This document shows positions 1 to 64,000 of a DNA stretch of 64,000 nucleotides, in pieces (position 1 is the stretch's first letter; each line of letters begins with the position of its first letter). The stretch covers positions 62,001-126,000 of the forward strand of contig NIVC01000202.1 in assembly GCA_002269645.1 (NCBI GenBank), given 5' to 3'. This stretch comes from Macrostomum lignano. Taxonomy: Eukaryota. Under the pieces are notes generated by a model. That model did no database searches. It saw only the letters and a program-made list of their open reading frames with translations, and was not told where the DNA came from. The position numbers were made by a program, and so were the translations under genes.

Positions 1-1830
1 CTCGGCCAAGCTGTCCGAGGCCCAGTTGCAGCGTGGCCGGACGCAGTGGAAGTGCTCAACGACGTTAGGCGAGTCGGCGAAGGGGCAGCCGCTGTCCCCC
101 TGCCCGCAGGCCTCCGGACTGTCGGCAGCGCCAGCCATGCGGAATCCGCAGACGGGCCGGCCGCCGCTGCCGGCCGCCAGAAAGTGCTCCCGCCGGAGCA
201 GCGCCAGAGAGCCGTCGTCAAACAGAGCCTCGGGACTCGCTTCCAGCTGCGGCGGCTGAGGCTGAGTGGCAATCGAGACGCTTGACGACGTCGTTAACGA
301 TGCCGACTTCGGCGGTCGGCCGCGCCGCCGCTGCTGCCATTCGAGCCTCGGCGCCGCCGCCGCAGCCTGCTGCTGATCAGCCTTAGAAGTCGGCGGGATC
401 GGCGGCGGCAGCTGGACGGCCTCATGACAGCGGACATGGTTCAGGCAGGCCAGCGGAGGGGCTGCCGCTTGTTCCGCCTCGCCGTCAGCGGAAGGCCGGG
501 CCAGGCAGTAGCGGCAGTGCAGGTGGACCGAGCCGGAGTCTGAGCAGTGCGGACAGGCCTCTTCTGGCTGGTGCCGGTAGAACAGGGCGGCAGCGAACTC
601 GCCGTCCAGAAAGTGCAACCTGGCGTGGTCCCTGGCGCGCTCCTTGGACCGGAAGGTAGCGGGGCACAGCAGGCAGTGCTGGTGGTCCTTGAACAGCAGT
701 TCGCACCTGGCCTGGCACGGATCGTTTGCTGTGAATCTTTTGCAGTGGCCGAGTAGCAGCTGGTCTTTGTCGGCCGCCTCCAGCTTGGCCCGGACCGCCG
801 CTCGGCTGGCCTCCAGCTCCGCCAGGGTGGCCCGGTCGGCCACGATTGCGTACCGGCTGTCATCTCCGCTGACATCGTCATCCTCTTGATGCTCCTCGAC
901 AGCCGCGTCCTGCGCATTGTTAAAGTCGGCTGCCGACGAGCCCGAAGCTGCCGCAGCCGCTGCCGATCCGGAATCATCCCGGCCGCGCCGCTCGTGCTTG
1001 CGGCAGTGGGAGAGGATCTGGCTGGACGAATGCACAACAAAGTCGCAGCCCTCCCGGATGCAGTGGATGTGGTTCATCAGCCGGGAGAATTTGCAGTCGG
1101 CAAATTCGCAAGTTTCGTACTTCATGTACTTTCGAAAGCCGTCCCTGGCGAACTGATCGTTGCGGGCGTGGTGACCCCTGTGCTTCTCCATGTCCGTCTT
1201 GTTCTTGAAGGTGAAGGAGCAGTTGGGCCGTAGGCAGTGGAAGTGGGTGGTTCTCTCCTTCTGGTACTGGCAGGTCGAGTCCGGGCACTCCTCAGTAGCG
1301 CGGAACCGCTGAAAACCCTGGCGAATAATTGCCGCATCTTTGCGGTGATAATTGGCGTGGATCTGCACATCAGAGGTGCTGATGTACACCTTGGCGCAGC
1401 CCCGGTGGGCGCAGTGGTAGTGCGTCTGGCGGCCGTTGAAGCTGCAGGTGGAGCTGCCGCACTGGTCAGCTGGGGAGTAGCGCAGAAAGCCCAAGGCCAG
1501 CGACTCCGCCCGCTTCTTGTGCCATTTCACGTGCCGGATCATCTCCTCGCGCCGGCCGAGTGGCCGTCGACAGTCGCCGCAGTGGTAGTGCTCGCGGACG
1601 CAGGCGCTGCGGCAGCCCGGATCGCCGCAGTTCTCGAAGCCCAAGTAGCGTCGGATGTAGGACTCCGGCCGCTGCGGCGGCGGCGGCAGCAGCTGCGGCA
1701 GCAGAGGCTGCGGCTGTTGATGAGGCTGCGGCTCATTGGTAGAGGCTTCTGCGGCTTCCAGAGTCTGCGCCAGTTTGCCTGCGCGTAGATCGGTTGGATT
1801 TGGAGCTGCACTGAGGTGCTTATGATAAGT
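1..1830 (-). CDS. CASZ1: Castor/CASZ1 zinc-finger transcription factor, large coding exon (continues past window start)
   Basis: Hand translation of the - frame absent from the ORF track gives Castor-type fingers: EHYHCGDCRRPLGRREEMIRHVKWHKKR, QTHYHCAHRGCAKVYISTSDVQIHANYH, TTHFHCLRPNCSFTFKNKTDMEKH, NHIHCIREGCDFVVHSSSQILSHCRKH, and EHFHCVRPRC at the left edge. In-frame stops lie upstream of ~1835. The acceptor is either ttgcag|1830 or gtgcag|1805, so the exact 5' boundary is uncertain. Confidence 0.92.
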
Positions 1831-1968
1831 CTGCAATTACTGTATCTCACAAATTCAATCATACTACTGTCAGTACTGAGTAGCATTTTTCATAGCCATG
1901 GACACTTTAGGAAGGTTTGGGGTTAAGCGAATTTGTTTGTTGTTTACTGATGAAGACTAGGGGCTATT

Positions 1969-4593
1969 GGGTGGAGACTGCGGTTTACTCAGGGGAAGAC
2001 TAAGGGGGAGACTGTGGGTTACTCAGGGGGAGACTGTGGGTTACTCAGGGGGAGACTGTGTGGGTTACTCAGGGGGAGACCGTGGGTTACTCAGGGGAGA
2101 CTGTGGGTTACTCAGGGGGAGACCGTGGGTTACTCAGGGGGAGACTGTGTGGGTTACTCAGGGGAGACTGTGAGATACTCAGGGGGAGACTGTGGGTTAC
2201 TCAGGGGGAGACTGTGAGATACTCAGGGGAGACTGTGGGTTGCTCAGGGGGAGACTGTGGGTTACTGAGGGGAGACTGTGGGTTACTCAGGGGGAGACCG
2301 TGGGTTGCTCAGGGGGAGACTGTGGGTTACTGAGGGGAGACTATGGGTTGCTCAGGGGGAGACTGTGGGTTACTCAGGGGGAGACTGTGAGTTACTCAGG
2401 GGGAGACTGTGGGTTACTCAGGGGGAGACTATGAGTTACTCAGGGGAAGACTGTGGGTTACTCAGGGGGAGACTGTGAGTTACTCAGGGGGAGACTGTGC
2501 GTTACTCAGGGGAGACTGTGGGTTGCTCAGGGGGAGACTGTGAGTTACTCAGGGGGAGACCGTGGGTTACTCAGGGGGACTGTGGGTTACTCAGGGGAGA
2601 CTGTGGGTTGCTCAGGGGGAGACTGTGAGTTACTCAGGGGGAGACTGTGGGTTACTCAGGGGAGACCGTGGGTTACTCAGGGGGAGACTGTGGGTTACTC
2701 CGGGGAGACTGATGGGTTGCTCAGGGGGAGACTGTAAGTTACTCAGGGGAGACCGTGGGTTACTCAGGGGAGACTGTGAGTTACTCAGGGGGAGACTGTG
2801 GGTTACTCAGGGGGAGACTGTGAGTTACTCAGGGGGAGACTGTGGGTTACTCAGGGGGAGACTGTGGGTTACTCAGGGGAGACTGTGAGTTACTCAGGGG
2901 GAGACTGTGGGTTACTCAGGGGAGACTGTGGGTTACTCACGGGGAGACTGTGGGTTACTCAGGGGAGACTGTGGGTTGCTCAGGGGGAGACTGTGGGTTA
3001 CTGAGGGGGAGACTATGGGTTGCTCAGGGGGAGACTGTGGGTTACTCAGGGGGAGACTGTGAGTTACTCAGGGGGACACTGTGGGTTACTCAGGGGGAGA
3101 CCGTAGGTTACTCAGGGGGAGACTGTGAGTTACTCAGGGGGAGACTGTGGGTTACTCAGGGGGAGACCGTGGGTTGCTCAGGGGGAGACTGTGGGTTACT
3201 GAGGGGAGACTATGGGTTGCTCAGGGGGAGACTGTGGGTTACTCAGGGGGAGACTGTGAGTTACTCAGGGGGAGACTGTGGGTTACTCAGGGGGAGACTA
3301 TGAGTTACTCAGGGGAAGACTGTGGGTTACTCAGGGGGAGACTGTGAGTTACTCAGGGGGAGACTGTGCGTTACTCAGGGGAGACTGTGGGTTGCTCAGG
3401 GGGAGACTGTGAGTTACTCAGGGGGAGACCGTGGGTTACTCAGGGGGGACTGTGGGTTACTCAGGGGAGACTGTGGGTTGCTCAGGGGGAGACTGTGAGT
3501 TACTCAGGGGGAGACTGTGGGTTACTCAGGGGAGACCGTGGGTTACTCAGGGGGAGACTGTGGGTTACTCCGGGGAGACTGATGGGTTGCTCAGGGGGAG
3601 ACTGTAAGTTACTCAGGGGAGACCGTGGGTTACTCAGGGGGAGACTGTGAGTTACTCAGGGGGAGACTGTGGGTTACTCAGGGGGAGACTGTGAGTTACT
3701 CAGGGGGAGACTGTGGGTTACTCAGGGGGAGACTGTGGGTTACTCAGGGGAGACTGTGAGTTACTCAGGGGGAGACTGTGGGTTACTCAGGGGAGACTGT
3801 GGGTTACTCACGGGGAGACTGTGGGTTACTCAGGGGAGACTGTGGGTTGCTCAGGGGGAGACTGTGGGTTACTGAGGGGGAGACTATGGGTTGCTCAGGG
3901 GGAGACTGTGGGTTACTCAGGGGGAGACTGTGAGTTACTCAGGGGGACACTGTGGGTTACTCAGGGGGAGACCGTAGGTTACTCAGGGGGAGACTGTGAG
4001 TTACTCAGGGGGAGACTGTGGGTTACTCAGGGGGAGACTGTGCGTTACTCAGGGGAGACTGTTGGTTGCTCAGGGGGAGACTGTGGGTTACTCAGGGGAG
4101 ACTGTGGGTTACTCAGGGGGAGACCGTGGGTTACTCAGGGGGAGACTGTGCGTTACTCAGGGGAGACTGTGGGTTGCTCAGGGGGAGACTGTGGGTTACT
4201 CAGGGGAGACTGTGGGTTACTCAGGGGGGAGACCGTGGGTTACTCAGGGGGAGACTGAGTTACTCAGGGGATACTGTGAGTTACTCAGGGGGAGACTGTG
4301 GGTTACTAAGGGGGAGACTGTGGGTTACTCAGGGGGAGACTGTGGGTTACTCAGGGGAGACTGTGGGTTACTCAGGGGAGACCGTGGGTTACTCAGGGGG
4401 AGACTGTGAGTTACTCAGGGGAGACTGTGGGTTACTCAGGGGGAGACTGTGGGTTACTCAGGGGAAGACTGTGGGTTACTCAGGGGGAGACTGTGAGTTA
4501 CTCAGGGGGGAGACCGTGGGTTACTCAGGGGGAGACTGTGGGTTGCTCACGGGAGACTGTGAGTTACTCAGGGGGAGACTGTGAGTTACTCAG
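1969..4593. repeat. Minisatellite, 21-22 bp unit GGGTTACTCAGGGG(G)AGACTGT, intronic in castor
   Basis: Tandem units directly visible; rare variants recur about 870 bp apart (e.g. ~2701 and ~3571). Confidence 0.98.
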
Positions 4594-5009
4594 TAGGCTA
4601 CTCAGGGAAGCAGTAGACTGCTCAGGAAGGCTTTAGGCTCAGGAGCTTTTGGATTGCTAGTTTATGGCACTTCCTCAATTGCTTTTATAACCTTTTATTG
4701 CTTTTTTAGCAGTCTAACACGCAGTCAAAGCATCCGTGTGTACCTTTGAAGAGGGACGGCTTGTTCAAGCACAAACCATCGAATTCTCCATTTGGTGCCG
4801 TGGTAGAGGGCGCTGCAATGAGCCGCACAGGGGGTTGGATACTAAATAGAATTAAATAAAACAGTTTACAATGTGCCACATGCCTGACAAACTTTGTACG
4901 AATTCTGTGGGTAGTTGAGCAGTTTTCCACAATATTTTTCGCGAATAGAATAACAAAAGAAGACTGCAAAAAGCTTTCAATTAGTGAAGTTTTTCTTCGT
5001 TTCAACTGG

Positions 5010-5012
<3 letters not shown>

Positions 5013-5074
<62 letters not shown>
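5013..5074. repeat. (TC)n microsatellite
   Basis: Directly visible. Confidence 0.98.
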
Positions 5075-5077
<3 letters not shown>

Positions 5078-5118
5078 CTGGTCGAGTCTAGCTCGGTGGG
5101 GCCTGGCTTCGATGCAGA

Positions 5119-5132
5119 GTTGCCATGGTTAC
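5119..5132. promoter_or_regulatory. RFX X-box-like motif GTTGCCATGGTTAC
   Basis: Reverse complement GTAACCATGGCAAC fits the X-box consensus GTHNYYATRRNAAC. Function is untested. Confidence 0.3.
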
Positions 5133-5510
5133 AGCTCTTCTCTCGGCCTCTTGTGCTTAACGTAAAAAATAGAATACGAGCTACATTTATAATATAATTT
5201 AGGAGACTTGGAAATGAAACTGCAATTTATTTGCTTCTTTTGCTCATTTTATGGCCCACGGCGGCTGCAGCGGGCTGCCTAGAGATGGGCTTGAGGCAGC
5301 AATGAATCGTTGCACCCAATTTTGAGCCTAATCGTATTAACACAGGAAATAAATTCTATTACATAATTGCTAATTTAACAAGCTAATTTAATATGCAATC
5401 AGACAAGTCAATATTGTTTTAGATCTATTGATAAATATATTAACTTTTCAATTTGGCAGCGTGTCGATATTTACTTTTGCCTCACTTTCGAAACGAATTA
5501 GTACTTAATG

Positions 5511-5840
5511 CCCTCAAACCTCATATCCCCTCAAACCTCATATCCCCTCAAACCTCATATCCCCTCAAACCTCATATCCCCTCAAACCTCATATCCCCAA
5601 ATCTCATATCCCCAAACCTCATATCCCCAAACCTCACATCCCCAAACCTCACATCCCAAACCTCATATCCCCTCAAACCTCATATCCCCTCAAACCTCAT
5701 ATCATCAAACCTCAATCCCCAAACCTCATATCCCCAAACCTCACATCCCAAACCTCATATCCCCTCAAACCTCATAACCCCTCAAACCTCATATCATCAA
5801 ACCTCAATCCCCAAACCTCATATCCCTAAACCTCATATCC
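5511..5840. repeat. Minisatellite, 15-18 bp unit (CCT)CAAACCTCATATCCC
   Basis: Tandem units visible. Confidence 0.95.
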
Positions 5841-6122
5841 CATCATATGAGGTGACTATGGCCTTTCACGACCCTCAGCGCGATAAACAAAACGAGATCT
5901 TTGCTCTAAAGGCTGTGGAATGAGAAGTCAGTCTGTGCCATAGAACTCCACCTCGCCTGGGTGTCTCCTTCCCATTCTAGCAACAAAAATGGCCTGGGCA
6001 GTTCTGCGTGCTAAAACAGCTCTTATTAGCAGAACAATTTTAAACAGCTCCCAGCATTCTAATTTTCTCAGGCATCAAATTTTTGCTAGTTTTTGGTTCC
6101 CTCTCTCTCCCAGTTCCCACTC

Positions 6123-6137
6123 GTTGCCAATGGCAAC
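6123..6137. promoter_or_regulatory. RFX X-box-like palindrome GTTGCCAATGGCAAC
   Basis: Matches GTNRCC-N3-RGYAAC and sits inside the palindrome TCGTTGCCA-A-TGGCAACGA. Confidence 0.3.
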
Positions 6138-7217
6138 GAAACAAAATTTTTTGACACTCAGACTCCGCCACTGGGGCCGCTGAGCCCTCAATGCATTGCT
6201 CCCGAGATTCTCAGACCCCCCTTCGTATCCCTCGCCCGCAGCTCCCAGGTCCTTGCCGGAAGTGCTTCGGCCGGGAGTGCCGGGGCTGGAGACGGCATTG
6301 AAGAATTTTTGCCCCCAAAGAGAGCAAAATCTGATGTCGCAGAGGCTGGAACCCGATTTAAAAAAAGCTATTGAGCTCCCCATAGCCTCCGCGTGCGCCA
6401 CAGCCACAAAAGCTTGGCTCCTCAGGCTCCGTCATCATCACCCTAGCCATCACTTTTAATGGGCTAGCTTTGGGCAATAAAATCTTTTTGGTGAGCCAGC
6501 GCCTTGCAGCTTAATAATACTTCTTCTTTTTTGGGGCCTTTTTGCGACTGAAAAGACTTGAAAAATCAATCACGGGCCAGAGTGGCCCAGCCGGTGGGTT
6601 CATTGCGGCAGTGGGTGACACGGCTGTCTTAGCGGGCCAGTGCGGCAACCCTTCCGCTCTGAGCCCGGCACGGTCATAATGAAGTCTTGGAGGTGAGCTC
6701 CTTCTGAGAGGCTCATCTCACTTGAACAGGAACTGCACACACACAGAGAGATCTATTCTTTAGCATCAACTAGAATAGGTAGAGAGGCTTGAATCGCACA
6801 GCACAATATCAATGCTTTAATCCCACCAGTAAAATACCGATAGTCCCTGATCCCCGCGCAGAATTTTATGCCTAGCTAAGAAAAAAATAAAAGCAAGTTT
6901 AGTCTTGAAGAAGGGGAGAACTGAAAATTTGCAGCTGCTTTTAGCTGTCTCTCTCTCGCATTGTGCGCGGCCAAGGGGTTGCTCTGTTTTCTTTCAAAAA
7001 AGGCAGTCTTAAATAAGCTGTTTTCCTGTCCAGTGCTTGACCAACCTCTCGATTCTCCGGAGCTCAACAACTTGCTGGCTTGTGGCCTTCTGTTTGGCGG
7101 AATATTCAGCCACAAATATTCTTATATCCCTTTATCCCTTCTGCAAAGCAGTTTTTTGCCTTGGCTATTTTTCCTGTTTATCCGTCCAAGGAGATCTGGA
7201 ACTATAAAGTCTGGAGT

Positions 7218-7683
7218 CAGTGGCGCTCCAGGAGTTTTAAATACCCTGAGTGGCGCCAATATTTGGTGTCTTGATTGGCGCCGTCTGTCTCTTGGTTGGC
7301 TGCCTGTCTCTTGGTTGGTACCCCCAGTCTCTTGTTTGGCGCCCCCAATCTCTTGGTTGGCGCCCCCAGTCTCTAGGTTGGCGCCGCCTGTCTCTTGTTT
7401 GGCGCCGCCTGTCTCTTGTTTGGCGCCCCAGTGTCTTGTTTGGCGCCCCAGTCTCTTGGTTGGCGCCGCCTGTCTCTTGGTTGGCGCCCCCAGTGTCTTG
7501 GTTGGTGCCCCCAGTCTCTTGGTTGGCGCCCCCAGTCTCTTGGTTGGTGCCCCCAGTGTCTTGGTTGGTGCCCCCAGTCTCTTGGTTGGCGCCGCCTGTC
7601 TCTTGTTTGGCGCCCCCAATCTCTTGGTTGGCGCCCCCAATCTCTTGGTTGGCGCCCCCAATCTCTTGGTTGGCGCGCCCCTG
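7218..7683. mobile_element. hAT-like MITE shell (CAGTGGCGC...GCGCCCCTG) filled with a 19-21 bp GGCGCC minisatellite
   Basis: Ends resemble those of the TSD-flanked element at 51237-51422. Interior ~7270-7680 is tandem GTCTCTTG(G/T)TTGGCGCC(CC/GC). No 8-bp TSD found. Confidence 0.5.
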
Positions 7684-8157
7684 TCTCTTTCAGTTACAAG
7701 AAAACTAAAACAGCTTTAATGTCAAAAAAAATTGTTCAAGAACCCCCAGTCTTAGGGAAGAGAGTCACTCAATTCCAAGTTCCACTTTTAGCTGTCCTGG
7801 GCCAAAAAATTTCCCCTCAAAAAGAGCCTCTCAATTGTAAATTTTATAAATCGATCTCAACTCGATTGCGGTGGCCCGTAGGGGGTAGGGGTTGGTGGCG
7901 CAAACTTTTTTATAGTAAAATTTTGCCCCATGCAGAAAAGCACGCCTCTTTTATGCTGCCTTACCAGTAGATTCCATTGAAGGAGGTTCAGCAGATCCAC
8001 CTCTCTCTCTTTCTCTCTATCTCTCTCTTTTCTCTGCCATGGCCGATCTGACAATTATTAGAATTTCACATTTCATGCTACAAAGACTGCTTCGCTCTCT
8101 GCGACTGCGGAAGGCATTTGGTGGCGCCATGGCAACTACTTCGAATTGTCTAACTCG

Positions 8158-9262
8158 TATATGAGAATAATCAAACTAGCATATGAGAATCATCAAACTA
8201 GCATATGAGAATCATCAAACTAGCATATGAGAATCATCAAACTCCTATATGAGAATCATCAAATGAGAATCATCAAACTAGCATATGAGAATCATCAAAC
8301 TAGCATATGAGAATCATCAAACTCGTATATGATAATCATCAAACTAGCATATGAGAATCATCAAACTCGTATATGAGAATCATCAAACTCGTATATGGGA
8401 ATCATCAAACTCCTATATGAGAATCATCAAACTAGCATATGAGAATCATCATACTCGCATATGAGAATCATCAATCTAGCATATTAGAATCATCAAACTA
8501 GCATATGAGAATCATCAAACTAGCATATGAGAATCATCAAACTCCTATATGAGAATCATCAAACTCCTATATGAGAATCATCAAACTCCTATATGAGAAT
8601 CATCAAACTCCTATATGAGAATCATCAAACTCCTATATGAGAATCATCAACTAGCATATGAGAATCATCAAACTAGCATATGAGAATCATCAAACTAGCA
8701 TATGAGAATCATCAAACTCCTATATGAGAATCATCAAACTCCTATATGGGAATCATCAAACTCCTATATGAGAATCATCAAACTCCTATATGAGAATCAT
8801 CAAACTCGTATATGGGAATCATCAAACTCCTATATGGGAATCATCAAACTCCTATATGAGAATCATCAAACTCCTATATGAGAATCATCAAACTCCTATA
8901 TGAGAATCATCAACTAGCATATGAGAATCATCAAACTAGCATATGAGAATCATCAAACTAGCATATGAGAATCATCAAACTCCTATATGAGAATCATCAA
9001 ACTCCTATATGAGAATCATCAAACTCCTATATGGGAATCATCAAACTCCTATATGAGAATCATCAAACTAGCATATGAGAATCATCAAACTAGCATATGA
9101 GAATCATCAAACTCGTATATGAGAATCATCAAACTAGCATATGAGAATCATTTAAATTTTATATGAGAATCATCGTCGACATGAGAATCATTAATATGAG
9201 AATAATTAATATGAGAAAAATCTTGGATGAGAAACCACAGATTTGAGAATCATCTATGAGAA
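8158..9262. repeat. Minisatellite, 22 bp unit ATATGAGAATCATCAAACT(AGC/CCT/CGT)
   Basis: Tandem units; they decay toward the putative castor donor at 9288. Confidence 0.97.
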
Positions 9263-9288
9263 TCACACAAGATAATAACAGTTCTCAC

Positions 9289-9616
9289 CACTGCCTGCGC
9301 TGCTGAGGCTGTTACCGCCGCCGCCGCCGACGCCGCTGTTGCCATGACAACTAGTCAAGTCCACCGCCTCCTGCTCCCTAGTGCACAGATTCAGCGGCTG
9401 ATCTTCATCCCATTCGTCTTGGACGTCGGCTTTGTCGGAGCTGCCCAGATTGTCGAGTCGCTTCCTTTTGCACTCCGGGGGCGGCAGAGATTCAGTTGAA
9501 GGCGACCCAGCTGGCGGCGGCTGAGGCGTCGCCTCACCGACAACACCTTCCGGTGTGTCAGTTCGCGACAATTGCAAACGCCGGCAGATGTCATCCAGCA
9601 TGAGGGTGCGGCGCAT
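9289..9616 (-). CDS. CASZ1: Putative first coding exon of castor/CASZ1
   Basis: MRRTLMLDDICRRLQ resembles the CASZ1 N-terminal LKLNAICAKLS segment (recalled). It also has a KRKR basic patch and PLNL/AVDLT (PxDLS-like) motifs, a GTGAGA donor at 9288, and upstream TATA and CCAAT boxes. The connection to the 1-1830 exon is not resolved. Confidence 0.6.
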
Positions 9617-9624
9617 GATTCTGT

Positions 9625-9801
9625 CTCTAGCTGTACTGGAGCCTGACCTCGGTGGAGTGACTGAGTCTGCCGAGTGCTCACTCTAGCTGTACTGGATGGA
9701 GCCTGACCTCGGTGGAGTGACTGAGTCTGCCGAGTGCTCACTCTAGCTGTACTGGATGGAGCCTGACCTCGGTGGAGTGACTGAGTCTGCCGAGTGCTCA
9801 C
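9625..9801. repeat. Three tandem copies of a 60-bp unit (first copy 56 bp) in the putative castor 5' UTR
   Basis: Sequence lines 9661-9720 and 9721-9780 are identical. Confidence 0.95.
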
Positions 9802-10028
9802 TTTATAGAACAAGCTTCTTATAATACTATCAACGCTACGAAGTGTTGCAGCCCCAACCAACCAAAATTATTTTATTTCTACGGTAAAAAACGCAAGGCA
9901 TTGTTGGACCCTCCTGACAGCTGATTGGCTGGTGCCAGGGACCTTCTCGGTCAGACTTGGACTTGGACTGGAAGCGACACAATACGCTCGTAAAATCGGA
10001 ATCAAATAGCCATCGTATATAGGATTGG
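9802..10028 (-). promoter_or_regulatory. Putative castor promoter: TATAAA (9807-9802) and two CCAAT boxes (9924-9928, 10024-10028)
   Basis: Motifs seen on the - strand in the expected order upstream of the ATG at 9616. Confidence 0.45.
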
Positions 10029-10138
10029 CTAAAAAATGGAGCACAATTAAAGTATAAATTTCTTATTAAAGGGGGGGGGACTTGCAGTTTTTAGCATTTA
10101 AAAACTTTTCAACTGTTAACAAATTATTTATTAACCTG

Positions 10139-11433
10139 ATTGATCCCATCATTGATCCTATCATTGATCCCATCATTGATCCTATCATTGATCCCATCAT
10201 TGATCCCATCATTGATCCTATCATTGATCCCATCATTGATCCTATCATTGATCTCATCATTGATCCTATCATTGATCCCATCATTGATCCTATCATTGAT
10301 CCTATCATTGATCCCATCATTGATCCTATCATTGATCCCATCATTGATCCTATCATTGATCCCATCATTGATCCCATCATTGATCCTATCATTGATCCCA
10401 TCATTTATCCTATCATTGATCTCATCATTGATCCTATCATTGATCCCATCATTGATCCTATCATTGATCCCATCATTGATCTCATCATTGATCCTATCAT
10501 TGATCCAATCATTGATCCCATCATTGATCCCATCATTGATCCTATCATTATCCCATCATTGATCCTATCATTGATCCCATCATTGATCCTATCATTGATC
10601 CCATCATTGATCCCATCATTGATCCTATCATTGATCCTATCATCGATCCTATCATTGATCCCATCATTGATCCTATCATTGATCCCATCATTGATCTCAT
10701 CATTGATCCTATCATTGATCCAATCATTGATCCCATCATTGATCCCATCATTGATCCTATCATTGATCCCATCATTGATCCCATCATTGATCCTATCATT
10801 GATCCTATCATCGATCCTATCATTGATCCCATCATTGATCCCATCATTGATCCTATCATTATCCCATCATTGATCCTATCATTGATCCCATCATTGATCC
10901 TATCATTGATCCTATCATTGATCCCATCATTGATCCCATTATTGATCCCATCATTGATCTCATCATTGATCCTATCATTGATCCAATCATTGATCCCATC
11001 ATTGATCCTATCATTATCCCATCATTGATCCTATCATTGATCCCATCATTGATCCTATCATTGATCCCATCATTGATCCCATCATTGATCCTATCATTGA
11101 TCCTATCATCGATCCTATCATTGATCCCATCATTGATCCTATCATTGATCCTATCATTGATCCCATCATTGATCCCATCATTGATCCCATCATTGATCCC
11201 ATCATTGATCTCATCATTGATCCTATCATTGATCCAATCATTGATCCTATCATTGATCCTATCATTGATCCCATCATTGATCCCATCATTGATCCCATCA
11301 TTGATCCCATCATTGATCCTATCATTGATCCTATCATTGATCCCATCATTGATCCTATCATTGATCCCATCATTGATCCTATCATTGATCCCATCATTGA
11401 TCCTATCATTGATCCCATCATTGATCCCATCAT
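10139..11433. repeat. 12-bp minisatellite ATTGATCCYATC
   Basis: About 100 tandem units; source of the IDPI/SLIP/MIGS ORFs. Confidence 0.98.
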
Positions 11434-12305
11434 CTACCCCCCTCTGCCCCATCCGCATCCCTTGCCCCACTGCCCCTCTTCCCCTGCCACCTCTGTCATG
11501 TTCCACGGTACCTGAGATTAAGAGCCGTTGCGGGTCCTCCAGTCCAGATATTCAAAGGTCCCTGATTCAGTTTATTAGTTGCTGCTGTCGCCTACGCTTA
11601 GCGCAACAGGCTTTGTCTTTGAAAAATTTTGCTTTCTTAATAAAATAAACGCGAGTGAATTTTGCCTCAGGCCTGTGCATTTTTAAAGGTTATTTTTCAG
11701 TGAAACAGGCTGCCAGCACACAGCTGAGTGGTCTAAATAACACTGCCTACTCTATGGATGCTGCTCTCTCATGTTTTCCTTCCGTTGCTGTTTTTAGTGT
11801 TTTTCCTTCCAACACTATCAATTGTTTAGTTCAAGTTTAAAACCTCTGACCATCAGATGGCGAACGCTTAAAACACTCACATTTATCGGTCATACATTTC
11901 ATGAACCTCTAGGGGTCATATAAGTCATAACAGATTAAGAGTAATAACAGATTAATGGTCATACTAGTCATGCTCCCAAGGATCATAGCTCGTACAAGGA
12001 CAACTTAAGTAGAAGGACGCAACACTCGAAATCTATGGTAAAAGTTTTGAAGGCCACTTTTCGCCGAAAAATACACTACGGAGATAGGGAATTTCACGAT
12101 TTTCAACACTAAAACAGTGATTGGGTCTCTTAACAGTGTCAGAGAAAGTTCTAATCACACTATTTTGTGCCTCACATGCTGCTCTAACGACGCGTTAATT
12201 GATTAATCGATTGAATGCAAAAAACGTTTAAAATAATGACAAGACCAATTGGATCATAGGTCATAACACTTGTAGAGGTCATATGGATCATAACCCGCCT
12301 ACGGG

Positions 12306-12694
12306 AGGGGGCCGTGTAGCCCAGTGGTCAAGCGCGGCGCTCTGGTGTGCCAGCGGCCCAGGCTCGATTCCAAGTGCAGTCAATATTAATTTGGAGCTAA
12401 ACTGGAATCTCGGCTTGGCTCTGCTCGTGCAATTAACGCCATTGAGAGCCAACCCCCCAAGGCACAGTGAAGTGTACATGCCTAACGATAAATAAAGCTA
12501 GGGCCGCTGTACACTCCTGTGTGTGTGTGCCTGTGCGTATGACTGCGTACGTATCCGCGCGCTTGTGTGCCTGCTCAGGGGAGTCGGCGGAATGGGCAGC
12601 AATGCCTCTCGCCGGTTGTGTGACAATGTCGCTTAAAGTGCGCCGGGTATACACAGCCCCTTGACTCTAATAAAAAGTAATAAAAAAACAAAAG
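12306..12694 (+). mobile_element. tRNA-derived SINE family A, copy 1
   Basis: A-box TAGCCCAGTGG, B-box GGCTCGATTCC and an A-rich tail. Body is shared with 32644-32975 and 54948-55318. Confidence 0.88.
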
Positions 12695-12701
12695 CCTGCA
12701 C

Positions 12702-13180
12702 ATGGATCATAACCTGCCTAAGTGTCTTGACTCCTATAGTCATAACCCCAAGGGTCACATGGGTCATAACCCGCCTGAGAGTCACAAGAGTCATAACCCG
12801 CCCGAGAGTCTCATGGGTCATAACCCGCCCGAGAGTCACATTAGTCATAACCTGCTCGAGAGTCACCTTGGTCATAACCCGCCCGAGAGTCTCATGGTTC
12901 ATAACCCGACCGAGAGTCTCATGGGTCATAACCCGCCCGAGAGTCTCATGGGTCATAACCCGCCCGAGAGTCTCATGGGTCATAACCCGACCGAGAGTCT
13001 CAAAGGTCATAACCCGACCGAGAGTCTCATGGGTCATAACCCGCCCGAGTGTCACATGGGTCATAACCCGCCCGAGAGTCTCATGGGTCATAACCCGCCC
13101 GAGAGTCTCATGGGTCATAACCCGCCCGAGAGTCTCATGGGTCATAACCCGCTTGAGAGTCACGTATGGATCATAACCCG
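12702..13180. repeat. 27-bp minisatellite GGGTCATAACCCGCCCGAGAGTCTCAT
   Basis: Tandem units; degenerate GGTCATA(A)C units also lie upstream of the SINE (~11890-12300). Confidence 0.96.
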
Positions 13181-14810
13181 CCAGCCACCAAAGCGAAATG
13201 TCTTTGTCTTGAAAATGGAAACTCTTACGCAATTAATGCGAGTCAAATACTTCTGGTTGAATTCAAAAACCTTTTACCAGCGTATATAACCGTATTTCAT
13301 TTTCTAAGAAAATGTTACCACCAATGTTACCAAAATTTACCACCGCGGCAACGGCAAACCTCTGGAATTTGTGAATTCCAATTGAAAAATATTCCCCAGG
13401 GATCCATTTGAAATCTGCACAGCTCTGGGACTGCAAAATATTAATGGGTAGTGGGGGGGGGTAAATTTTGGGCTGGAAGTGGCTGCTGACGCTGCAACTT
13501 CTTAGCCCTTCGTGTTTTTCAATAGAAACAGCAAGTAAAAAGCAAACTGTGTCAGCAAGAAGGCAGATACAATCCCTGCAAGGCGCGCCTCTTCTGGCAC
13601 CAATCCCCCACCCTCTCTCAGACTCCATTCAGATTGGGGATGTGGGTAGGGTAGGGTGGGCGGCCTCTTCACCAGGAAGTTGGTGGCATTTCCTCCCCAG
13701 ATTTGTTATAAATTGTCTCCTTCGCGCGGGAGGTGAAACACCCCCGGCTCCGCGGCTGCGGACAAGAAACACGCGAAGGATAAAAGACGTTTCTAATAGT
13801 AAAAGAGACTTATGCGGATAGGGAAAATGCAGACAAATTTGCCCCAAAAAACAGCAGCAAGAATCTGTGGAAATGCAATCGCTCGATTGGGGTGACCCGC
13901 AGCTTTTTGGACCCATAAATCACCAGACACCCGGTGGCTGCACTTAAGAGTTGGGTGGGGGGGGGGCAACTCCCAGAGACCTGATGAATTGATGGCACTG
14001 GCGAACTGATCCGCGCGTCTGCTCTCTCTCTCTCCGGTATTCCGCGCGCGTATTGGGTAAAATCGAGCCGGAATTTCCAGGAAACAACTGCCGCCTCCTC
14101 CGCCTCGATCGGTAAGTGTCTCCGCGTGAGAGCAACTTCAGCTGAACAAAATCAAGTCTGCCGTAGCTTTGGTGCTGCTTTTTTGTGAAAGAATCGCAGC
14201 AGCCCATTAAAATCCAGGCGTATCTGCCCGTGGCCTTTCCAGCCCCCCCCCCCTATTCGATAGCCTGTTTTGCTTCGCGGCTGAAATATTCTGCAGAAGA
14301 ATCAAACATATAAGAAGTGAAATCTGCTTCAACTGGTGGCGTCATTTTTCTGCTTCCCGTCTTCCTCGAATCGTGACAAAAAAGTGTTGCACGGATTTGA
14401 TGCTTGGGGGAACTGCTGGGTTCATCCGGAACTCGATAAGGCCAAAGCGAGGCTGTGCGGTGCGATTGGTGAATGCATTATGATTATGACTCCTCCAACA
14501 GCAGACAAAGAGGAGGAAAGCATGAAGACCAAAAAACCATATCATTTCTGTCAAAAAATTAACTGCCTTCCCTCATTTGCATCGATTTGCTAAGTTAACT
14601 ACTGACAGTAGTATGTGCGCATAATTCTGCACTTCACTACTACTGCGAGCGTAGCAATACAAGTACGAGCGCGTATATGGAAATGGAATTACATTTTTAA
14701 ATCACGTAATCTATCTAGTATTTATGTCAACAACCTTGTCTATATATATTTGTGTCCATATCTACATCTATATATCTACGATCGTATATCTATATCTATT
14801 TGGAGGAAAG

Positions 14811-14915
14811 AAGAGAAGAGGAGAGGAGAGGAGAGGAGAGGAGAGGAGAGGAGAGGAGAGAGAGGAGAGGAGAGGAGAGAAGAGGAGAGGAGAGGAGAGG
14901 AGAGGAGAGAAGAGG
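14811..14915. repeat. (GAGAG)n purine microsatellite
   Basis: Directly visible. Confidence 0.95.
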
Positions 14916-15348
14916 ACCACCCGAGGGCCGGTTAGAGAGAGGCTTTGCGGGCCGCATTAAGCGGACAAGTGGCCCAGGATCAAGGCAAGCTGCGACAGAG
15001 GGGCCCAGGTCTCACTCGCGAATTTACTCGCCGCTAACGCAAAAGTGCTCCATCGTGTGCAAACACGAACGAGTAGCGCTTCCTTGTTAGCATTTTCCAC
15101 TTGCAGCTTCCCCCGAAAGCTATTACTGCGATAGTGATGAGCTATTATTCAATACTTGAGGCGCACCCGTGCTATAAAAAACTCTTGCTTCTGCATTTCA
15201 GTCCTGATAGCTCTCCGAGAATATTCCAGCAAGAAGCTTTATCGACATGTTATCGAGAACACAGTTCCATACGAGCGTACTCGTAAAATCGAAGTTGTTT
15301 ACACTGTTTCTCAAACAGAAGGGCTGAGTTATTCGTCTGAGTGACTGT

Positions 15349-16302
15349 TCACGGGAGAGATGCAAAGAACTGGGAAATTTCTCGCTCTGTCATGGAGGCA
15401 TTGGCGATGGCTACGGCCTTGACGGTGGCTTTGAGGAAGTCTCCAGGATACCGGCGACCAACTTGAATCACGTAGCAGGGCCTGGGCGACATTAGGTTCG
15501 AGTACTTCGTCACGACAAAGGAGCCATTGAAGTAGAGATTGCAGTTCCTTTCAGACCGGCTCACTCCAATGTCGATCCAACTTTCCGCATTCATCGGAAG
15601 CACATTGGAAGTTACAAGTGCTTCAGGAACATTGTAGTACAGCAGTCCTGGATTGTCGAATTCCCACAAATGCGGACCCCATGTTGCCAGTCTGTCGCAC
15701 TGGCCGGCCTCCATGAACGGCTGGACTCTCGGCTGCCTCTTCAGCCGCAGCAGCCAGGTGAAGGAGCCCCCGTTCACTACGTTTCCCACATCCTCGGTCG
15801 CCGCGTACGAAGACGCCCCGTCGAACTTGGCTCCGTCCTCAGTCCAGTCCACGTTCTCGCTGTGCAGCCGGTAGTTGCTGGGCTCGGCCTGGCACACGAG
15901 GTTGTCGAACCGGCTGCCGCCTCCTGCCAGCCACGCAGCCACAAAGCGCGCACCGACCGACTCGGAGCAGCTCGACAGAGACGAGAAGCGGTACACGCTG
16001 CACCGGCTGTCGCTCGGAGACTCGGTCGCGTTGCGGGCCTGAATGTGCCGGCACACCGTCTGGTAGCGGAAGAGGCAGCACGCAGCGGTGCGCTCATTCC
16101 ACTGCGCAACCAGGTCTCCGGGACTGGCGCCCGCCTTCATCATGCAGGGCGCCACGCTGGGCGCCTTCCAGCAGCCTTGAGCGACGGTCTCGTTGAGGCA
16201 GCGGTCGCCGAGTTTGCACCACTTCGTCCTGCAGCCGGCGGAGACGGCTGTAACCACGAAGGTCAACAGAAGAATGACGCAGAGCCTTGAAGTCATCTTC
16301 AT
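15349..16302 (-). CDS. Intronless secreted protein (317 aa): signal peptide, Cys-rich N-domain, C-terminal LamG/concanavalin-like domain
   Basis: Hydrophobic N-terminus ending AVSA. LamG_3-type motifs: AKFDGASSY, FTWLLRLK, WIDIGV, LYFNG, IQVG, MTEREI. Full ORF with GC-rich codon usage. Confidence 0.85.
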   Translation of the reverse strand: MKMTSRLCVILLLTFVVTAVSAGCRTKWCKLGDRCLNETVAQGCWKAPSVAPCMMKAGASPGDLVAQWNERTAACCLFRYQTVCRHIQARNATESPSDSRCSVYRFSSLSSCSESVGARFVAAWLAGGGSRFDNLVCQAEPSNYRLHSENVDWTEDGAKFDGASSYAATEDVGNVVNGGSFTWLLRLKRQPRVQPFMEAGQCDRLATWGPHLWEFDNPGLLYYNVPEALVTSNVLPMNAESWIDIGVSRSERNCNLYFNGSFVVTKYSNLMSPRPCYVIQVGRRYPGDFLKATVKAVAIANASMTEREISQFFASLP

Positions 16303-16563
16303 TTTTGTATTAAGTAGACTTTTACGTTGCTAGTGGTGTGCTTATTTCTTGAGTGATAAAATTCTCCTTATTTAAACACGTAATGCGAGTGTATTTTTCC
16401 TGTTTTAGTCAGCATATGTACACTGCACAGGTATGAAAGCCATTGGTTGTTGGCTATCGGACTTAAACAAGTGTAATAAAAACATTGAAAAATGCTGTCA
16501 TTGGATACGATCGCGAGTAGTTACTCATCAGTGATGGTTTTTCGATTCTACAATGTACGCAGC

Positions 16564-16671
16564 TGCCACAACAGAATATACACAGAATGCCGATTCGAGC
16601 ATTTTTTTTAAAAAATCGGTGCAAGAATTGAAATCACACCACGATTTGGCATTCTGTGTATATTCTGTGGC
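16564..16671. repeat. Short inverted repeat / mini-MITE (perfect 20-bp arms)
   Basis: CAGAATATACACAGAATGCC (16572-16591) and its exact reverse complement (16648-16667). Confidence 0.75.
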
Positions 16672-16749
16672 TGTCACTTTGTGGCCGATTTCAGCTCCCT
16701 CAAAAGACGTCTCTCTATCAGGGATGCCAATACGGAATTCCGGGAGAGC

Positions 16750-17230
16750 CAAAAGAGTGCCAACTGGGAGGCCAAGTGCCTGCTGTTTCTGCCCTGGTCT
16801 GGTCTCTGGCGGCCAACTCGTGAGGCGGAGGAGGCTCTGGTGGCTGTCTACCTGCAGCGGCAACAGGCCGCTGTTGACAACGCCATTCAGGCCGTCACCG
16901 CCGCTGGACCCGACGCCAAATGGTGCGGGGTCTGGTCCGTCATCAACGCTCTGACCGGGCGGAAACTGCGCATCCCGCTCAACCTGGCTTGGCGATACTC
17001 CGGATGAACGCCATCGTCAACGCACCGCCGCCCCCGCTGCCAAACGATCTGAGGCTGCCGCCGGGGACGCCGTTGCCGGCAGAGGAGAGTTTTAATGTAG
17101 CCCCAGTCAGCACAGCCGACGCTGTGATGCTCGCCTTGAGGACACCGGGCGGCAAGCGCTAGGTCCGGACGAGTTGCCCATGGAGGCGCTGCGACTCCAC
17201 TTTGTGGCTAGCTAGGTCGCCAGGATTCTA
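16750..17230 (+). pseudogene. Decayed non-LTR retrotransposon ORF2 fragment (linker and start of RT domain; RTE-like by inference)
   Basis: VWSVINALTGRK linker motif, then after frameshifts K-A-L-G-P-D-E-L-P-M-E-A-L-R (non-LTR KAPGPDGxPxExLK motif). In-frame stops are present. Confidence 0.65.
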
Positions 17231-17356
17231 TGTTAATTTTTTATTCCAGCTGAGGCGGCTCCAGCGTGTTTGGCTACGCCGATCTCGCCCTGCTGTCCTC
17301 GACCTTCGAGGGCGCCCAGTGCCAGCTGGACCGGCTGGTGAGCGTTGCAGCGAGCG

Positions 17357-17553
17357 GTTGGTTGTAGGAACGCCCCGAAGACGTATCCAATTCATTCTTG
17401 ATCCTCTTAGAAGCTCGTTTCTACAAAAACAGTGAATCTAATAGAAAGTCTTCTACTCATTATTTACATGTATTATTTATTCATTTTGTAGAAACGAGCT
17501 TCTTAGAGGATCAAAAATGAATTGGATACGTCTGCGGGGCGTTCCTAAAACCA
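17357..17553. repeat. Fold-back inverted repeat with ~70-bp arms (MITE-like)
   Basis: 17357-17429 is the reverse complement of 17484-17553 with few mismatches. Confidence 0.85.
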
Positions 17554-18450
17554 AAAAATACCTATTGGAGACGTCTAACTTTCTATTGGATACCGTTAAT
17601 CAGAAAGTCTGGAGAATGGGCAACTCAACAACACCTGGCGGCTAGCTTCCCATTGGCAATAGTAGCTGAAAGCCCAAAACTCAAAAGGGTAAAGCGCAGT
17701 CTAGTCTTGAGCTAGGAATATTTATTAATTAATTTAATAGCAGGCGGTGTTGACACAGGCTTTGGGGGGTCGTACATGTACAGGCTTTGGGGTGTGCATG
17801 ACTTGCAATGTACGTACATGTACGTTTTAACCCATCAGAATGGGGGAAAGGTGGCTTGAGGCAAAGTGGGCAGGTGCAATAGGCGATCATGAGTGTAAGA
17901 AATAGTAAAGACGGGCAATGATATAAAAACATTTTACTCTTCAAACCAGATACGTAATTTTGCTATTCGGGATATGTTTACATGTAGATCGAGAGTAAAA
18001 TACAAATAATAGGAGTTAAATTGTAAATTATTTACTTTTTCATAGTTTAAGTACTAATTAGTCTTAGCTAGTCAATTTTATATATTTTGAAGAAGTAATT
18101 TACTGCTTTATAAATATTTTAATCGAACATTGCAACTTTGCAAAGATTGTCTGAAATTTTGTTGCAAAAGCAAAACTCGTGATGCACACGTTTTGTGAAT
18201 GTGTTTAAACAATTTTTATCTACTTATTTTTAACATAAATTTTATAACAACATATTAGGACGATAGTTTTATTTTTAAAAATATTTTTATGTTTCAAATT
18301 ATATACTTTCGTTTCTTGTCAAAGCATATTGATTGATCACCATATGAACCAAAATGCCTTAATACATATTAATTTAATTTACGAGATTACAGATTTTATA
18401 CATTGCTATTTTGTTTTTAGAAGGCAACAGAATAATAATATACAGAAACC

Positions 18451-18591
18451 ATGTTTGAAGACGAGGAGGAAGAAACTAACAGCGCTGAGGGAGAGGCAGA
18501 GAATGAGCAGCAAGCCGACGAGGAAGGCGAAGAAGCCGAAGAAAGAGAGGGAGAGGAGGAAGAAGAAGCAAAAGTCGAAGAAGAGGAAGAG
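18451..18591 (+). CDS. LRRC23: LRRC23 exon 1 (acidic N-terminus)
   Basis: ATG at 18451, Glu-rich, GTAAG donor at 18592; phase 0 joins EFPANPLTEEMM. Confidence 0.85.
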
Positions 18592-19377
18592 GTAAGATGC
18601 TATTTAGGATTTATTAAGTTAAAAAATGTTTTTTAGGTAAAAATGTTGCTTTTGATTTGGTCTTCTCGAAAAATTCCTCAGAGCCTGTTAATATATTTCC
18701 TTAATTCATAGTGAAAAGTATATTCCATAAATTGATGACTAAACCACTGAAGTTAGCTCGTCTTTAATCGATAATTATTAAAGAACAATAAGAAATAAAT
18801 CAATATTCAAGAACTTTAAATGGTAGCATAAAGATATTCTCTGTTAAAAATCTGTGTCTTTGTATTTTTGATGACCTATTAATGACATAAGTTTAACTCA
18901 AATAGTTCCTGTGCATTTAAAGGCCAGTTTTAATAATACATTACTCGTACCATTGCTCCAATAACCATTTGCACAATAACTTCTACTCTATATTTAATTT
19001 GGTTTCTGGGATCGCAAAAAATCTAGCTACAATTATTGATGCCTAAGTAGTTTATGCTATTTTGCAAATAGAAGCAGCCTGGTTTGAAGTTTCTTGAATT
19101 GTTAGACTGCTTATAAGAGTTAGAAAAGGTAAATTTAAACTAAACTTCTAGCTTTCTGTACAGTTAAGACGAAAATAGCTTAAAAGGTTTGTTTTGTAGG
19201 AAAAGCGTTTATTTAAAAAAAGCAAAAATTATATAGGGCCTATTAAAGTTGATATCTTAAAGCTATATTTATAATTTATCTGAATTTATTGTTTTTTTCT
19301 AATAACAAGACCGTATGTTAATGTAAAATATTTGACAAGTAAACAACTAAAATAATTTTGCCTCCCATTTGCAACAG

Positions 19378-19490
19378 GAATTCCCAGCAAACCCGCTTAC
19401 AGAGGAGATGATGCCCGAATGTATTTCGCTGCTTTGCAAGATCGGCAGCGGACTGGCGCACGCCTACGTAAAGCTGGACTGCAAGGGGCG
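19378..19490 (+). CDS. LRRC23: LRRC23 exon 2
   Basis: EFPANPLTEEMMPECISLLCKIGSGLAHAYVKLDCKGR matches LRRC23 PLTEDMMKEGLSLLCKTGNGLAHAYVKL; cag and gtgag boundaries. Confidence 0.95.
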
Positions 19491-19589
19491 GTGAGTTGCG
19501 CCAGAGCCAGAGCAGAATCAGGGAGCTGCGGGGCCGCTGAAGAATGATGGCGGTGGAAAGGGGGGTGGTGAGCAGCAGCACTCCCTGAA

Positions 19590-22390
19590 GAGTCGGAGGG
19601 AGGCAGATGAGCAGCGGCACTCCCTGAAGAGTCGGGGGGAGGCAGGTGAGCAACTGAGGAGAGTCGGGGGGAGGCAGGTGAGCAACTGAGGAGAGTCCGG
19701 GGGAGGCAGGTGAGCAGCTGAGGAGAGTCGGGGGAGGCAGGTGAGCAACTGAGGAGAGTCGGGGGAGGCAGGTGAGCAACTGAGGAGAGTCGGGGGGAGG
19801 CAGGTGAGCAACTGAGGAGAGTCCGGGGGAGGCAGGTGAGCAACTGAGGAGAGTCGGGGGGAGGCAGGTGTGCAACTGAGAGTCGGGGGGAGACAGGTGA
19901 GCAACTGACAGTCGGGGGAGGCAGGTGAGCAACTGAGGAGAGTCCGGGGGAGGCAGGTGAGCAACTGAGGAGAGTCGGGGGGAGGCAGGTGTGCAACTGA
20001 GGAGAGTCGGGGGGAGGCAGGTGAGCAACTGAGAGTCGGGAGAGGCAGGTGAGCAACTGAGGAGAGTCCGGGGGAGGCAGGTGAGCAACTGAGGAGAATC
20101 GGGGGGAGGCAGGTGAGCAACTGAGGAGAGTCCGGGGGAGGCAGGTGAGCAACTGAGGAGAGTCCGGGGGAGGCAGGTGAGCAACTGAGGAGAGTCGGGG
20201 GGAGGCAGGTGTGCAACTGAGAGTCGGGGGAGAGGTGTGCAACTGAGAGTCGGGGGAGCAGGTGAGCAACTGAGGAGAGTCCGGGGGAGGCAGGTGAGCA
20301 ACTGAGGAGAGTCCGGGGGAGGCAGGTGAGCAACTGAGGAGAGTCGGGGGGAGGCAGGTGAGCAACTGAGGAGAGTGCGGGGGAGGCAGGTGAGCAACTG
20401 AGGAGAGTCCGGGGGAGGCAGGTGAGCAACTGAGGAGAGTCGGGGGGAGGCAGGTGTGCAACTGAGAGTCGGGGGGAGACAGGTGAGCAACTGAGAGTCG
20501 GGGGAGGCAGGTGAGCAACTGAGGAGAGTCCGGGGGAGGCAGGTGAGCAACTGAGGAGAGTCGGGGGAGGCAGGTGAGCAACTGAGGAGAGTCCGGGGGA
20601 GGCAGGTGAGCAACTGAGGAGAGTCCGGGGGTGGCAGGTGAGCAACTGAGGAGAGTCGGGGGGAGGCAGGTGTGCAACTGAGAGTCGGGGGGAGACAGGT
20701 GAGCAACTGACAGTCGGGGGAGGCAGGTGAGCAACTGAGGAGAGTCCGGGGGAGGCAGGTGAGCAACTGAGGAGAGTCGGGGGAGGCAGGTGTGCAACTG
20801 AGGAGAGTCGGGGGGAGGCAGGTGTGCAACTGAGAGTCGGAGGGAGACAGGTGAGCAACTGAGAGTCGGGGGAGGCAGGTGAGCAACTGAGGAGAGTCCG
20901 GGGGAGGCAGGTAAGCAACTGAGGAGAGTCGGGGGAGGCAGGTGAGCAACTGAGGAGAGTCGGGGGAGGCAGGTGAGCAACTGAGGAGAGTCCGGGGGAG
21001 GCAGGTGAGCAACTGAGGAGAGTCCGGGGGAGGCAGGTGAGCAACTGAGGAGAGTCCGGGGGAGGCAGGTGAGCAACTGAGGAGAGTCCGGGGGAGGCAG
21101 GTGAGCAACTGAGGAGAGTCGGGGGGAGGCAGGTGAGCAACTGAGGAGAGTCCGGGGGAGGCAGGTGAGCAACTGAGGAGAGTCCGGGGGAGGCAGGTGA
21201 GCAACTGAGGAGAGTCCGGGGGAGGCAGGTGAGCAACTGAGGAGAGTCGGGGGGAGGCAGGTGTGCAACTGAGGAGAGTCGGGGGGAGGCAGGTGTGCAA
21301 CTGAGAGTCGGAGGGAGACAGGTGAGCAACTGAGAGTCGGGGGAGGCAGGTGAGCAACTGAGGAGAGTCGGGGGGAGGCAGGTGTGCAACTGAGGAGAGT
21401 CGGGGGGAGGCAGGTGTGCAACTGAGAGTCGGAGGGAGACAGGTGAGCAACTGAGAGTCGGGGGAGGCAGGTGAGCAACTGAGGAGAGTCCGGGGGAGGC
21501 AGGTGAGCAACTGAGGAGAGTCCGGGGGAGGCAGGTGAGCAACTGAGGAGAGTCGGGGGAGGCAGGTGAGCAACTGAGGAGAGTCCGGGGGAGGCAGGTG
21601 AGCAACTGAGGAGAGTCCGGGGGAGGCAGGTGAGCAACTGAGGAGAGTCCGGGGGAGGCAGGTGAGCAACTGAGGAGAGTCGGGGGAGGCAGGTGTGCAA
21701 CTGAGAGTCGGGGGGAGACAGGTGAGCAACTGAGAGTCGGGGGAGGCAGGTGAGCAACTGAGGAGAGTCCGGGGGAGGCAGGTGAGCAACTGAGGAGAGT
21801 CCGGGGGAGGCAGGTGAGCAACTGAGGAGAGTCGGGGGGAGGCAGGTGTGCAACTGAGAGTCGGGGGAGACAGGTGAGCAACTGAGGAGAGTCCGGGGGT
21901 GGCAGGTGAGCAACTGAGGAGAGTCAGGGGGAGGCAGGTGAGCAACTGAGGAGAGTCGGAGGGAGGCAGGTGAGCAACTGAGGAGAGTCGGGGGGAGGCA
22001 GGTGTGCAACCGAGGAGAGTCGGGGGAGGCAGGTGAGCAACTGAGGAGAGTCGGGGGGAGGCAGGTGAGCAACTGAGGAGAGTCGGGGGGAGGCAGGTGA
22101 GCAACTGAGGAGAGTCGGGGGAGGCAGGTGAGCAACTGAGGAGAGTCGGGGGAGGCAGGTGTGCAACTGAGAGTCGGGGGGAGACAGGTGAGCAACTGAG
22201 AGTCGGGGGAGGCAGGTGAGCAACTGAGGAGAGTCGGGGGGAGGCAGGTGAGCAACTGAGGAGAGTCCGGGGGAGGCAGGTGAGCAACTGAGGAGAGTCG
22301 GGGGAGGCAGGTGAGCAACTGAGGAGAGTCCGGGGGAGGCAGGTGAGCAACTGAGGAGAGTCGGGGGGAGGCAGGTGAGCAGCGGCACTC
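19590..22390. repeat. ~29-33 bp minisatellite GGGGGAGGCAGGTGAGCAACTGAGGAGAGTC(C) in LRRC23 intron 2
   Basis: Tandem units; source of the 787-1034 aa antisense ORFs. Confidence 0.98.
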
Positions 22391-22486
22391 AGAGGTCAAG
22401 GTGGCTAAGAAGCTGAAAGCAGAGGCGGCCCAAGTCAGCGCTAGAAAGTCATTAAAAATCGCAACATCCCGCCGCAAAAAATCCAG

Positions 22487-22740
22487 TGAGCTGACGAACA
22501 TCGAGCTGCTTCAGCGGTACGTTCATCTGAGATACGTTGACCTGTCCAACAACCACATCAAGGACATCTCACCATTGAGCAACCTGACTGAGCTGCTCAC
22601 GCTGAAGTGCGAGAACAATGCCCTAGCATCCGGGGAGCTAGCCCAGCTGCCGTACCTTCAGTACCTGAACCTCAACAACAACAAGATCTCCTCATTCCAG
22701 GGCATCAACCATCCACTGCTGGAGCACCTGTCACTCAACT
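22487..22740 (+). CDS. LRRC23: LRRC23 exon 3 (LRRs)
   Basis: ELTNIELLQRYVHLRYVDLSNNHIKDISPLSNL...HPLLEHLSLN; phase-consistent ag/gt. Confidence 0.96.
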
Positions 22741-23019
22741 GTGAGTAAAAGCCAAATTAGCAATTAGCGTATTTCTAATCGAAGGAATTCAATGCCATTC
22801 TGCCTCCTGGCGAAGTAAGATCTCAAATTATTGACAAAGTTCAATAATTATTTACTGCCTCATTAGTCACGATTAGCCAAGTCGCATTTTCTTGATTGAA
22901 TTCTGTTTTTTCATCTGCCTCTGCTTTTGCCTCACTGTGTTGGTTAATGTAACACTTGCGGGAAATTCCATGACCAAAGAGGAAGAAGAAAAATAGGAGA
23001 CTCCATGACAAACATACGA

Positions 23020-25800
23020 GTAGAAGCTCCATGACACACGGGGAAGCTACATGACATACTGGGAAGCTACATGACACACGGGAAGCTACATGATACACGG
23101 GGAAGCTACATGACACACGGGAAGCTACATGACACATTGGGAAGCTCCATGACACACGGGAAGCTACATGACACATGGGGAAGCTACATGACACACTGGG
23201 AAGCTACATGACACACTGGGAAGCTCCATGACACACTGGGAAGCTACATGACACATGGGGAAGCTCCATGACACACTGGGAAGCTACATGACACACGGGG
23301 AAGCTACATGACACACGGGGAAGCTACATGACACATTGGGAAGCTACATGACACACTGGGAAGCTACATGACACACGGGGAAGCTACATGACACATTGGG
23401 AAGCTACATGACACACGGGGAAGTTACATGACATATTGGGAAGCTCCATGACACACTGGGAAGCTACATGACACACTGGGAAGCTACATGACACATGGGG
23501 AAGCTACATGACACACTGGGAAGCTACATGACACACTGGGAAGCTACATGACACATGGGGAAGCTACATGACACACTGGGAAGCTACATGACACACGGGA
23601 AGCTACATGACACATGGGGAAGCTACATGACATATTGGGAAGCTCCATGACACACTGGGAAGCTACATGACACACTGGGAAGCTACATGACACATGGGAA
23701 GCTACATGACACATGGGAAGCTACATGACACACGGGAAGCTACATGACACACTGGGAAGCTACATGACACATGGGAAGCTACATGACACACGGGAAGCTA
23801 CATGACACACGGGAAGCTCCATGACACATGGGAAGCTACATGACACACGGGAAGCTACATGACACACGGGGAAGCTCCATGACACATTGGGAAGCTACAT
23901 GACACACTGGGAAGCTACATGACACATTGGGAAGCTACATGACACACTGGGAAGCTACATGACACACGGGGAAGCTACATGACACATTGGGAAGCTACAT
24001 GACACACTGGGAAGCTACATGACACACGGGAAGCTACATGACACATGGGGAAGCTACATGACACACTGGGAAGCTACATGACACACGGGAAGCTACATGA
24101 CACATTGGGAAGCTACATGACACACGGGGAAGCTACATGACACACGGGGAAGCTACATGACACACGGGGAAGCTACATGACACACGGGGAAGCTCCATGA
24201 CACATTGGGAAGCTACATGACACACTGGGAAGCTACATGACACACGGGGAAGCTACATGACACACTGGGAAGCTACATGACACACGGGAAGCTACATGAC
24301 ACATGGGAAGCTACATGACACACTGGGAAGCTACATGACACACTGGGAAGCTACATGACACATGGGAAGCTACATGACACACTGGGAAGCTACATGACAC
24401 ACGGGAAGCTACATGACACATGGGAAGCTACATGACACATTGGAAGTACATGACATATTGGGAAGCTCCATGACACACTGGGAAGCTACATGTGGGAAGC
24501 TACATGACACACTGGGAAGCTACATGACACACGGGAAGCTACATGACACACTGGGAAGCTACATGACACACTGGGAAGCTACATGACACACTGGGAAGCT
24601 ACATGACACACTGGGAAGCTACATGACACACTGGGAAGCTACATGACACACTGGGAAGCTACATGACACACTGGGAAGCTACATGACACATGGGAAGCTA
24701 CATGACACACGGGAAGCTACATGACACACGGGAAGCTACATGACACACTGGGAAGCTACATGACACACGGGAAGCTACATGACACACGGGAAGCTACATG
24801 ACACACGGGAAGCTACATGACACACGGGAAGCTACATGACACACTGGGAAGCTACATGACACACGGGAAGCTACATGACACATTGGGAAGCTACATGACA
24901 CACTGGGAAGCTACATGACACACTGGGAAGCTACATGACACACTGGGAAGCTACATGACACACTGGGAAGCTACATGACACACGGGGAAGCTACATGACA
25001 CACTGGGAAGCTACATGACACACGGGAAGCTACATGACACATTGGGAAGCTACATGACACATGGGAAGCTACATGACACACTGGGAAGCTACATGACACA
25101 CTGGGAAGCTACATGACACACTGGGAAGCTACATGACACACGGGAAGCTACATGACACACTGGGAAGCTACATGACACACTGGGAAGCTACATGACACAC
25201 GGGAAGCTACATGACACACTGGGAAGCTACATGACACACTGGGAAGCTACATGACACACGGGGAAGCTACATGACACACGGGAAGCTACATGACACACGG
25301 GAAGCTACATGACACACGGGAAGCTACATGACACACGGGAAGCTACATGACACACGGGAAGCTACATGACACACGGGGAAGCTACATGACACACGGGAAG
25401 CTACATGACACACGGGAAGCTACATGACACACGGGAAGCTACATGACACACTGGGGAAGCTACATGACACACGGGAAGCTACATGACACACGGGAAGCTA
25501 CATGACACATGGGAAGCTACATGACACACTGGGAAGCTACATGACACACGGGAAGATACATGACACACTGGGAAGCTACATGACACACGGGGAAGCTACA
25601 TGACACACTGGGAAGCTACATGACACACGGGGAAGCTACATGACACACTGGGAAGCTACATGACACACGGGAAGCTACATGACACACGGGAAGCTACATG
25701 ACACACTGGGAAGCTACATGACACATGGGGAAGCTACATGACACACGGGGAAGCTACATGACACACTGGGAAGCTACATGACACATGGAGAGCTCCATGA
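23020..25800. repeat. 19-20 bp minisatellite GGGAAGCTACATGACACAC(T/G) in LRRC23 intron 3
   Basis: Tandem units. Confidence 0.98.
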
Positions 25801-25897
25801 TTGAAGGTTGGATAAAAATGGTGGAAACAAACGCATCTAAAGTTTCAGGGTAATCCCAAAATTTTAGCTTAAACTTAGGGTGATTTTATTCCCCCAG

Positions 25898-26028
25898 TCA
25901 ACAGAGTGAAGTACATCGAAGGCGTGGACCCCAGCATCATGAACCGCCTGCACACGCTTGAGCTCCGAGGCAACCAGCTGGCAAGCACTGACGGACTCCA
26001 CCTGCCCAACTTGAAGAACCTCTTTCTG
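25898..26028 (+). CDS. LRRC23: LRRC23 exon 4
   Basis: NRVKYIEGVDPSIMNRLHTLELRGNQLASTDGLHLPNLKNLFL; cccag and gtgag boundaries. Confidence 0.95.
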
Positions 26029-26052
26029 GTGAGATTGCGGATGTAATATTTC

Positions 26053-26727
26053 ATGTCTGATCCTGAGAGATTGTGCCTGCTCATGTGCGATCCTGAGAGA
26101 TTGTGCCTGCTCATGTGCGATCCTGAGAGATTGTGCCTGATCTTATGCGATCCTGAGAGATTGTGCCTGCTCATGTGCGATCCTGAGAGATTGTGCCTGA
26201 TCGTGTTCGATCCTGAGAGATTGTGCCTGATCTTATGCGATCCTGAGAGATTGTGCCTGCTCATGTGCGATCCTGAGAGATTGTGCCTGATCATGTGCGA
26301 TCCTGAGAGATTGTGCCTGATCGTGTGCGATCCTGAGAGATTGTGCCTGATCGTGTGCGATCCTGAGAGATTGTGCCTGATCGTGTTCGATCCTGAGAGA
26401 TTGTGCCTGATCGTGTTCGATCCTGAGAGATTGTGCCTGATCGTGTTCGATCCTGAGAGATTGTGCCTGATCGTGTGCGATCCTGAGAGATTGTGCCTGA
26501 TCTTATGCGATCCTGAGAGATTGTGCCTGATCTTATGCGATCCTGAGAGATTGTGCCTGATCGTGTGCGATCCTGAGAGATTGTGCCTGATCGTGTGCGA
26601 TCCTGAGAGATTGTGCCTGATCGTGTGCGATCCTGAGAGATTGTGCCTGATCGTGTGCGATCCTGAGAGATTGTGCCTGATCTTATGCGATCCTGAGAGA
26701 TTGTGCCTGATCGTGTGCGATCCTGAG
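26053..26727. repeat. 30-bp minisatellite GATCCTGAGAGATTGTGCCTGATCGTGTGC in LRRC23 intron 4
   Basis: Exact 30-bp period; no spacers. Confidence 0.98.
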
Positions 26728-26850
26728 TAAGAACTTAGGTCGAAGCGCACCTTCGGACACGCAATGTAGAAGCTTACATGTACACTCAGTCGCTGCACAG
26801 GCTGCCAGTCAAACAGTAGAAACTCTCGAAGTCATTCGCAAATTACACAG

Positions 26851-26987
26851 GCTGGCAATCGGATCCGCCAAGTGACCGGACTCGGCCGGATGGAGAGCCT
26901 GACCACTCTGCACCTGCGCGACAACCAAATTGAGACGCTGGACGGATTCACCGATCAGATAAAGAATCTGCAGTACCTTAATATGCG
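26851..26987 (+). CDS. LRRC23: LRRC23 exon 5
   Basis: AGNRIRQVTGLGRMESLTTLHLRDNQIETLDGFTDQIKNLQYLNMR; cag and gtatga boundaries. Confidence 0.95.
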
Positions 26988-27174
26988 GTATGAATAGGAA
27001 TGCTCATAAAAACTCTCATGCATATTAAGGCGTAAAGCAAAGGCTCTCTAAACCGAATCGAAAACCCATTAATCAAGTAGAGGCCCTATGACTGAAGTGA
27101 GAATTCAGAAAGCCCCATGGGAATTGGGAATTTATGATCAAAGCTCCATGATTGAATAGGAAGCTCTGCATGGG

Positions 27175-29350
27175 ACCAAAAGGAAAGCTCCATCAACAAA
27201 AGGAAAGCTCCATGACCAAAAGGAAAGCTCCATAACCAAAAGGAAAGCTCCATAACCAAAAGGAAAGCTCCATCACCAAAAGGAAAGCTCCATCACCAAA
27301 AGGAAAGCTCCATCACCAAAAGGAAAGCTCCATAACCAAAAGGAAAGCTCCATAACCAAAAGGAAAGCTCCATGACCAAAAGGAAAGCTCCATAACCAAA
27401 AGGGAAGCTCCATGACCAAAAGGAAAGCTCCATGACCAAAAGGAAAGCTCCATAACCAAAAGGAAAGCTCCATGACCAAAAGGAAAGCTCCATGACCAAA
27501 AGGAAAGCTCCATAACCAAAAGGGAAGCTCCATGACCAAAAGGAAAGCTCCATGACCAAAAGGAAAGCTCTATAACCAAAAGGAAAGCTCCATAACCAAA
27601 AGGAAAGCTCCATGACCAAAAGGAAAGCTCCATGACCAAAAGGAAAGCTCCATGACCAAAAGGAAAGCTCCATGACCAAAAGGAAAGCTCCATGACCAAA
27701 AGGAAAGCTCCATAACCAAAAGGAAAGCTCCATAACCAAAAGGAAAGCTCCATGACCAAAAGGAAAGCTCCATAACCAAAAGGAAAGCTCCATGACCAAA
27801 AGGAAAGCTCCATGACCAAAAGGAAAGCTCATGACCAAAAGGAAAGCTCCATGACCAAAAGGAAAGCTCCATGACCAAAAGGAAAGCTCCATGACCAAAA
27901 GGAAAGCTCCATGACCAAAAGGAAAGCTCCATGACCAAAAGGAAAGCTCCATAACCAAAAGGAAAGCTCCATAACCAAAAGGAAAGCTCCATAACCAAAA
28001 GGAAAGCTCCATGACCAAAAGGAAAGCTCCATGACCAAAAGGAAAGCTCCATAACCAAAAGGAAAGCTCCATGACCAAAAGGAAAGCTCCATAACCAAAA
28101 GGAAAGCTCCATGACCAAAAGGAAAGCTCCATAACCAAAAGGAAAGCTCCATAACCAAAAGGAAAGCTCCATAACCAAAAGGAAAGCTCCATAACCAAAA
28201 GGAAAGCTCCATAACCAAAAGGAAAGCTCCATAACCAAAAGGAAAGCTCCATGACCAAAAGGAAAGCTCCATGACCAAAAGGAAAGCTCCATGACCAAAA
28301 GGAAAGCTCCATAACCAAAAGGAAAGCTCCATAACCAAAAGGAAAGCTCCATGACCAAAAGGAAGCTCCATGACCAAAAGGAAAGCTCCATGACCAAAAG
28401 GAAAGCTCCATGACCAAAAGGAAAGCTCCATAACCAAAAGGAAAGCTCCATAACCAAAAGGAAAGCTCCATGAACCAAAAGGAAAGCTCCATGACCAAAA
28501 GGAAAGCTCCATGACCAAAAGGAAAGCTCCATAACCAAAAGGAAAGCTCCATGACCAAAAGGAAAGCTCCATAACCAAAAGGAAAGCTCCATGACCAAAA
28601 GGAAAGCTCCATGACCAAAAGGAAAGCTCCATAACCAAAAGGAAAGCTCCATAACCAAAAGGAAAGCTCCATGACCAAAAGGAAGCTCCATGACGAAAAG
28701 GAAAGCTCCATAACCAAAAGGAAAGCTCCATAACCAAAAGGAAAGCTCCATGACCAAAAGGAAAGCTCCATGACCAAAAGGAAAGCTCCATGACCAAAAG
28801 GAAAGCTCCATGACCAAAAGGAAAGCTCCATGACCAAAAGGAAAGCTCCATAACCAAAAGGAAAGCTCCATAACCAAAAGGAAAGCTCCATAACCAAAAG
28901 GAAAGCTCCATGACCAAAAGGAAAGCTCCATAACCAAAAGGAAAGCTCCATAACCAAAAGGAAAGCTCCATGACCAAAAGGAAAGCTCCATGACCAAAAG
29001 GAAAGCTCCATAACCAAAAGGAAAGCTCCATGACCAAAAGGAAAGCTCCATGACCAAAAGGAAAGCTCCATAACCAAAAGGAAAGCTCCATGACCAAAAG
29101 GAAAGCTCCATGACCAAAAGGAAAGCTCCATAACCAAAAGGAAAGCTCCATGACCAAAAGGAAAGCTCCATGACCAAAAGGAAAGCTCCATGACCAAAAG
29201 GAAAGCTCCATAACCAAAAGGAAAGCTCCATAACCAAAAGGAAAGCTCCATGACCAAAAGGAAAGCTCCATGACCAAAAGGAAAGCTCCATGACCAAAAG
29301 GAAAGCTCCATGACCAAAAGGAAAGCTCCATGGCCAAAAGGAAAGCTACA
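27175..29350. repeat. 20-bp minisatellite CCAAAAGGAAAGCTCCAT(G/A)A in LRRC23 intron 5
   Basis: Tandem units. Confidence 0.98.
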
Positions 29351-29462
29351 GGATCAAAAGGAAACCTCCATGATCGATAGGAAATTACCGGGATAAAATA
29401 GAAAACTCTATAAGAGTAGCAACCCAATAAACAGCCAGCTAAATATCCCATAATTCCTCCAG

Positions 29463-29703
29463 CGGAAACGGCATCAGCTCGCTGAGGGAGCTTAACAAGC
29501 TCAAGTGCTTGCCGATGCTCCGTGCTGTTGTGCTGTCGGAGAATCCCATCGCCGAGGACGACGAGTACCGGCTCGAGGTGCTGACGGTGCTGCGCAAGGT
29601 GATCCGGCTGGACAAGGACGAGTACCAGGATGACGAGCGGGAGGAGGCTGAGGCTCGCTACGAGCAACGGCGACTCGAGGAACTGAACAAGGAGGAGATG
29701 GAG
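29463..29703 (+). CDS. LRRC23: LRRC23 exon 6 (LRRcap and coiled tail)
   Basis: GNGISSLRELNKLKCLPMLRAVVLSENPIAEDDEYRLEVL...RLDKDEYQDDEREEAE. Confidence 0.95.
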
Positions 29704-29804
29704 GTAGGTACTCTTGTGCATCTCCTCTTTAGTGGTGGGATAAATTGGAAGCCAGAAACATCCCAGCAAGGCCGATTAATTAATTGCTACAGTACTCCAA
29801 AACA

Positions 29805-30227
29805 TCAGGGAATGATTATTAGTGACTCACCGCTACCCCTGAACCCACAGGGAATGATTATTGTTGACTCGCCACTACCCCAGATCCCCCAGGGAATGAT
29901 TATTGGTGACTCGCCGCTACCCCAGATCCCCCAGGGAATGATTATTGTTGACTCGCCGCTACCCCAGATCCCCCAGGGAATGATTATTGGTGACTCGCCG
30001 CTACCCCAGAACCCCCTCATGGAATGATTATTGGTGACTCGCCGCTACCCCAGAACCCCTCATGGAATGATTATTGGTGACTCGCCGCTACCCCAGAACC
30101 CCCTCATGGAATGATTATTGGTGACTCGCCGCTACCCCAGAACCCCCTCATGGAATGATTATTGGTGACTCGCCGCTACCCCAGAACCCCCAGGGAATGA
30201 TTATTGGTGACTCGCCGCTACCCCAGA
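29805..30227. repeat. 42-43 bp minisatellite in LRRC23 intron 6
   Basis: GGAATGATTATTGGTGACTCGCCGCTACCCCAGA(A/T)CCCC... tandem units. Confidence 0.96.
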
Positions 30228-30287
30228 GTGATGACTCGAAGCAGATCAGATAACTATAACAACTAACATCAATCGTGATAATTTCAG

Positions 30288-30353
30288 GAGGGTAAAGAAG
30301 AGGAAGATGATGCAACAGCGGAGGCAGCGGCAGACGAACCAGTTGAAGAGTGA
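30288..30353 (+). CDS. LRRC23: LRRC23 exon 7 (terminal); full model 360 aa
   Basis: ttcag acceptor, EGKEEEDDATAEAAADEPVEE*. The seven exons total 1083 nt, in frame. Confidence 0.8.
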   Translation, partial: EGKEEEDDATAEAAADEPVEE

Positions 30354-30817
30354 AGTCGGATACGATGATTGGGACAAAAGAAAATTCCATCCGTGATCTG
30401 ATAACACTAAGTTTATGCATACTATCTATCTAAACAAAAGGAAATGCCGTACGCACCAGCCACAAGTTGTGCGATTTAACTTTTTGTCTGTTTGTTTCTT
30501 TGATATATTTTGACTTGTGACTAAGCTTCGACGAATAGCTATTCCCATATTGTTTAGCTTACATATTGTACTACTTATGGTATGCTTTTTGTTGCTGAAC
30601 GAAGGGATTTCATTAATGTTTTTCTATTGGAAACTAAACCAAATATAATTACCAGATGTTATTGACAATTGGCTTTGTTCTAATATTTAATTCATATTTC
30701 TAAGAAACAAAACGCTCGAAAAAGAGAAGTTGGACTTGTCTCATTTAATTAACAGGTACCTATATGATATACATAGCATAGTCAGTGGCTTGCCATTATG
30801 GATGAGTGGTCGCTTTT

Positions 30818-31280
30818 TCTCACAGCTATTGATTATCCTGTAGCTTTATCACAGCTATTGATTATCCTGTAGCTTTATCACAGCTATTGATTATCCTGTA
30901 GCTGTCTCACAGCTATTGATTATCCTGTAGCTTTATCACAGCTATTGATTATCCTGTAGCTATATCACAGCTATTGATTATCCTGTAGCTATATCACAGC
31001 TATTGATTATCCTGTAGCTATATCACAGCTATTGATTATCCTGTAGCTTTATCACAGCTATTGATTATCCTGTAGCTTTATCACAGCTATTGATTATCCT
31101 GTAGCTTTATCACAGCTATTGATTATCCTGTAGCTGTCTCACAGCTATTGATTATCCTGTAGCTTTATCACAGCTATTGATTATCCTGTAGCTTTATCAC
31201 AGCTATTGATTATCCTGTAGCTTTATCACAGCTATTGATTATCCTGTAGCTTTATCACAGCTATTGATTATCCTGTAGCT
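30818..31280. repeat. 29-bp minisatellite CACAGCTATTGATTATCCTGTAGCTTTAT downstream of the LRRC23 stop
   Basis: Tandem units. Confidence 0.97.
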
Positions 31281-32109
31281 TGGCTTTCGATGGCAAGAAT
31301 TTTTGCTTCTTTTACCCCGCCATTTTTGCTACAGATGCTCTTCAACTGTAGCAATTAAATAAAAGCAATTCACGCAAGACAATAAGTTGCAATATGATTC
31401 ACGTGATTTAATTGTCTCGGACAAATTAAAAACTGTTTTGGAAGCAGAGACGGGCCAAGCAATATAATCAGAAATAATCAAGTTTCGGTACTGGAGCAGC
31501 AGTGCTTACCATGCAACATGTATATGTATATGACATTACAGACACTAAAGGTCAACTCCGATTAGGTTGGTGTTACAGTAAAAAGCGCAAGCTAAAAAAA
31601 CACACAAACAATTTTCATATTAAACACAACTATTGAAGGCTGACAATAGTCACAAGAAGCTGATTATGTATAATGTGTTGCAATAATGAATAGAACTAAG
31701 CATATAGCAATTATGATATAATCTACAGACAGTAGACAGTAGAATACCAAGCTATATAAAGGTAAAATTAAATTAGTAAAATTACTGATCAACAAGAAGA
31801 CAGAGAAACTTGAATATAGAGACTAATAAAATTTTATCAATTAGCTTCACGCATGCACAAATTCAACTGGGATGGCCTTAGCATGGGTTTAACAATACTT
31901 GCTGTATAGATAATTATTGATCAAACAAATAGCAAAACGCAGGCAACCGATAGGCGAAGAAAAATTCGTTACTAAAAAATTATTTTAATATATACTAATG
32001 ACAGTAATAAGCATACTGTTCAAACGAGTTTGATTGACACATTCGCGCACAAAAACACTAGTCAATGTATGTGTTTAGCAGGTCTCGGACAGCCGATAAA
32101 GCGCAGTGC

Positions 32110-32597
32110 TCAAGCCAGAGTTGACATGATATTCTTCAAGTTGCTATTCTTAGTTTTCTGCACTAGCAAGCACAGCTTGGTCATCGGCACCCGCTGCTCA
32201 GTGAGGTGCGGCAGCGAGATCGGTATCCTGTTGTAGTCGATCTTGTTCTCGAATATGCCGATGCTGTTGGGGATCAGTTCTGGCGACAGGTGCACCAGGA
32301 AGCCGTTGATGTACAGGCAGTTGCTAGCCTGATCCTCGGGCAGCTGGATCACCCGGTAGCTGTACGTGGCCTTCCAGTTGATCTCCTTGATGGTCTTCTG
32401 CGCGGCCGGGTTCAAGCCGACAGCGATTACATTGGTGCCGGCCATGCAGACCAGATCCTTCAGCGAGGTTGTGCCCTTCTTGGTGTCCAGCTGGGGCACG
32501 GACACGATTGTCACCGGGTACTCGGGGAACGTTTTAGCAACGCAGGTGGCGCCGGCCTCGTTCGTGTGAGTTGAGATGCCAACGATGATCTCCTTGC
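32110..32597 (-). CDS. DDAH: DDAH-like protein exon 3 (terminal)
   Basis: KEIIVGISTHTNEAGATCVAKTFPEYPV...CMAGTNVIAVG...NCLYING aligns with DDAH1; tag acceptor, phase 1. Confidence 0.93.
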
Positions 32598-32643
32598 CTA
32601 TGGGAAGGTGATTTTGAAGTAAAGCTTACAATAAGTAGCACTC

Positions 32644-32975
32644 AGGGGGCCGAAACCCAGGTGTGTGTCCAACGGCCCAGGCTCGATTCCAAGTGCAGTC
32701 ACATTAACTTGTGGCTAAATTGGAATCTTCGCTTGGCTCTGCTCGTCCAACCCCCAAGGCGCAGTGAAGTGTACATGCCTGACGATAAATAAAGTCAGGG
32801 CCGCTGTACACTCCTGTGTGAGTGTGTGCCTGTGCGTATGACTGCGTACGTATCCGCGCGCTTGTGTGCCTGCTCAGGGGAGTCGGTGGAATGGGCAGCA
32901 ATGCCTCTCGCCAGTTGTGCGAGAACGTCGCTTAAAGTGCGCCAGGGTGCACACAGCCCCCTTCCAGTTATTATT
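32644..32975 (+). mobile_element. SINE family A, copy 2 (A-box damaged), in DDAH intron 2
   Basis: B-box GGCTCGATTCC and body nearly identical to copy 1. Confidence 0.85.
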
Positions 32976-33280
32976 AGGCTACTAATGCGAGAGTCGGCCC
33001 GCAGATGGCGAGAAGACAAGAAGTCATGCCGCCTGAGCATGACCCCTGGGCATGCACACAATCGTCGGGCATGTACATTGTGCACTTTAACTTGGGGATA
33101 GAGCCCCAAATGGGTGTGACTTTTTGAAATCAGTAAACTAGCAAAGCTCAAACTTTTGAACTTGCACAATAGATCTGTAGGGCATTAGCACTAAAATAAA
33201 TTACTACTTACTAGTGTAAGATTTGAAACCTTGGGTTCAAGCCTGAATTTACAAATTATACTAACAGCTCATTAACTTAC

Positions 33281-33383
33281 CAGTGAATAGTACATCGCTA
33301 CCTTCAAGCTGGGCTCCATCAATGGAGATCTCGGCCACTTTCATGCCTAGCTGACGCTTCAAAGTCTGTCGTATGGCACTTAT
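33281..33383 (-). CDS. DDAH: DDAH-like protein exon 2
   Basis: ISAIRQTLKRQLGMKVAEISIDGAQLEGSDVLFTG (DDAH LDGGDVLFTG); cag and gtaag boundaries. Confidence 0.93.
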
Positions 33384-33486
33384 CTGCATAGGAATTATAA
33401 TTATATTATAAAAAACTATTCATTTAGTTTTAATCTATGACTAAAGCCAAGGTTTTTATACTTTAGAATATATTGAATTATGGCAA

Positions 33487-34877
33487 CTAGTTGTTTCACC
33501 CATAAACTGTTTTGGCCATGGACACTTCACCCCCAGACCATTTTGCCCATAGACCATTTTGGCTTAAGCCAATTAGACTAGTTTGGCAAAGGTAGCAACA
33601 AATGTGAATGCCCAAACTTGGAGAAAGAATTGATTGAATAATTGATTCTTAATTGGTGACAAATCTTATACTTTTAGAATTTTTGGTTTTACCTTGCTTG
33701 TAACTGAAACCCTTTCTCTTGATCTACTAATTGAAATGGCTTATCGCTTATCATGCTTTTGAAAGGAATAACTTTCTTAAAAAAACTTGTAATGATTCAC
33801 AATCTTATTAAACACAATTGTCAGTGTTGGGCACCAGTCTGTTAATAAGCGTTAATCCATTAATAAGCATTAAGATTTTTTTAAACTAACAGATTAACAA
33901 ATTTGTATTAATAATTTTGTGAGTAAACAACAAATTCATTGTTAACATTAATGGCAATATCAATGACCAAAGATGAAAAGAAAAAACAAAAATATGTCTG
34001 ACAAGAAGTTACAATATTACGAATGTTTTTCAATTTATCTAAATGCTTTATTCATCTCTGTTTATAACAATGATCATGCAAACGTAACAACTTACTAATT
34101 GAACTTTAATAAAGAATTAAAATTGTGAAATTTATTGCTCTTGCGTGAGCATCAATCACTTTGATTCACTTTTTTAACAATCTTTTGTGACTTTCTGCTG
34201 TGCCTGCTAATGCTACTAAAGCAATCTTATTCATATTTTATTATTAACTAATTAGCTTTCAATTTTCAAATAAATAAGCTACTTTTTTACTATATGCTTA
34301 CTTTTAGTAGTATTATGCATACAAGTTTTATAAATTTTTATTTATTACTTTTTAGCTTATAAATCACTTAGATGATCTCTGTGTTTTGCTAAAAAGATGA
34401 AAAAGCAAACACAGTACATTATGAAGTCTGTTTTGGAAAAAAAGTGCCAGATTTATCTATTAAGTGAGTTAAATTTAATAGATTAATGCTTATTAATGAT
34501 TATCAATTAATTTCTAGTTAACTTTAACAAAATTAAGAGTTAATAAGTTAAGATTATTTGTTTTAATACTAATGATTTTGCCATTAATGGAAGTTAAGAT
34601 TTTCATTAAGGGTGCCCAACACTGACAATTGTAATAATTCATGTTGTGTAGCAACAATTCATATTGTATTATACAATAAAACTGAAAATTAGCATTAAAT
34701 AGTATTGAAAAGACAAATCTAAAGATACATATAGAGCTAAATCTCTAAATTACACAATTACCATTCTGGCCAAAATGCTTATAGCCAAACTGGTTTATAG
34801 GCAAAACAGACTATGGGCAAAATGGTCTAAAGGCAAAATGTCCAAGGCCAAAATTTTTAGGGGCAAAACAACTGGAA
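33487..34877. mobile_element. Older element with diverged ~110-bp inverted arms (33487-33595 / 34760-34877), enclosing the hAT insertion
   Basis: Arms share AGACCATTTTGCCCATAG / CTATGGGCAAAATGGTCT and neighbouring TTTTGGCC units in inverted orientation. Confidence 0.6.
33822..34624. mobile_element. Non-autonomous hAT-type DNA transposon (803 bp)
   Basis: Perfect 14-bp TIR CAGTGTTGGGCACC and perfect 8-bp TSD ACAATTGT (33814-33821, 34625-34632). No transposase ORF. Confidence 0.9.
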
Positions 34878-35269
34878 TTCTAAATTATAATTGAACTCAA
34901 TTTTATTGTCATTAAGCAATCAACAATTGCTTGATTGAAGCTTTATTACTGACAAATTGCCTTTTCTTAAAGATAAAACAACATAGACAAAATATCTTAG
35001 GATAATAAATATAAATAAAAATATGTATGGTCAAGTTATCATTAATTATTATTTGTAATATTAAGAAGTATTACTATAGTAAATTTTTAGTGACTAGTTT
35101 TACTGTCAGACTTGGAATTATAGATGGAATGTTTGCTGAGCTTAGATTCATGCAGTCTAAACTTACTTTTCCTCAAAAAACTATATTTGGGCCAATTATA
35201 GTTTATATTGGCAATATTATACATCAATTTAAAAAAAACTTTCTAGTCAAGTCAAATAGATATGCTTAC

Positions 35270-35524
35270 CTCTCCTTGCCTATTGCCATATGGATTGCAC
35301 ATTAAAGCAATGTTGTTGATAATTACTGCAGTGTCATCAACAAATGGACTAGTTGGATGCCGCTCTTCAACGTCAATTTCTAAAACATCCATAAAACTTT
35401 GTCTTAAAATTTCAACAAGATTTTCATGCTCCGCCCTTGCTGTTTCAATGTCAATTTTTGGGTACTTTTGAGAAAAAGACTGTGGAATCTTTTGAACGAT
35501 GGCATAGTTGTATTTAAATGCCAT
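35270..35524 (-). CDS. DDAH: DDAH-like protein exon 1; full model 281 aa
   Basis: MAFKYNYAIVQKIPQSF...ARAEHENLVEILRQ...PFVDDTAVIINNIALMCNP...RQGE; GTAAG donor. Confidence 0.9.
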
Positions 35525-36791
35525 TTTAGCGAGCACTGATAAAAAAAGTTACTAATTGGGTTTACTTGGAACAGCGATTGATAAAGCACGATTTAAGTCT
35601 CGCCCATATATAGCGCATAAACTACAAGGAATATAAATACAATTTGAAATTGATTGACTAATCTTGATTTATAGGAAATGAACCCTTATATTTTCTTTGT
35701 GTGTCTTTCAGGCTAATTTAAAATGCGATATTTTATAAAGTTACTACTTTTGTCCGGCGTTTTACAGGTTGTAGGATGACTTTGTTATAGCATATGAGAT
35801 GCCCGGCGTATCTATACAATAACGTTCACAGCAAAAATAGTCTGGAGAAAGAGAGAGCTGTTGCATCTTTTTTCTCGCTTTTATGTCTGCTACCTGGTTC
35901 TTTTTTATTATGAGCTTCTGTGTGTGTCTAAAAGTGGAGATTTAACCTTTTCCATATATGCCGTGAGCTAAACATTTAACTGAGTTTTTACCTATGAGTT
36001 GTCTTGCATCCACATGTTGGCAAAATGCTTAAATATTATTAGGGTTGTCTTTTTTAAAGTTGACAAATGCTGGAGCGGTGCAGTTCTATAATTCATGTCG
36101 AAACATGCGACCTTCTACTTCAAGTAAATAAGTATGATATATATAGACATACATATATATAGACGTGTACATGTATTTTGTATGTACATGTACAGTATGA
36201 GTGCAATCTAACGAGTAAAGTTAGGATGGCTGATGCAGAATAATGCACAATGGAAACAATCTTCAAGCGGCTCTGTGACTGTTGTTATGATATGACAATT
36301 TACAACTTTACCCCACAAGGTACGGTGAATGAGAAATTATACAAATAATAATCATTATAATTGTTTTCATCCTAAATACATTCATCGGAAAGTACATACT
36401 TCATGATCACAAAAAAATTTAACAAACAGCAAACGGAGATTTCGCTTATTTATCAATCGTACGTACAAGTACGTCTGGAATCTGTGGGTTTAAAAGTGCT
36501 GCTAAATTTAGATCATGCAACAACTTGCGGAAAACATTTGAATGGAAGGACGATATGAGAAGCCACTCCATACAGCAATCGTCTGTTCATAGCTTGACGT
36601 ATCTAAAAGATCCATGCTAGAATACTTTTCCGTGGAGCAAAAGAGCAATGCACAACTGCAAACGAGCGTGAAGCATCTGAAATCCGCATTCACTTTCAAG
36701 GATTAAATATCATTTAGCGGCAGAGTAGATAAAGATAAATTCGATCATTTGGCAGCGACGAGCGTACATGTGATTCATAACGATAGTTTTT

Positions 36792-37009
36792 CTATAGCAC
36801 GCTGCAGCATCTTCTCTGGCTGCCGCAGCCGCTGTCGCTGTCGCTACCATGTCGACGCCGACGTCGAAGGTCCACAGCGCTTGAGCCGTTGCGCATCTGC
36901 ATGGAGCTGTTCGCCAAGCTGACTCCAGTAGCGCCGCTGCGACCAACTAAGGAGTAGTACTTCAGCAGTTTGCGGGCCACCTCTCTCAGCATGTCGGACA
37001 CACCGTCGC
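36792..37009 (-). CDS. Rab-like GTPase exon 4 (terminal, ends RRCCSVL prenylation motif)
   Basis: GDGVSDMLREVARKLL (G5-helix 5 region); phase-1 acceptor; CaaX-like end. Confidence 0.85.
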
Positions 37010-37435
37010 CTTTTGTTAAGGAAATGTAAGAAAAATACTGAAGGAGGATGCATACATTTTTAGTTACCGTTGTATCAGCACGTTTGTATCGCTTGTTTAC
37101 GTAATATTTAGCGATGCTTCATGCCTCCATAAATGAATCCTATTCAACTGTTTTAAAGAAACCTGCACTTGCTTTGTGCCACACAAGCTTCAACCTGCCG
37201 TTCGCACATGTAGATGCAGGGTCAAACTGCGTCATCATTAAGAGAACATAATTTCAAACAACCTGCAGGCGAAAAACTTAAGTGCAACTGATCCACAGTT
37301 TTGAGCATTTAAAAGTAATAGCTGCCGACGCTACTATTACTATTACTATAGCTGCCGATGGCGCAACGTCCTGAAAAAAACGGTAACTCATTCTAGTGGT
37401 CCTTGATTTAATGATTGCTGCATGCACCTACTGAC

Positions 37436-37555
37436 CTGTTTTTGCAGATACAGACGAGATGAGCTTGCAGTTGAATGTTGCTGCAAAGTTTTGCAGTTGC
37501 TCCTGCGTTATAGCCGGATTGAGGTCGTTCTTATTGGCCACGATCACCTTCAGGC
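37436..37555 (-). CDS. Rab-like GTPase exon 3
   Basis: LKVIVANKNDL (G4 NKxD) and SVSAKTG (G5). Confidence 0.9.
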
Positions 37556-37689
37556 CTATTGAATTGGAAGTGTGTGGGTGACTTGAGGAACTGGGACCGC
37601 TATTTTGCTGCTTCAGTTCGTGTCCTAGTCTAGCATTGTAGTTATGTAGGCTACATGCAAGCGTGTAGGCCACAACCCCCTTGTAGCAT

Positions 37690-37990
37690 AATCTAGCCTA
37701 GTGGTCAGAGCGTCAGACTCGTACGACTTGAAGGTCGAGGGTTCGATTCTCGACCGAATCGGAACAACTTGTGTCCTTGAGCAAGACACTTAACTCTGCA
37801 TTGCTTCAGTTCACCCAGCTGTAAGATGGGTGCCAGCATTAGCTGGGGTATTTGAGGCTATGTGGTGACCCCACAGTCCTTAGACTGAACAGCCGTACAT
37901 AGCCTTCAGATGCGCCGCGCAATAGCTGCGGCTGAGCTGTCGGTTGCACATCTGGCCCAATTGGGGCAGGTGTAATAAAAAATAATATTA
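37690..37990 (+). mobile_element. tRNA-derived CORE-SINE family B, copy 1
   Basis: A-box TAGCCTAGTGG, B-box GGTTCGATTC, CORE-like TGTGTCCTTGAGCAAGACACTTAAC, TAA-rich tail. Confidence 0.88.
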
Positions 37991-38004
37991 GCAAATTCAC
38001 TCAC

Positions 38005-38167
38005 AGTCTTTACAATAAAAGTCCACATCCTGATTCCATCGGTGTAGACTGTCTAACGAAGTTTTATCGTCACTACTGCAGGTTAGTAGTACGCAGTGCG
38101 TATTTCTGTAGTAGTTTCTAGTTAGTGTTCGAAATCTTTCCACGCCGGCTGTGTCCCAGAGAGCGAA
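38005..38167 (-). CDS. Rab-like GTPase exon 2
   Basis: FALWDTAGVERFRTLTRNYYRNTH (G3 plus RabF motifs); cag and gtgag boundaries. Confidence 0.93.
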
Positions 38168-39539
38168 CTGTTGATTGATTGACATGGTTGTACTTTAGTA
38201 TTAAGCAGGTGTATGAATCATGTGGCATCCACCAAGAATGACCGTGTTTTAAAAGGCTATCATATGTCAATCCATAAACTATCGTATGTCTTGAGTATCA
38301 CAGAGAGGCAACCAAAAGTCTGAGTAAAGAAATTGGACTCCTATAGCTGAAAAATAAGGGTTAGCCTTTTAGATTGCCAACGAGTCTTTTAAACCATGCA
38401 GCCAGGCAACCCGATGAAGCACTGTGGAACAATGGTTCAAAGCATTCTATAGAGAGAGTAAGGCGATGCTGGCTCCCGACCAGAACGGAATACTTTATCG
38501 ATCTGTTGAAACAGTTGGGAATCAGTACTCAAAGAAAGAAATATGAAGTCATGGTCATGCGGGATTCGTTTGACACAAAAAGCACAGGCTCCCCCTCCCA
38601 GCCTCCACTGAGCCCCATAGCCCAATATGCCGGAAGTGAGAGCAGATGGAGAGGTTCAGGCGACTTGGGGCAACTAAAATACATGGATTAAAAGTGCTCT
38701 TTTCTTTCTATATGGCACGGAGATAGGATGAGTGGCCAGGCTACTATGGCAAGGAAGAATACGCATGCTGAGTCTGCTTCCGACACGACGCGTCCTGGCA
38801 GCCCGAGAGCAGCGCTATATGCTATTCTATAGAACTAAAGGCATCAACCAAAACCAGCTGGTCTGTTTTTAATAAACAATTTAGAAGGCCCAGCGTCTAC
38901 AATTTCCTACGAGATTTAAAAGCGCCATGCAGGGTAAAAATGGCTGATGAAGAATTGGTGAATTGTATATTAAGGGGAGACAGCATCAGTTTTCGTTGAT
39001 TGGTCCACTGAACCTGAACGGGAAGTTTTAGAAGTTTTTTTTCAGTAGCATTGGTAGTGAGAAAAGGTTGGTTAAAATATGGCATCACAATGAGAAGCCG
39101 TACGTTTGACTATAGTGGCTTGTGGGTGTAGGAAATTTCCCGGAACTGAACTGACTGCTTAGTTCACACTGGCTCTCGCCCGTCTCTACCTCTGCCCGCC
39201 CTGTCTTCCTCCACGTTAAAAAGGTTTCCAGGCGTGCCTACCAGCCTGGTTACAAGCTCTCGATACGCTCACAGATGCGAGGCTGCTGAGCAAACTAGCA
39301 GACAAGAAGACTTATAGCATGATTGTTTCCTTCAAAGCTATTGACAAAATTTGATTCTATTCTCGGTGGCAACAAGAAAGAAGCGAATGAAATGCAAGTC
39401 TCTTCTGCAAGACACCATTCAAGGTGAGTCCTGTACACCCGCACCACTGCACACCGGCTGATATAAAAGCACTATTTTTTAATATTCTGTTCTGCTAAAA
39501 CTGCTGAATGACAACTATGCATGAAAATTAAAAACTGAC

Positions 39540-39722
39540 CTTAACACGAGCTTCATCAACTTCGACTGACGTGCTGCAGCTGTCGATGCCTACGGTGACA
39601 TCGGCGCTGAAGATGTCCTCCTTGATGCGCATAAACAGCGAAGTCTTGCCAACGCCACTCTCGCCAATGAGAACCAGCTTAAACATTGGCGTCCGCAGCA
39701 TTGAGTACCTGTGATCTTGCAT
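39540..39722 (-). CDS. Rab-like GTPase exon 1 (start at 39722 or 39701); full model ~227 aa
   Basis: FKLVLIGESGVGKTSL P-loop and TVGID switch I; GTCAGT donor. Confidence 0.88.
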
Positions 39723-40306
39723 GACCTCCCCGGTGATCCAAAACTCTGCAGTGGGGGTCAATTTAGGACGCTGACAACCGGAAATTAGTTGGCTTAGGCC
39801 AGGCTGCTAAGTAATTAATTTCTTGGGTATAGCGCAAGTTATTCCAACTCGGAGCTTTTTTGCAAAATCAAGAAATGCAGAAATTTACTCTGTATAAGAA
39901 CCTTTCACTCTGTGCACATTCCAGCACCCACCCCAGGGCAGCAAGATAAGAAAGTGCAGCCAAAATCTGTTTATGGTAGTACAAACCTGAGATCAAACTG
40001 CAGGGACCAAAACGATGTACAAAGTGGGCAATGTTTGTTCTTGTGAACGTCAGCAACTGAAATAGCTGTTCAAAGAAATGACGACATGCTTGGGTAGTAA
40101 TTTTAGATTGCAAATAAAATAACTTTTACAGCATATCACGAGTATAAATTTCCCTGCAATCACACGAAGGATTGTTAATTTCTATTTACAGGAAATGACC
40201 ATCTGAATTTACACTTTTGTTCAAATTAGTAATGACAAAAAATGATTCGTTTGTATACATCAGATTTTTGGTACAGATAGAACTTTGGACCGTATATACC
40301 ATTAAA

Positions 40307-40607
40307 GGGTTGTAGCCTAGTGGTTAGCGAGTCGGACTCACGTCTGAAAGGTCGGGGGTTCGATTCTTGACCCACTTGAAACAATTTGTGTCCTTGAGCA
40401 AAACACTTAACTCTGCATTGCTTCAGTTCACCCAGCTGTAAATGGGTGCCAGAATTAGCTGGGGTAATTGAGGCTGTGTGTGGCGACCCCCCAGTCCTTG
40501 GACTGAACAGCCGTACGCAGCCTTCAGATGCGCCGCGCAATAGCTGCGGTTGAGCTGTCGGTTGCACATCTGGCCCAATCGGGGCAGTTGTAATCAATTA
40601 TTATTAC
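40307..40607 (+). mobile_element. CORE-SINE family B, copy 2
   Basis: Full length with A and B boxes, CORE and a (TTA)n-like tail. Confidence 0.9.
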
Positions 40608-40767
40608 TATTATACCTTACCTATAAGCACGTATACGTATAAGAACTGAACACTTTAAAGAATATCTAGCAAGATTATTTATAGATAAACTTTTCTTCTA
40701 TAAGGGTTCCGACTTGAATTCCGAAGATTAACTAAAATCACCATTACCTGCACGCCACCCCCTCCTG

Positions 40768-41095
40768 ATGCTAAGAGCCCAGCTCAGCGGCAAAAGTCTG
40801 AGCGCCAGCACTAGCGGAGCAGGAGGCCACGGGGCTTCTGCGCTTGTCAGCGACATAAATCGCGATGCTGACCGACAGAGCGCGCGCTTCTTCGGCATTC
40901 ACAAGGTGGCGCAGTCCAAACAGCGGGGCCGCAGGCCCCAGCTGAGCGAGTGCTACGTCCTGCTGCCTGGAGAGGGTGTCGTCAACATTCCGTTTGATGA
41001 GGCTGGAGATTCTGAGGCGACTCTGGCTAGTGTTGGACAGCAACTGGAGCTGCAGACTGGATTCGCCATGTCTGCCTGTTGCTTGGTGCCCAGCA
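40768..41095 (+). CDS. Ubl-ankyrin (ANKUB1-like) gene exon 1
   Basis: CYVLLPGEGVVNIPFD...TLASVGQQLELQTGFAMSACCLVP resembles the ANKUB1 ubiquitin-like domain (LRTLVTLRCGLPVSVYCL, recalled). GTAAG donor, phase 1. Confidence 0.65.
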
Positions 41096-41357
41096 GTAAG
41101 AATTTCGTCTGAGGCATTGTAGCCTTTTATTTACTAGATCTTTTGATAAAGAACTCGATTGGAGCAATAGACAGCTAGCGGCTTCGAAGTCGTCACCTAC
41201 CGGAAGTCACTGAAGTCAGTTAGCGCTCAGTCCTGTGTCATAAGAGGTCCCGGGATCAATTCCAGGTTTGATAAAAAATGTAGGTCTCATAGGACTTTTG
41301 AACTCTTATAAGTACGTTTATTAAAGCGCCATCTTCTTCCAAATTGTCGTCTATTAG

Positions 41358-41642
41358 GTGAAGTTGCAAATCGACGTGAAAACGCCGGTAGCCGGATCTT
41401 TCATGGTGCAACGCTGAGCCTGAGCCTGCAGCCGGCCTACCAGCAGCTGCTGACAGACGTGCAGGCGGGCAACTGCTCCGGGGTGCGAGCCTGGCTGCTA
41501 GCGGCTGCCAGAGCGGCTCCAGGCGGCGGTGTTGAAGCGGCCGACGGTCGACTTCGGCTACGACCGGTGGCGCACGCAGGGCTCCTGCTGGCCTGCTGCC
41601 TTGGAAACCTGAATTTGGTGCGCCTGTTTCTCCAAAGCATGC
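41358..41642 (+). CDS. Ubl-ankyrin gene exon 2
   Basis: IFHGATLSLSLQPAYQQLLTDVQAGNCSGVRAWL...LLLACCLGNLNLVRLFLQ (end of Ubl plus ankyrin helix pair); phase-consistent. Confidence 0.7.
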
Positions 41643-42531
41643 GTGAGTGCTGGCTGGGACCGATGGAGAAAGTAACACTCGTCGAAATTCTCATCCAAGT
41701 CTTCACTTAGTAACAGAAAATCCTCGTGTAACAACAACAGAATGCACAGGCCACGAGTGGCCACAAAGGGGGCGAAGGTATCAGAACAAACGCATTTAGG
41801 CCGCACTTCTCAAGAAGTGAGCTCCCTCAGTCAGAGTCAGAACTGGGTCTCTCGCATCCCTCAGAAGCAGCTGGCTCCGTCCATCCAGCTTCTCCAGGTC
41901 ATCCGTCGGGGTCCATATAATAATGAGGATATGTATGTATAATAGCTATGAATAATTATTCATATTCAGCCAGCAACTTTCAAGAAAGACTTGAAAAATA
42001 CGCCAAAACCCTAGCAAAAGTGGGCACTAGAAGTACTAAGAGTAACCTAAAATCAGCTGGCTAGGCTATTTTGCTAAAAGTTGCCCCTTTAACTCTGCTG
42101 TCAACATATTTTCTATAATTGCAAGTGCACTTAATTGCTAGTTCTAGACAGACAATCTACAGTCCGTCACTACTTGGGTTTAGAGATAAGCCTTGAGCAT
42201 GCTCAGGCGAGAGCCCAAATCTTTAATTTCATTCGGAAGAACCCAGCGCGCGTTGCAGTTCGCTGAAGCAACGAATTAGAAGAAAGTGGCGCTTAAAATG
42301 ACGCTTTTGGTTCCTAAAGTGGGCATTTTTGTTTAAACTGCTGATAGCAGGATCCTTTCTACCAGAATCAAGGTGCGCATTCGAACAAACCGAATAAACC
42401 GTTCTTGAGAATTACCTTGAAACTGAATATAGATACTTTCATTATTCGATAGCAATGCGGAAAGCTAAGTGAAATTTCTGTAAAAGTTTCAGGAATACGA
42501 GTATTTGCATTTTTTCCAAGATATAAAAAAT

Positions 42532-42802
42532 AATGATAATACTAATAATAATAATTGATTACACCTGCCCTAATGGGAAGCTGTGGAACCGACAGCTCAG
42601 CCGCAGCTATTGCGCGGCGCATCTGAAGGCTGCGTACGGCTGTTCTGTCCAAGGACTGGTGGGTCGCCACACACAGCCTCAATTACCCCAGCTAATGCTG
42701 GCACCCATTTTACAGCTGGGTGAACTGAAGCAATGCAGAGTTAAGTGTCTTGCTGAAGGACACAAATTGTTCCGATTGGGTCGAGAATCGAACCCCCGAC
42801 CT
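42532..42802 (-). mobile_element. CORE-SINE family B, copy 3 (5'-truncated)
   Basis: B-box and body present; A-box missing. Confidence 0.87.
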
Positions 42803-42995
42803 ATTTTACCAAAATAGAAAGATAATAGTTGCGTACGAGTATTGTGGGAAAGTAAGTCTCAATACATGATTGCTAATGTTAAATTTAAATCAGCAATCAG
42901 ATTAAAAGCGGTGGGTTTCAACACCAACTACTTAGAAAGTAGTAAAATCTATTAGCTATGTATGAAGTGTATAAAGAGTTCGCTTCAGCACACTA

Positions 42996-43327
<332 letters not shown>

Positions 43328-43808
43328 GCGCCTCCAATCTCGGGCACTGACACGGTAGAAAGTCAGAAAGGACTGAAAAAAGTCAATTTAAATTGAGTAG
43401 CCGATATTTCGAAATCAAATTTCTTCGTCAGGGCTGCAAGCGAGTGAAGTTTATTTGGCGCGAATTGCCGTCAATATATAAAGGCGATATCGCCAGGGAG
43501 AGACGATCGATAAATTGATGTGCTCAAGCACTTAAAACAGTACGCATGGTCAGTACATTAAAACGAGTCCGAGACTATGAGAAAAGCGGGGGGTGGCTAA
43601 AACTGTACAATTGGGCCTAGACGACCTTTAAGTGTAGAATAAAAATTGCAAAAATAAATGACGAAATAAATAGGTAAGGTAAATAAAAATAATTATTAAA
43701 TGCTCAGAGCAAAAATGCAGGTGCACCGTACACAGTGTCAGAAAAATGAATAAAAAGCAGAAAATAAATAATCTGAATAAATCGAAATAAAGTCAATGAA
43801 AAATCACA

Positions 43809-43843
<35 letters not shown>

Positions 43844-43860
43844 GGAGAGAGAGAGAGAGA

Positions 43861-43933
<73 letters not shown>
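43809..43933. repeat. (GA)n microsatellite
   Basis: Directly visible. Confidence 0.98.
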
Positions 43934-43937
<4 letters not shown>

Positions 43938-43943
43938 AAGTCT

Positions 43944-44718
43944 TGTGTCTAAACGCACGAGCTCCCACTTCCAGACCTAGGCCTGGGAACAAATTTAGTG
44001 ATCACTTTACTGTTGTGGGCTCCTCTTCTTAGTTGCGCGGGTTCGTAGAGCTCCTGGTCTTCCTGTTATCCTCCCTCCGGAGTAGTCTTCTTGATATCTA
44101 AAATCGGCCGAACGTAAGAGCGTAACGATTCAATTCGTCGACGTCGGAATATTCCTTGAGTTCAAAATCAATACTTTATCGAATGCAGGAATCAGAGATG
44201 CGCCCTAGTAACAGAATCAACTACATAACAATGACGAGGTCCTCCAGAAAGGGCGTCTTCTTCTAGAACTAACGGAATCGGAGTCGTATGCCCCTATTGG
44301 TTACTCTAGGGTAACAAAATCAATCAATCGGTAATCCTCTAAGGGTATTTATTGGAATCGATCCACAGATCCTATCCAATCCCTTAGGAAAAGGGAGGCC
44401 TCAAATTCAGTAAAATCAGTAAATTCAACTGATCAGTAACAGCCGGCAATAACACCGCTCTCAATAATCAAAATTACGAAGACTCGAACAAAGGCTTACC
44501 GAACGGTATCTACTTCTCCCAGAGATGTAGCCTCGTAGTTCTTGGGTGTTCTCAAGTCCTCTTGAGGCTGCTCCGAGTCTGAGATTTTTGCTCGGATTTT
44601 GGCTTGTATTTATAGGCAAATTATTGCCTATATTTTAGAATTTTAGCAAATCCAATAGGTTTCGGGCATCATTTACCATATTCGGGAGTTCTAAAATTAA
44701 ATGTTGCGAACCGGCACA
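43944..44718 (-). mobile_element. Possible solo-LTR-like insertion with an antisense promoter
   Basis: TGTG...CACA termini; TATAAATA (44614-44607) and a GTAAG donor (~44499) on the - strand. No TSD or second copy seen. Confidence 0.25.
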
Positions 44719-44911
44719 ATAAAAGTGTCATTCGCTGTTTCGTGATACTACTGAGAATAGATTTTGTTCGCATAACCAACCAACAAACTGACAAAACTTT
44801 TGGTTTTTACGTATTTTTATCTTACTACTTCTAGAAGTCTGTTTGTACTGTATTTCGTAGATCTCTACAAGTACAATAAATAACTCCCCAAGATCTGCCA
44901 CCCCATTCCAG

Positions 44912-45190
44912 CCGAGCTGGCCAACACGGTCACGAGTCGGTCAGGCCGCACCTGCTTGCACCTGGCTTGCTATCACGAGCTAGCCGCCATCTGCCGACTG
45001 CTGCTCAGTCGGATGTGCCGTCAGGCTGCCGGCTACGCCGACTGCAACGGCCTGCGAGCGGCCGACTACGCCAGTCAGGGGTCCCCGGCTCGAATCCTGG
45101 CGCTGAAGGCGTCGGCAGCTCCATCGACATCTAGGCAGCAGGGTCGATTGGAGGGAAGATTTTCCAGCACAGATGAAGATTGTTGTCATG
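44912..45190 (+). CDS. Ubl-ankyrin gene exon 3 (ankyrin repeats); may instead read through to the stop at 45354
   Basis: SGRTCLHLACYHELAAICRLLL...DCNGLRAADYA ankyrin consensus; ccag acceptor in phase 1. Confidence 0.75.
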
Positions 45191-45824
45191 GTAAAGGTTG
45201 CCAATCAACGACGCATCGTCTACGGCTGTTCGACTTCCCGATGCCGGACCATCGGTCTGGAGGCTGCAGTGGCTGTTGCCAGCATCGGCAGCAGCTTTAT
45301 CAGCCCAACCTTCCGGTGCTGGGGTCGAGGACTCGGACTGATGCCGGACCCTGATTGGGGCCCTGGGAGAGATTTGTTTTTGAGTTTAAACTCACGCTCC
45401 ATGTACGCTCGTATACTTCTAATAGCGTATTTATATCTGAAAGTAAGAAAAATGAAGTAAAATTTCGATATTGCGCTCTTGTGAATCGTAAAATTATTTG
45501 CCGTATTTACCATAGCTACTATAGACAGACGTTTGAAGTTCAACGATTCTTACCTATAGATAGTGTATTTATGCATTTAAACAACACGCTCGGTGAAGGA
45601 AGTTCAGTGGGATTTCTACTCACTTTCTTATTTATATTTCGGGGCAAACCAAAGTTGATAATTGCTAGGCCGTAAAAACTCATATATAAACTGGAGCAGA
45701 CCACTATTGGCATACAGATAGCTCCTATGGTCGATAAATAGTGCTCGGGATGTCCGCCGTCGTAGTGCCGGTCTCCTTCATTTCTCTCGACTCCAGAGGA
45801 GGACGCCTCGTTCACCAACCTAGT

Positions 45825-46071
45825 CAACCAACCAACCAACCAACCAACCAACCAACCAACCAACCAACCAACCAACCAACCAACCAACCAACCAACCAAC
45901 CAACCAACCAACCAACCAACCAACCAACCAACCAACCAACCAACCAACCAACCAACCAACCAACCAACCAACCAACCAACCAACCAACCAACCAACCAAC
46001 CAACCAACCAACCAACCAACCAACCAACCAACCAACCAACCAACCAACCAACCAACCAACCTACCAACCAA
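45825..46071. repeat. (AACC)n microsatellite
   Basis: Directly visible. Confidence 0.98.
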
Positions 46072-46457
46072 CTAACGGATTCCGTCACCACACTGGTTTA
46101 ATTTACGTAAAAATTCCTTTATTATAATTTTTGGTAATCTTTTGGTAATATACCTTTTTGCTTCCTAATTGGTTTTTACTGCGTCCAATTCGGTGCGCTG
46201 CAAACAGCCCAGCAGAGTCATTCACCACAGAATATATAATACAAATACCAAATAGGACGCTACAAGGTCGTATTAACCTGCAGCTGGAACCATTTCAATC
46301 AGATATTGTTTTAGCTCGTATTGTTGGCCATAGACTGCCGATTCCCAAACTTCGCGAATGTTTGCTATTTAAACCTTGTTTGCAATGAAATACTCGTAAT
46401 CCAACGACCAAAATACGTTCTAAGCTAAGCCACTTTATTGTAGTTGTCTGATTCTGC

Positions 46458-46821
46458 ATGGCAGCGGAGAAACTCACTGATCCAGAGGCCAGCAAGTGTC
46501 TGAGACGCCAGATGTTTAAAAGTCTGACTAAAATTGAACGCTATTTAAAGCGTCACGATCCGCAGGGTTTGCAACGAATCAGCGAGTGGTACAAAACAGT
46601 GAGTACAACAGATGAGGATACGACAGACACAGTTCCTTCCGCAGCTGAGCACGATGACGAGCAAAGGCTACGTCGGCAGAGGCGAAAACTACGACGCCAG
46701 AAAAGAAAGCAAAAATTCAAGCAGTTGCATTGCTACGAGTACAGCATCAATCATAACGGCAGTGATCATAACGGATGGGTGAGACGCGTCGAGCAGAACG
46801 AGATCCACGAGTCCAAGCTAG
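46458..46821 (+). CDS. Exon of an uncharacterised gene (own ATG at 46458, or spliced in at 46465 from the ankyrin exon)
   Basis: Long non-repetitive ORF with a basic RRQRRKLRRQKRK patch. GTGAG donor in phase 1 continues into 47164. Confidence 0.7.
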
Positions 46822-47163
46822 GTGAGCAAAGGTCGTTTTGCTGCTCATGATTTTAGTAATCTAATTTTTAGTATATGGATATGTGCTCGATGTGCAAAGG
46901 CAGTCAAACGTCCTCAACTGTCAAATTGCTGGCAGTCAAACGTCCTCAACTGTCAAATTGCTGGCAGTTCAATTAAAAAACTTACATCTGTGCTTGCATT
47001 GTACAACTTTTAAGATCCTGTTTTGAAGCACTCATCAGGATTGAAAAAAGCTTAAACTATATTAAACATTTTACTTTCAGTTTCAGTAAAGTATTCTAGC
47101 TTGTATGCACGGAGTACGTTGTTTAAATTATTCCTTTATTAATTTTTTACAACGACACCGCAG

Positions 47164-47507
47164 CGTATCTGCGGATTCCCAGAGGCATCGCTAGCCGCAG
47201 TCTGCTAGTTCCGCCCCAGCCAGATTGGCTGTTCTCCGACCTGCTGCCAGATGTACTGCCCGAGGATGAATCCTTCCAGCTGAACAGCAACGTCAGCAAC
47301 GCCGAGGAATCGTCGCGTCGATCAGCCGAGCGAGAGCTGACCCGGATGCGGCTCGACCGCTGGGTGTTTCTTTATTTTCTGATGCTGCGCGCTAACTGGG
47401 AGAGCACCGTGGTTGAGGAGAAGAAGTCGGCTCCGGATGTAAACATGTACGCTGAGGAGCACCTGCACAAGTGGACTGTGCGGCTGAGGTTCAAGATCAT
47501 GCGACAG
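47164..47507 (+). CDS. Next exon of the same gene
   Basis: Open, phase 1 in and phase 0 out; ends ...KWTVRLRFKIMRQ. Confidence 0.75.
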
Positions 47508-47613
47508 GTGGGGCATTCCTTCTTAGGAACTGCTTCTAGCCTGTTCTAGGCGGGTATATAATGCATGCAGCAATATTTTTATAAAACGGCAAAACGTTTT
47601 AACAACGCTGCAG

Positions 47614-47783
47614 GTGGCCATGAAGGTAGCTTTGTGCGGCTTCCTGTCTCGCCTTGGGCTGGAGAGCAATACAAAAATTGTATTCTGTCGAGACGGCTTC
47701 TACGGTCTAATGGACGTGGGCAATATCTACGGCGAGACGACCAAAACGCCATACGCCATGATAAGCTTGAATTCAACGCCCAG
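47614..47783 (+). CDS. Exon encoding most of a SUMO-like domain
   Basis: VAMKVALCGFLSRLGLESNTKIVFCRDG...ISLNSTP; cag and gtaag boundaries. Confidence 0.75.
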
Positions 47784-47793
47784 GTAAGTTACC

Positions 47794-47990
<197 letters not shown>

Positions 47991-48050
47991 TAATACTACA
48001 ATAATTACAACTACAATTTTAATTCTGTATTCTTCTCCAACACTCAAAAG

Positions 48051-48312
48051 GTACTTGGGTCTGAAGAACGGCGATTGCATATTTGTCAATTCGTGCAGCG
48101 TCACGCAGCGTCAGATGATGGAGCAGGCGTCAACGAGGCCGGATGCGCCAAAGAGGCGCCACAAGGCGAGCCGAGGATCCGTTGCATTCGCCGACGAGCT
48201 CGAACATGGAAGCGACTACGACGATGAGAATGCTGGGGAGGAGGGTGAGCCAGGATTTGGAATTCACTTAGAACATGGCGATAGCCAATTACTGAACGGG
48301 TTAGAGTTTTAA
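48051..48312 (+). CDS. Terminal exon (end of SUMO-like domain plus acidic tail)
   Basis: RYLGLKNGDCIFV completes TPxxLGxxxxDxIxV; phase 2 consistent; TAA stop. Confidence 0.7.
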
Positions 48313-48954
48313 CTGTACATTGTACATTGTACAGAGTATACATTATAGTGCAGTTATAGCACATGTATTATTGGCATTTTATATATAGCTAATATGTAAA
48401 CCTATGTAGCTGGCTATATACATGTACGAGCGTATATTTCATGCAGCTAACAGCATCCATAAGATCGGATAAGTTCAGAAATGAAAGTTGGCCAATAGTG
48501 CATCTTTTGTCTGTGCGCATCTTTCAGGATAATTAGAACAATTCCCATTTTTGTTTTCAAGAGATCTGCCGTTTACCAATGCAGCTTAATAGCAATGTAC
48601 ATGTTTTTTTATGATCAGCTGTTAATACAGAACATGCAGCTACTGTATAAACGAAAAATATACTTGTGTTGAAAACAATATTGCTTACAGGCTTACGCAG
48701 CCATGCACTATAACCAACAAATAAGCAGGTGTATCTTCAATTTAAATTTTAATATGTAGTAATATATGTACTTTTTTTATTCATTACAAAAACACATTAA
48801 TTGCGATGTTTTATAAAGATGTGCAGAAAGCAGTGTAATTTCCGATAAATATGACTTACATGTATAAACTCGTACATTTTACTCGTACAAATTTTTTATG
48901 ATGGTTGCAAAGTTTTATACATATTTTAGACAACTATAGAATTCTTGTGGGAGG

Positions 48955-49245
48955 GGGGTTGTAGCCTTGTGCTTAGAGCGTCGGACTATACGACTTGAAG
49001 TTCGGGGGACCCACTCGGAAAAAAATTGTGTCCTTGAGCAAGACACTTAACTCTCCATTGCTTCCGTTCACCCATGTAAAAATGGGTGCCAGCATTAGCT
49101 GGGGTGATTGCGGGTGTGTGTTGCGACCCCCCAGTCCTTGGACTGAACAGCCTTACGCAGCCTCCAGATGAGCCGCGCAATATCTGCGCGGCTGAACTGT
49201 CGCGGTTGCGCATCTGCTCAATTAAGGCAGGAGTAATATTTTATT
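48955..49245 (+). mobile_element. CORE-SINE family B, copy 4 (more diverged)
   Basis: Same head, CORE and tail with more substitutions. Confidence 0.85.
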
Positions 49246-49524
49246 ATCATTACCATTATTAGTATTCTTGTAAACTTTTCTTAGCACAAAAAGCAGAAAA
49301 TATTGATCAGGACACTAAAAGTTCAAATTGCAAAGATGTAGGCCGCACGCTACACTCTCTGCCTCACACTATTCATGACTCCCCTCTCGCCTAAATTGTT
49401 TACCGATTCTTGACCAATCACGCATCGCTTCACCTCCACCCCCGAAATTGACTTAATAAAAATTAAGCAAACAAAGCCACACAAATGCCACCCTTTTCGG
49501 CACGCAAACTTGCTTAAGACTTAA

Positions 49525-49915
49525 TATACCTTTTTGCAATCAATTTCGTCGTTTTTGCATTCAATTTCGGCGCGAGCGCTAGTGTGCAGTCCAAACAACT
49601 GAGCCATAGACACTGGGCAACTTTTGCGTTCAAATTCGGCCTTTTTGCGTACTATTTCGGCAGCGCAGTCACATGGGCTGCACTGTGGGCACAGTTCGAA
49701 TGTTTTTGCCATAGACACTTTCTCACTCGATCGCATTCAGTGAGGGTGGGACGAAAAATTTGTTTGATGCCGTAAGCTGCCGAAATAGGACGCAAAAAGA
49801 CCGAATTTGAACGCAAAAGTTTCCCAGTGTCTATGGCTCAGTTGTTTAGACTGCACACTAGCGCTCGCGCCGAAATTGAACGCAAAAACGACGAAATTGA
49901 TTGCAAAAAGGTATA
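49525..49915. mobile_element. MITE with ~140-bp TIRs and TA flanks (Tc1/mariner-type by inference)
   Basis: 49525-49664 is the near-perfect reverse complement of 49776-49915; ends TA-TACCTTTTTG...CAAAAAGGTA-TA. Confidence 0.85.
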
Positions 49916-50820
49916 GTTTATTCACGGAACGTCGAAAATTTCTTATCTACTTTTACTGCTTTTTAAAAGAGCAGTACGTACCGTGAAAGGTCTCGTTTAT
50001 AACAAAGCTGAAAACTTATACTGGCTTTTCACGAGTAAAATAGTTCTATATTTCATCATCTACAACTTATTGCTTAAAATTATTAAAAGCTAAAGCTGCA
50101 CAATAGTAAAATTTATACAATCAAAAGTTTTTTCTTCAGAATTTGACGTCGCACACGAAATAATTATAATACAGCAGGTACGGTGAAATAGTGATATCAA
50201 ATGTAACTGCATTTTCTGATAAAGTACGTCGTACTGCTTCTCAGTTTTTACTACGAGAAAAAATAAAGTACCCTTTTATCTTACAGAGTTTGCGCTTTCC
50301 GGACCGCTTTTTATTTCATAGTGTCATAATACTAGACACTCACTCAAGTCAAGATGTTATATAAGTTTTCTCTTATTACTTTTTCCCATAGAATAAAGCT
50401 TGCACGTGCTTTTGTGACAGTATTCTTTTATGGCTTTTAAAATTTAAGAAATTTTTAGAAGTAACATACATCCGAAAAAATGCTGAAAAATTAATATTTT
50501 TTCAATTATTAAATTAAAATAAAAAATTGAAATTAAATTACCAGCTCTGGAATAAAAAATTAATAGAAGTCGGTCTTTGTCTTTGTGTACTATTTGTAAT
50601 TATCTAAGTGGCCAAACTCATTTTAAATGCAATAATTTTTTATCTTTTTAATTCATATAATCATTTTAAAATGGAATTTATAAGCTTGCTAGTAGCCAAA
50701 ATTAATAAATTAATAGAAAAATAGTAATTAATAATTATGTTTTTATTTCATGCAAGTGGTATCCAAACTAACATCTATATTTCAGCATCTGACGCGATCC
50801 ACACTTTACATTAATTAGCC

Positions 50821-51075
50821 ATGAGCAGTGAACCAGAGAAACTAAAGCCAGTTCTTCCCCAACATGGCATGCTATTCCAAGAGCATGTTCCAGGGCCTGT
50901 GCTCTGTAAGCCGCGGCTGCTGCCATTGAAGTCATTTACATTGGAGCGTCTGGAGACTCTGCAGCGGGACGCAGAGGATGCAGTAAAGAAGGCGGACACT
51001 GAGGCCCGCATGCAGGCTGGGGCTGTGCTGTACCAGGCTGAGGAGGATGCTGGCGCCATGCTGGAAGCCAGTTGA
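50821..51075 (+). CDS. BBIP1: BBSome-interacting protein 1 (BBS18), 84 aa
   Basis: VLPQHGMLFQEHVPGPVLCKPRLLPLKSFTLERLETL matches BBIP1 [37 protein letters not shown]. Confidence 0.93.
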   Translation: MSSEPEKLKPVLPQHGMLFQEHVPGPVLCKPRLLPLKSFTLERLETLQRDAEDAVKKADTEARMQAGAVLYQAEEDAGAMLEAS

Positions 51076-51236
51076 TCTCCTGCTGACAAAATATTGTTTA
51101 AAAGCAATATTTTTCCATGGCTTTTTCAAATTTTATTCGTCTTTAAAATACAAGCGGTCTCAACTCTGTATCTAAATGTACAATTTTGCCCAAGGCTAAA
51201 GATCTACTTAATTTCTCTTTAATGATAACCTGCATT

Positions 51237-51422
51237 CAGTGGCGTAGCCAGGTTTTCCTTCTGGGGGGAGGGGGTCACAGTCAGTCACAGGCTCACAGCG
51301 GCAACCGGGGGCAGCTAGGGGTGCTAGGCCTCTGCGACGGGGGAGGGGGCCTGAAAATTTGGCCTGGATCAGCCGGCTGGGGGGGTTCATGACCCCCATG
51401 ACCCCCTGTGGCTACGCCCCTG
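51237..51422. mobile_element. 186-bp hAT-type MITE
   Basis: TIR CAG(T/G)GGCGTAGCCA; perfect 8-bp TSD CCTGCATT (51229-51236, 51423-51430). Confidence 0.9.
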
Positions 51423-52321
51423 CCTGCATTCCATTGTAGAAAGCTTATTAATTTGATTAATAAACTTGAGCACAGACTATGTGTTAAGCTGTCTCATATA
51501 CCTAATGCAGGTGTTTAAATAATGTTTGAAAACTTATCTAACGAATTCAGTACTGTTTGCTGTAAACTTTTAAATTGTATGCCGACTTCAAAACATGTTC
51601 TCTTTAAAGTAATTTTCTATTGTTTATTCATTCAACCCATGCTTTCGTAATTATTCCATTGTAATAACTTTGTATTATCGTCGTGACCTGCTGTTTGTGC
51701 CTGTATTAATTATAATTGAGCCCAATCTGCTGGGTCAGACGCCACCCCGCTTTTTGTTTGTTTATTTATCGTAAAAATACTGAAAGTGAAATGACGCTCA
51801 CAAGAAGTTGTTGACCGAATTTGTCTATGGCAAAACCCTTTCAGTGCTATGCGTTCTCTACATACTCGTACGTTCCTGACGGGCCTCCATGCAGGAAATT
51901 TCTAAGAATATCCAGTTTAGCGTCATTCTTTGTCAGTTGTCCATGAACTTATCGTACTGTGATGGTCTTAGCTCCAGTGGAAATGCAAGGTTTTGCACGA
52001 AAAATACACTGAACACATTAGCACACAGCCCTTGGATGGGCACCGCCTGCTATATTTCTATTGTCTACTACTGAAAGTAGCTGCCGTAAGATTTTAACTG
52101 CTAAATTCTATCTCAATTTCCGGTAAATAGGATAGGATCTCATTAATATTAATAATAAGTAGATTGCTACTATAAAAACGAAGCTTCTAGCAGGAAGAGA
52201 AGTAAATGCAAATAACAAACACAAAAGTTTTTGTTTTAATCAGTGCCTCCGATCAAACGCCAAACAAGTCTTGATCGCGTTTGTTTATTAGCACTGGGCA
52301 GTTCGGGTTAATCGAACTATT

Positions 52322-52609
52322 TTACAGCTTGATGCAGCTGATGATCTGGATGGCGCTGCCGCCGCACTTGCTGGCCAGGCAGGTGGCCAGCTTGGTGATG
52401 TTGGTGCCGCTGGAGAAGAAGCAGGTGATCAGGTTGGAGATCAGGCAGGTCGCGGAGCTGATGCCGTTCTGCTGCAGGCAGTTGGTGTCGATGCTCAGCA
52501 CGGGCACGACCTCGTGAATGATGTCGTTAATGACCTCATTCTTCTGCTCAGGGGTGTAGGAGGCGGCGGCGAAGGCCACGAGAGCGAACAGGCAGGCGAG
52601 CTTGTACAT
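52322..52609 (-). CDS. Small secreted 6-Cys protein (95 aa), family unrecognised
   Basis: Signal peptide MYKLACLFALVAFAAA; mature Cys spacing C-x10-C-x7-C-x13-C-x4-C-x9-C; strong GC3 bias; upstream TATA box. Confidence 0.85.
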   Translation of the reverse strand: MYKLACLFALVAFAAASYTPEQKNEVINDIIHEVVPVLSIDTNCLQQNGISSATCLISNLITCFFSSGTNITKLATCLASKCGGSAIQIISCIKL

Positions 52610-52698
52610 GGCTGTGCTGTTGTGTGCTTTGGCGCTGATGTGGAAGGCTTGTTCTAGTTAGCTGATGAATATGGTTTTGACTCCGCCAGCCGTGCCTT

Positions 52699-52706
52699 TA
52701 TTTATA
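52699..52706 (-). promoter_or_regulatory. TATA box (TATAAATA) of the 95-aa gene
   Basis: About 90 nt upstream of the ATG, in a GC-rich context. Confidence 0.65.
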
Positions 52707-53169
52707 ATACCGCTGTGCCGCTGCAGGTGACGCTGTCTCGGACACTCCTGCTTCGCCCACGGCCCTGTCAAACTTGTCAATTAATTGGTGTCCGAGGTCA
52801 CCTGGCTGCGAACTCTGGCGTGCAGTGCAGATTTTCCTTGGTTTTTAGGCTACTAAATTGTGTAGAGTTCATAACAGTTCGTGGGACACTGGCATGTGCG
52901 AGGCGTCAAAGAGGTTTAGTTGTCAGCGCGGGTGTGACTTGTCAACTTGATTTTCTGATATTTTTGGATTCTAGCATGGAAAATTTGTCACCTACTACAA
53001 AGTCAAAAACTTGTTTGACAAGTCATTTTCTGTTCGTGACCTTCTCTTCTCAGTTGGTAAACTCTATGATTTTCTGAATATTTCAATTTAGCTAGGCTCG
53101 TAATATGGAAGAAACTGCATGCATGAATGCGGACCAGGATCGTACATTTATGTATTGGCGCAAGTTTAA

Positions 53170-53472
53170 GTAATAATTTATTACACCTGCCTTAATGGGA
53201 AGATGTGCAACCGACAGCTCAGCCGCAGCTATTGCGTGGCGCATCTGAAGGCTGCGTACGGCTGTTCAGTCCAAGGACTGGGGGGTCGCCACACACAGCC
53301 TCAATTACCACAGCTAATGCTGGCACCAATTTTACAGCTGGGTGAACTGAAGCAATGCAGAGTCAAGTGTCTTGCTCAAGGACACAAACTGCACGTTCCG
53401 ATTGGGTCGAGAATCGAACCCCCGACCTTTCAGTCGTGAGTCCGACGCTCTATTAACTACTACCGCTACACC
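53170..53472 (-). mobile_element. CORE-SINE family B, copy 5
   Basis: Full-length copy in reverse orientation. Confidence 0.88.
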
Positions 53473-53865
53473 TCTTTAATGGTTAAGGATATAGGTATTA
53501 TGGCTCGTACTGGAGCCTCGTAATGAAAAGTTGTAGTCTTTACGTATAAATCTTAGTCACAACAAGGACCACTTAGAAACTTAATTACGTACTTCTTAAA
53601 ATGAATTGTCCTTATGAGTTGAGCCCCTGCTGACTAAGCTCTAGTCATATTTTTGGAAGTTCCTTGTTAAGCGTGTAGGCAATGTATCCTGAATAGGAGT
53701 ATAGGATATAGATGATATAGAAATATAGTGTAGATATAGTTTAACGTCGGCACCTGATGTACAAAAACTACACCAATTTGTGTACAAGTCTGCATATCAC
53801 ATCAATTTTGTCTTTCGTCTGATGGCGGTATGAACGAGCCTAAAGTTATTAATTGACAAGCGTCA

Positions 53866-54786
53866 TCAGTCCTCAGCTTCCCCAGCATCCGCTGTTTCCT
53901 CCGCTTCTTCCGCCGCCTGAGGCTTCGTATCCGCCTCGGAAATTTCATCTTCACAGACAGTCCGCCTTCGCTGCAGCATCCGCCGCTTCCGCTGCAGCTG
54001 GCGGGTCAGCTCGTCTCCCGCTGCTTGCGGCTGGCTGGCCTTCCGCTGCCTCTTCACTGAGCCGGAGTTTGGCGGAGTCGAACCCAGCTGCGGCTGCGCC
54101 AGAGCAAAGCAGGCCAGCGCATTCTCTTCGTCATCCTCATCTTCGCAGCCGTAGCGCCGTCTCAGGTAGACTTCCCACAGACGGGCGACAATCTCCGTGC
54201 AGATAACGTCGCCGGAGTTGAGTGCAATCATCTTCAGCAGAAAGGTGCCGTCGTGCCGGAGAAAGTCTCTGATGAAGCGGCTGATGTCGCGCTTGTCAAC
54301 TGCGGGCGATCGGTCGGCCAGTTTAAGGTAGCTGCGCACGAACTGGGATCGCTTGCGGAACAGCAGGATGCGGGCGACCCAAACTGGCAGGCTTAGCGCA
54401 GTTAGCGAGGCCGTAGTGATCACCCAGAACCACAGGAAGATGTAGATCTTCTCGTTGATCATGTTGATGGGCAGGGTGCACTGGGAGTAGACGTAGTTGC
54501 CGCCAGCCGGTGCTCTGTAGAACACCGCGCACACGCCGACGCGAGCGAAAATCATCGTCTGAGTCCAGTCACGGCCGTGGCGCAGGTTCTGCAGTACAGC
54601 GGCGCCGAATGCGAAATAGCTGGCGTTGAAACCCAGGAAAGAGTGCATCAAGTAGAGCTGGCCCACCGCGTTTCCAATGTAGCACATTTTGATGATAAAG
54701 TAAGTGAAAATCAACCAGTTACCAAGCCGTTGCGATGGCAACAGTCGGCGGAAACTGCCACGTAAGCGCTCTGTGGTTGTCAATTT
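53866..54786 (-). CDS. inx: Innexin exon 3 (TM3, TM4 and C-tail)
   Basis: GNWLIFTYFIIKMCY...QCTLPINMINEKIYIFLWFW...FLRHDGTFLLKMI innexin motifs. Confidence 0.96.
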   Translation of the reverse strand, partial: KLTTTERLRGSFRRLLPSQRLGNWLIFTYFIIKMCYIGNAVGQLYLMHSFLGFNASYFAFGAAVLQNLRHGRDWTQTMIFARVGVCAVFYRAPAGGNYVYSQCTLPINMINEKIYIFLWFWVITTASLTALSLPVWVARILLFRKRSQFVRSYLKLADRSPAVDKRDISRFIRDFLRHDGTFLLKMIALNSGDVICTEIVARLWEVYLRRRYGCEDEDDEENALACFALAQPQLGSTPPNSGSVKRQRKASQPQAAGDELTRQLQRKRRMLQRRRTVCEDEISEADTKPQAAEEAEETADAGEAED

Positions 54787-54947
54787 CTGAAAGGAATATA
54801 GGGTAAGAGAAGACCTGGACAACATCTTGAAATATCCTAAAAAAGCTCCCTGAAGGAAATATAAGGGGATAGGAAGGTACCTCGGGTGCCTTTCATACTG
54901 AGAAATTTCACGCTTAAATTTGTTGCGCGTTCGCGTACATTCGTGTA

Positions 54948-55318
54948 TTTTTTTTTTTTAGAGGCAGGGGGGTTGTGTGCACCCTGGCGCATTTTAAGCG
55001 ACATAGGCACACAACCGGCGAGAGGCATTACTGCCCATTCCGCCGACTCCCCTGAGCAGGCACACAAGCGCGCGGATACGTACGCAGGCACACACTCACA
55101 CAGGAGTGTACAGCGGCCCTAACTTTTTTTTTATATTATCATTAGGCATGTACACTTCACTGCGCCTTGGGGGGTTGGCTGTCAAGGCCGTTAATTGCAC
55201 GAGCAGAGCCAAGCCGAGATTCCAATTCAGCCCCAAATTAATGTGGCTGCACTTGGAATCGAGCCTGGGTCGCTGGCACACCAGAGCAGCTGCGCTACCG
55301 CTGGGCTACAGCCCCCCC
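54948..55318 (-). mobile_element. SINE family A, copy 3, with 13-bp TSD GTACATTCGTGTA
   Basis: Poly(A) tail at the left, A and B boxes at the right; TSD at 54935-54947 and 55319-55331. Confidence 0.92.
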
Positions 55319-55320
55319 GT

Positions 55321-55780
55321 ACATTCGTGTAGTGGGTGAAGACATTCGTGTAGTGGGTGAAGACATTCGTGTAGTGGGTGAAGACATTCGTGTAGTGGGT
55401 GAAGACATTCGTGTAGTGGGTGAAGACATTCATGTAGTGGGTGAAGACATTCGTGTAGTGGGTGAAGACATTCGTGTAGTGGGTGAAGACATTCGTGTAG
55501 TGGGTGAAGACATTCGTGTAGTGGGTGAAGACATTCGTGTAGTGGGTGAAGACATTCGTGTAGTGGGTGAAGACATTCGTGTAGTGGGTGAAGACATTCA
55601 TGTAGTGGGTGAAGACATTCGTGTAGTGGGTGAAGACATTCGTGTAGTGGGTGAAGACATTCGTGTAGTGGGTGAAGACATTCGTGTAGTGGGTGAAGAC
55701 ATTCATGTAGTGGGTGAAGACATTCGTGTAGTGGGTGAAGACATTCGTGTAGTGGGTGAAGACATTCGTGTAGTGGGTGA
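55321..55780. repeat. 21-bp minisatellite ACATTCGTGTAGTGGGTGAAG in innexin intron 2
   Basis: About 22 tandem units beginning inside the SINE TSD. Confidence 0.98.
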
Positions 55781-55955
55781 AGTGTAATTTCAGGCGAAGC
55801 ACTCTTTCTATTTGCTTTGTGTAGCTTAACTTTCTATCCAAGGATGATTGATTTTTTATCTTCGGTAAGTCAAACTAGGCAATTAAAAAGTCGCAAAATA
55901 TTAATTTATATTTGATCTATCATTTATTATCCATGATAACAAAAGATTGCCTCAC

Positions 55956-56290
55956 CCCATGTGGTCCACTACTGCAACGGTGCTTCTTGTTGTGCTGAAA
56001 AAGCAACTGCTCCAGCCTTCTACAGACGTGCTGCACCAGCTTTGCATGCTTCTCGCCATCGGCAGTCACAGCGTCGTTAGCCGTCCGAATAATGTGACCG
56101 ATGTCCGTGCCCGCCCTGTTGTAGCTCATCATGCCCCAGAGTACTCTGGGCAGGTAGAACATCAGCGACTGCAGGCCCAGCACGAATGGCACCCACTGGT
56201 AGTAGACAATGCGGCGGTCTCTGTACACCCCGATCGGGTCCGGCTGGCTGTTGTCGATATGAAACTCGGCGATGGGGACGGCGAACGTTC
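55956..56290 (-). CDS. inx: Innexin exon 2
   Basis: YYQWVPFVLGLQSLMFYLPRVLW hallmark motif; phase-consistent. Confidence 0.96.
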
Positions 56291-56711
56291 CTTGGGTAGC
56301 GGCGGGTGACAAGAAGGGGGGGCATCAGCGACTGTGGCTTACGCAAAAAAAGTTTATCAATATACTCGTATTTTGCGTGTACATGTACCTATTTTAAGTC
56401 AAACGATGCCCAATAGGTCCAATTTTGGTGATTTTAGTTCGGCTGATGATAATTGACGTTTTGTGTACCATTACCAATGTAACATGGGCAAAATTGGCGT
56501 ATCTTTTAAGGAATATGTTGTAGATCAGGTTCCCCTAATATGTAGCTAATGTATTGCAATAAAAATTTGGACGTGTCCAGTATGTTTTTTAGGTCACGTG
56601 GACATCCCTGCGACCTAGAAAAATACAAGCAATTGCTTCCGCACTGTCAGCGGTCGCTGCTCAGACAGTTTCAAAAACAAACAAATGCCAGACGTTCCCA
56701 AATCAACTCAC

Positions 56712-56949
56712 CTTCCGTCCAGCAATAATTGTTAACGTACTGTTCTTGACCGCTGTGGGCTCCAACCTCGTTCGGTATGTAGCAGGCTACAGGCGACAGC
56801 ACGTAGGTCTTTAGTGTCACCGTGGTGCAGCAGACCAGCAGCAGAATGACGGTCACTTCAAAGTTGAGCCGATCGGAGAAGTCTTCCACCCCGGCGTAGG
56901 TGACCTGCTGCAGTTTGTTGAACTTGTCGAATATCTCGGCTGCAGCCAT
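56712..56949 (-). CDS. inx: Innexin exon 1; full model 497 aa
   Basis: EDFSDRLN...PVACYIP...YVNNYCWTEG innexin N-terminal motifs. Confidence 0.96.
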
Positions 56950-58079
56950 GCTGCACGAACTCCGAGCATGCGTCTGGGGAAAATGCTCTCCTCTCTGTCT
57001 GTGTGCGCCTTCCTCTTTCCTTTCGCCTTGAACCCAGCTTATAGCTAGTATTGATACAACGGCTTGGGAAGTCCACCCGAAGCAATTCCTTTCCTTCCCC
57101 AGAAACTCCCGTCGCGTTTTGCTCGTTTGCTGCTCCGTGCAACGGTCGCTGGCGTGGGGAAGAGATCAGGCGCAGAGATACACGCCCTTCCCAGCTGATG
57201 ATCCCATTCTGGGACTATTTCTGGACGTACTTGCTTACCCCCCGCATGTTTGTCAGCGAGTTCGCACTGCGGTGGCCCAGCGTACATCGATTGACGCTCG
57301 CCGGTTCTGAGAGAGATTGGATGGAGTTGATGGAGACAAAGGCCGGAGGACGCGGTTCTCAGACCTTACCAATGGTCATTCTGCCATAGACGCCAAACGA
57401 ACAGACATACTCGCTCGTAGATCAGCAGATATTGGCAGAAAAAAAGAATTTAAGACGGCCCTATTGTGTTCGGGTGCATGTAAAATTCATTCGGTGGTAA
57501 AGTTAGTAAAGTTAGTAAAGCTGGCTGCACCCAATTATGTGGACATTTTCATTCCTAGCAAATTGTTCAATTTATGTCTGGGAGCGACCTTTAGGAAAAA
57601 TATCGATAGCAGCAGTAAAGAGTAAACTACCAACCAACCAACTAATACAATACCGCTTTGAACTGGATATGAGCCAGCATGGACACAGAATGGATTAACC
57701 ATTTTACACTCTCTTCTTTGCCCAGGCAAACAAATTCTTTTCATTGACAGGGACCATGGGAGAGACAAAGTAAACATGCATTCACATAGATACTCGTCAC
57801 CCAATGAAGGTATCCCATGCTACAAGAGGATTTATAGCAGAAAGTTCATTCGGTTGGAAATAAATTATGTGACATGCTTTTAATAAATGTTAAATATCGG
57901 CATTAAAAGTACACAAACACAAATGTATTTACATACATTCCTCTTTTGCTTAGCTTTGTCTTTGTCGTACAAGCTGTACTTTTTTTTCTACTACGTGATA
58001 GCAAGCATGCCCAGTGGCTTTTTGGGAACGTTTTAAAAGCATTTGGGAATTGAGTAAGACAAAAGAGAGAGGCAACCAA

Positions 58080-58831
<752 letters not shown>

Positions 58832-59414
58832 TTACATGCAAATTATCACATCTCAGGCCCCTGATAAAGTCACGACAAGAAAATGACTTCACCCCTTGAG
58901 GAACCCAAGCAAACAGGCTGCGGCAGGCTGGTTGAATAGAATTAAAAATACATCTGAAAGTTAACACAGAAAATTATTTTTTTAAAGAGCAGCTGCACAG
59001 TTCACCAGCCCAGCGGCCACAGTTCCAGCTTAAACTGGAATCGCTGAAGAGGTCGGGAGAGGAAGCGACACTTGACAGATCTTGTCTATGCAGCAGGGCT
59101 CTCTGCTGCACTGCACTGGGAGGCAATCGGGTCACATGCCTCCGGATCTAAGATCCAGGTGATGTTGGCATTTTATTCGATTGCAAAAAAACTCTGGCGG
59201 AGGCGAAAAAGTACGCGCGACCAAACCAAAGCCAAAAACAGATTTTTTAAAACTTCATCAATTCAATTCGACTTCTTCCCTCTGTGGCGTCAGTGTATTG
59301 GTTGAACAGCCTTTGTAAAATATTCAATTGAAAAAAAGTTTTCGAAGACTTTCTGTCACCTATTAATTCAGCAATTTAGTTTCTGGATTAAGTAATGATT
59401 TCTAGACTAATAAT

Positions 59415-59714
59415 TAATATCTAAATAATTGACTACACCTGCCCTACTGGGCAGATGTGCAACCGACAGCTCAGCCGCAGCTATTGCGCGGCGCATCTGA
59501 AGGCTGCGTACGGCTGTTCAGTCCAAGGACTGGGGGGTCGCCACACACAGCCTCAATTACCCCAGCTAATGCTGGCACCCATTTTACAGCTGGGTGAACT
59601 GAAGCAATGCAGAGTTAAGTGTCTTGCTCAAAGACACAGATTGCTCCGAATGGGTTTAGAATCGAACCCCCGACCTTTCAGTCGTGAATCAGACGCTCTG
59701 ACCACTAGGCTAGC
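59415..59714 (-). mobile_element. CORE-SINE family B, copy 6
   Basis: Full-length copy in reverse orientation. Confidence 0.88.
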
Positions 59715-59959
59715 ACTCTGTCTGAGACGCGTAGAAGCAACAGAAACGTACGCCAGCTGAAGGTAAAGACAATGAGAGGGCAGAACAACTCAGCGATAAT
59801 ACGACTTCACGCTATACGACCTTCAGCTGGTTCGATTCCGCGCGCGACCCTCATTCATTGGCCGGGAGGTTTTCGTGCAATTCACAGCCAAGAGGACAAT
59901 GCCAATGCTTTGTCCCCCCCACCCCATCTTGTGACCCGTTGTGATAAGCAATAATTTTT

Positions 59960-60191
59960 CTTCAGGGCGCCAAAATATAGCGCCTGCGGCGCCAAAAGAA
60001 ACGCATGCGGCGCTAAAATGAGTGCCTGCGGCGCTAAAATGAGTGCCTGCGGCGCTAAAATGAGTGTCTGCGGCGCCAAAATGAGCGCTGACAACATGAT
60101 TCTCAAAATAATGGAAATGTAAGAATTTAGTAATGTACATTTTGAGTTCTTGGCTTTGTCCCCCACCATAAAATCCATGGCAACGCCCCTG
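59960..60191. mobile_element. Partial hAT-like MITE end (…TGGCAACGCCCCTG) with an internal 21-bp GCGGCGC(C/T)AAAATGAGTGCCT repeat
   Basis: Right end resembles the 51237 element; left end and TSD not found. Confidence 0.4.
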
Positions 60192-60470
60192 CCTGTAATT
60201 ACTAATATTATTAGTCTTTGAACTCCCTACATCCGTGACTGAATTACAGCACACAAAGCTGTCAGGACCACCAAAAATAGCAGCAAACACGAAGCAAAAA
60301 TTTGCAATAATTAAAATTTGTCAAAATTCATAGGTCACAAAGGCGAAGCATCGATTATTTTTACTTAAAAAGCTGCAGACTAAAAGATTAAAGCAAACCG
60401 ATTGAATAAAACATTTTGGTTAAAAAAATAAAAATTGATTTTTTTGTCATAAAAAAGTTACAAGCAAAGG

Positions 60471-60669
60471 TCAGCCGGAATCCTCACTGCTGGACTGGCC
60501 GCCCGACATGTACTGATCGATATCGCGGTCCAGCTCGCGCCTGCACGGAACTCGGCGCTCTGGACGGCGCCAGTTTGAGTTGGCGCCGACTGGCCGCTGC
60601 GCGTGAGACGCCTCGATCACGCTGCTGTTGCTATGGCAACCGGAGCCGAGCCAGCGCTCGGCTGTTCCA
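60471..60669 (-). CDS. Terminal exon of a possible CHTOP/ALYREF-like gene
   Basis: Ends RRELDRDIDQYMSGGQSSSEDSG*, resembling the LDxxLDxYM UAP56-binding motif; phase matches the upstream exon. Confidence 0.5.
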
Positions 60670-60727
60670 CTGAATATAAGCAGATAGCAGTGAGCTGTGT
60701 GGCAAAGCAATAGTCTTCAGTCCAGAT

Positions 60728-61265
60728 GAATCTCACCTACCTCTCATGGAATCTCTTCCAGTCTCATACAATCTCACCCAGTCTCATGAAATCTGACCCA
60801 ATTTCATGCAGTCGCACCCAATCTCATGCAATCTCACATAATCTCATGGAATCTCACCCAGTCTCGTGCAATCTCATGCAATCTCACAAAATCTCATGGA
60901 ATCTCACCCAGTCTTACACAATCTCACCCTATCTCATGCAATCCAATATACTAAAAATCTAATCTAATCTCATGCAATCTCACCCAATCTCATGCAATCT
61001 CACCCAATCTCATGCAATCTCACCCAATCTCATGCAATCTCACCCAATCTCATGCAATCTCATCTAATCTCGTGGAATCTCACGCAATCTCATACAATCT
61101 CACCCAATCTTATACAATCTCACCCAATCTCATCTCATCTCGTGGAAATTCGTTCGATCTCATGCAATCTCATACAATCTCACAAATTTCATGGAATGTC
61201 GTCAAATCTCATCCAATTTTACTTAATCTCTTGCAATCTCATGGAATCTCATGGAATCTCACTCA
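60728..61265. repeat. 10/20-bp minisatellite AATCTCATGCAATCTCACCC
   Basis: Tandem units in the predicted intron. Confidence 0.93.
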
Positions 61266-61333
61266 GTCTTACAGAATCTCACTGTCAGGCCCTCATTCAC
61301 CAGTGCGTCAGTAATGAGTCAAGCCAAGCCTAC

Positions 61334-61590
61334 CGGTCGCTGCCCTTCAACGCACTGCGGAACGCCTGCGATATGCGACAGCCGCCTCCGCTCCCTCCGG
61401 TGCCGCCGACGCTGCCGCCGCCACTGCCGGCAGAATTTGCGCCACCGTGAAATCCTTGATGCCGGCGCTGAACCCGACCGTCGGCCACGCCGCGCCATCG
61501 ATCGGTTGGTTCCGATTTCGCGCCGAATCCGCGCCGTCCAGCTTCCTGACTGGCGGCGTCATCAGGTCGGCGTTGATTGCCGTCGAGATT
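61334..61590 (-). CDS. Penultimate Gly/Arg-rich exon of the same gene
   Basis: ctctctgcag acceptor; NLDGNQRRPDDAASQEAGRRGFG...GGSGGGCRISQAFRSALKGSDR; GTAGG donor in phase 2. Confidence 0.5.
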
Positions 61591-61829
61591 CTGCAGAGAG
61601 AAATTCTTTTCGGCCAGATAGGCCGCTTGAAGCTTGAGGCGCGTAAATCTGGAATTTACGTTTAGATGCGATGCACTTTGGTGACTACTTACAGTAAAGA
61701 AATACGAGTAGTACTATGATTTCGTGAACTTTTTTGTGACGGATTTCTTGTCAGAACGGCACACAGAGGGTTTCGATCGGTAATATTTATGCTGTCGATG
61801 ATATTCCTACGAGTAATAAACACGACTGC

Positions 61830-62507
61830 AGATTCAATAAACTCCACCGGATATTCCAATTAAACACGACCGGATATTCTAGATAAACATCACCTGATAG
61901 TAAAGCTAAACACTATCGGATATTCCAAATAAACACCACCTGAAAGTACCAATAAACACTATCGGATAGTACCAATAAACACTATCGGATAGTACCAATA
62001 AACACTATCGGATAGTACAAATAAACACTATCGGATAGTACAAATAAACACCACCTGAAAGTACAAATAAACACTATCGGATAGTACAAATAAACACTAT
62101 CCGATAGTACAAATAAACACTATCGGATAGTACAAATAAACACCACCTGATAGTACAAATAAACACTATCGGATAGTACAAATAAACACTATCGGATAGT
62201 ACAAATCAACACTATCGGATAGTACAAATAAACACCACCTGATAGTACAAATAAACACTATCGGATAGTACAAATAAACACCACCTGATAGTACAAATAA
62301 ACACTATCGGATAGTACAAATAAACACTATCGGATAGTACAAATAAACACTATCGGATAGTACAAATAAACACTATCGGATAGTACAAATAAACACCACC
62401 TGATAGTACAAATAAACACTATCGGATAGTACAGATAAACACCACCTGATAGTACAAATAAACACTATCGGATAGTAAAAATAAACACCACCTGATAGTA
62501 CAAATAA
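61830..62507. repeat. 23-bp minisatellite AAATAAACAC(TATCGG/CACCTG)ATAGTAC
   Basis: Two interspersed variants; degenerate left edge. Confidence 0.96.
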
Positions 62508-63027
62508 ATTTTCGAACAACTTGCTTAATACTTGTATAAGCCCTACATAAAATAATATAATACAGGGTATAATATAACATACCTGTCATGAAGTGTCACG
62601 CTGGTGCCTCTGCCCATGTTAAAGTATGTATAAGTCGGCCAGACCGCTTCTTCTTTGAACATTGTCTGCGAGCTAAATGAAATAACTTGCTAAAGAGATA
62701 ACAAATAAAGTTTTTTCAATTTTTTGACAGGGCAGGCTGTCAGGCACTTGCATCTTTTATTTTGTGCCACGATAGATAAAAATTATGTACATCTGCTGGG
62801 CTGATCAATGTACAATGCCGTCTGCCCCTCTGCCTCCTCTGCTCCACTCTGATTGGCTTAGAGAAATGGTCGCAGGCCTATTAGAAGTTTCTCACCCCTC
62901 ACAATATTGGTAATTGCTTTATTAGTGCAGTTCTGTCGGGTTGGGTGGGGGTTATTTTGACAACTTCATGAAATAATATTCGACTGACGCACAAGCATTG
63001 TAAAATAGGCAATTCAGAGGTTTGAAT

Positions 63028-64000
63028 ATTGAGAAATTCTCTATGGGTGCTTGACCAACTGTGAAATTTCCTTTGAGTGCTTGACCAAGCTGAGAAATTC
63101 CCTATGAGTGCTTGAACAAGCTGAGTAATTCTCTATGAGTGCTTGACCAAGCTGAGAAATTCCCTATGAGTGCTTGAACAAGCTGAGTAATTCTCTATGA
63201 GTGCTTGACCAAGCTGAGAAATTCCCTATGAGTGCTTGACCAACTGTGGAATTCCCTATGAGTGCTTGACCAACTGTGGAATTCCCTATGAGTGCTTGAC
63301 CAACTGTGGAATTCCCTATGAGTGCTTGACCAAGCTGAGAAGTTCCCTATGAGTGCTTGACCAAGCTGAGAAATTCCCTATGAGTGCTTGACCAACTGTG
63401 GAATTCCCTATGAGTGCTTGACCAACTGTGGAATTCCCTATGAGTGCTTGACCAAGCTGAGAAATTCTCTATGAGTGCTTGACCAAGCTGAGAAATTCCC
63501 TATGAGTGCTTGAACAAGCTGAGTAATTCTCTATGAGTGCTTGACCAAGCTGAGAAATTCCCTATGAGTGCTTGACCAACTGTGGAATTCCCTATGAGTG
63601 CTTGACCAAGCTGAGAAATTCCCTATGAGTGCTTGACCAAGCTGAGAAATTCCCTATGAGTGCTTGACCAAGCTGAGAAATTCCCTATGGGTGCTTGACC
63701 AAGCTGAGAAATTCCCTATGAGTGCTTGACCAACTGTGGAATTCCCTATGAGTGCTTGACCAAGCTGAGAAATTCCCTATGAGTGCTTGACCAAGCTGAG
63801 AAATTCCCTATGAGTGCTTGACCAAGCTGAGAAATTCCCTATGGGTGCTTGACCAAGCTGAGAAATTCCCTATGAGTGCTTGACCAAGCTGAGAAATTCC
63901 CTATGAGTGCTTGACCAAGCTGAGAAATTCCCTATGAGTGCTTGACCAACTGTGGAATTCCCTATGAGTGCTTGACCAAGCTGAGAAATTCCCTATGAGT
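63028..64000. repeat. 30-31 bp minisatellite GAGAAATTCCCTATGAGTGCTTGACCAAGCT (runs off the window)
   Basis: Tandem units, no spacers. Confidence 0.97.

What the first reader, a model, noticed from the sequence alone, without database searches (positions are those of the whole stretch)
32110..35524. DDAH homolog that has lost its catalytic residues: probable pseudoenzyme
The 3-exon, 281-aa model is intact and aligns end to end with DDAH1, yet the active site is replaced (human DDAH1 sequence and numbering recalled). His173 (GLHLKS) is Ser (TTSLKD, codon 32464-32466). The nucleophile Cys274 (LLTCCS) is Lys (PMTKLC, codon 32176-32178). Substrate-binding Asp73, Arg145 and Asp269 read Thr, His and Arg. 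An intact ORF without the catalytic pair suggests a non-catalytic role such as a methylarginine or other ligand sensor, a scaffold, or a dominant-negative partner of an active paralog. A Cys two residues further on could indicate shifted chemistry.
Basis: partly seen in the sequence, partly recalled or inferred. Interest (0 to 1): 0.75.

Follow-up and report, generated by a model that had tools for sequence, protein, structure and literature searches.

The report
Flatworm DDAH homolog without catalytic residues
This intact, strongly conserved Macrostomum lignano gene encodes a DDAH-fold protein whose catalytic cysteine and histidine are replaced by lysine and serine in every flatworm examined, including schistosomes and liver flukes, so the "dimethylargininase" label these genes carry is probably wrong.

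Summary
The minus-strand 3-exon model (35524-35270, 33383-33281, 32597-32110) gives 281 aa, identical to M. lignano PAA61541.1/PAA88059.1.

Three alignment methods (phmmer, MAFFT, hhalign) agree on the active site:
- His173 is Ser164 and Cys274 is Lys260.
- Asp73, Arg145 and Asp269 are Thr, His and Arg. Asp127 is Glu.
- Asp79 and Arg98 are kept.

The fold is intact: AF2 pLDDT 91.7, TM 0.87-0.89 to human DDAH1.

All 21 flatworm homologs examined share it (Lys274 20/21, Glu127 21/21, no His173).

The gene is under strong purifying selection. dN/dS is 0.02-0.08 at dS above 1. All 6 exon differences from a near-identical second locus are synonymous.

A spliced transcript of a 95%-identical homolog exists. 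The S. mansoni ortholog has been detected in a vesicle proteome.

The Cys two residues on is Macrostomum-specific (Ala in other flatworms). It sits where vertebrate DDAH2 has its Cys, and DDAH2 is published as not hydrolysing ADMA.

Best reading: a phylum-wide non-catalytic DDAH derivative with a remodelled but conserved pocket and a conserved disordered C-terminal tail.

I could not settle whether flatworms also keep an active paralog. No biochemistry was possible.

The parts
35270..35524 (-). Exon 1 (ATG at 35524; codons 1-85). Includes Thr58 (35353-35351, the Asp73 position), Asp64 (35335-35333, retained Asp79) and Arg82 (35281-35279, retained Arg98).
   Evidence: GT donor after 35270
33384..35269 (-). 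Intron 1 (1886 nt, 27% GC) with two nested inverted-repeat pairs resembling MITE inserts.
33281..33383 (-). Exon 2 (103 nt). Includes Glu112 (33305-33303, the Asp127 position) and the invariant SDVLFTG motif.
32598..33280 (-). Intron 2 (683 nt). Its GC-rich block at 32663-32960 is a dispersed ~300-bp repeat with other copies in the window.
32110..32597 (-). Exon 3 (codons 120-281 plus TGA at 32112-32110); GC3 0.83.
32464..32466 (-). Ser164 codon (TCG), at the position of the general acid/base His173 of human DDAH1.
32176..32178 (-). Lys260 codon (AAG), at the position of the nucleophile Cys274. Lys in 20 of 21 flatworm homologs.
32170..32172 (-). Cys262 codon (TGC), two residues after the nucleophile position. 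Same column as the Cys of vertebrate DDAH2. Ala in all non-Macrostomum flatworms.
   Evidence: PMC10256801
32566..32568 (-). His130 codon, at the position of the carboxylate-binding Arg145. His in 18 of 21 flatworm homologs.
32191..32193 (-). Arg255 codon, at the position of the guanidino-binding Asp269. Gly in other flatworms.
32113..32145 (-). C-terminal tail SNLKNIMSTLA. Carries the motif I-x-S-T-[LIM]-[P/A], conserved across flatworms, nemerteans and an annelid, yet predicted disordered (pLDDT about 40).

Best explanation
The locus is one of at least three Macrostomum lignano copies of the flatworm DDAH-family gene. It encodes a fully folded five-bladed pentein (DDAH-fold) protein that cannot carry out the known DDAH reaction, because the thiol nucleophile is Lys260 and the general acid/base is Ser164.

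The change is ancient: all flatworms examined share it. It is also maintained by selection.

The pocket did not drift after losing catalysis. It was rebuilt into a new, conserved set of residues: Asp64, Arg82 and Glu112 are invariant, Lys260 is present in 20/21 sequences and His130 in 18/21.

My inferred mechanism is that the protein works without turnover, as a binding protein or adaptor. The basic Lys at the pocket floor either pairs with Asp64/Glu112 and closes the former guanidino site, or turns it into a site for a different small ligand, for example one with a distal acidic group. The conserved, disordered C-terminal I-x-S-T-L-P/A tail serves as a docking motif for a partner protein.

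Shown: gene model, homology, fold, residue replacements, phylum-wide conservation, purifying selection, and expression of orthologs. Inferred: absence of ADMA hydrolysis, from mechanism and mutant precedent. Speculative: the nature of the ligand or partner.
For: - Gene model and identity to the public protein.
- Homology: Pfam PF19420 at 34.5 bits against a cutoff of 23; human DDAH1 at E 1.5e-38.
- Fold: AF2 pLDDT 91.7, pTM 0.88; Foldseek TM 0.87-0.89 and rmsd 1.8-2.0 A to DDAH1 structures.
- Residue replacements by three methods.
- Phylum-wide state and pocket conservation above background (mean column entropy 1.0 bit; pocket columns 0-0.7).
- Purifying selection: dN/dS is 0.082, 0.024 and 0.068 at dS 1.1-1.5. 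Only the exons are conserved between paralogous loci. The 6 exon differences from locus L003 are all synonymous, against 26 substitutions plus 31 indel columns in the introns.
- Expression: L002 is an intronless 969-nt transcript contig of a 95%-identical homolog, colinear across both splice junctions. The S. mansoni ortholog sits on 74 short Logan contigs and was found by mass spectrometry in exosome-like vesicles (PMC5818524).
- Precedent that Cys-to-Ser variants are used as inactive forms: PDB 3p8p (C274S) and 1h70 (C249S); statement in PMC10256801.
- Conserved disordered tail.
Against: - No biochemical test was possible, so inactivity is inferred from sequence.
I could not measure whether Lys260, Ser164, Glu112 and Asp64 actually touch.
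- Asp79 and Arg98 equivalents are invariant and the pocket is conserved. That is also what a changed catalytic site would look like.
- Ser plus Lys is a known catalytic dyad in other hydrolase families.
- No direct transcript evidence exists for this exact copy. The transcript L002 differs at dS 1.19, so it comes from a paralog or another Macrostomum species.
Confidence: 0.62

Rival explanations
1. It is still an enzyme, but with new chemistry in the old pocket. One option is a Ser164/Lys260 dyad, with Glu112 orienting, acting on an amide or amidine substrate other than ADMA. Another is Cys262 acting as a displaced nucleophile.
For: - Pocket residues are more conserved than the protein average, and the two replacements are themselves conserved: Lys 20/21; Ser or Cys 18/21.
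- Asp79 and Arg98 equivalents are invariant.
- Ser-Lys dyads are catalytic in other hydrolase families (general knowledge).
Against: - Position 173 is Asn in 3 of 21 flatworm sequences, and one of these also has Asn at 274. The dyad is therefore not obligatory.
- Cys262 is Ala in 18 of 21.
- The same +2 Cys in DDAH2 was judged too far away for catalysis (PMC10256801).
- The substrate lid is shortened, and Asp73, Arg145 and Asp269 are replaced.
Confidence: 0.13
2. It is a non-catalytic regulator of an active, canonical DDAH paralog in the same animal. It would act by competing for substrate, partners or localisation.
For: Gastropods carry both a canonical and a non-canonical DDAH gene: Haliotis rubra P0372 and P0051; Batillaria P0374 and P0207. 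Coexistence therefore occurs in related phyla.
Against: - No canonical DDAH from any flatworm appeared among named hits covering about 15 flatworm genera, nor in the two canonical-profile searches.
- The flatworm genes branch where the species tree predicts for the lineage's own DDAH ortholog.
- Mammalian DDAH1 is monomeric (general knowledge), so there is no oligomer to poison.
- Caveat: one search also missed the gastropod canonical paralogs, and searches listed only the top 120 hits. Absence is not established.
Confidence: 0.1
3. It is an ordinary active DDAH, and the apparent loss comes from alignment or gene-model error.
For: Loop lengths before the nucleophile differ by one residue among protostome homologs: insects and the tardigrade have Cys one position later. 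Small register shifts do occur in this family.
Against: - Three alignment methods agree, and both flanks of the nucleophile segment align without gaps.
- Neodermatan orthologs have no Cys anywhere in the C-terminal strand, and no His near the LK motif.
- The gene model equals the public annotation, and a spliced transcript of a homolog is colinear with it.
Confidence: 0.03
4. It is a decaying or neutrally evolving gene copy.
For: - M. lignano is highly duplicated.
- The locus sits among minisatellites and transposon fragments.
Against: - dN/dS is 0.02-0.08.
- There are no stops or frameshifts, and the splice sites are intact.
- Only the exons are conserved between paralogous loci.
- Identity to schistosome and tapeworm orthologs is 50-57%.
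Confidence: 0.01

Closest known systems
DDAH1 (N(G),N(G)-dimethylarginine dimethylaminohydrolase 1, EC 3.5.3.18; e.g. PDB 6szq, 3i2e, 2jai)
   Same: - Same fold and length, colinear alignment, 32% identity, TM 0.87-0.89.
- Retains the Asp79 and Arg98 equivalents, the DVLFTG and TN..GA motifs, and an acidic residue at 127.
   Different: - Nucleophile Cys274 is Lys and His173 is Ser.
- Asp73, Arg145 and Asp269 are replaced.
- The lid loop is 6 residues shorter.
- It has an extra conserved C-terminal tail.
It cannot perform the thiol-amidine chemistry of DDAH1.
Vertebrate DDAH2
   Same: - A DDAH-family protein whose nucleophile position is not Cys and which has a Cys two residues later.
- Arg145 and Asp269 are also replaced (fish DDAH2).
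- It is published as unable to hydrolyse ADMA (PMC10256801). It is the precedent for a conserved non-DDAH 'DDAH'.
   Different: - Not orthologous in any special sense. DDAH2 groups with vertebrate DDAH1 (bootstrap 90-92), while the flatworm genes sit in a protostome clade. The losses are therefore independent.
- DDAH2 has Ser at 274, not Lys.
- Human DDAH2 keeps His173 (from memory). Fish DDAH2 has Arg there.
Non-canonical DDAH homologs of other protostomes (nemerteans Lineus and Tubulanus, annelid Owenia, bryozoan Watersipora, gastropod second copies, ticks)
   Same: - Nearest relatives by HMMER and by tree.
- They also lack Cys274.
- Nemerteans and Owenia share the C-terminal I-x-S-T-L tail, and Lineus has a basic residue (Arg) at 274.
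   Different: - Most keep His173 and Asp127.
- Only flatworms combine Lys274 with loss of His173.
- None of these proteins has been characterised, as far as my literature searches show.
Trypanosoma brucei RESC5 (PDB 8dpk)
   Same: - A DDAH-fold protein described as a DDAH pseudoenzyme and used as a structural subunit of an RNA-editing complex (PMC12936278).
- Foldseek TM 0.73 to the model.
- It shows that the fold can be reused as a scaffold.
   Different: Only 16% identity, an unrelated lineage and context, and no evidence of shared function.

Membership tests
DDAH family (Pfam PF19420 DDAH_eukar; pentein / guanidino-group modifying enzyme superfamily) | Sequence homology above the curated threshold | tested here: met
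   PF19420 at 34.5 bits against a cutoff of 23, and PF02274 at 27 against 22.8. Human DDAH1 at E 1.5e-38. Flatworm profile against DDAH1 at E 8e-57.
DDAH family (Pfam PF19420 DDAH_eukar; pentein / guanidino-group modifying enzyme superfamily) | Five-module beta/alpha propeller (pentein) fold | tested here: met
   AF2 pLDDT 91.7. Foldseek top 20 are all DDAH1 structures, TM 0.80-0.90 (0.85-0.90 for 19 of them), rmsd 1.8-2.2 A.
Active dimethylargininase (EC 3.5.3.18) | Nucleophilic Cys (Cys274 of human DDAH1) | tested here: not met
   Lys260 by phmmer, MAFFT and hhalign.
Active dimethylargininase (EC 3.5.3.18) | General acid/base His (His173) | tested here: not met
   Ser164. There is no His within the TTSLKD segment.
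Active dimethylargininase (EC 3.5.3.18) | Acidic third triad residue (Asp127) | tested here: met
   Glu112, invariant in 21 flatworm sequences. This is a conservative change.
Active dimethylargininase (EC 3.5.3.18) | Substrate-binding set Asp73, Asp79, Arg98, Arg145, Asp269 and the Leu30 lid | tested here: not met
   Only Asp79 and Arg98 are retained. The others read Thr, His and Arg, and the lid is shortened by 6 residues.
Active dimethylargininase (EC 3.5.3.18) | Hydrolysis of ADMA or L-NMMA to citrulline | not testable with these tools
   Needs a recombinant protein assay.
Vertebrate DDAH2 clade | Branches with DDAH2 in a gene tree | tested here: not met
   NJ trees: DDAH2 pairs with vertebrate DDAH1 (bootstrap 90-92). 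Flatworms fall inside a protostome clade (bootstrap 100).
Vertebrate DDAH2 clade | Ser at 274 with Cys at 276 | tested here: inconclusive
   Cys at 276 is present in the three Macrostomum sequences only. Position 274 is Lys, not Ser.
Ser-Lys dyad hydrolases (worked-like comparison only) | Invariant Ser nucleophile and Lys base across the family | tested here: not met
   Position 173 is Ser in 15, Asn in 3 and Cys in 3 of 21. Position 274 is Lys in 20 and Asn in 1.

The most novel reading that the evidence does not exclude
Flatworms, possibly with nemerteans and some other spiralians, converted their DDAH ortholog into a protein with a new function that depends on the rebuilt pocket (Lys274, Glu127, Asp79, Arg98, His145). 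It would be either a sensor or carrier for a small metabolite other than methylarginines, or a hydrolase with Ser/Lys chemistry. It would be coupled to partners through the conserved C-terminal I-x-S-T-L-P tail. If flatworms also lack any canonical DDAH, they would clear free ADMA by another route or not at all. That would bear on nitric-oxide biology in schistosomes and flukes.
Probability: 0.2. Interest if true: 0.7.

Novelty: new variant of a known kind. Interest (0 to 1): 0.5.

Why it matters
Databases name these flatworm proteins 'Dimethylargininase' or 'DDAH1'. At least one parasitology paper interprets the schistosome protein, found in secreted vesicles, as a regulator of host or parasite nitric oxide (PMC5818524).

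The sequences show that the known DDAH mechanism is impossible in the whole phylum, so that reading and the EC annotation are probably wrong.

The case is a clean natural parallel to the DDAH2 controversy. It is an independent, ancient loss of the DDAH nucleophile, followed by hundreds of millions of years of purifying selection on the fold and on a rebuilt pocket. M. lignano is a tractable free-living model with RNAi and transgenesis, in which the non-enzymatic role of a DDAH-fold protein could be worked out.

Pseudoenzymes are common, and no function is demonstrated here. The finding is solid but of moderate surprise.

Tried and rejected
- Search for an active flatworm paralog. One search (profile of canonical DDAHs) listed only vertebrate DDAH1. 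One search (profile of gastropod canonical DDAHs) listed gastropods, decapods, cnidarians, a hemichordate and vertebrates, but no flatworm. Both show only the best 120 of about 2,600-3,200 hits, so they cannot prove absence. One search also missed the gastropod canonical copies, so its word index is not sensitive enough.
- Model coordinates were not exposed. I could not measure contacts of Lys260 or Ser164.
- tblastn of the protein against the window found no second DDAH-like gene there.
- Rfam found nothing in 30-41 kb.
- Literature searches for a described flatworm or invertebrate DDAH pseudoenzyme found nothing relevant. One search was badly posed. PMC10387209 does not mention the protein in its main text.
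- An idea I dropped: that protostome non-canonical DDAHs form one old paralog lineage separate from all canonical ones. Once decapod and hemichordate canonical sequences were added, they fell inside the same clade. The deep branching is unresolved by my NJ trees, and the losses may be multiple.
- The weak haemoglobin hits (E about 0.003, no significant domain) I treat as noise.
Full report
**1. What is at the coordinates**

Reading the minus strand of 31900-35800 and locating the boundaries gives three exons with GT-AG introns:
- Exon 1: 35524-35270 (255 nt).
- Exon 2: 33383-33281 (103 nt).
- Exon 3: 32597-32110 (488 nt including TGA).

The product is 281 aa. It is 281/281 identical to Macrostomum lignano PAA61541.1/PAA88059.1, listed as 'hypothetical protein' and as UniProt A0A267EJ58 'uncharacterized'. 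The gene DNA is identical to GCA_002269645.1 contig NIVC01000202.1.

A second UniProt model, A0A1I8I5P7 (named 'Dimethylargininase'), is a chimera. It joins the upstream Rab-like GTPase to exons 2-3.

**2. The residue claims**

phmmer against PDB aligns residues 6-268 with human DDAH1 (E 1.5e-38). In that alignment, in a MAFFT alignment of 79 sequences and in an hhalign profile-profile alignment, the positions read as follows:

| Human DDAH1 | This protein | Note |
|---|---|---|
| His173 | Ser164 | codon 32466-32464 |
| Cys274 | Lys260 | codon 32178-32176 |
| Asp73 | Thr58 | |
| Arg145 | His130 | |
| Asp269 | Arg255 | |
| Asp127 | Glu112 | conservative |
| Asp79 | Asp64 | retained |
| Arg98 | Arg82 | retained |

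Cys262 lies two residues after the nucleophile position. The lid loop around Leu30 is six residues shorter. Codon coordinates were verified. The segment from Leu265 to Lys281 has the same length in both proteins, so the Lys/Cys assignment does not depend on a gap.

**3. The fold is intact**

An AlphaFold2 model built on a 67-sequence alignment has mean pLDDT 91.7 and pTM 0.88. Only the last 11 residues are disordered. Foldseek against PDB returns human and bovine DDAH1 first (TM 0.87-0.89, rmsd 1.8-2.0 A), then Pseudomonas DDAH, then T. brucei RESC5 (TM 0.73), a DDAH-fold protein described as a pseudoenzyme (PMC12936278).

**4. The loss is phylum-wide, not a property of this locus**

Every flatworm homolog returned lacks both His173 and Cys274. 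The set covers:
- Macrostomum.
- Flukes: Fasciola, Paragonimus, Calicophoron, Opisthorchis, Clonorchis, Dicrocoelium, Schistosoma.
- Tapeworms: Spirometra, Hymenolepis, Rodentolepis, Dibothriocephalus, Mesocestoides.
- Several unnamed transcript contigs.

In 21 flatworm sequences:
- Asp79 (19/19 with a residue there), Arg98 and Glu127 (21/21) are invariant.
- Lys274 is present in 20/21 and His145 in 18/21.
- Position 173 is Ser 15, Asn 3, Cys 3.
- Position 276 is Ala 18, and Cys only in the three Macrostomum sequences.

These pocket columns are better conserved than the protein average (0-0.7 bit for Asp79, Arg98, Glu127, His145, Lys274 and position 276; Ser173 is at 1.15; mean 1.0). The pocket was rebuilt and then held, rather than left to drift. 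The non-Macrostomum flatworm sequences have no Cys in the C-terminal strand and no His next to the LK motif, so no register shift can rescue a catalytic pair there.

**5. The gene is under strong constraint and its relatives are expressed**

M. lignano has at least three loci:
- The window.
- A near-identical second locus, L003. It has 6 exon differences, all synonymous, against 26 substitutions and 31 indel columns in the introns.
- An older paralog, L001 (P0002, 84% aa). It has the same three-exon structure and the same upstream GTPase neighbour. Between the window and L001 only the exons align.

L002 is a 969-nt intronless contig from SRR28338163 encoding a 95%-identical protein. It is a spliced mRNA, colinear across both junctions.

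Nei-Gojobori estimates:

| Pair | dN/dS | dS |
|---|---|---|
| window vs L001 | 0.082 | 1.14 |
| window vs L002 | 0.024 | 1.19 |
| L001 vs L002 | 0.068 | 1.47 |

dS is near saturation, so the ratios are rough, but the direction is unambiguous.

The S. mansoni ortholog (A0A5K4F1Q9) occurs on 74 short Logan contigs. A protein annotated as S. mansoni DDAH (XP_002576557.1), presumably this ortholog, was identified with 3 peptides in exosome-like vesicles, where the authors discussed it as a regulator of nitric oxide (PMC5818524).

I have no direct transcript evidence for this exact copy.

**6. Place in the family**

An exhaustive HMMER search of 1.84 billion cluster representatives with the flatworm profile gave 116 hits below 1e-30. 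Of 94 representatives complete at the key columns:
- 59 have His173 and Cys274.
- 19 have only His173.
- 16 have neither.

The closest named relatives all lack Cys274: nemerteans (Tubulanus, Lineus), the annelid Owenia, the bryozoan Watersipora, Priapulus and a tardigrade. Sea urchin, amphioxus, cnidarians, decapods and a second gene in gastropods are canonical.

Neighbour-joining trees with 100 bootstraps show:
- Flatworms are monophyletic (100).
- They are sister to nemerteans (68-93).
- They sit inside a mostly protostome clade (100; one hemichordate canonical sequence also fell inside it).
- Vertebrate DDAH1 and DDAH2 are sisters (90-92).

The resemblance to DDAH2 is therefore convergent. 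Because canonical decapod sequences fall inside the protostome clade, the ancestor was probably an active DDAH, and the nucleophile was lost or shifted several times. Deep branches are poorly supported, and I make no claim about them.

**7. Comparison with DDAH2**

A multicentre study showed that human DDAH2 does not hydrolyse ADMA. It reports Ser274 or Leu275 at the place of the DDAH1 nucleophile, and a Cys276 that is not positioned for attack (PMC10256801). In my alignment the fish DDAH2 Cys and the Macrostomum Cys262 share a column.

It is absent from the other flatworms and has been argued to be non-catalytic where it has been studied.

**8. Mechanism**

Shown: the protein folds as DDAH, lacks the nucleophile and the general base, is conserved, and is expressed in relatives.

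Inferred from the established DDAH mechanism (thiolate attack on the amidino carbon with His as acid/base; Cys-to-Ser variants are the inactive forms crystallised as 3p8p and 1h70): it does not hydrolyse methylarginines.

My best guess for the positive function is a binding or adaptor role with two elements:
- A rebuilt pocket whose floor is now a Lys next to two conserved acids.
- A conserved but disordered C-terminal motif, I-x-S-T-[LIM]-[P/A], shared with nemerteans and Owenia. This has the signature of a short linear docking motif.

Rivals:
- A new catalytic chemistry (Ser/Lys). This is weakened by Asn at position 173 in three sequences.
- Regulation of an active paralog. No such paralog was found, but its absence is unproven.
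- Alignment error, contradicted by the evidence above.
- Neutral decay, contradicted by the evidence above.

**9. Novelty and score**

Loss of catalytic residues in a conserved enzyme homolog is a known kind of thing. Within this fold, DDAH2 and RESC5 are precedents. I found no paper describing the flatworm case or the wider set of protostome DDAH homologs without Cys274. Databases still call them dimethylargininases.

I rate it a new variant of a known kind, interest 0.5. It is robust, phylum-wide, relevant to annotation and to parasite biology, and testable in a good model organism. It has no demonstrated function and is only moderately surprising.

Noticed in passing
window 32110-35524 (exons 35270-35524, 33281-33383, 32110-32597); L001 6001-8668; L002 66-911: There is a steep third-position GC gradient within one gene: exon 1 GC3 0.31, exon 2 0.47, exon 3 0.83. 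The same gradient is kept in the old paralog (0.31/0.59/0.85) and in the homologous transcript (0.38/0.53/0.74), although synonymous sites are nearly saturated between them. The neighbouring GTPase gene is 0.57-0.67 throughout. Unexplained; local biased gene conversion or a mutational regime are possibilities.
   Followed up: partly
window 33510-33564 / 34799-34853 and 33793-33835 / 34611-34653: Two nested inverted-repeat pairs (55 nt at 80% and 43 nt at 79% complementarity) lie inside intron 1. They look like nested non-autonomous transposon (MITE-like) insertions.
   Followed up: no
window 32663-32960; copies at 12345-12660 and 54968-55281: The GC-rich block of intron 2 is a ~300-bp dispersed repeat with two more copies in the window (86% and 80% identity, one inverted).
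   Followed up: partly
window 1999-4593, 8152-9174, 10139-11433, 19628-22381, 23023-25800, 27174-29384, 63030-64000 and others: The window is packed with long minisatellite arrays: units of 12-44 bp, up to 142 copies, 28 TRF rows at score 200 or more. The long ORFs listed there (e.g. 19397-22501, 27293-29317) and the called 360-aa 'gene' downstream of the DDAH homolog lie inside such arrays and are probably artefacts.
   Followed up: partly
window 36798-37040, 37434-37553, 39537-39722 (minus strand): A Rab/Ras-like small GTPase gene lies upstream of the DDAH homolog. The same neighbour precedes the paralog in L001 and the duplicate in L003. UniProt A0A1I8I5P7 (P0003) wrongly fuses this GTPase to DDAH exons 2-3 and drops the residues VAKTFPE.
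   Followed up: partly
window 32113-32145 (residues 271-281); relatives P0019, P0200, P0201: The extreme C-terminal motif K-x-I-x-S-T-[LIM]-[P/A/D/Q] is conserved from flatworms to nemerteans and the annelid Owenia, but is predicted disordered. Molluscan non-canonical copies carry a related I-[IL]-S-N-[IV] followed by an extension.
   Followed up: partly
relatives: Haliotis rubra P0372 and P0051; Batillaria attramentaria P0374 and P0207: Gastropods carry two DDAH-family genes, one with the full catalytic set and one without Cys274. Many protostome 'DDAH1' annotations (ticks, snails, annelid, bryozoan, nemerteans) have no Cys at or next to the nucleophile position. Insects, the tardigrade and Priapulus have it shifted by one residue.
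   Followed up: partly
L003 (GCA_002269645.1 NIVC01002020.1) 5001-8438 versus window 32110-35524: The assembly holds a second, nearly identical copy of the whole locus. The protein is the same, with 0.7% exon and 1.0% intron divergence plus indels. This is consistent with the known duplicated state of the M. lignano genome or with uncollapsed haplotypes.
   Followed up: partly
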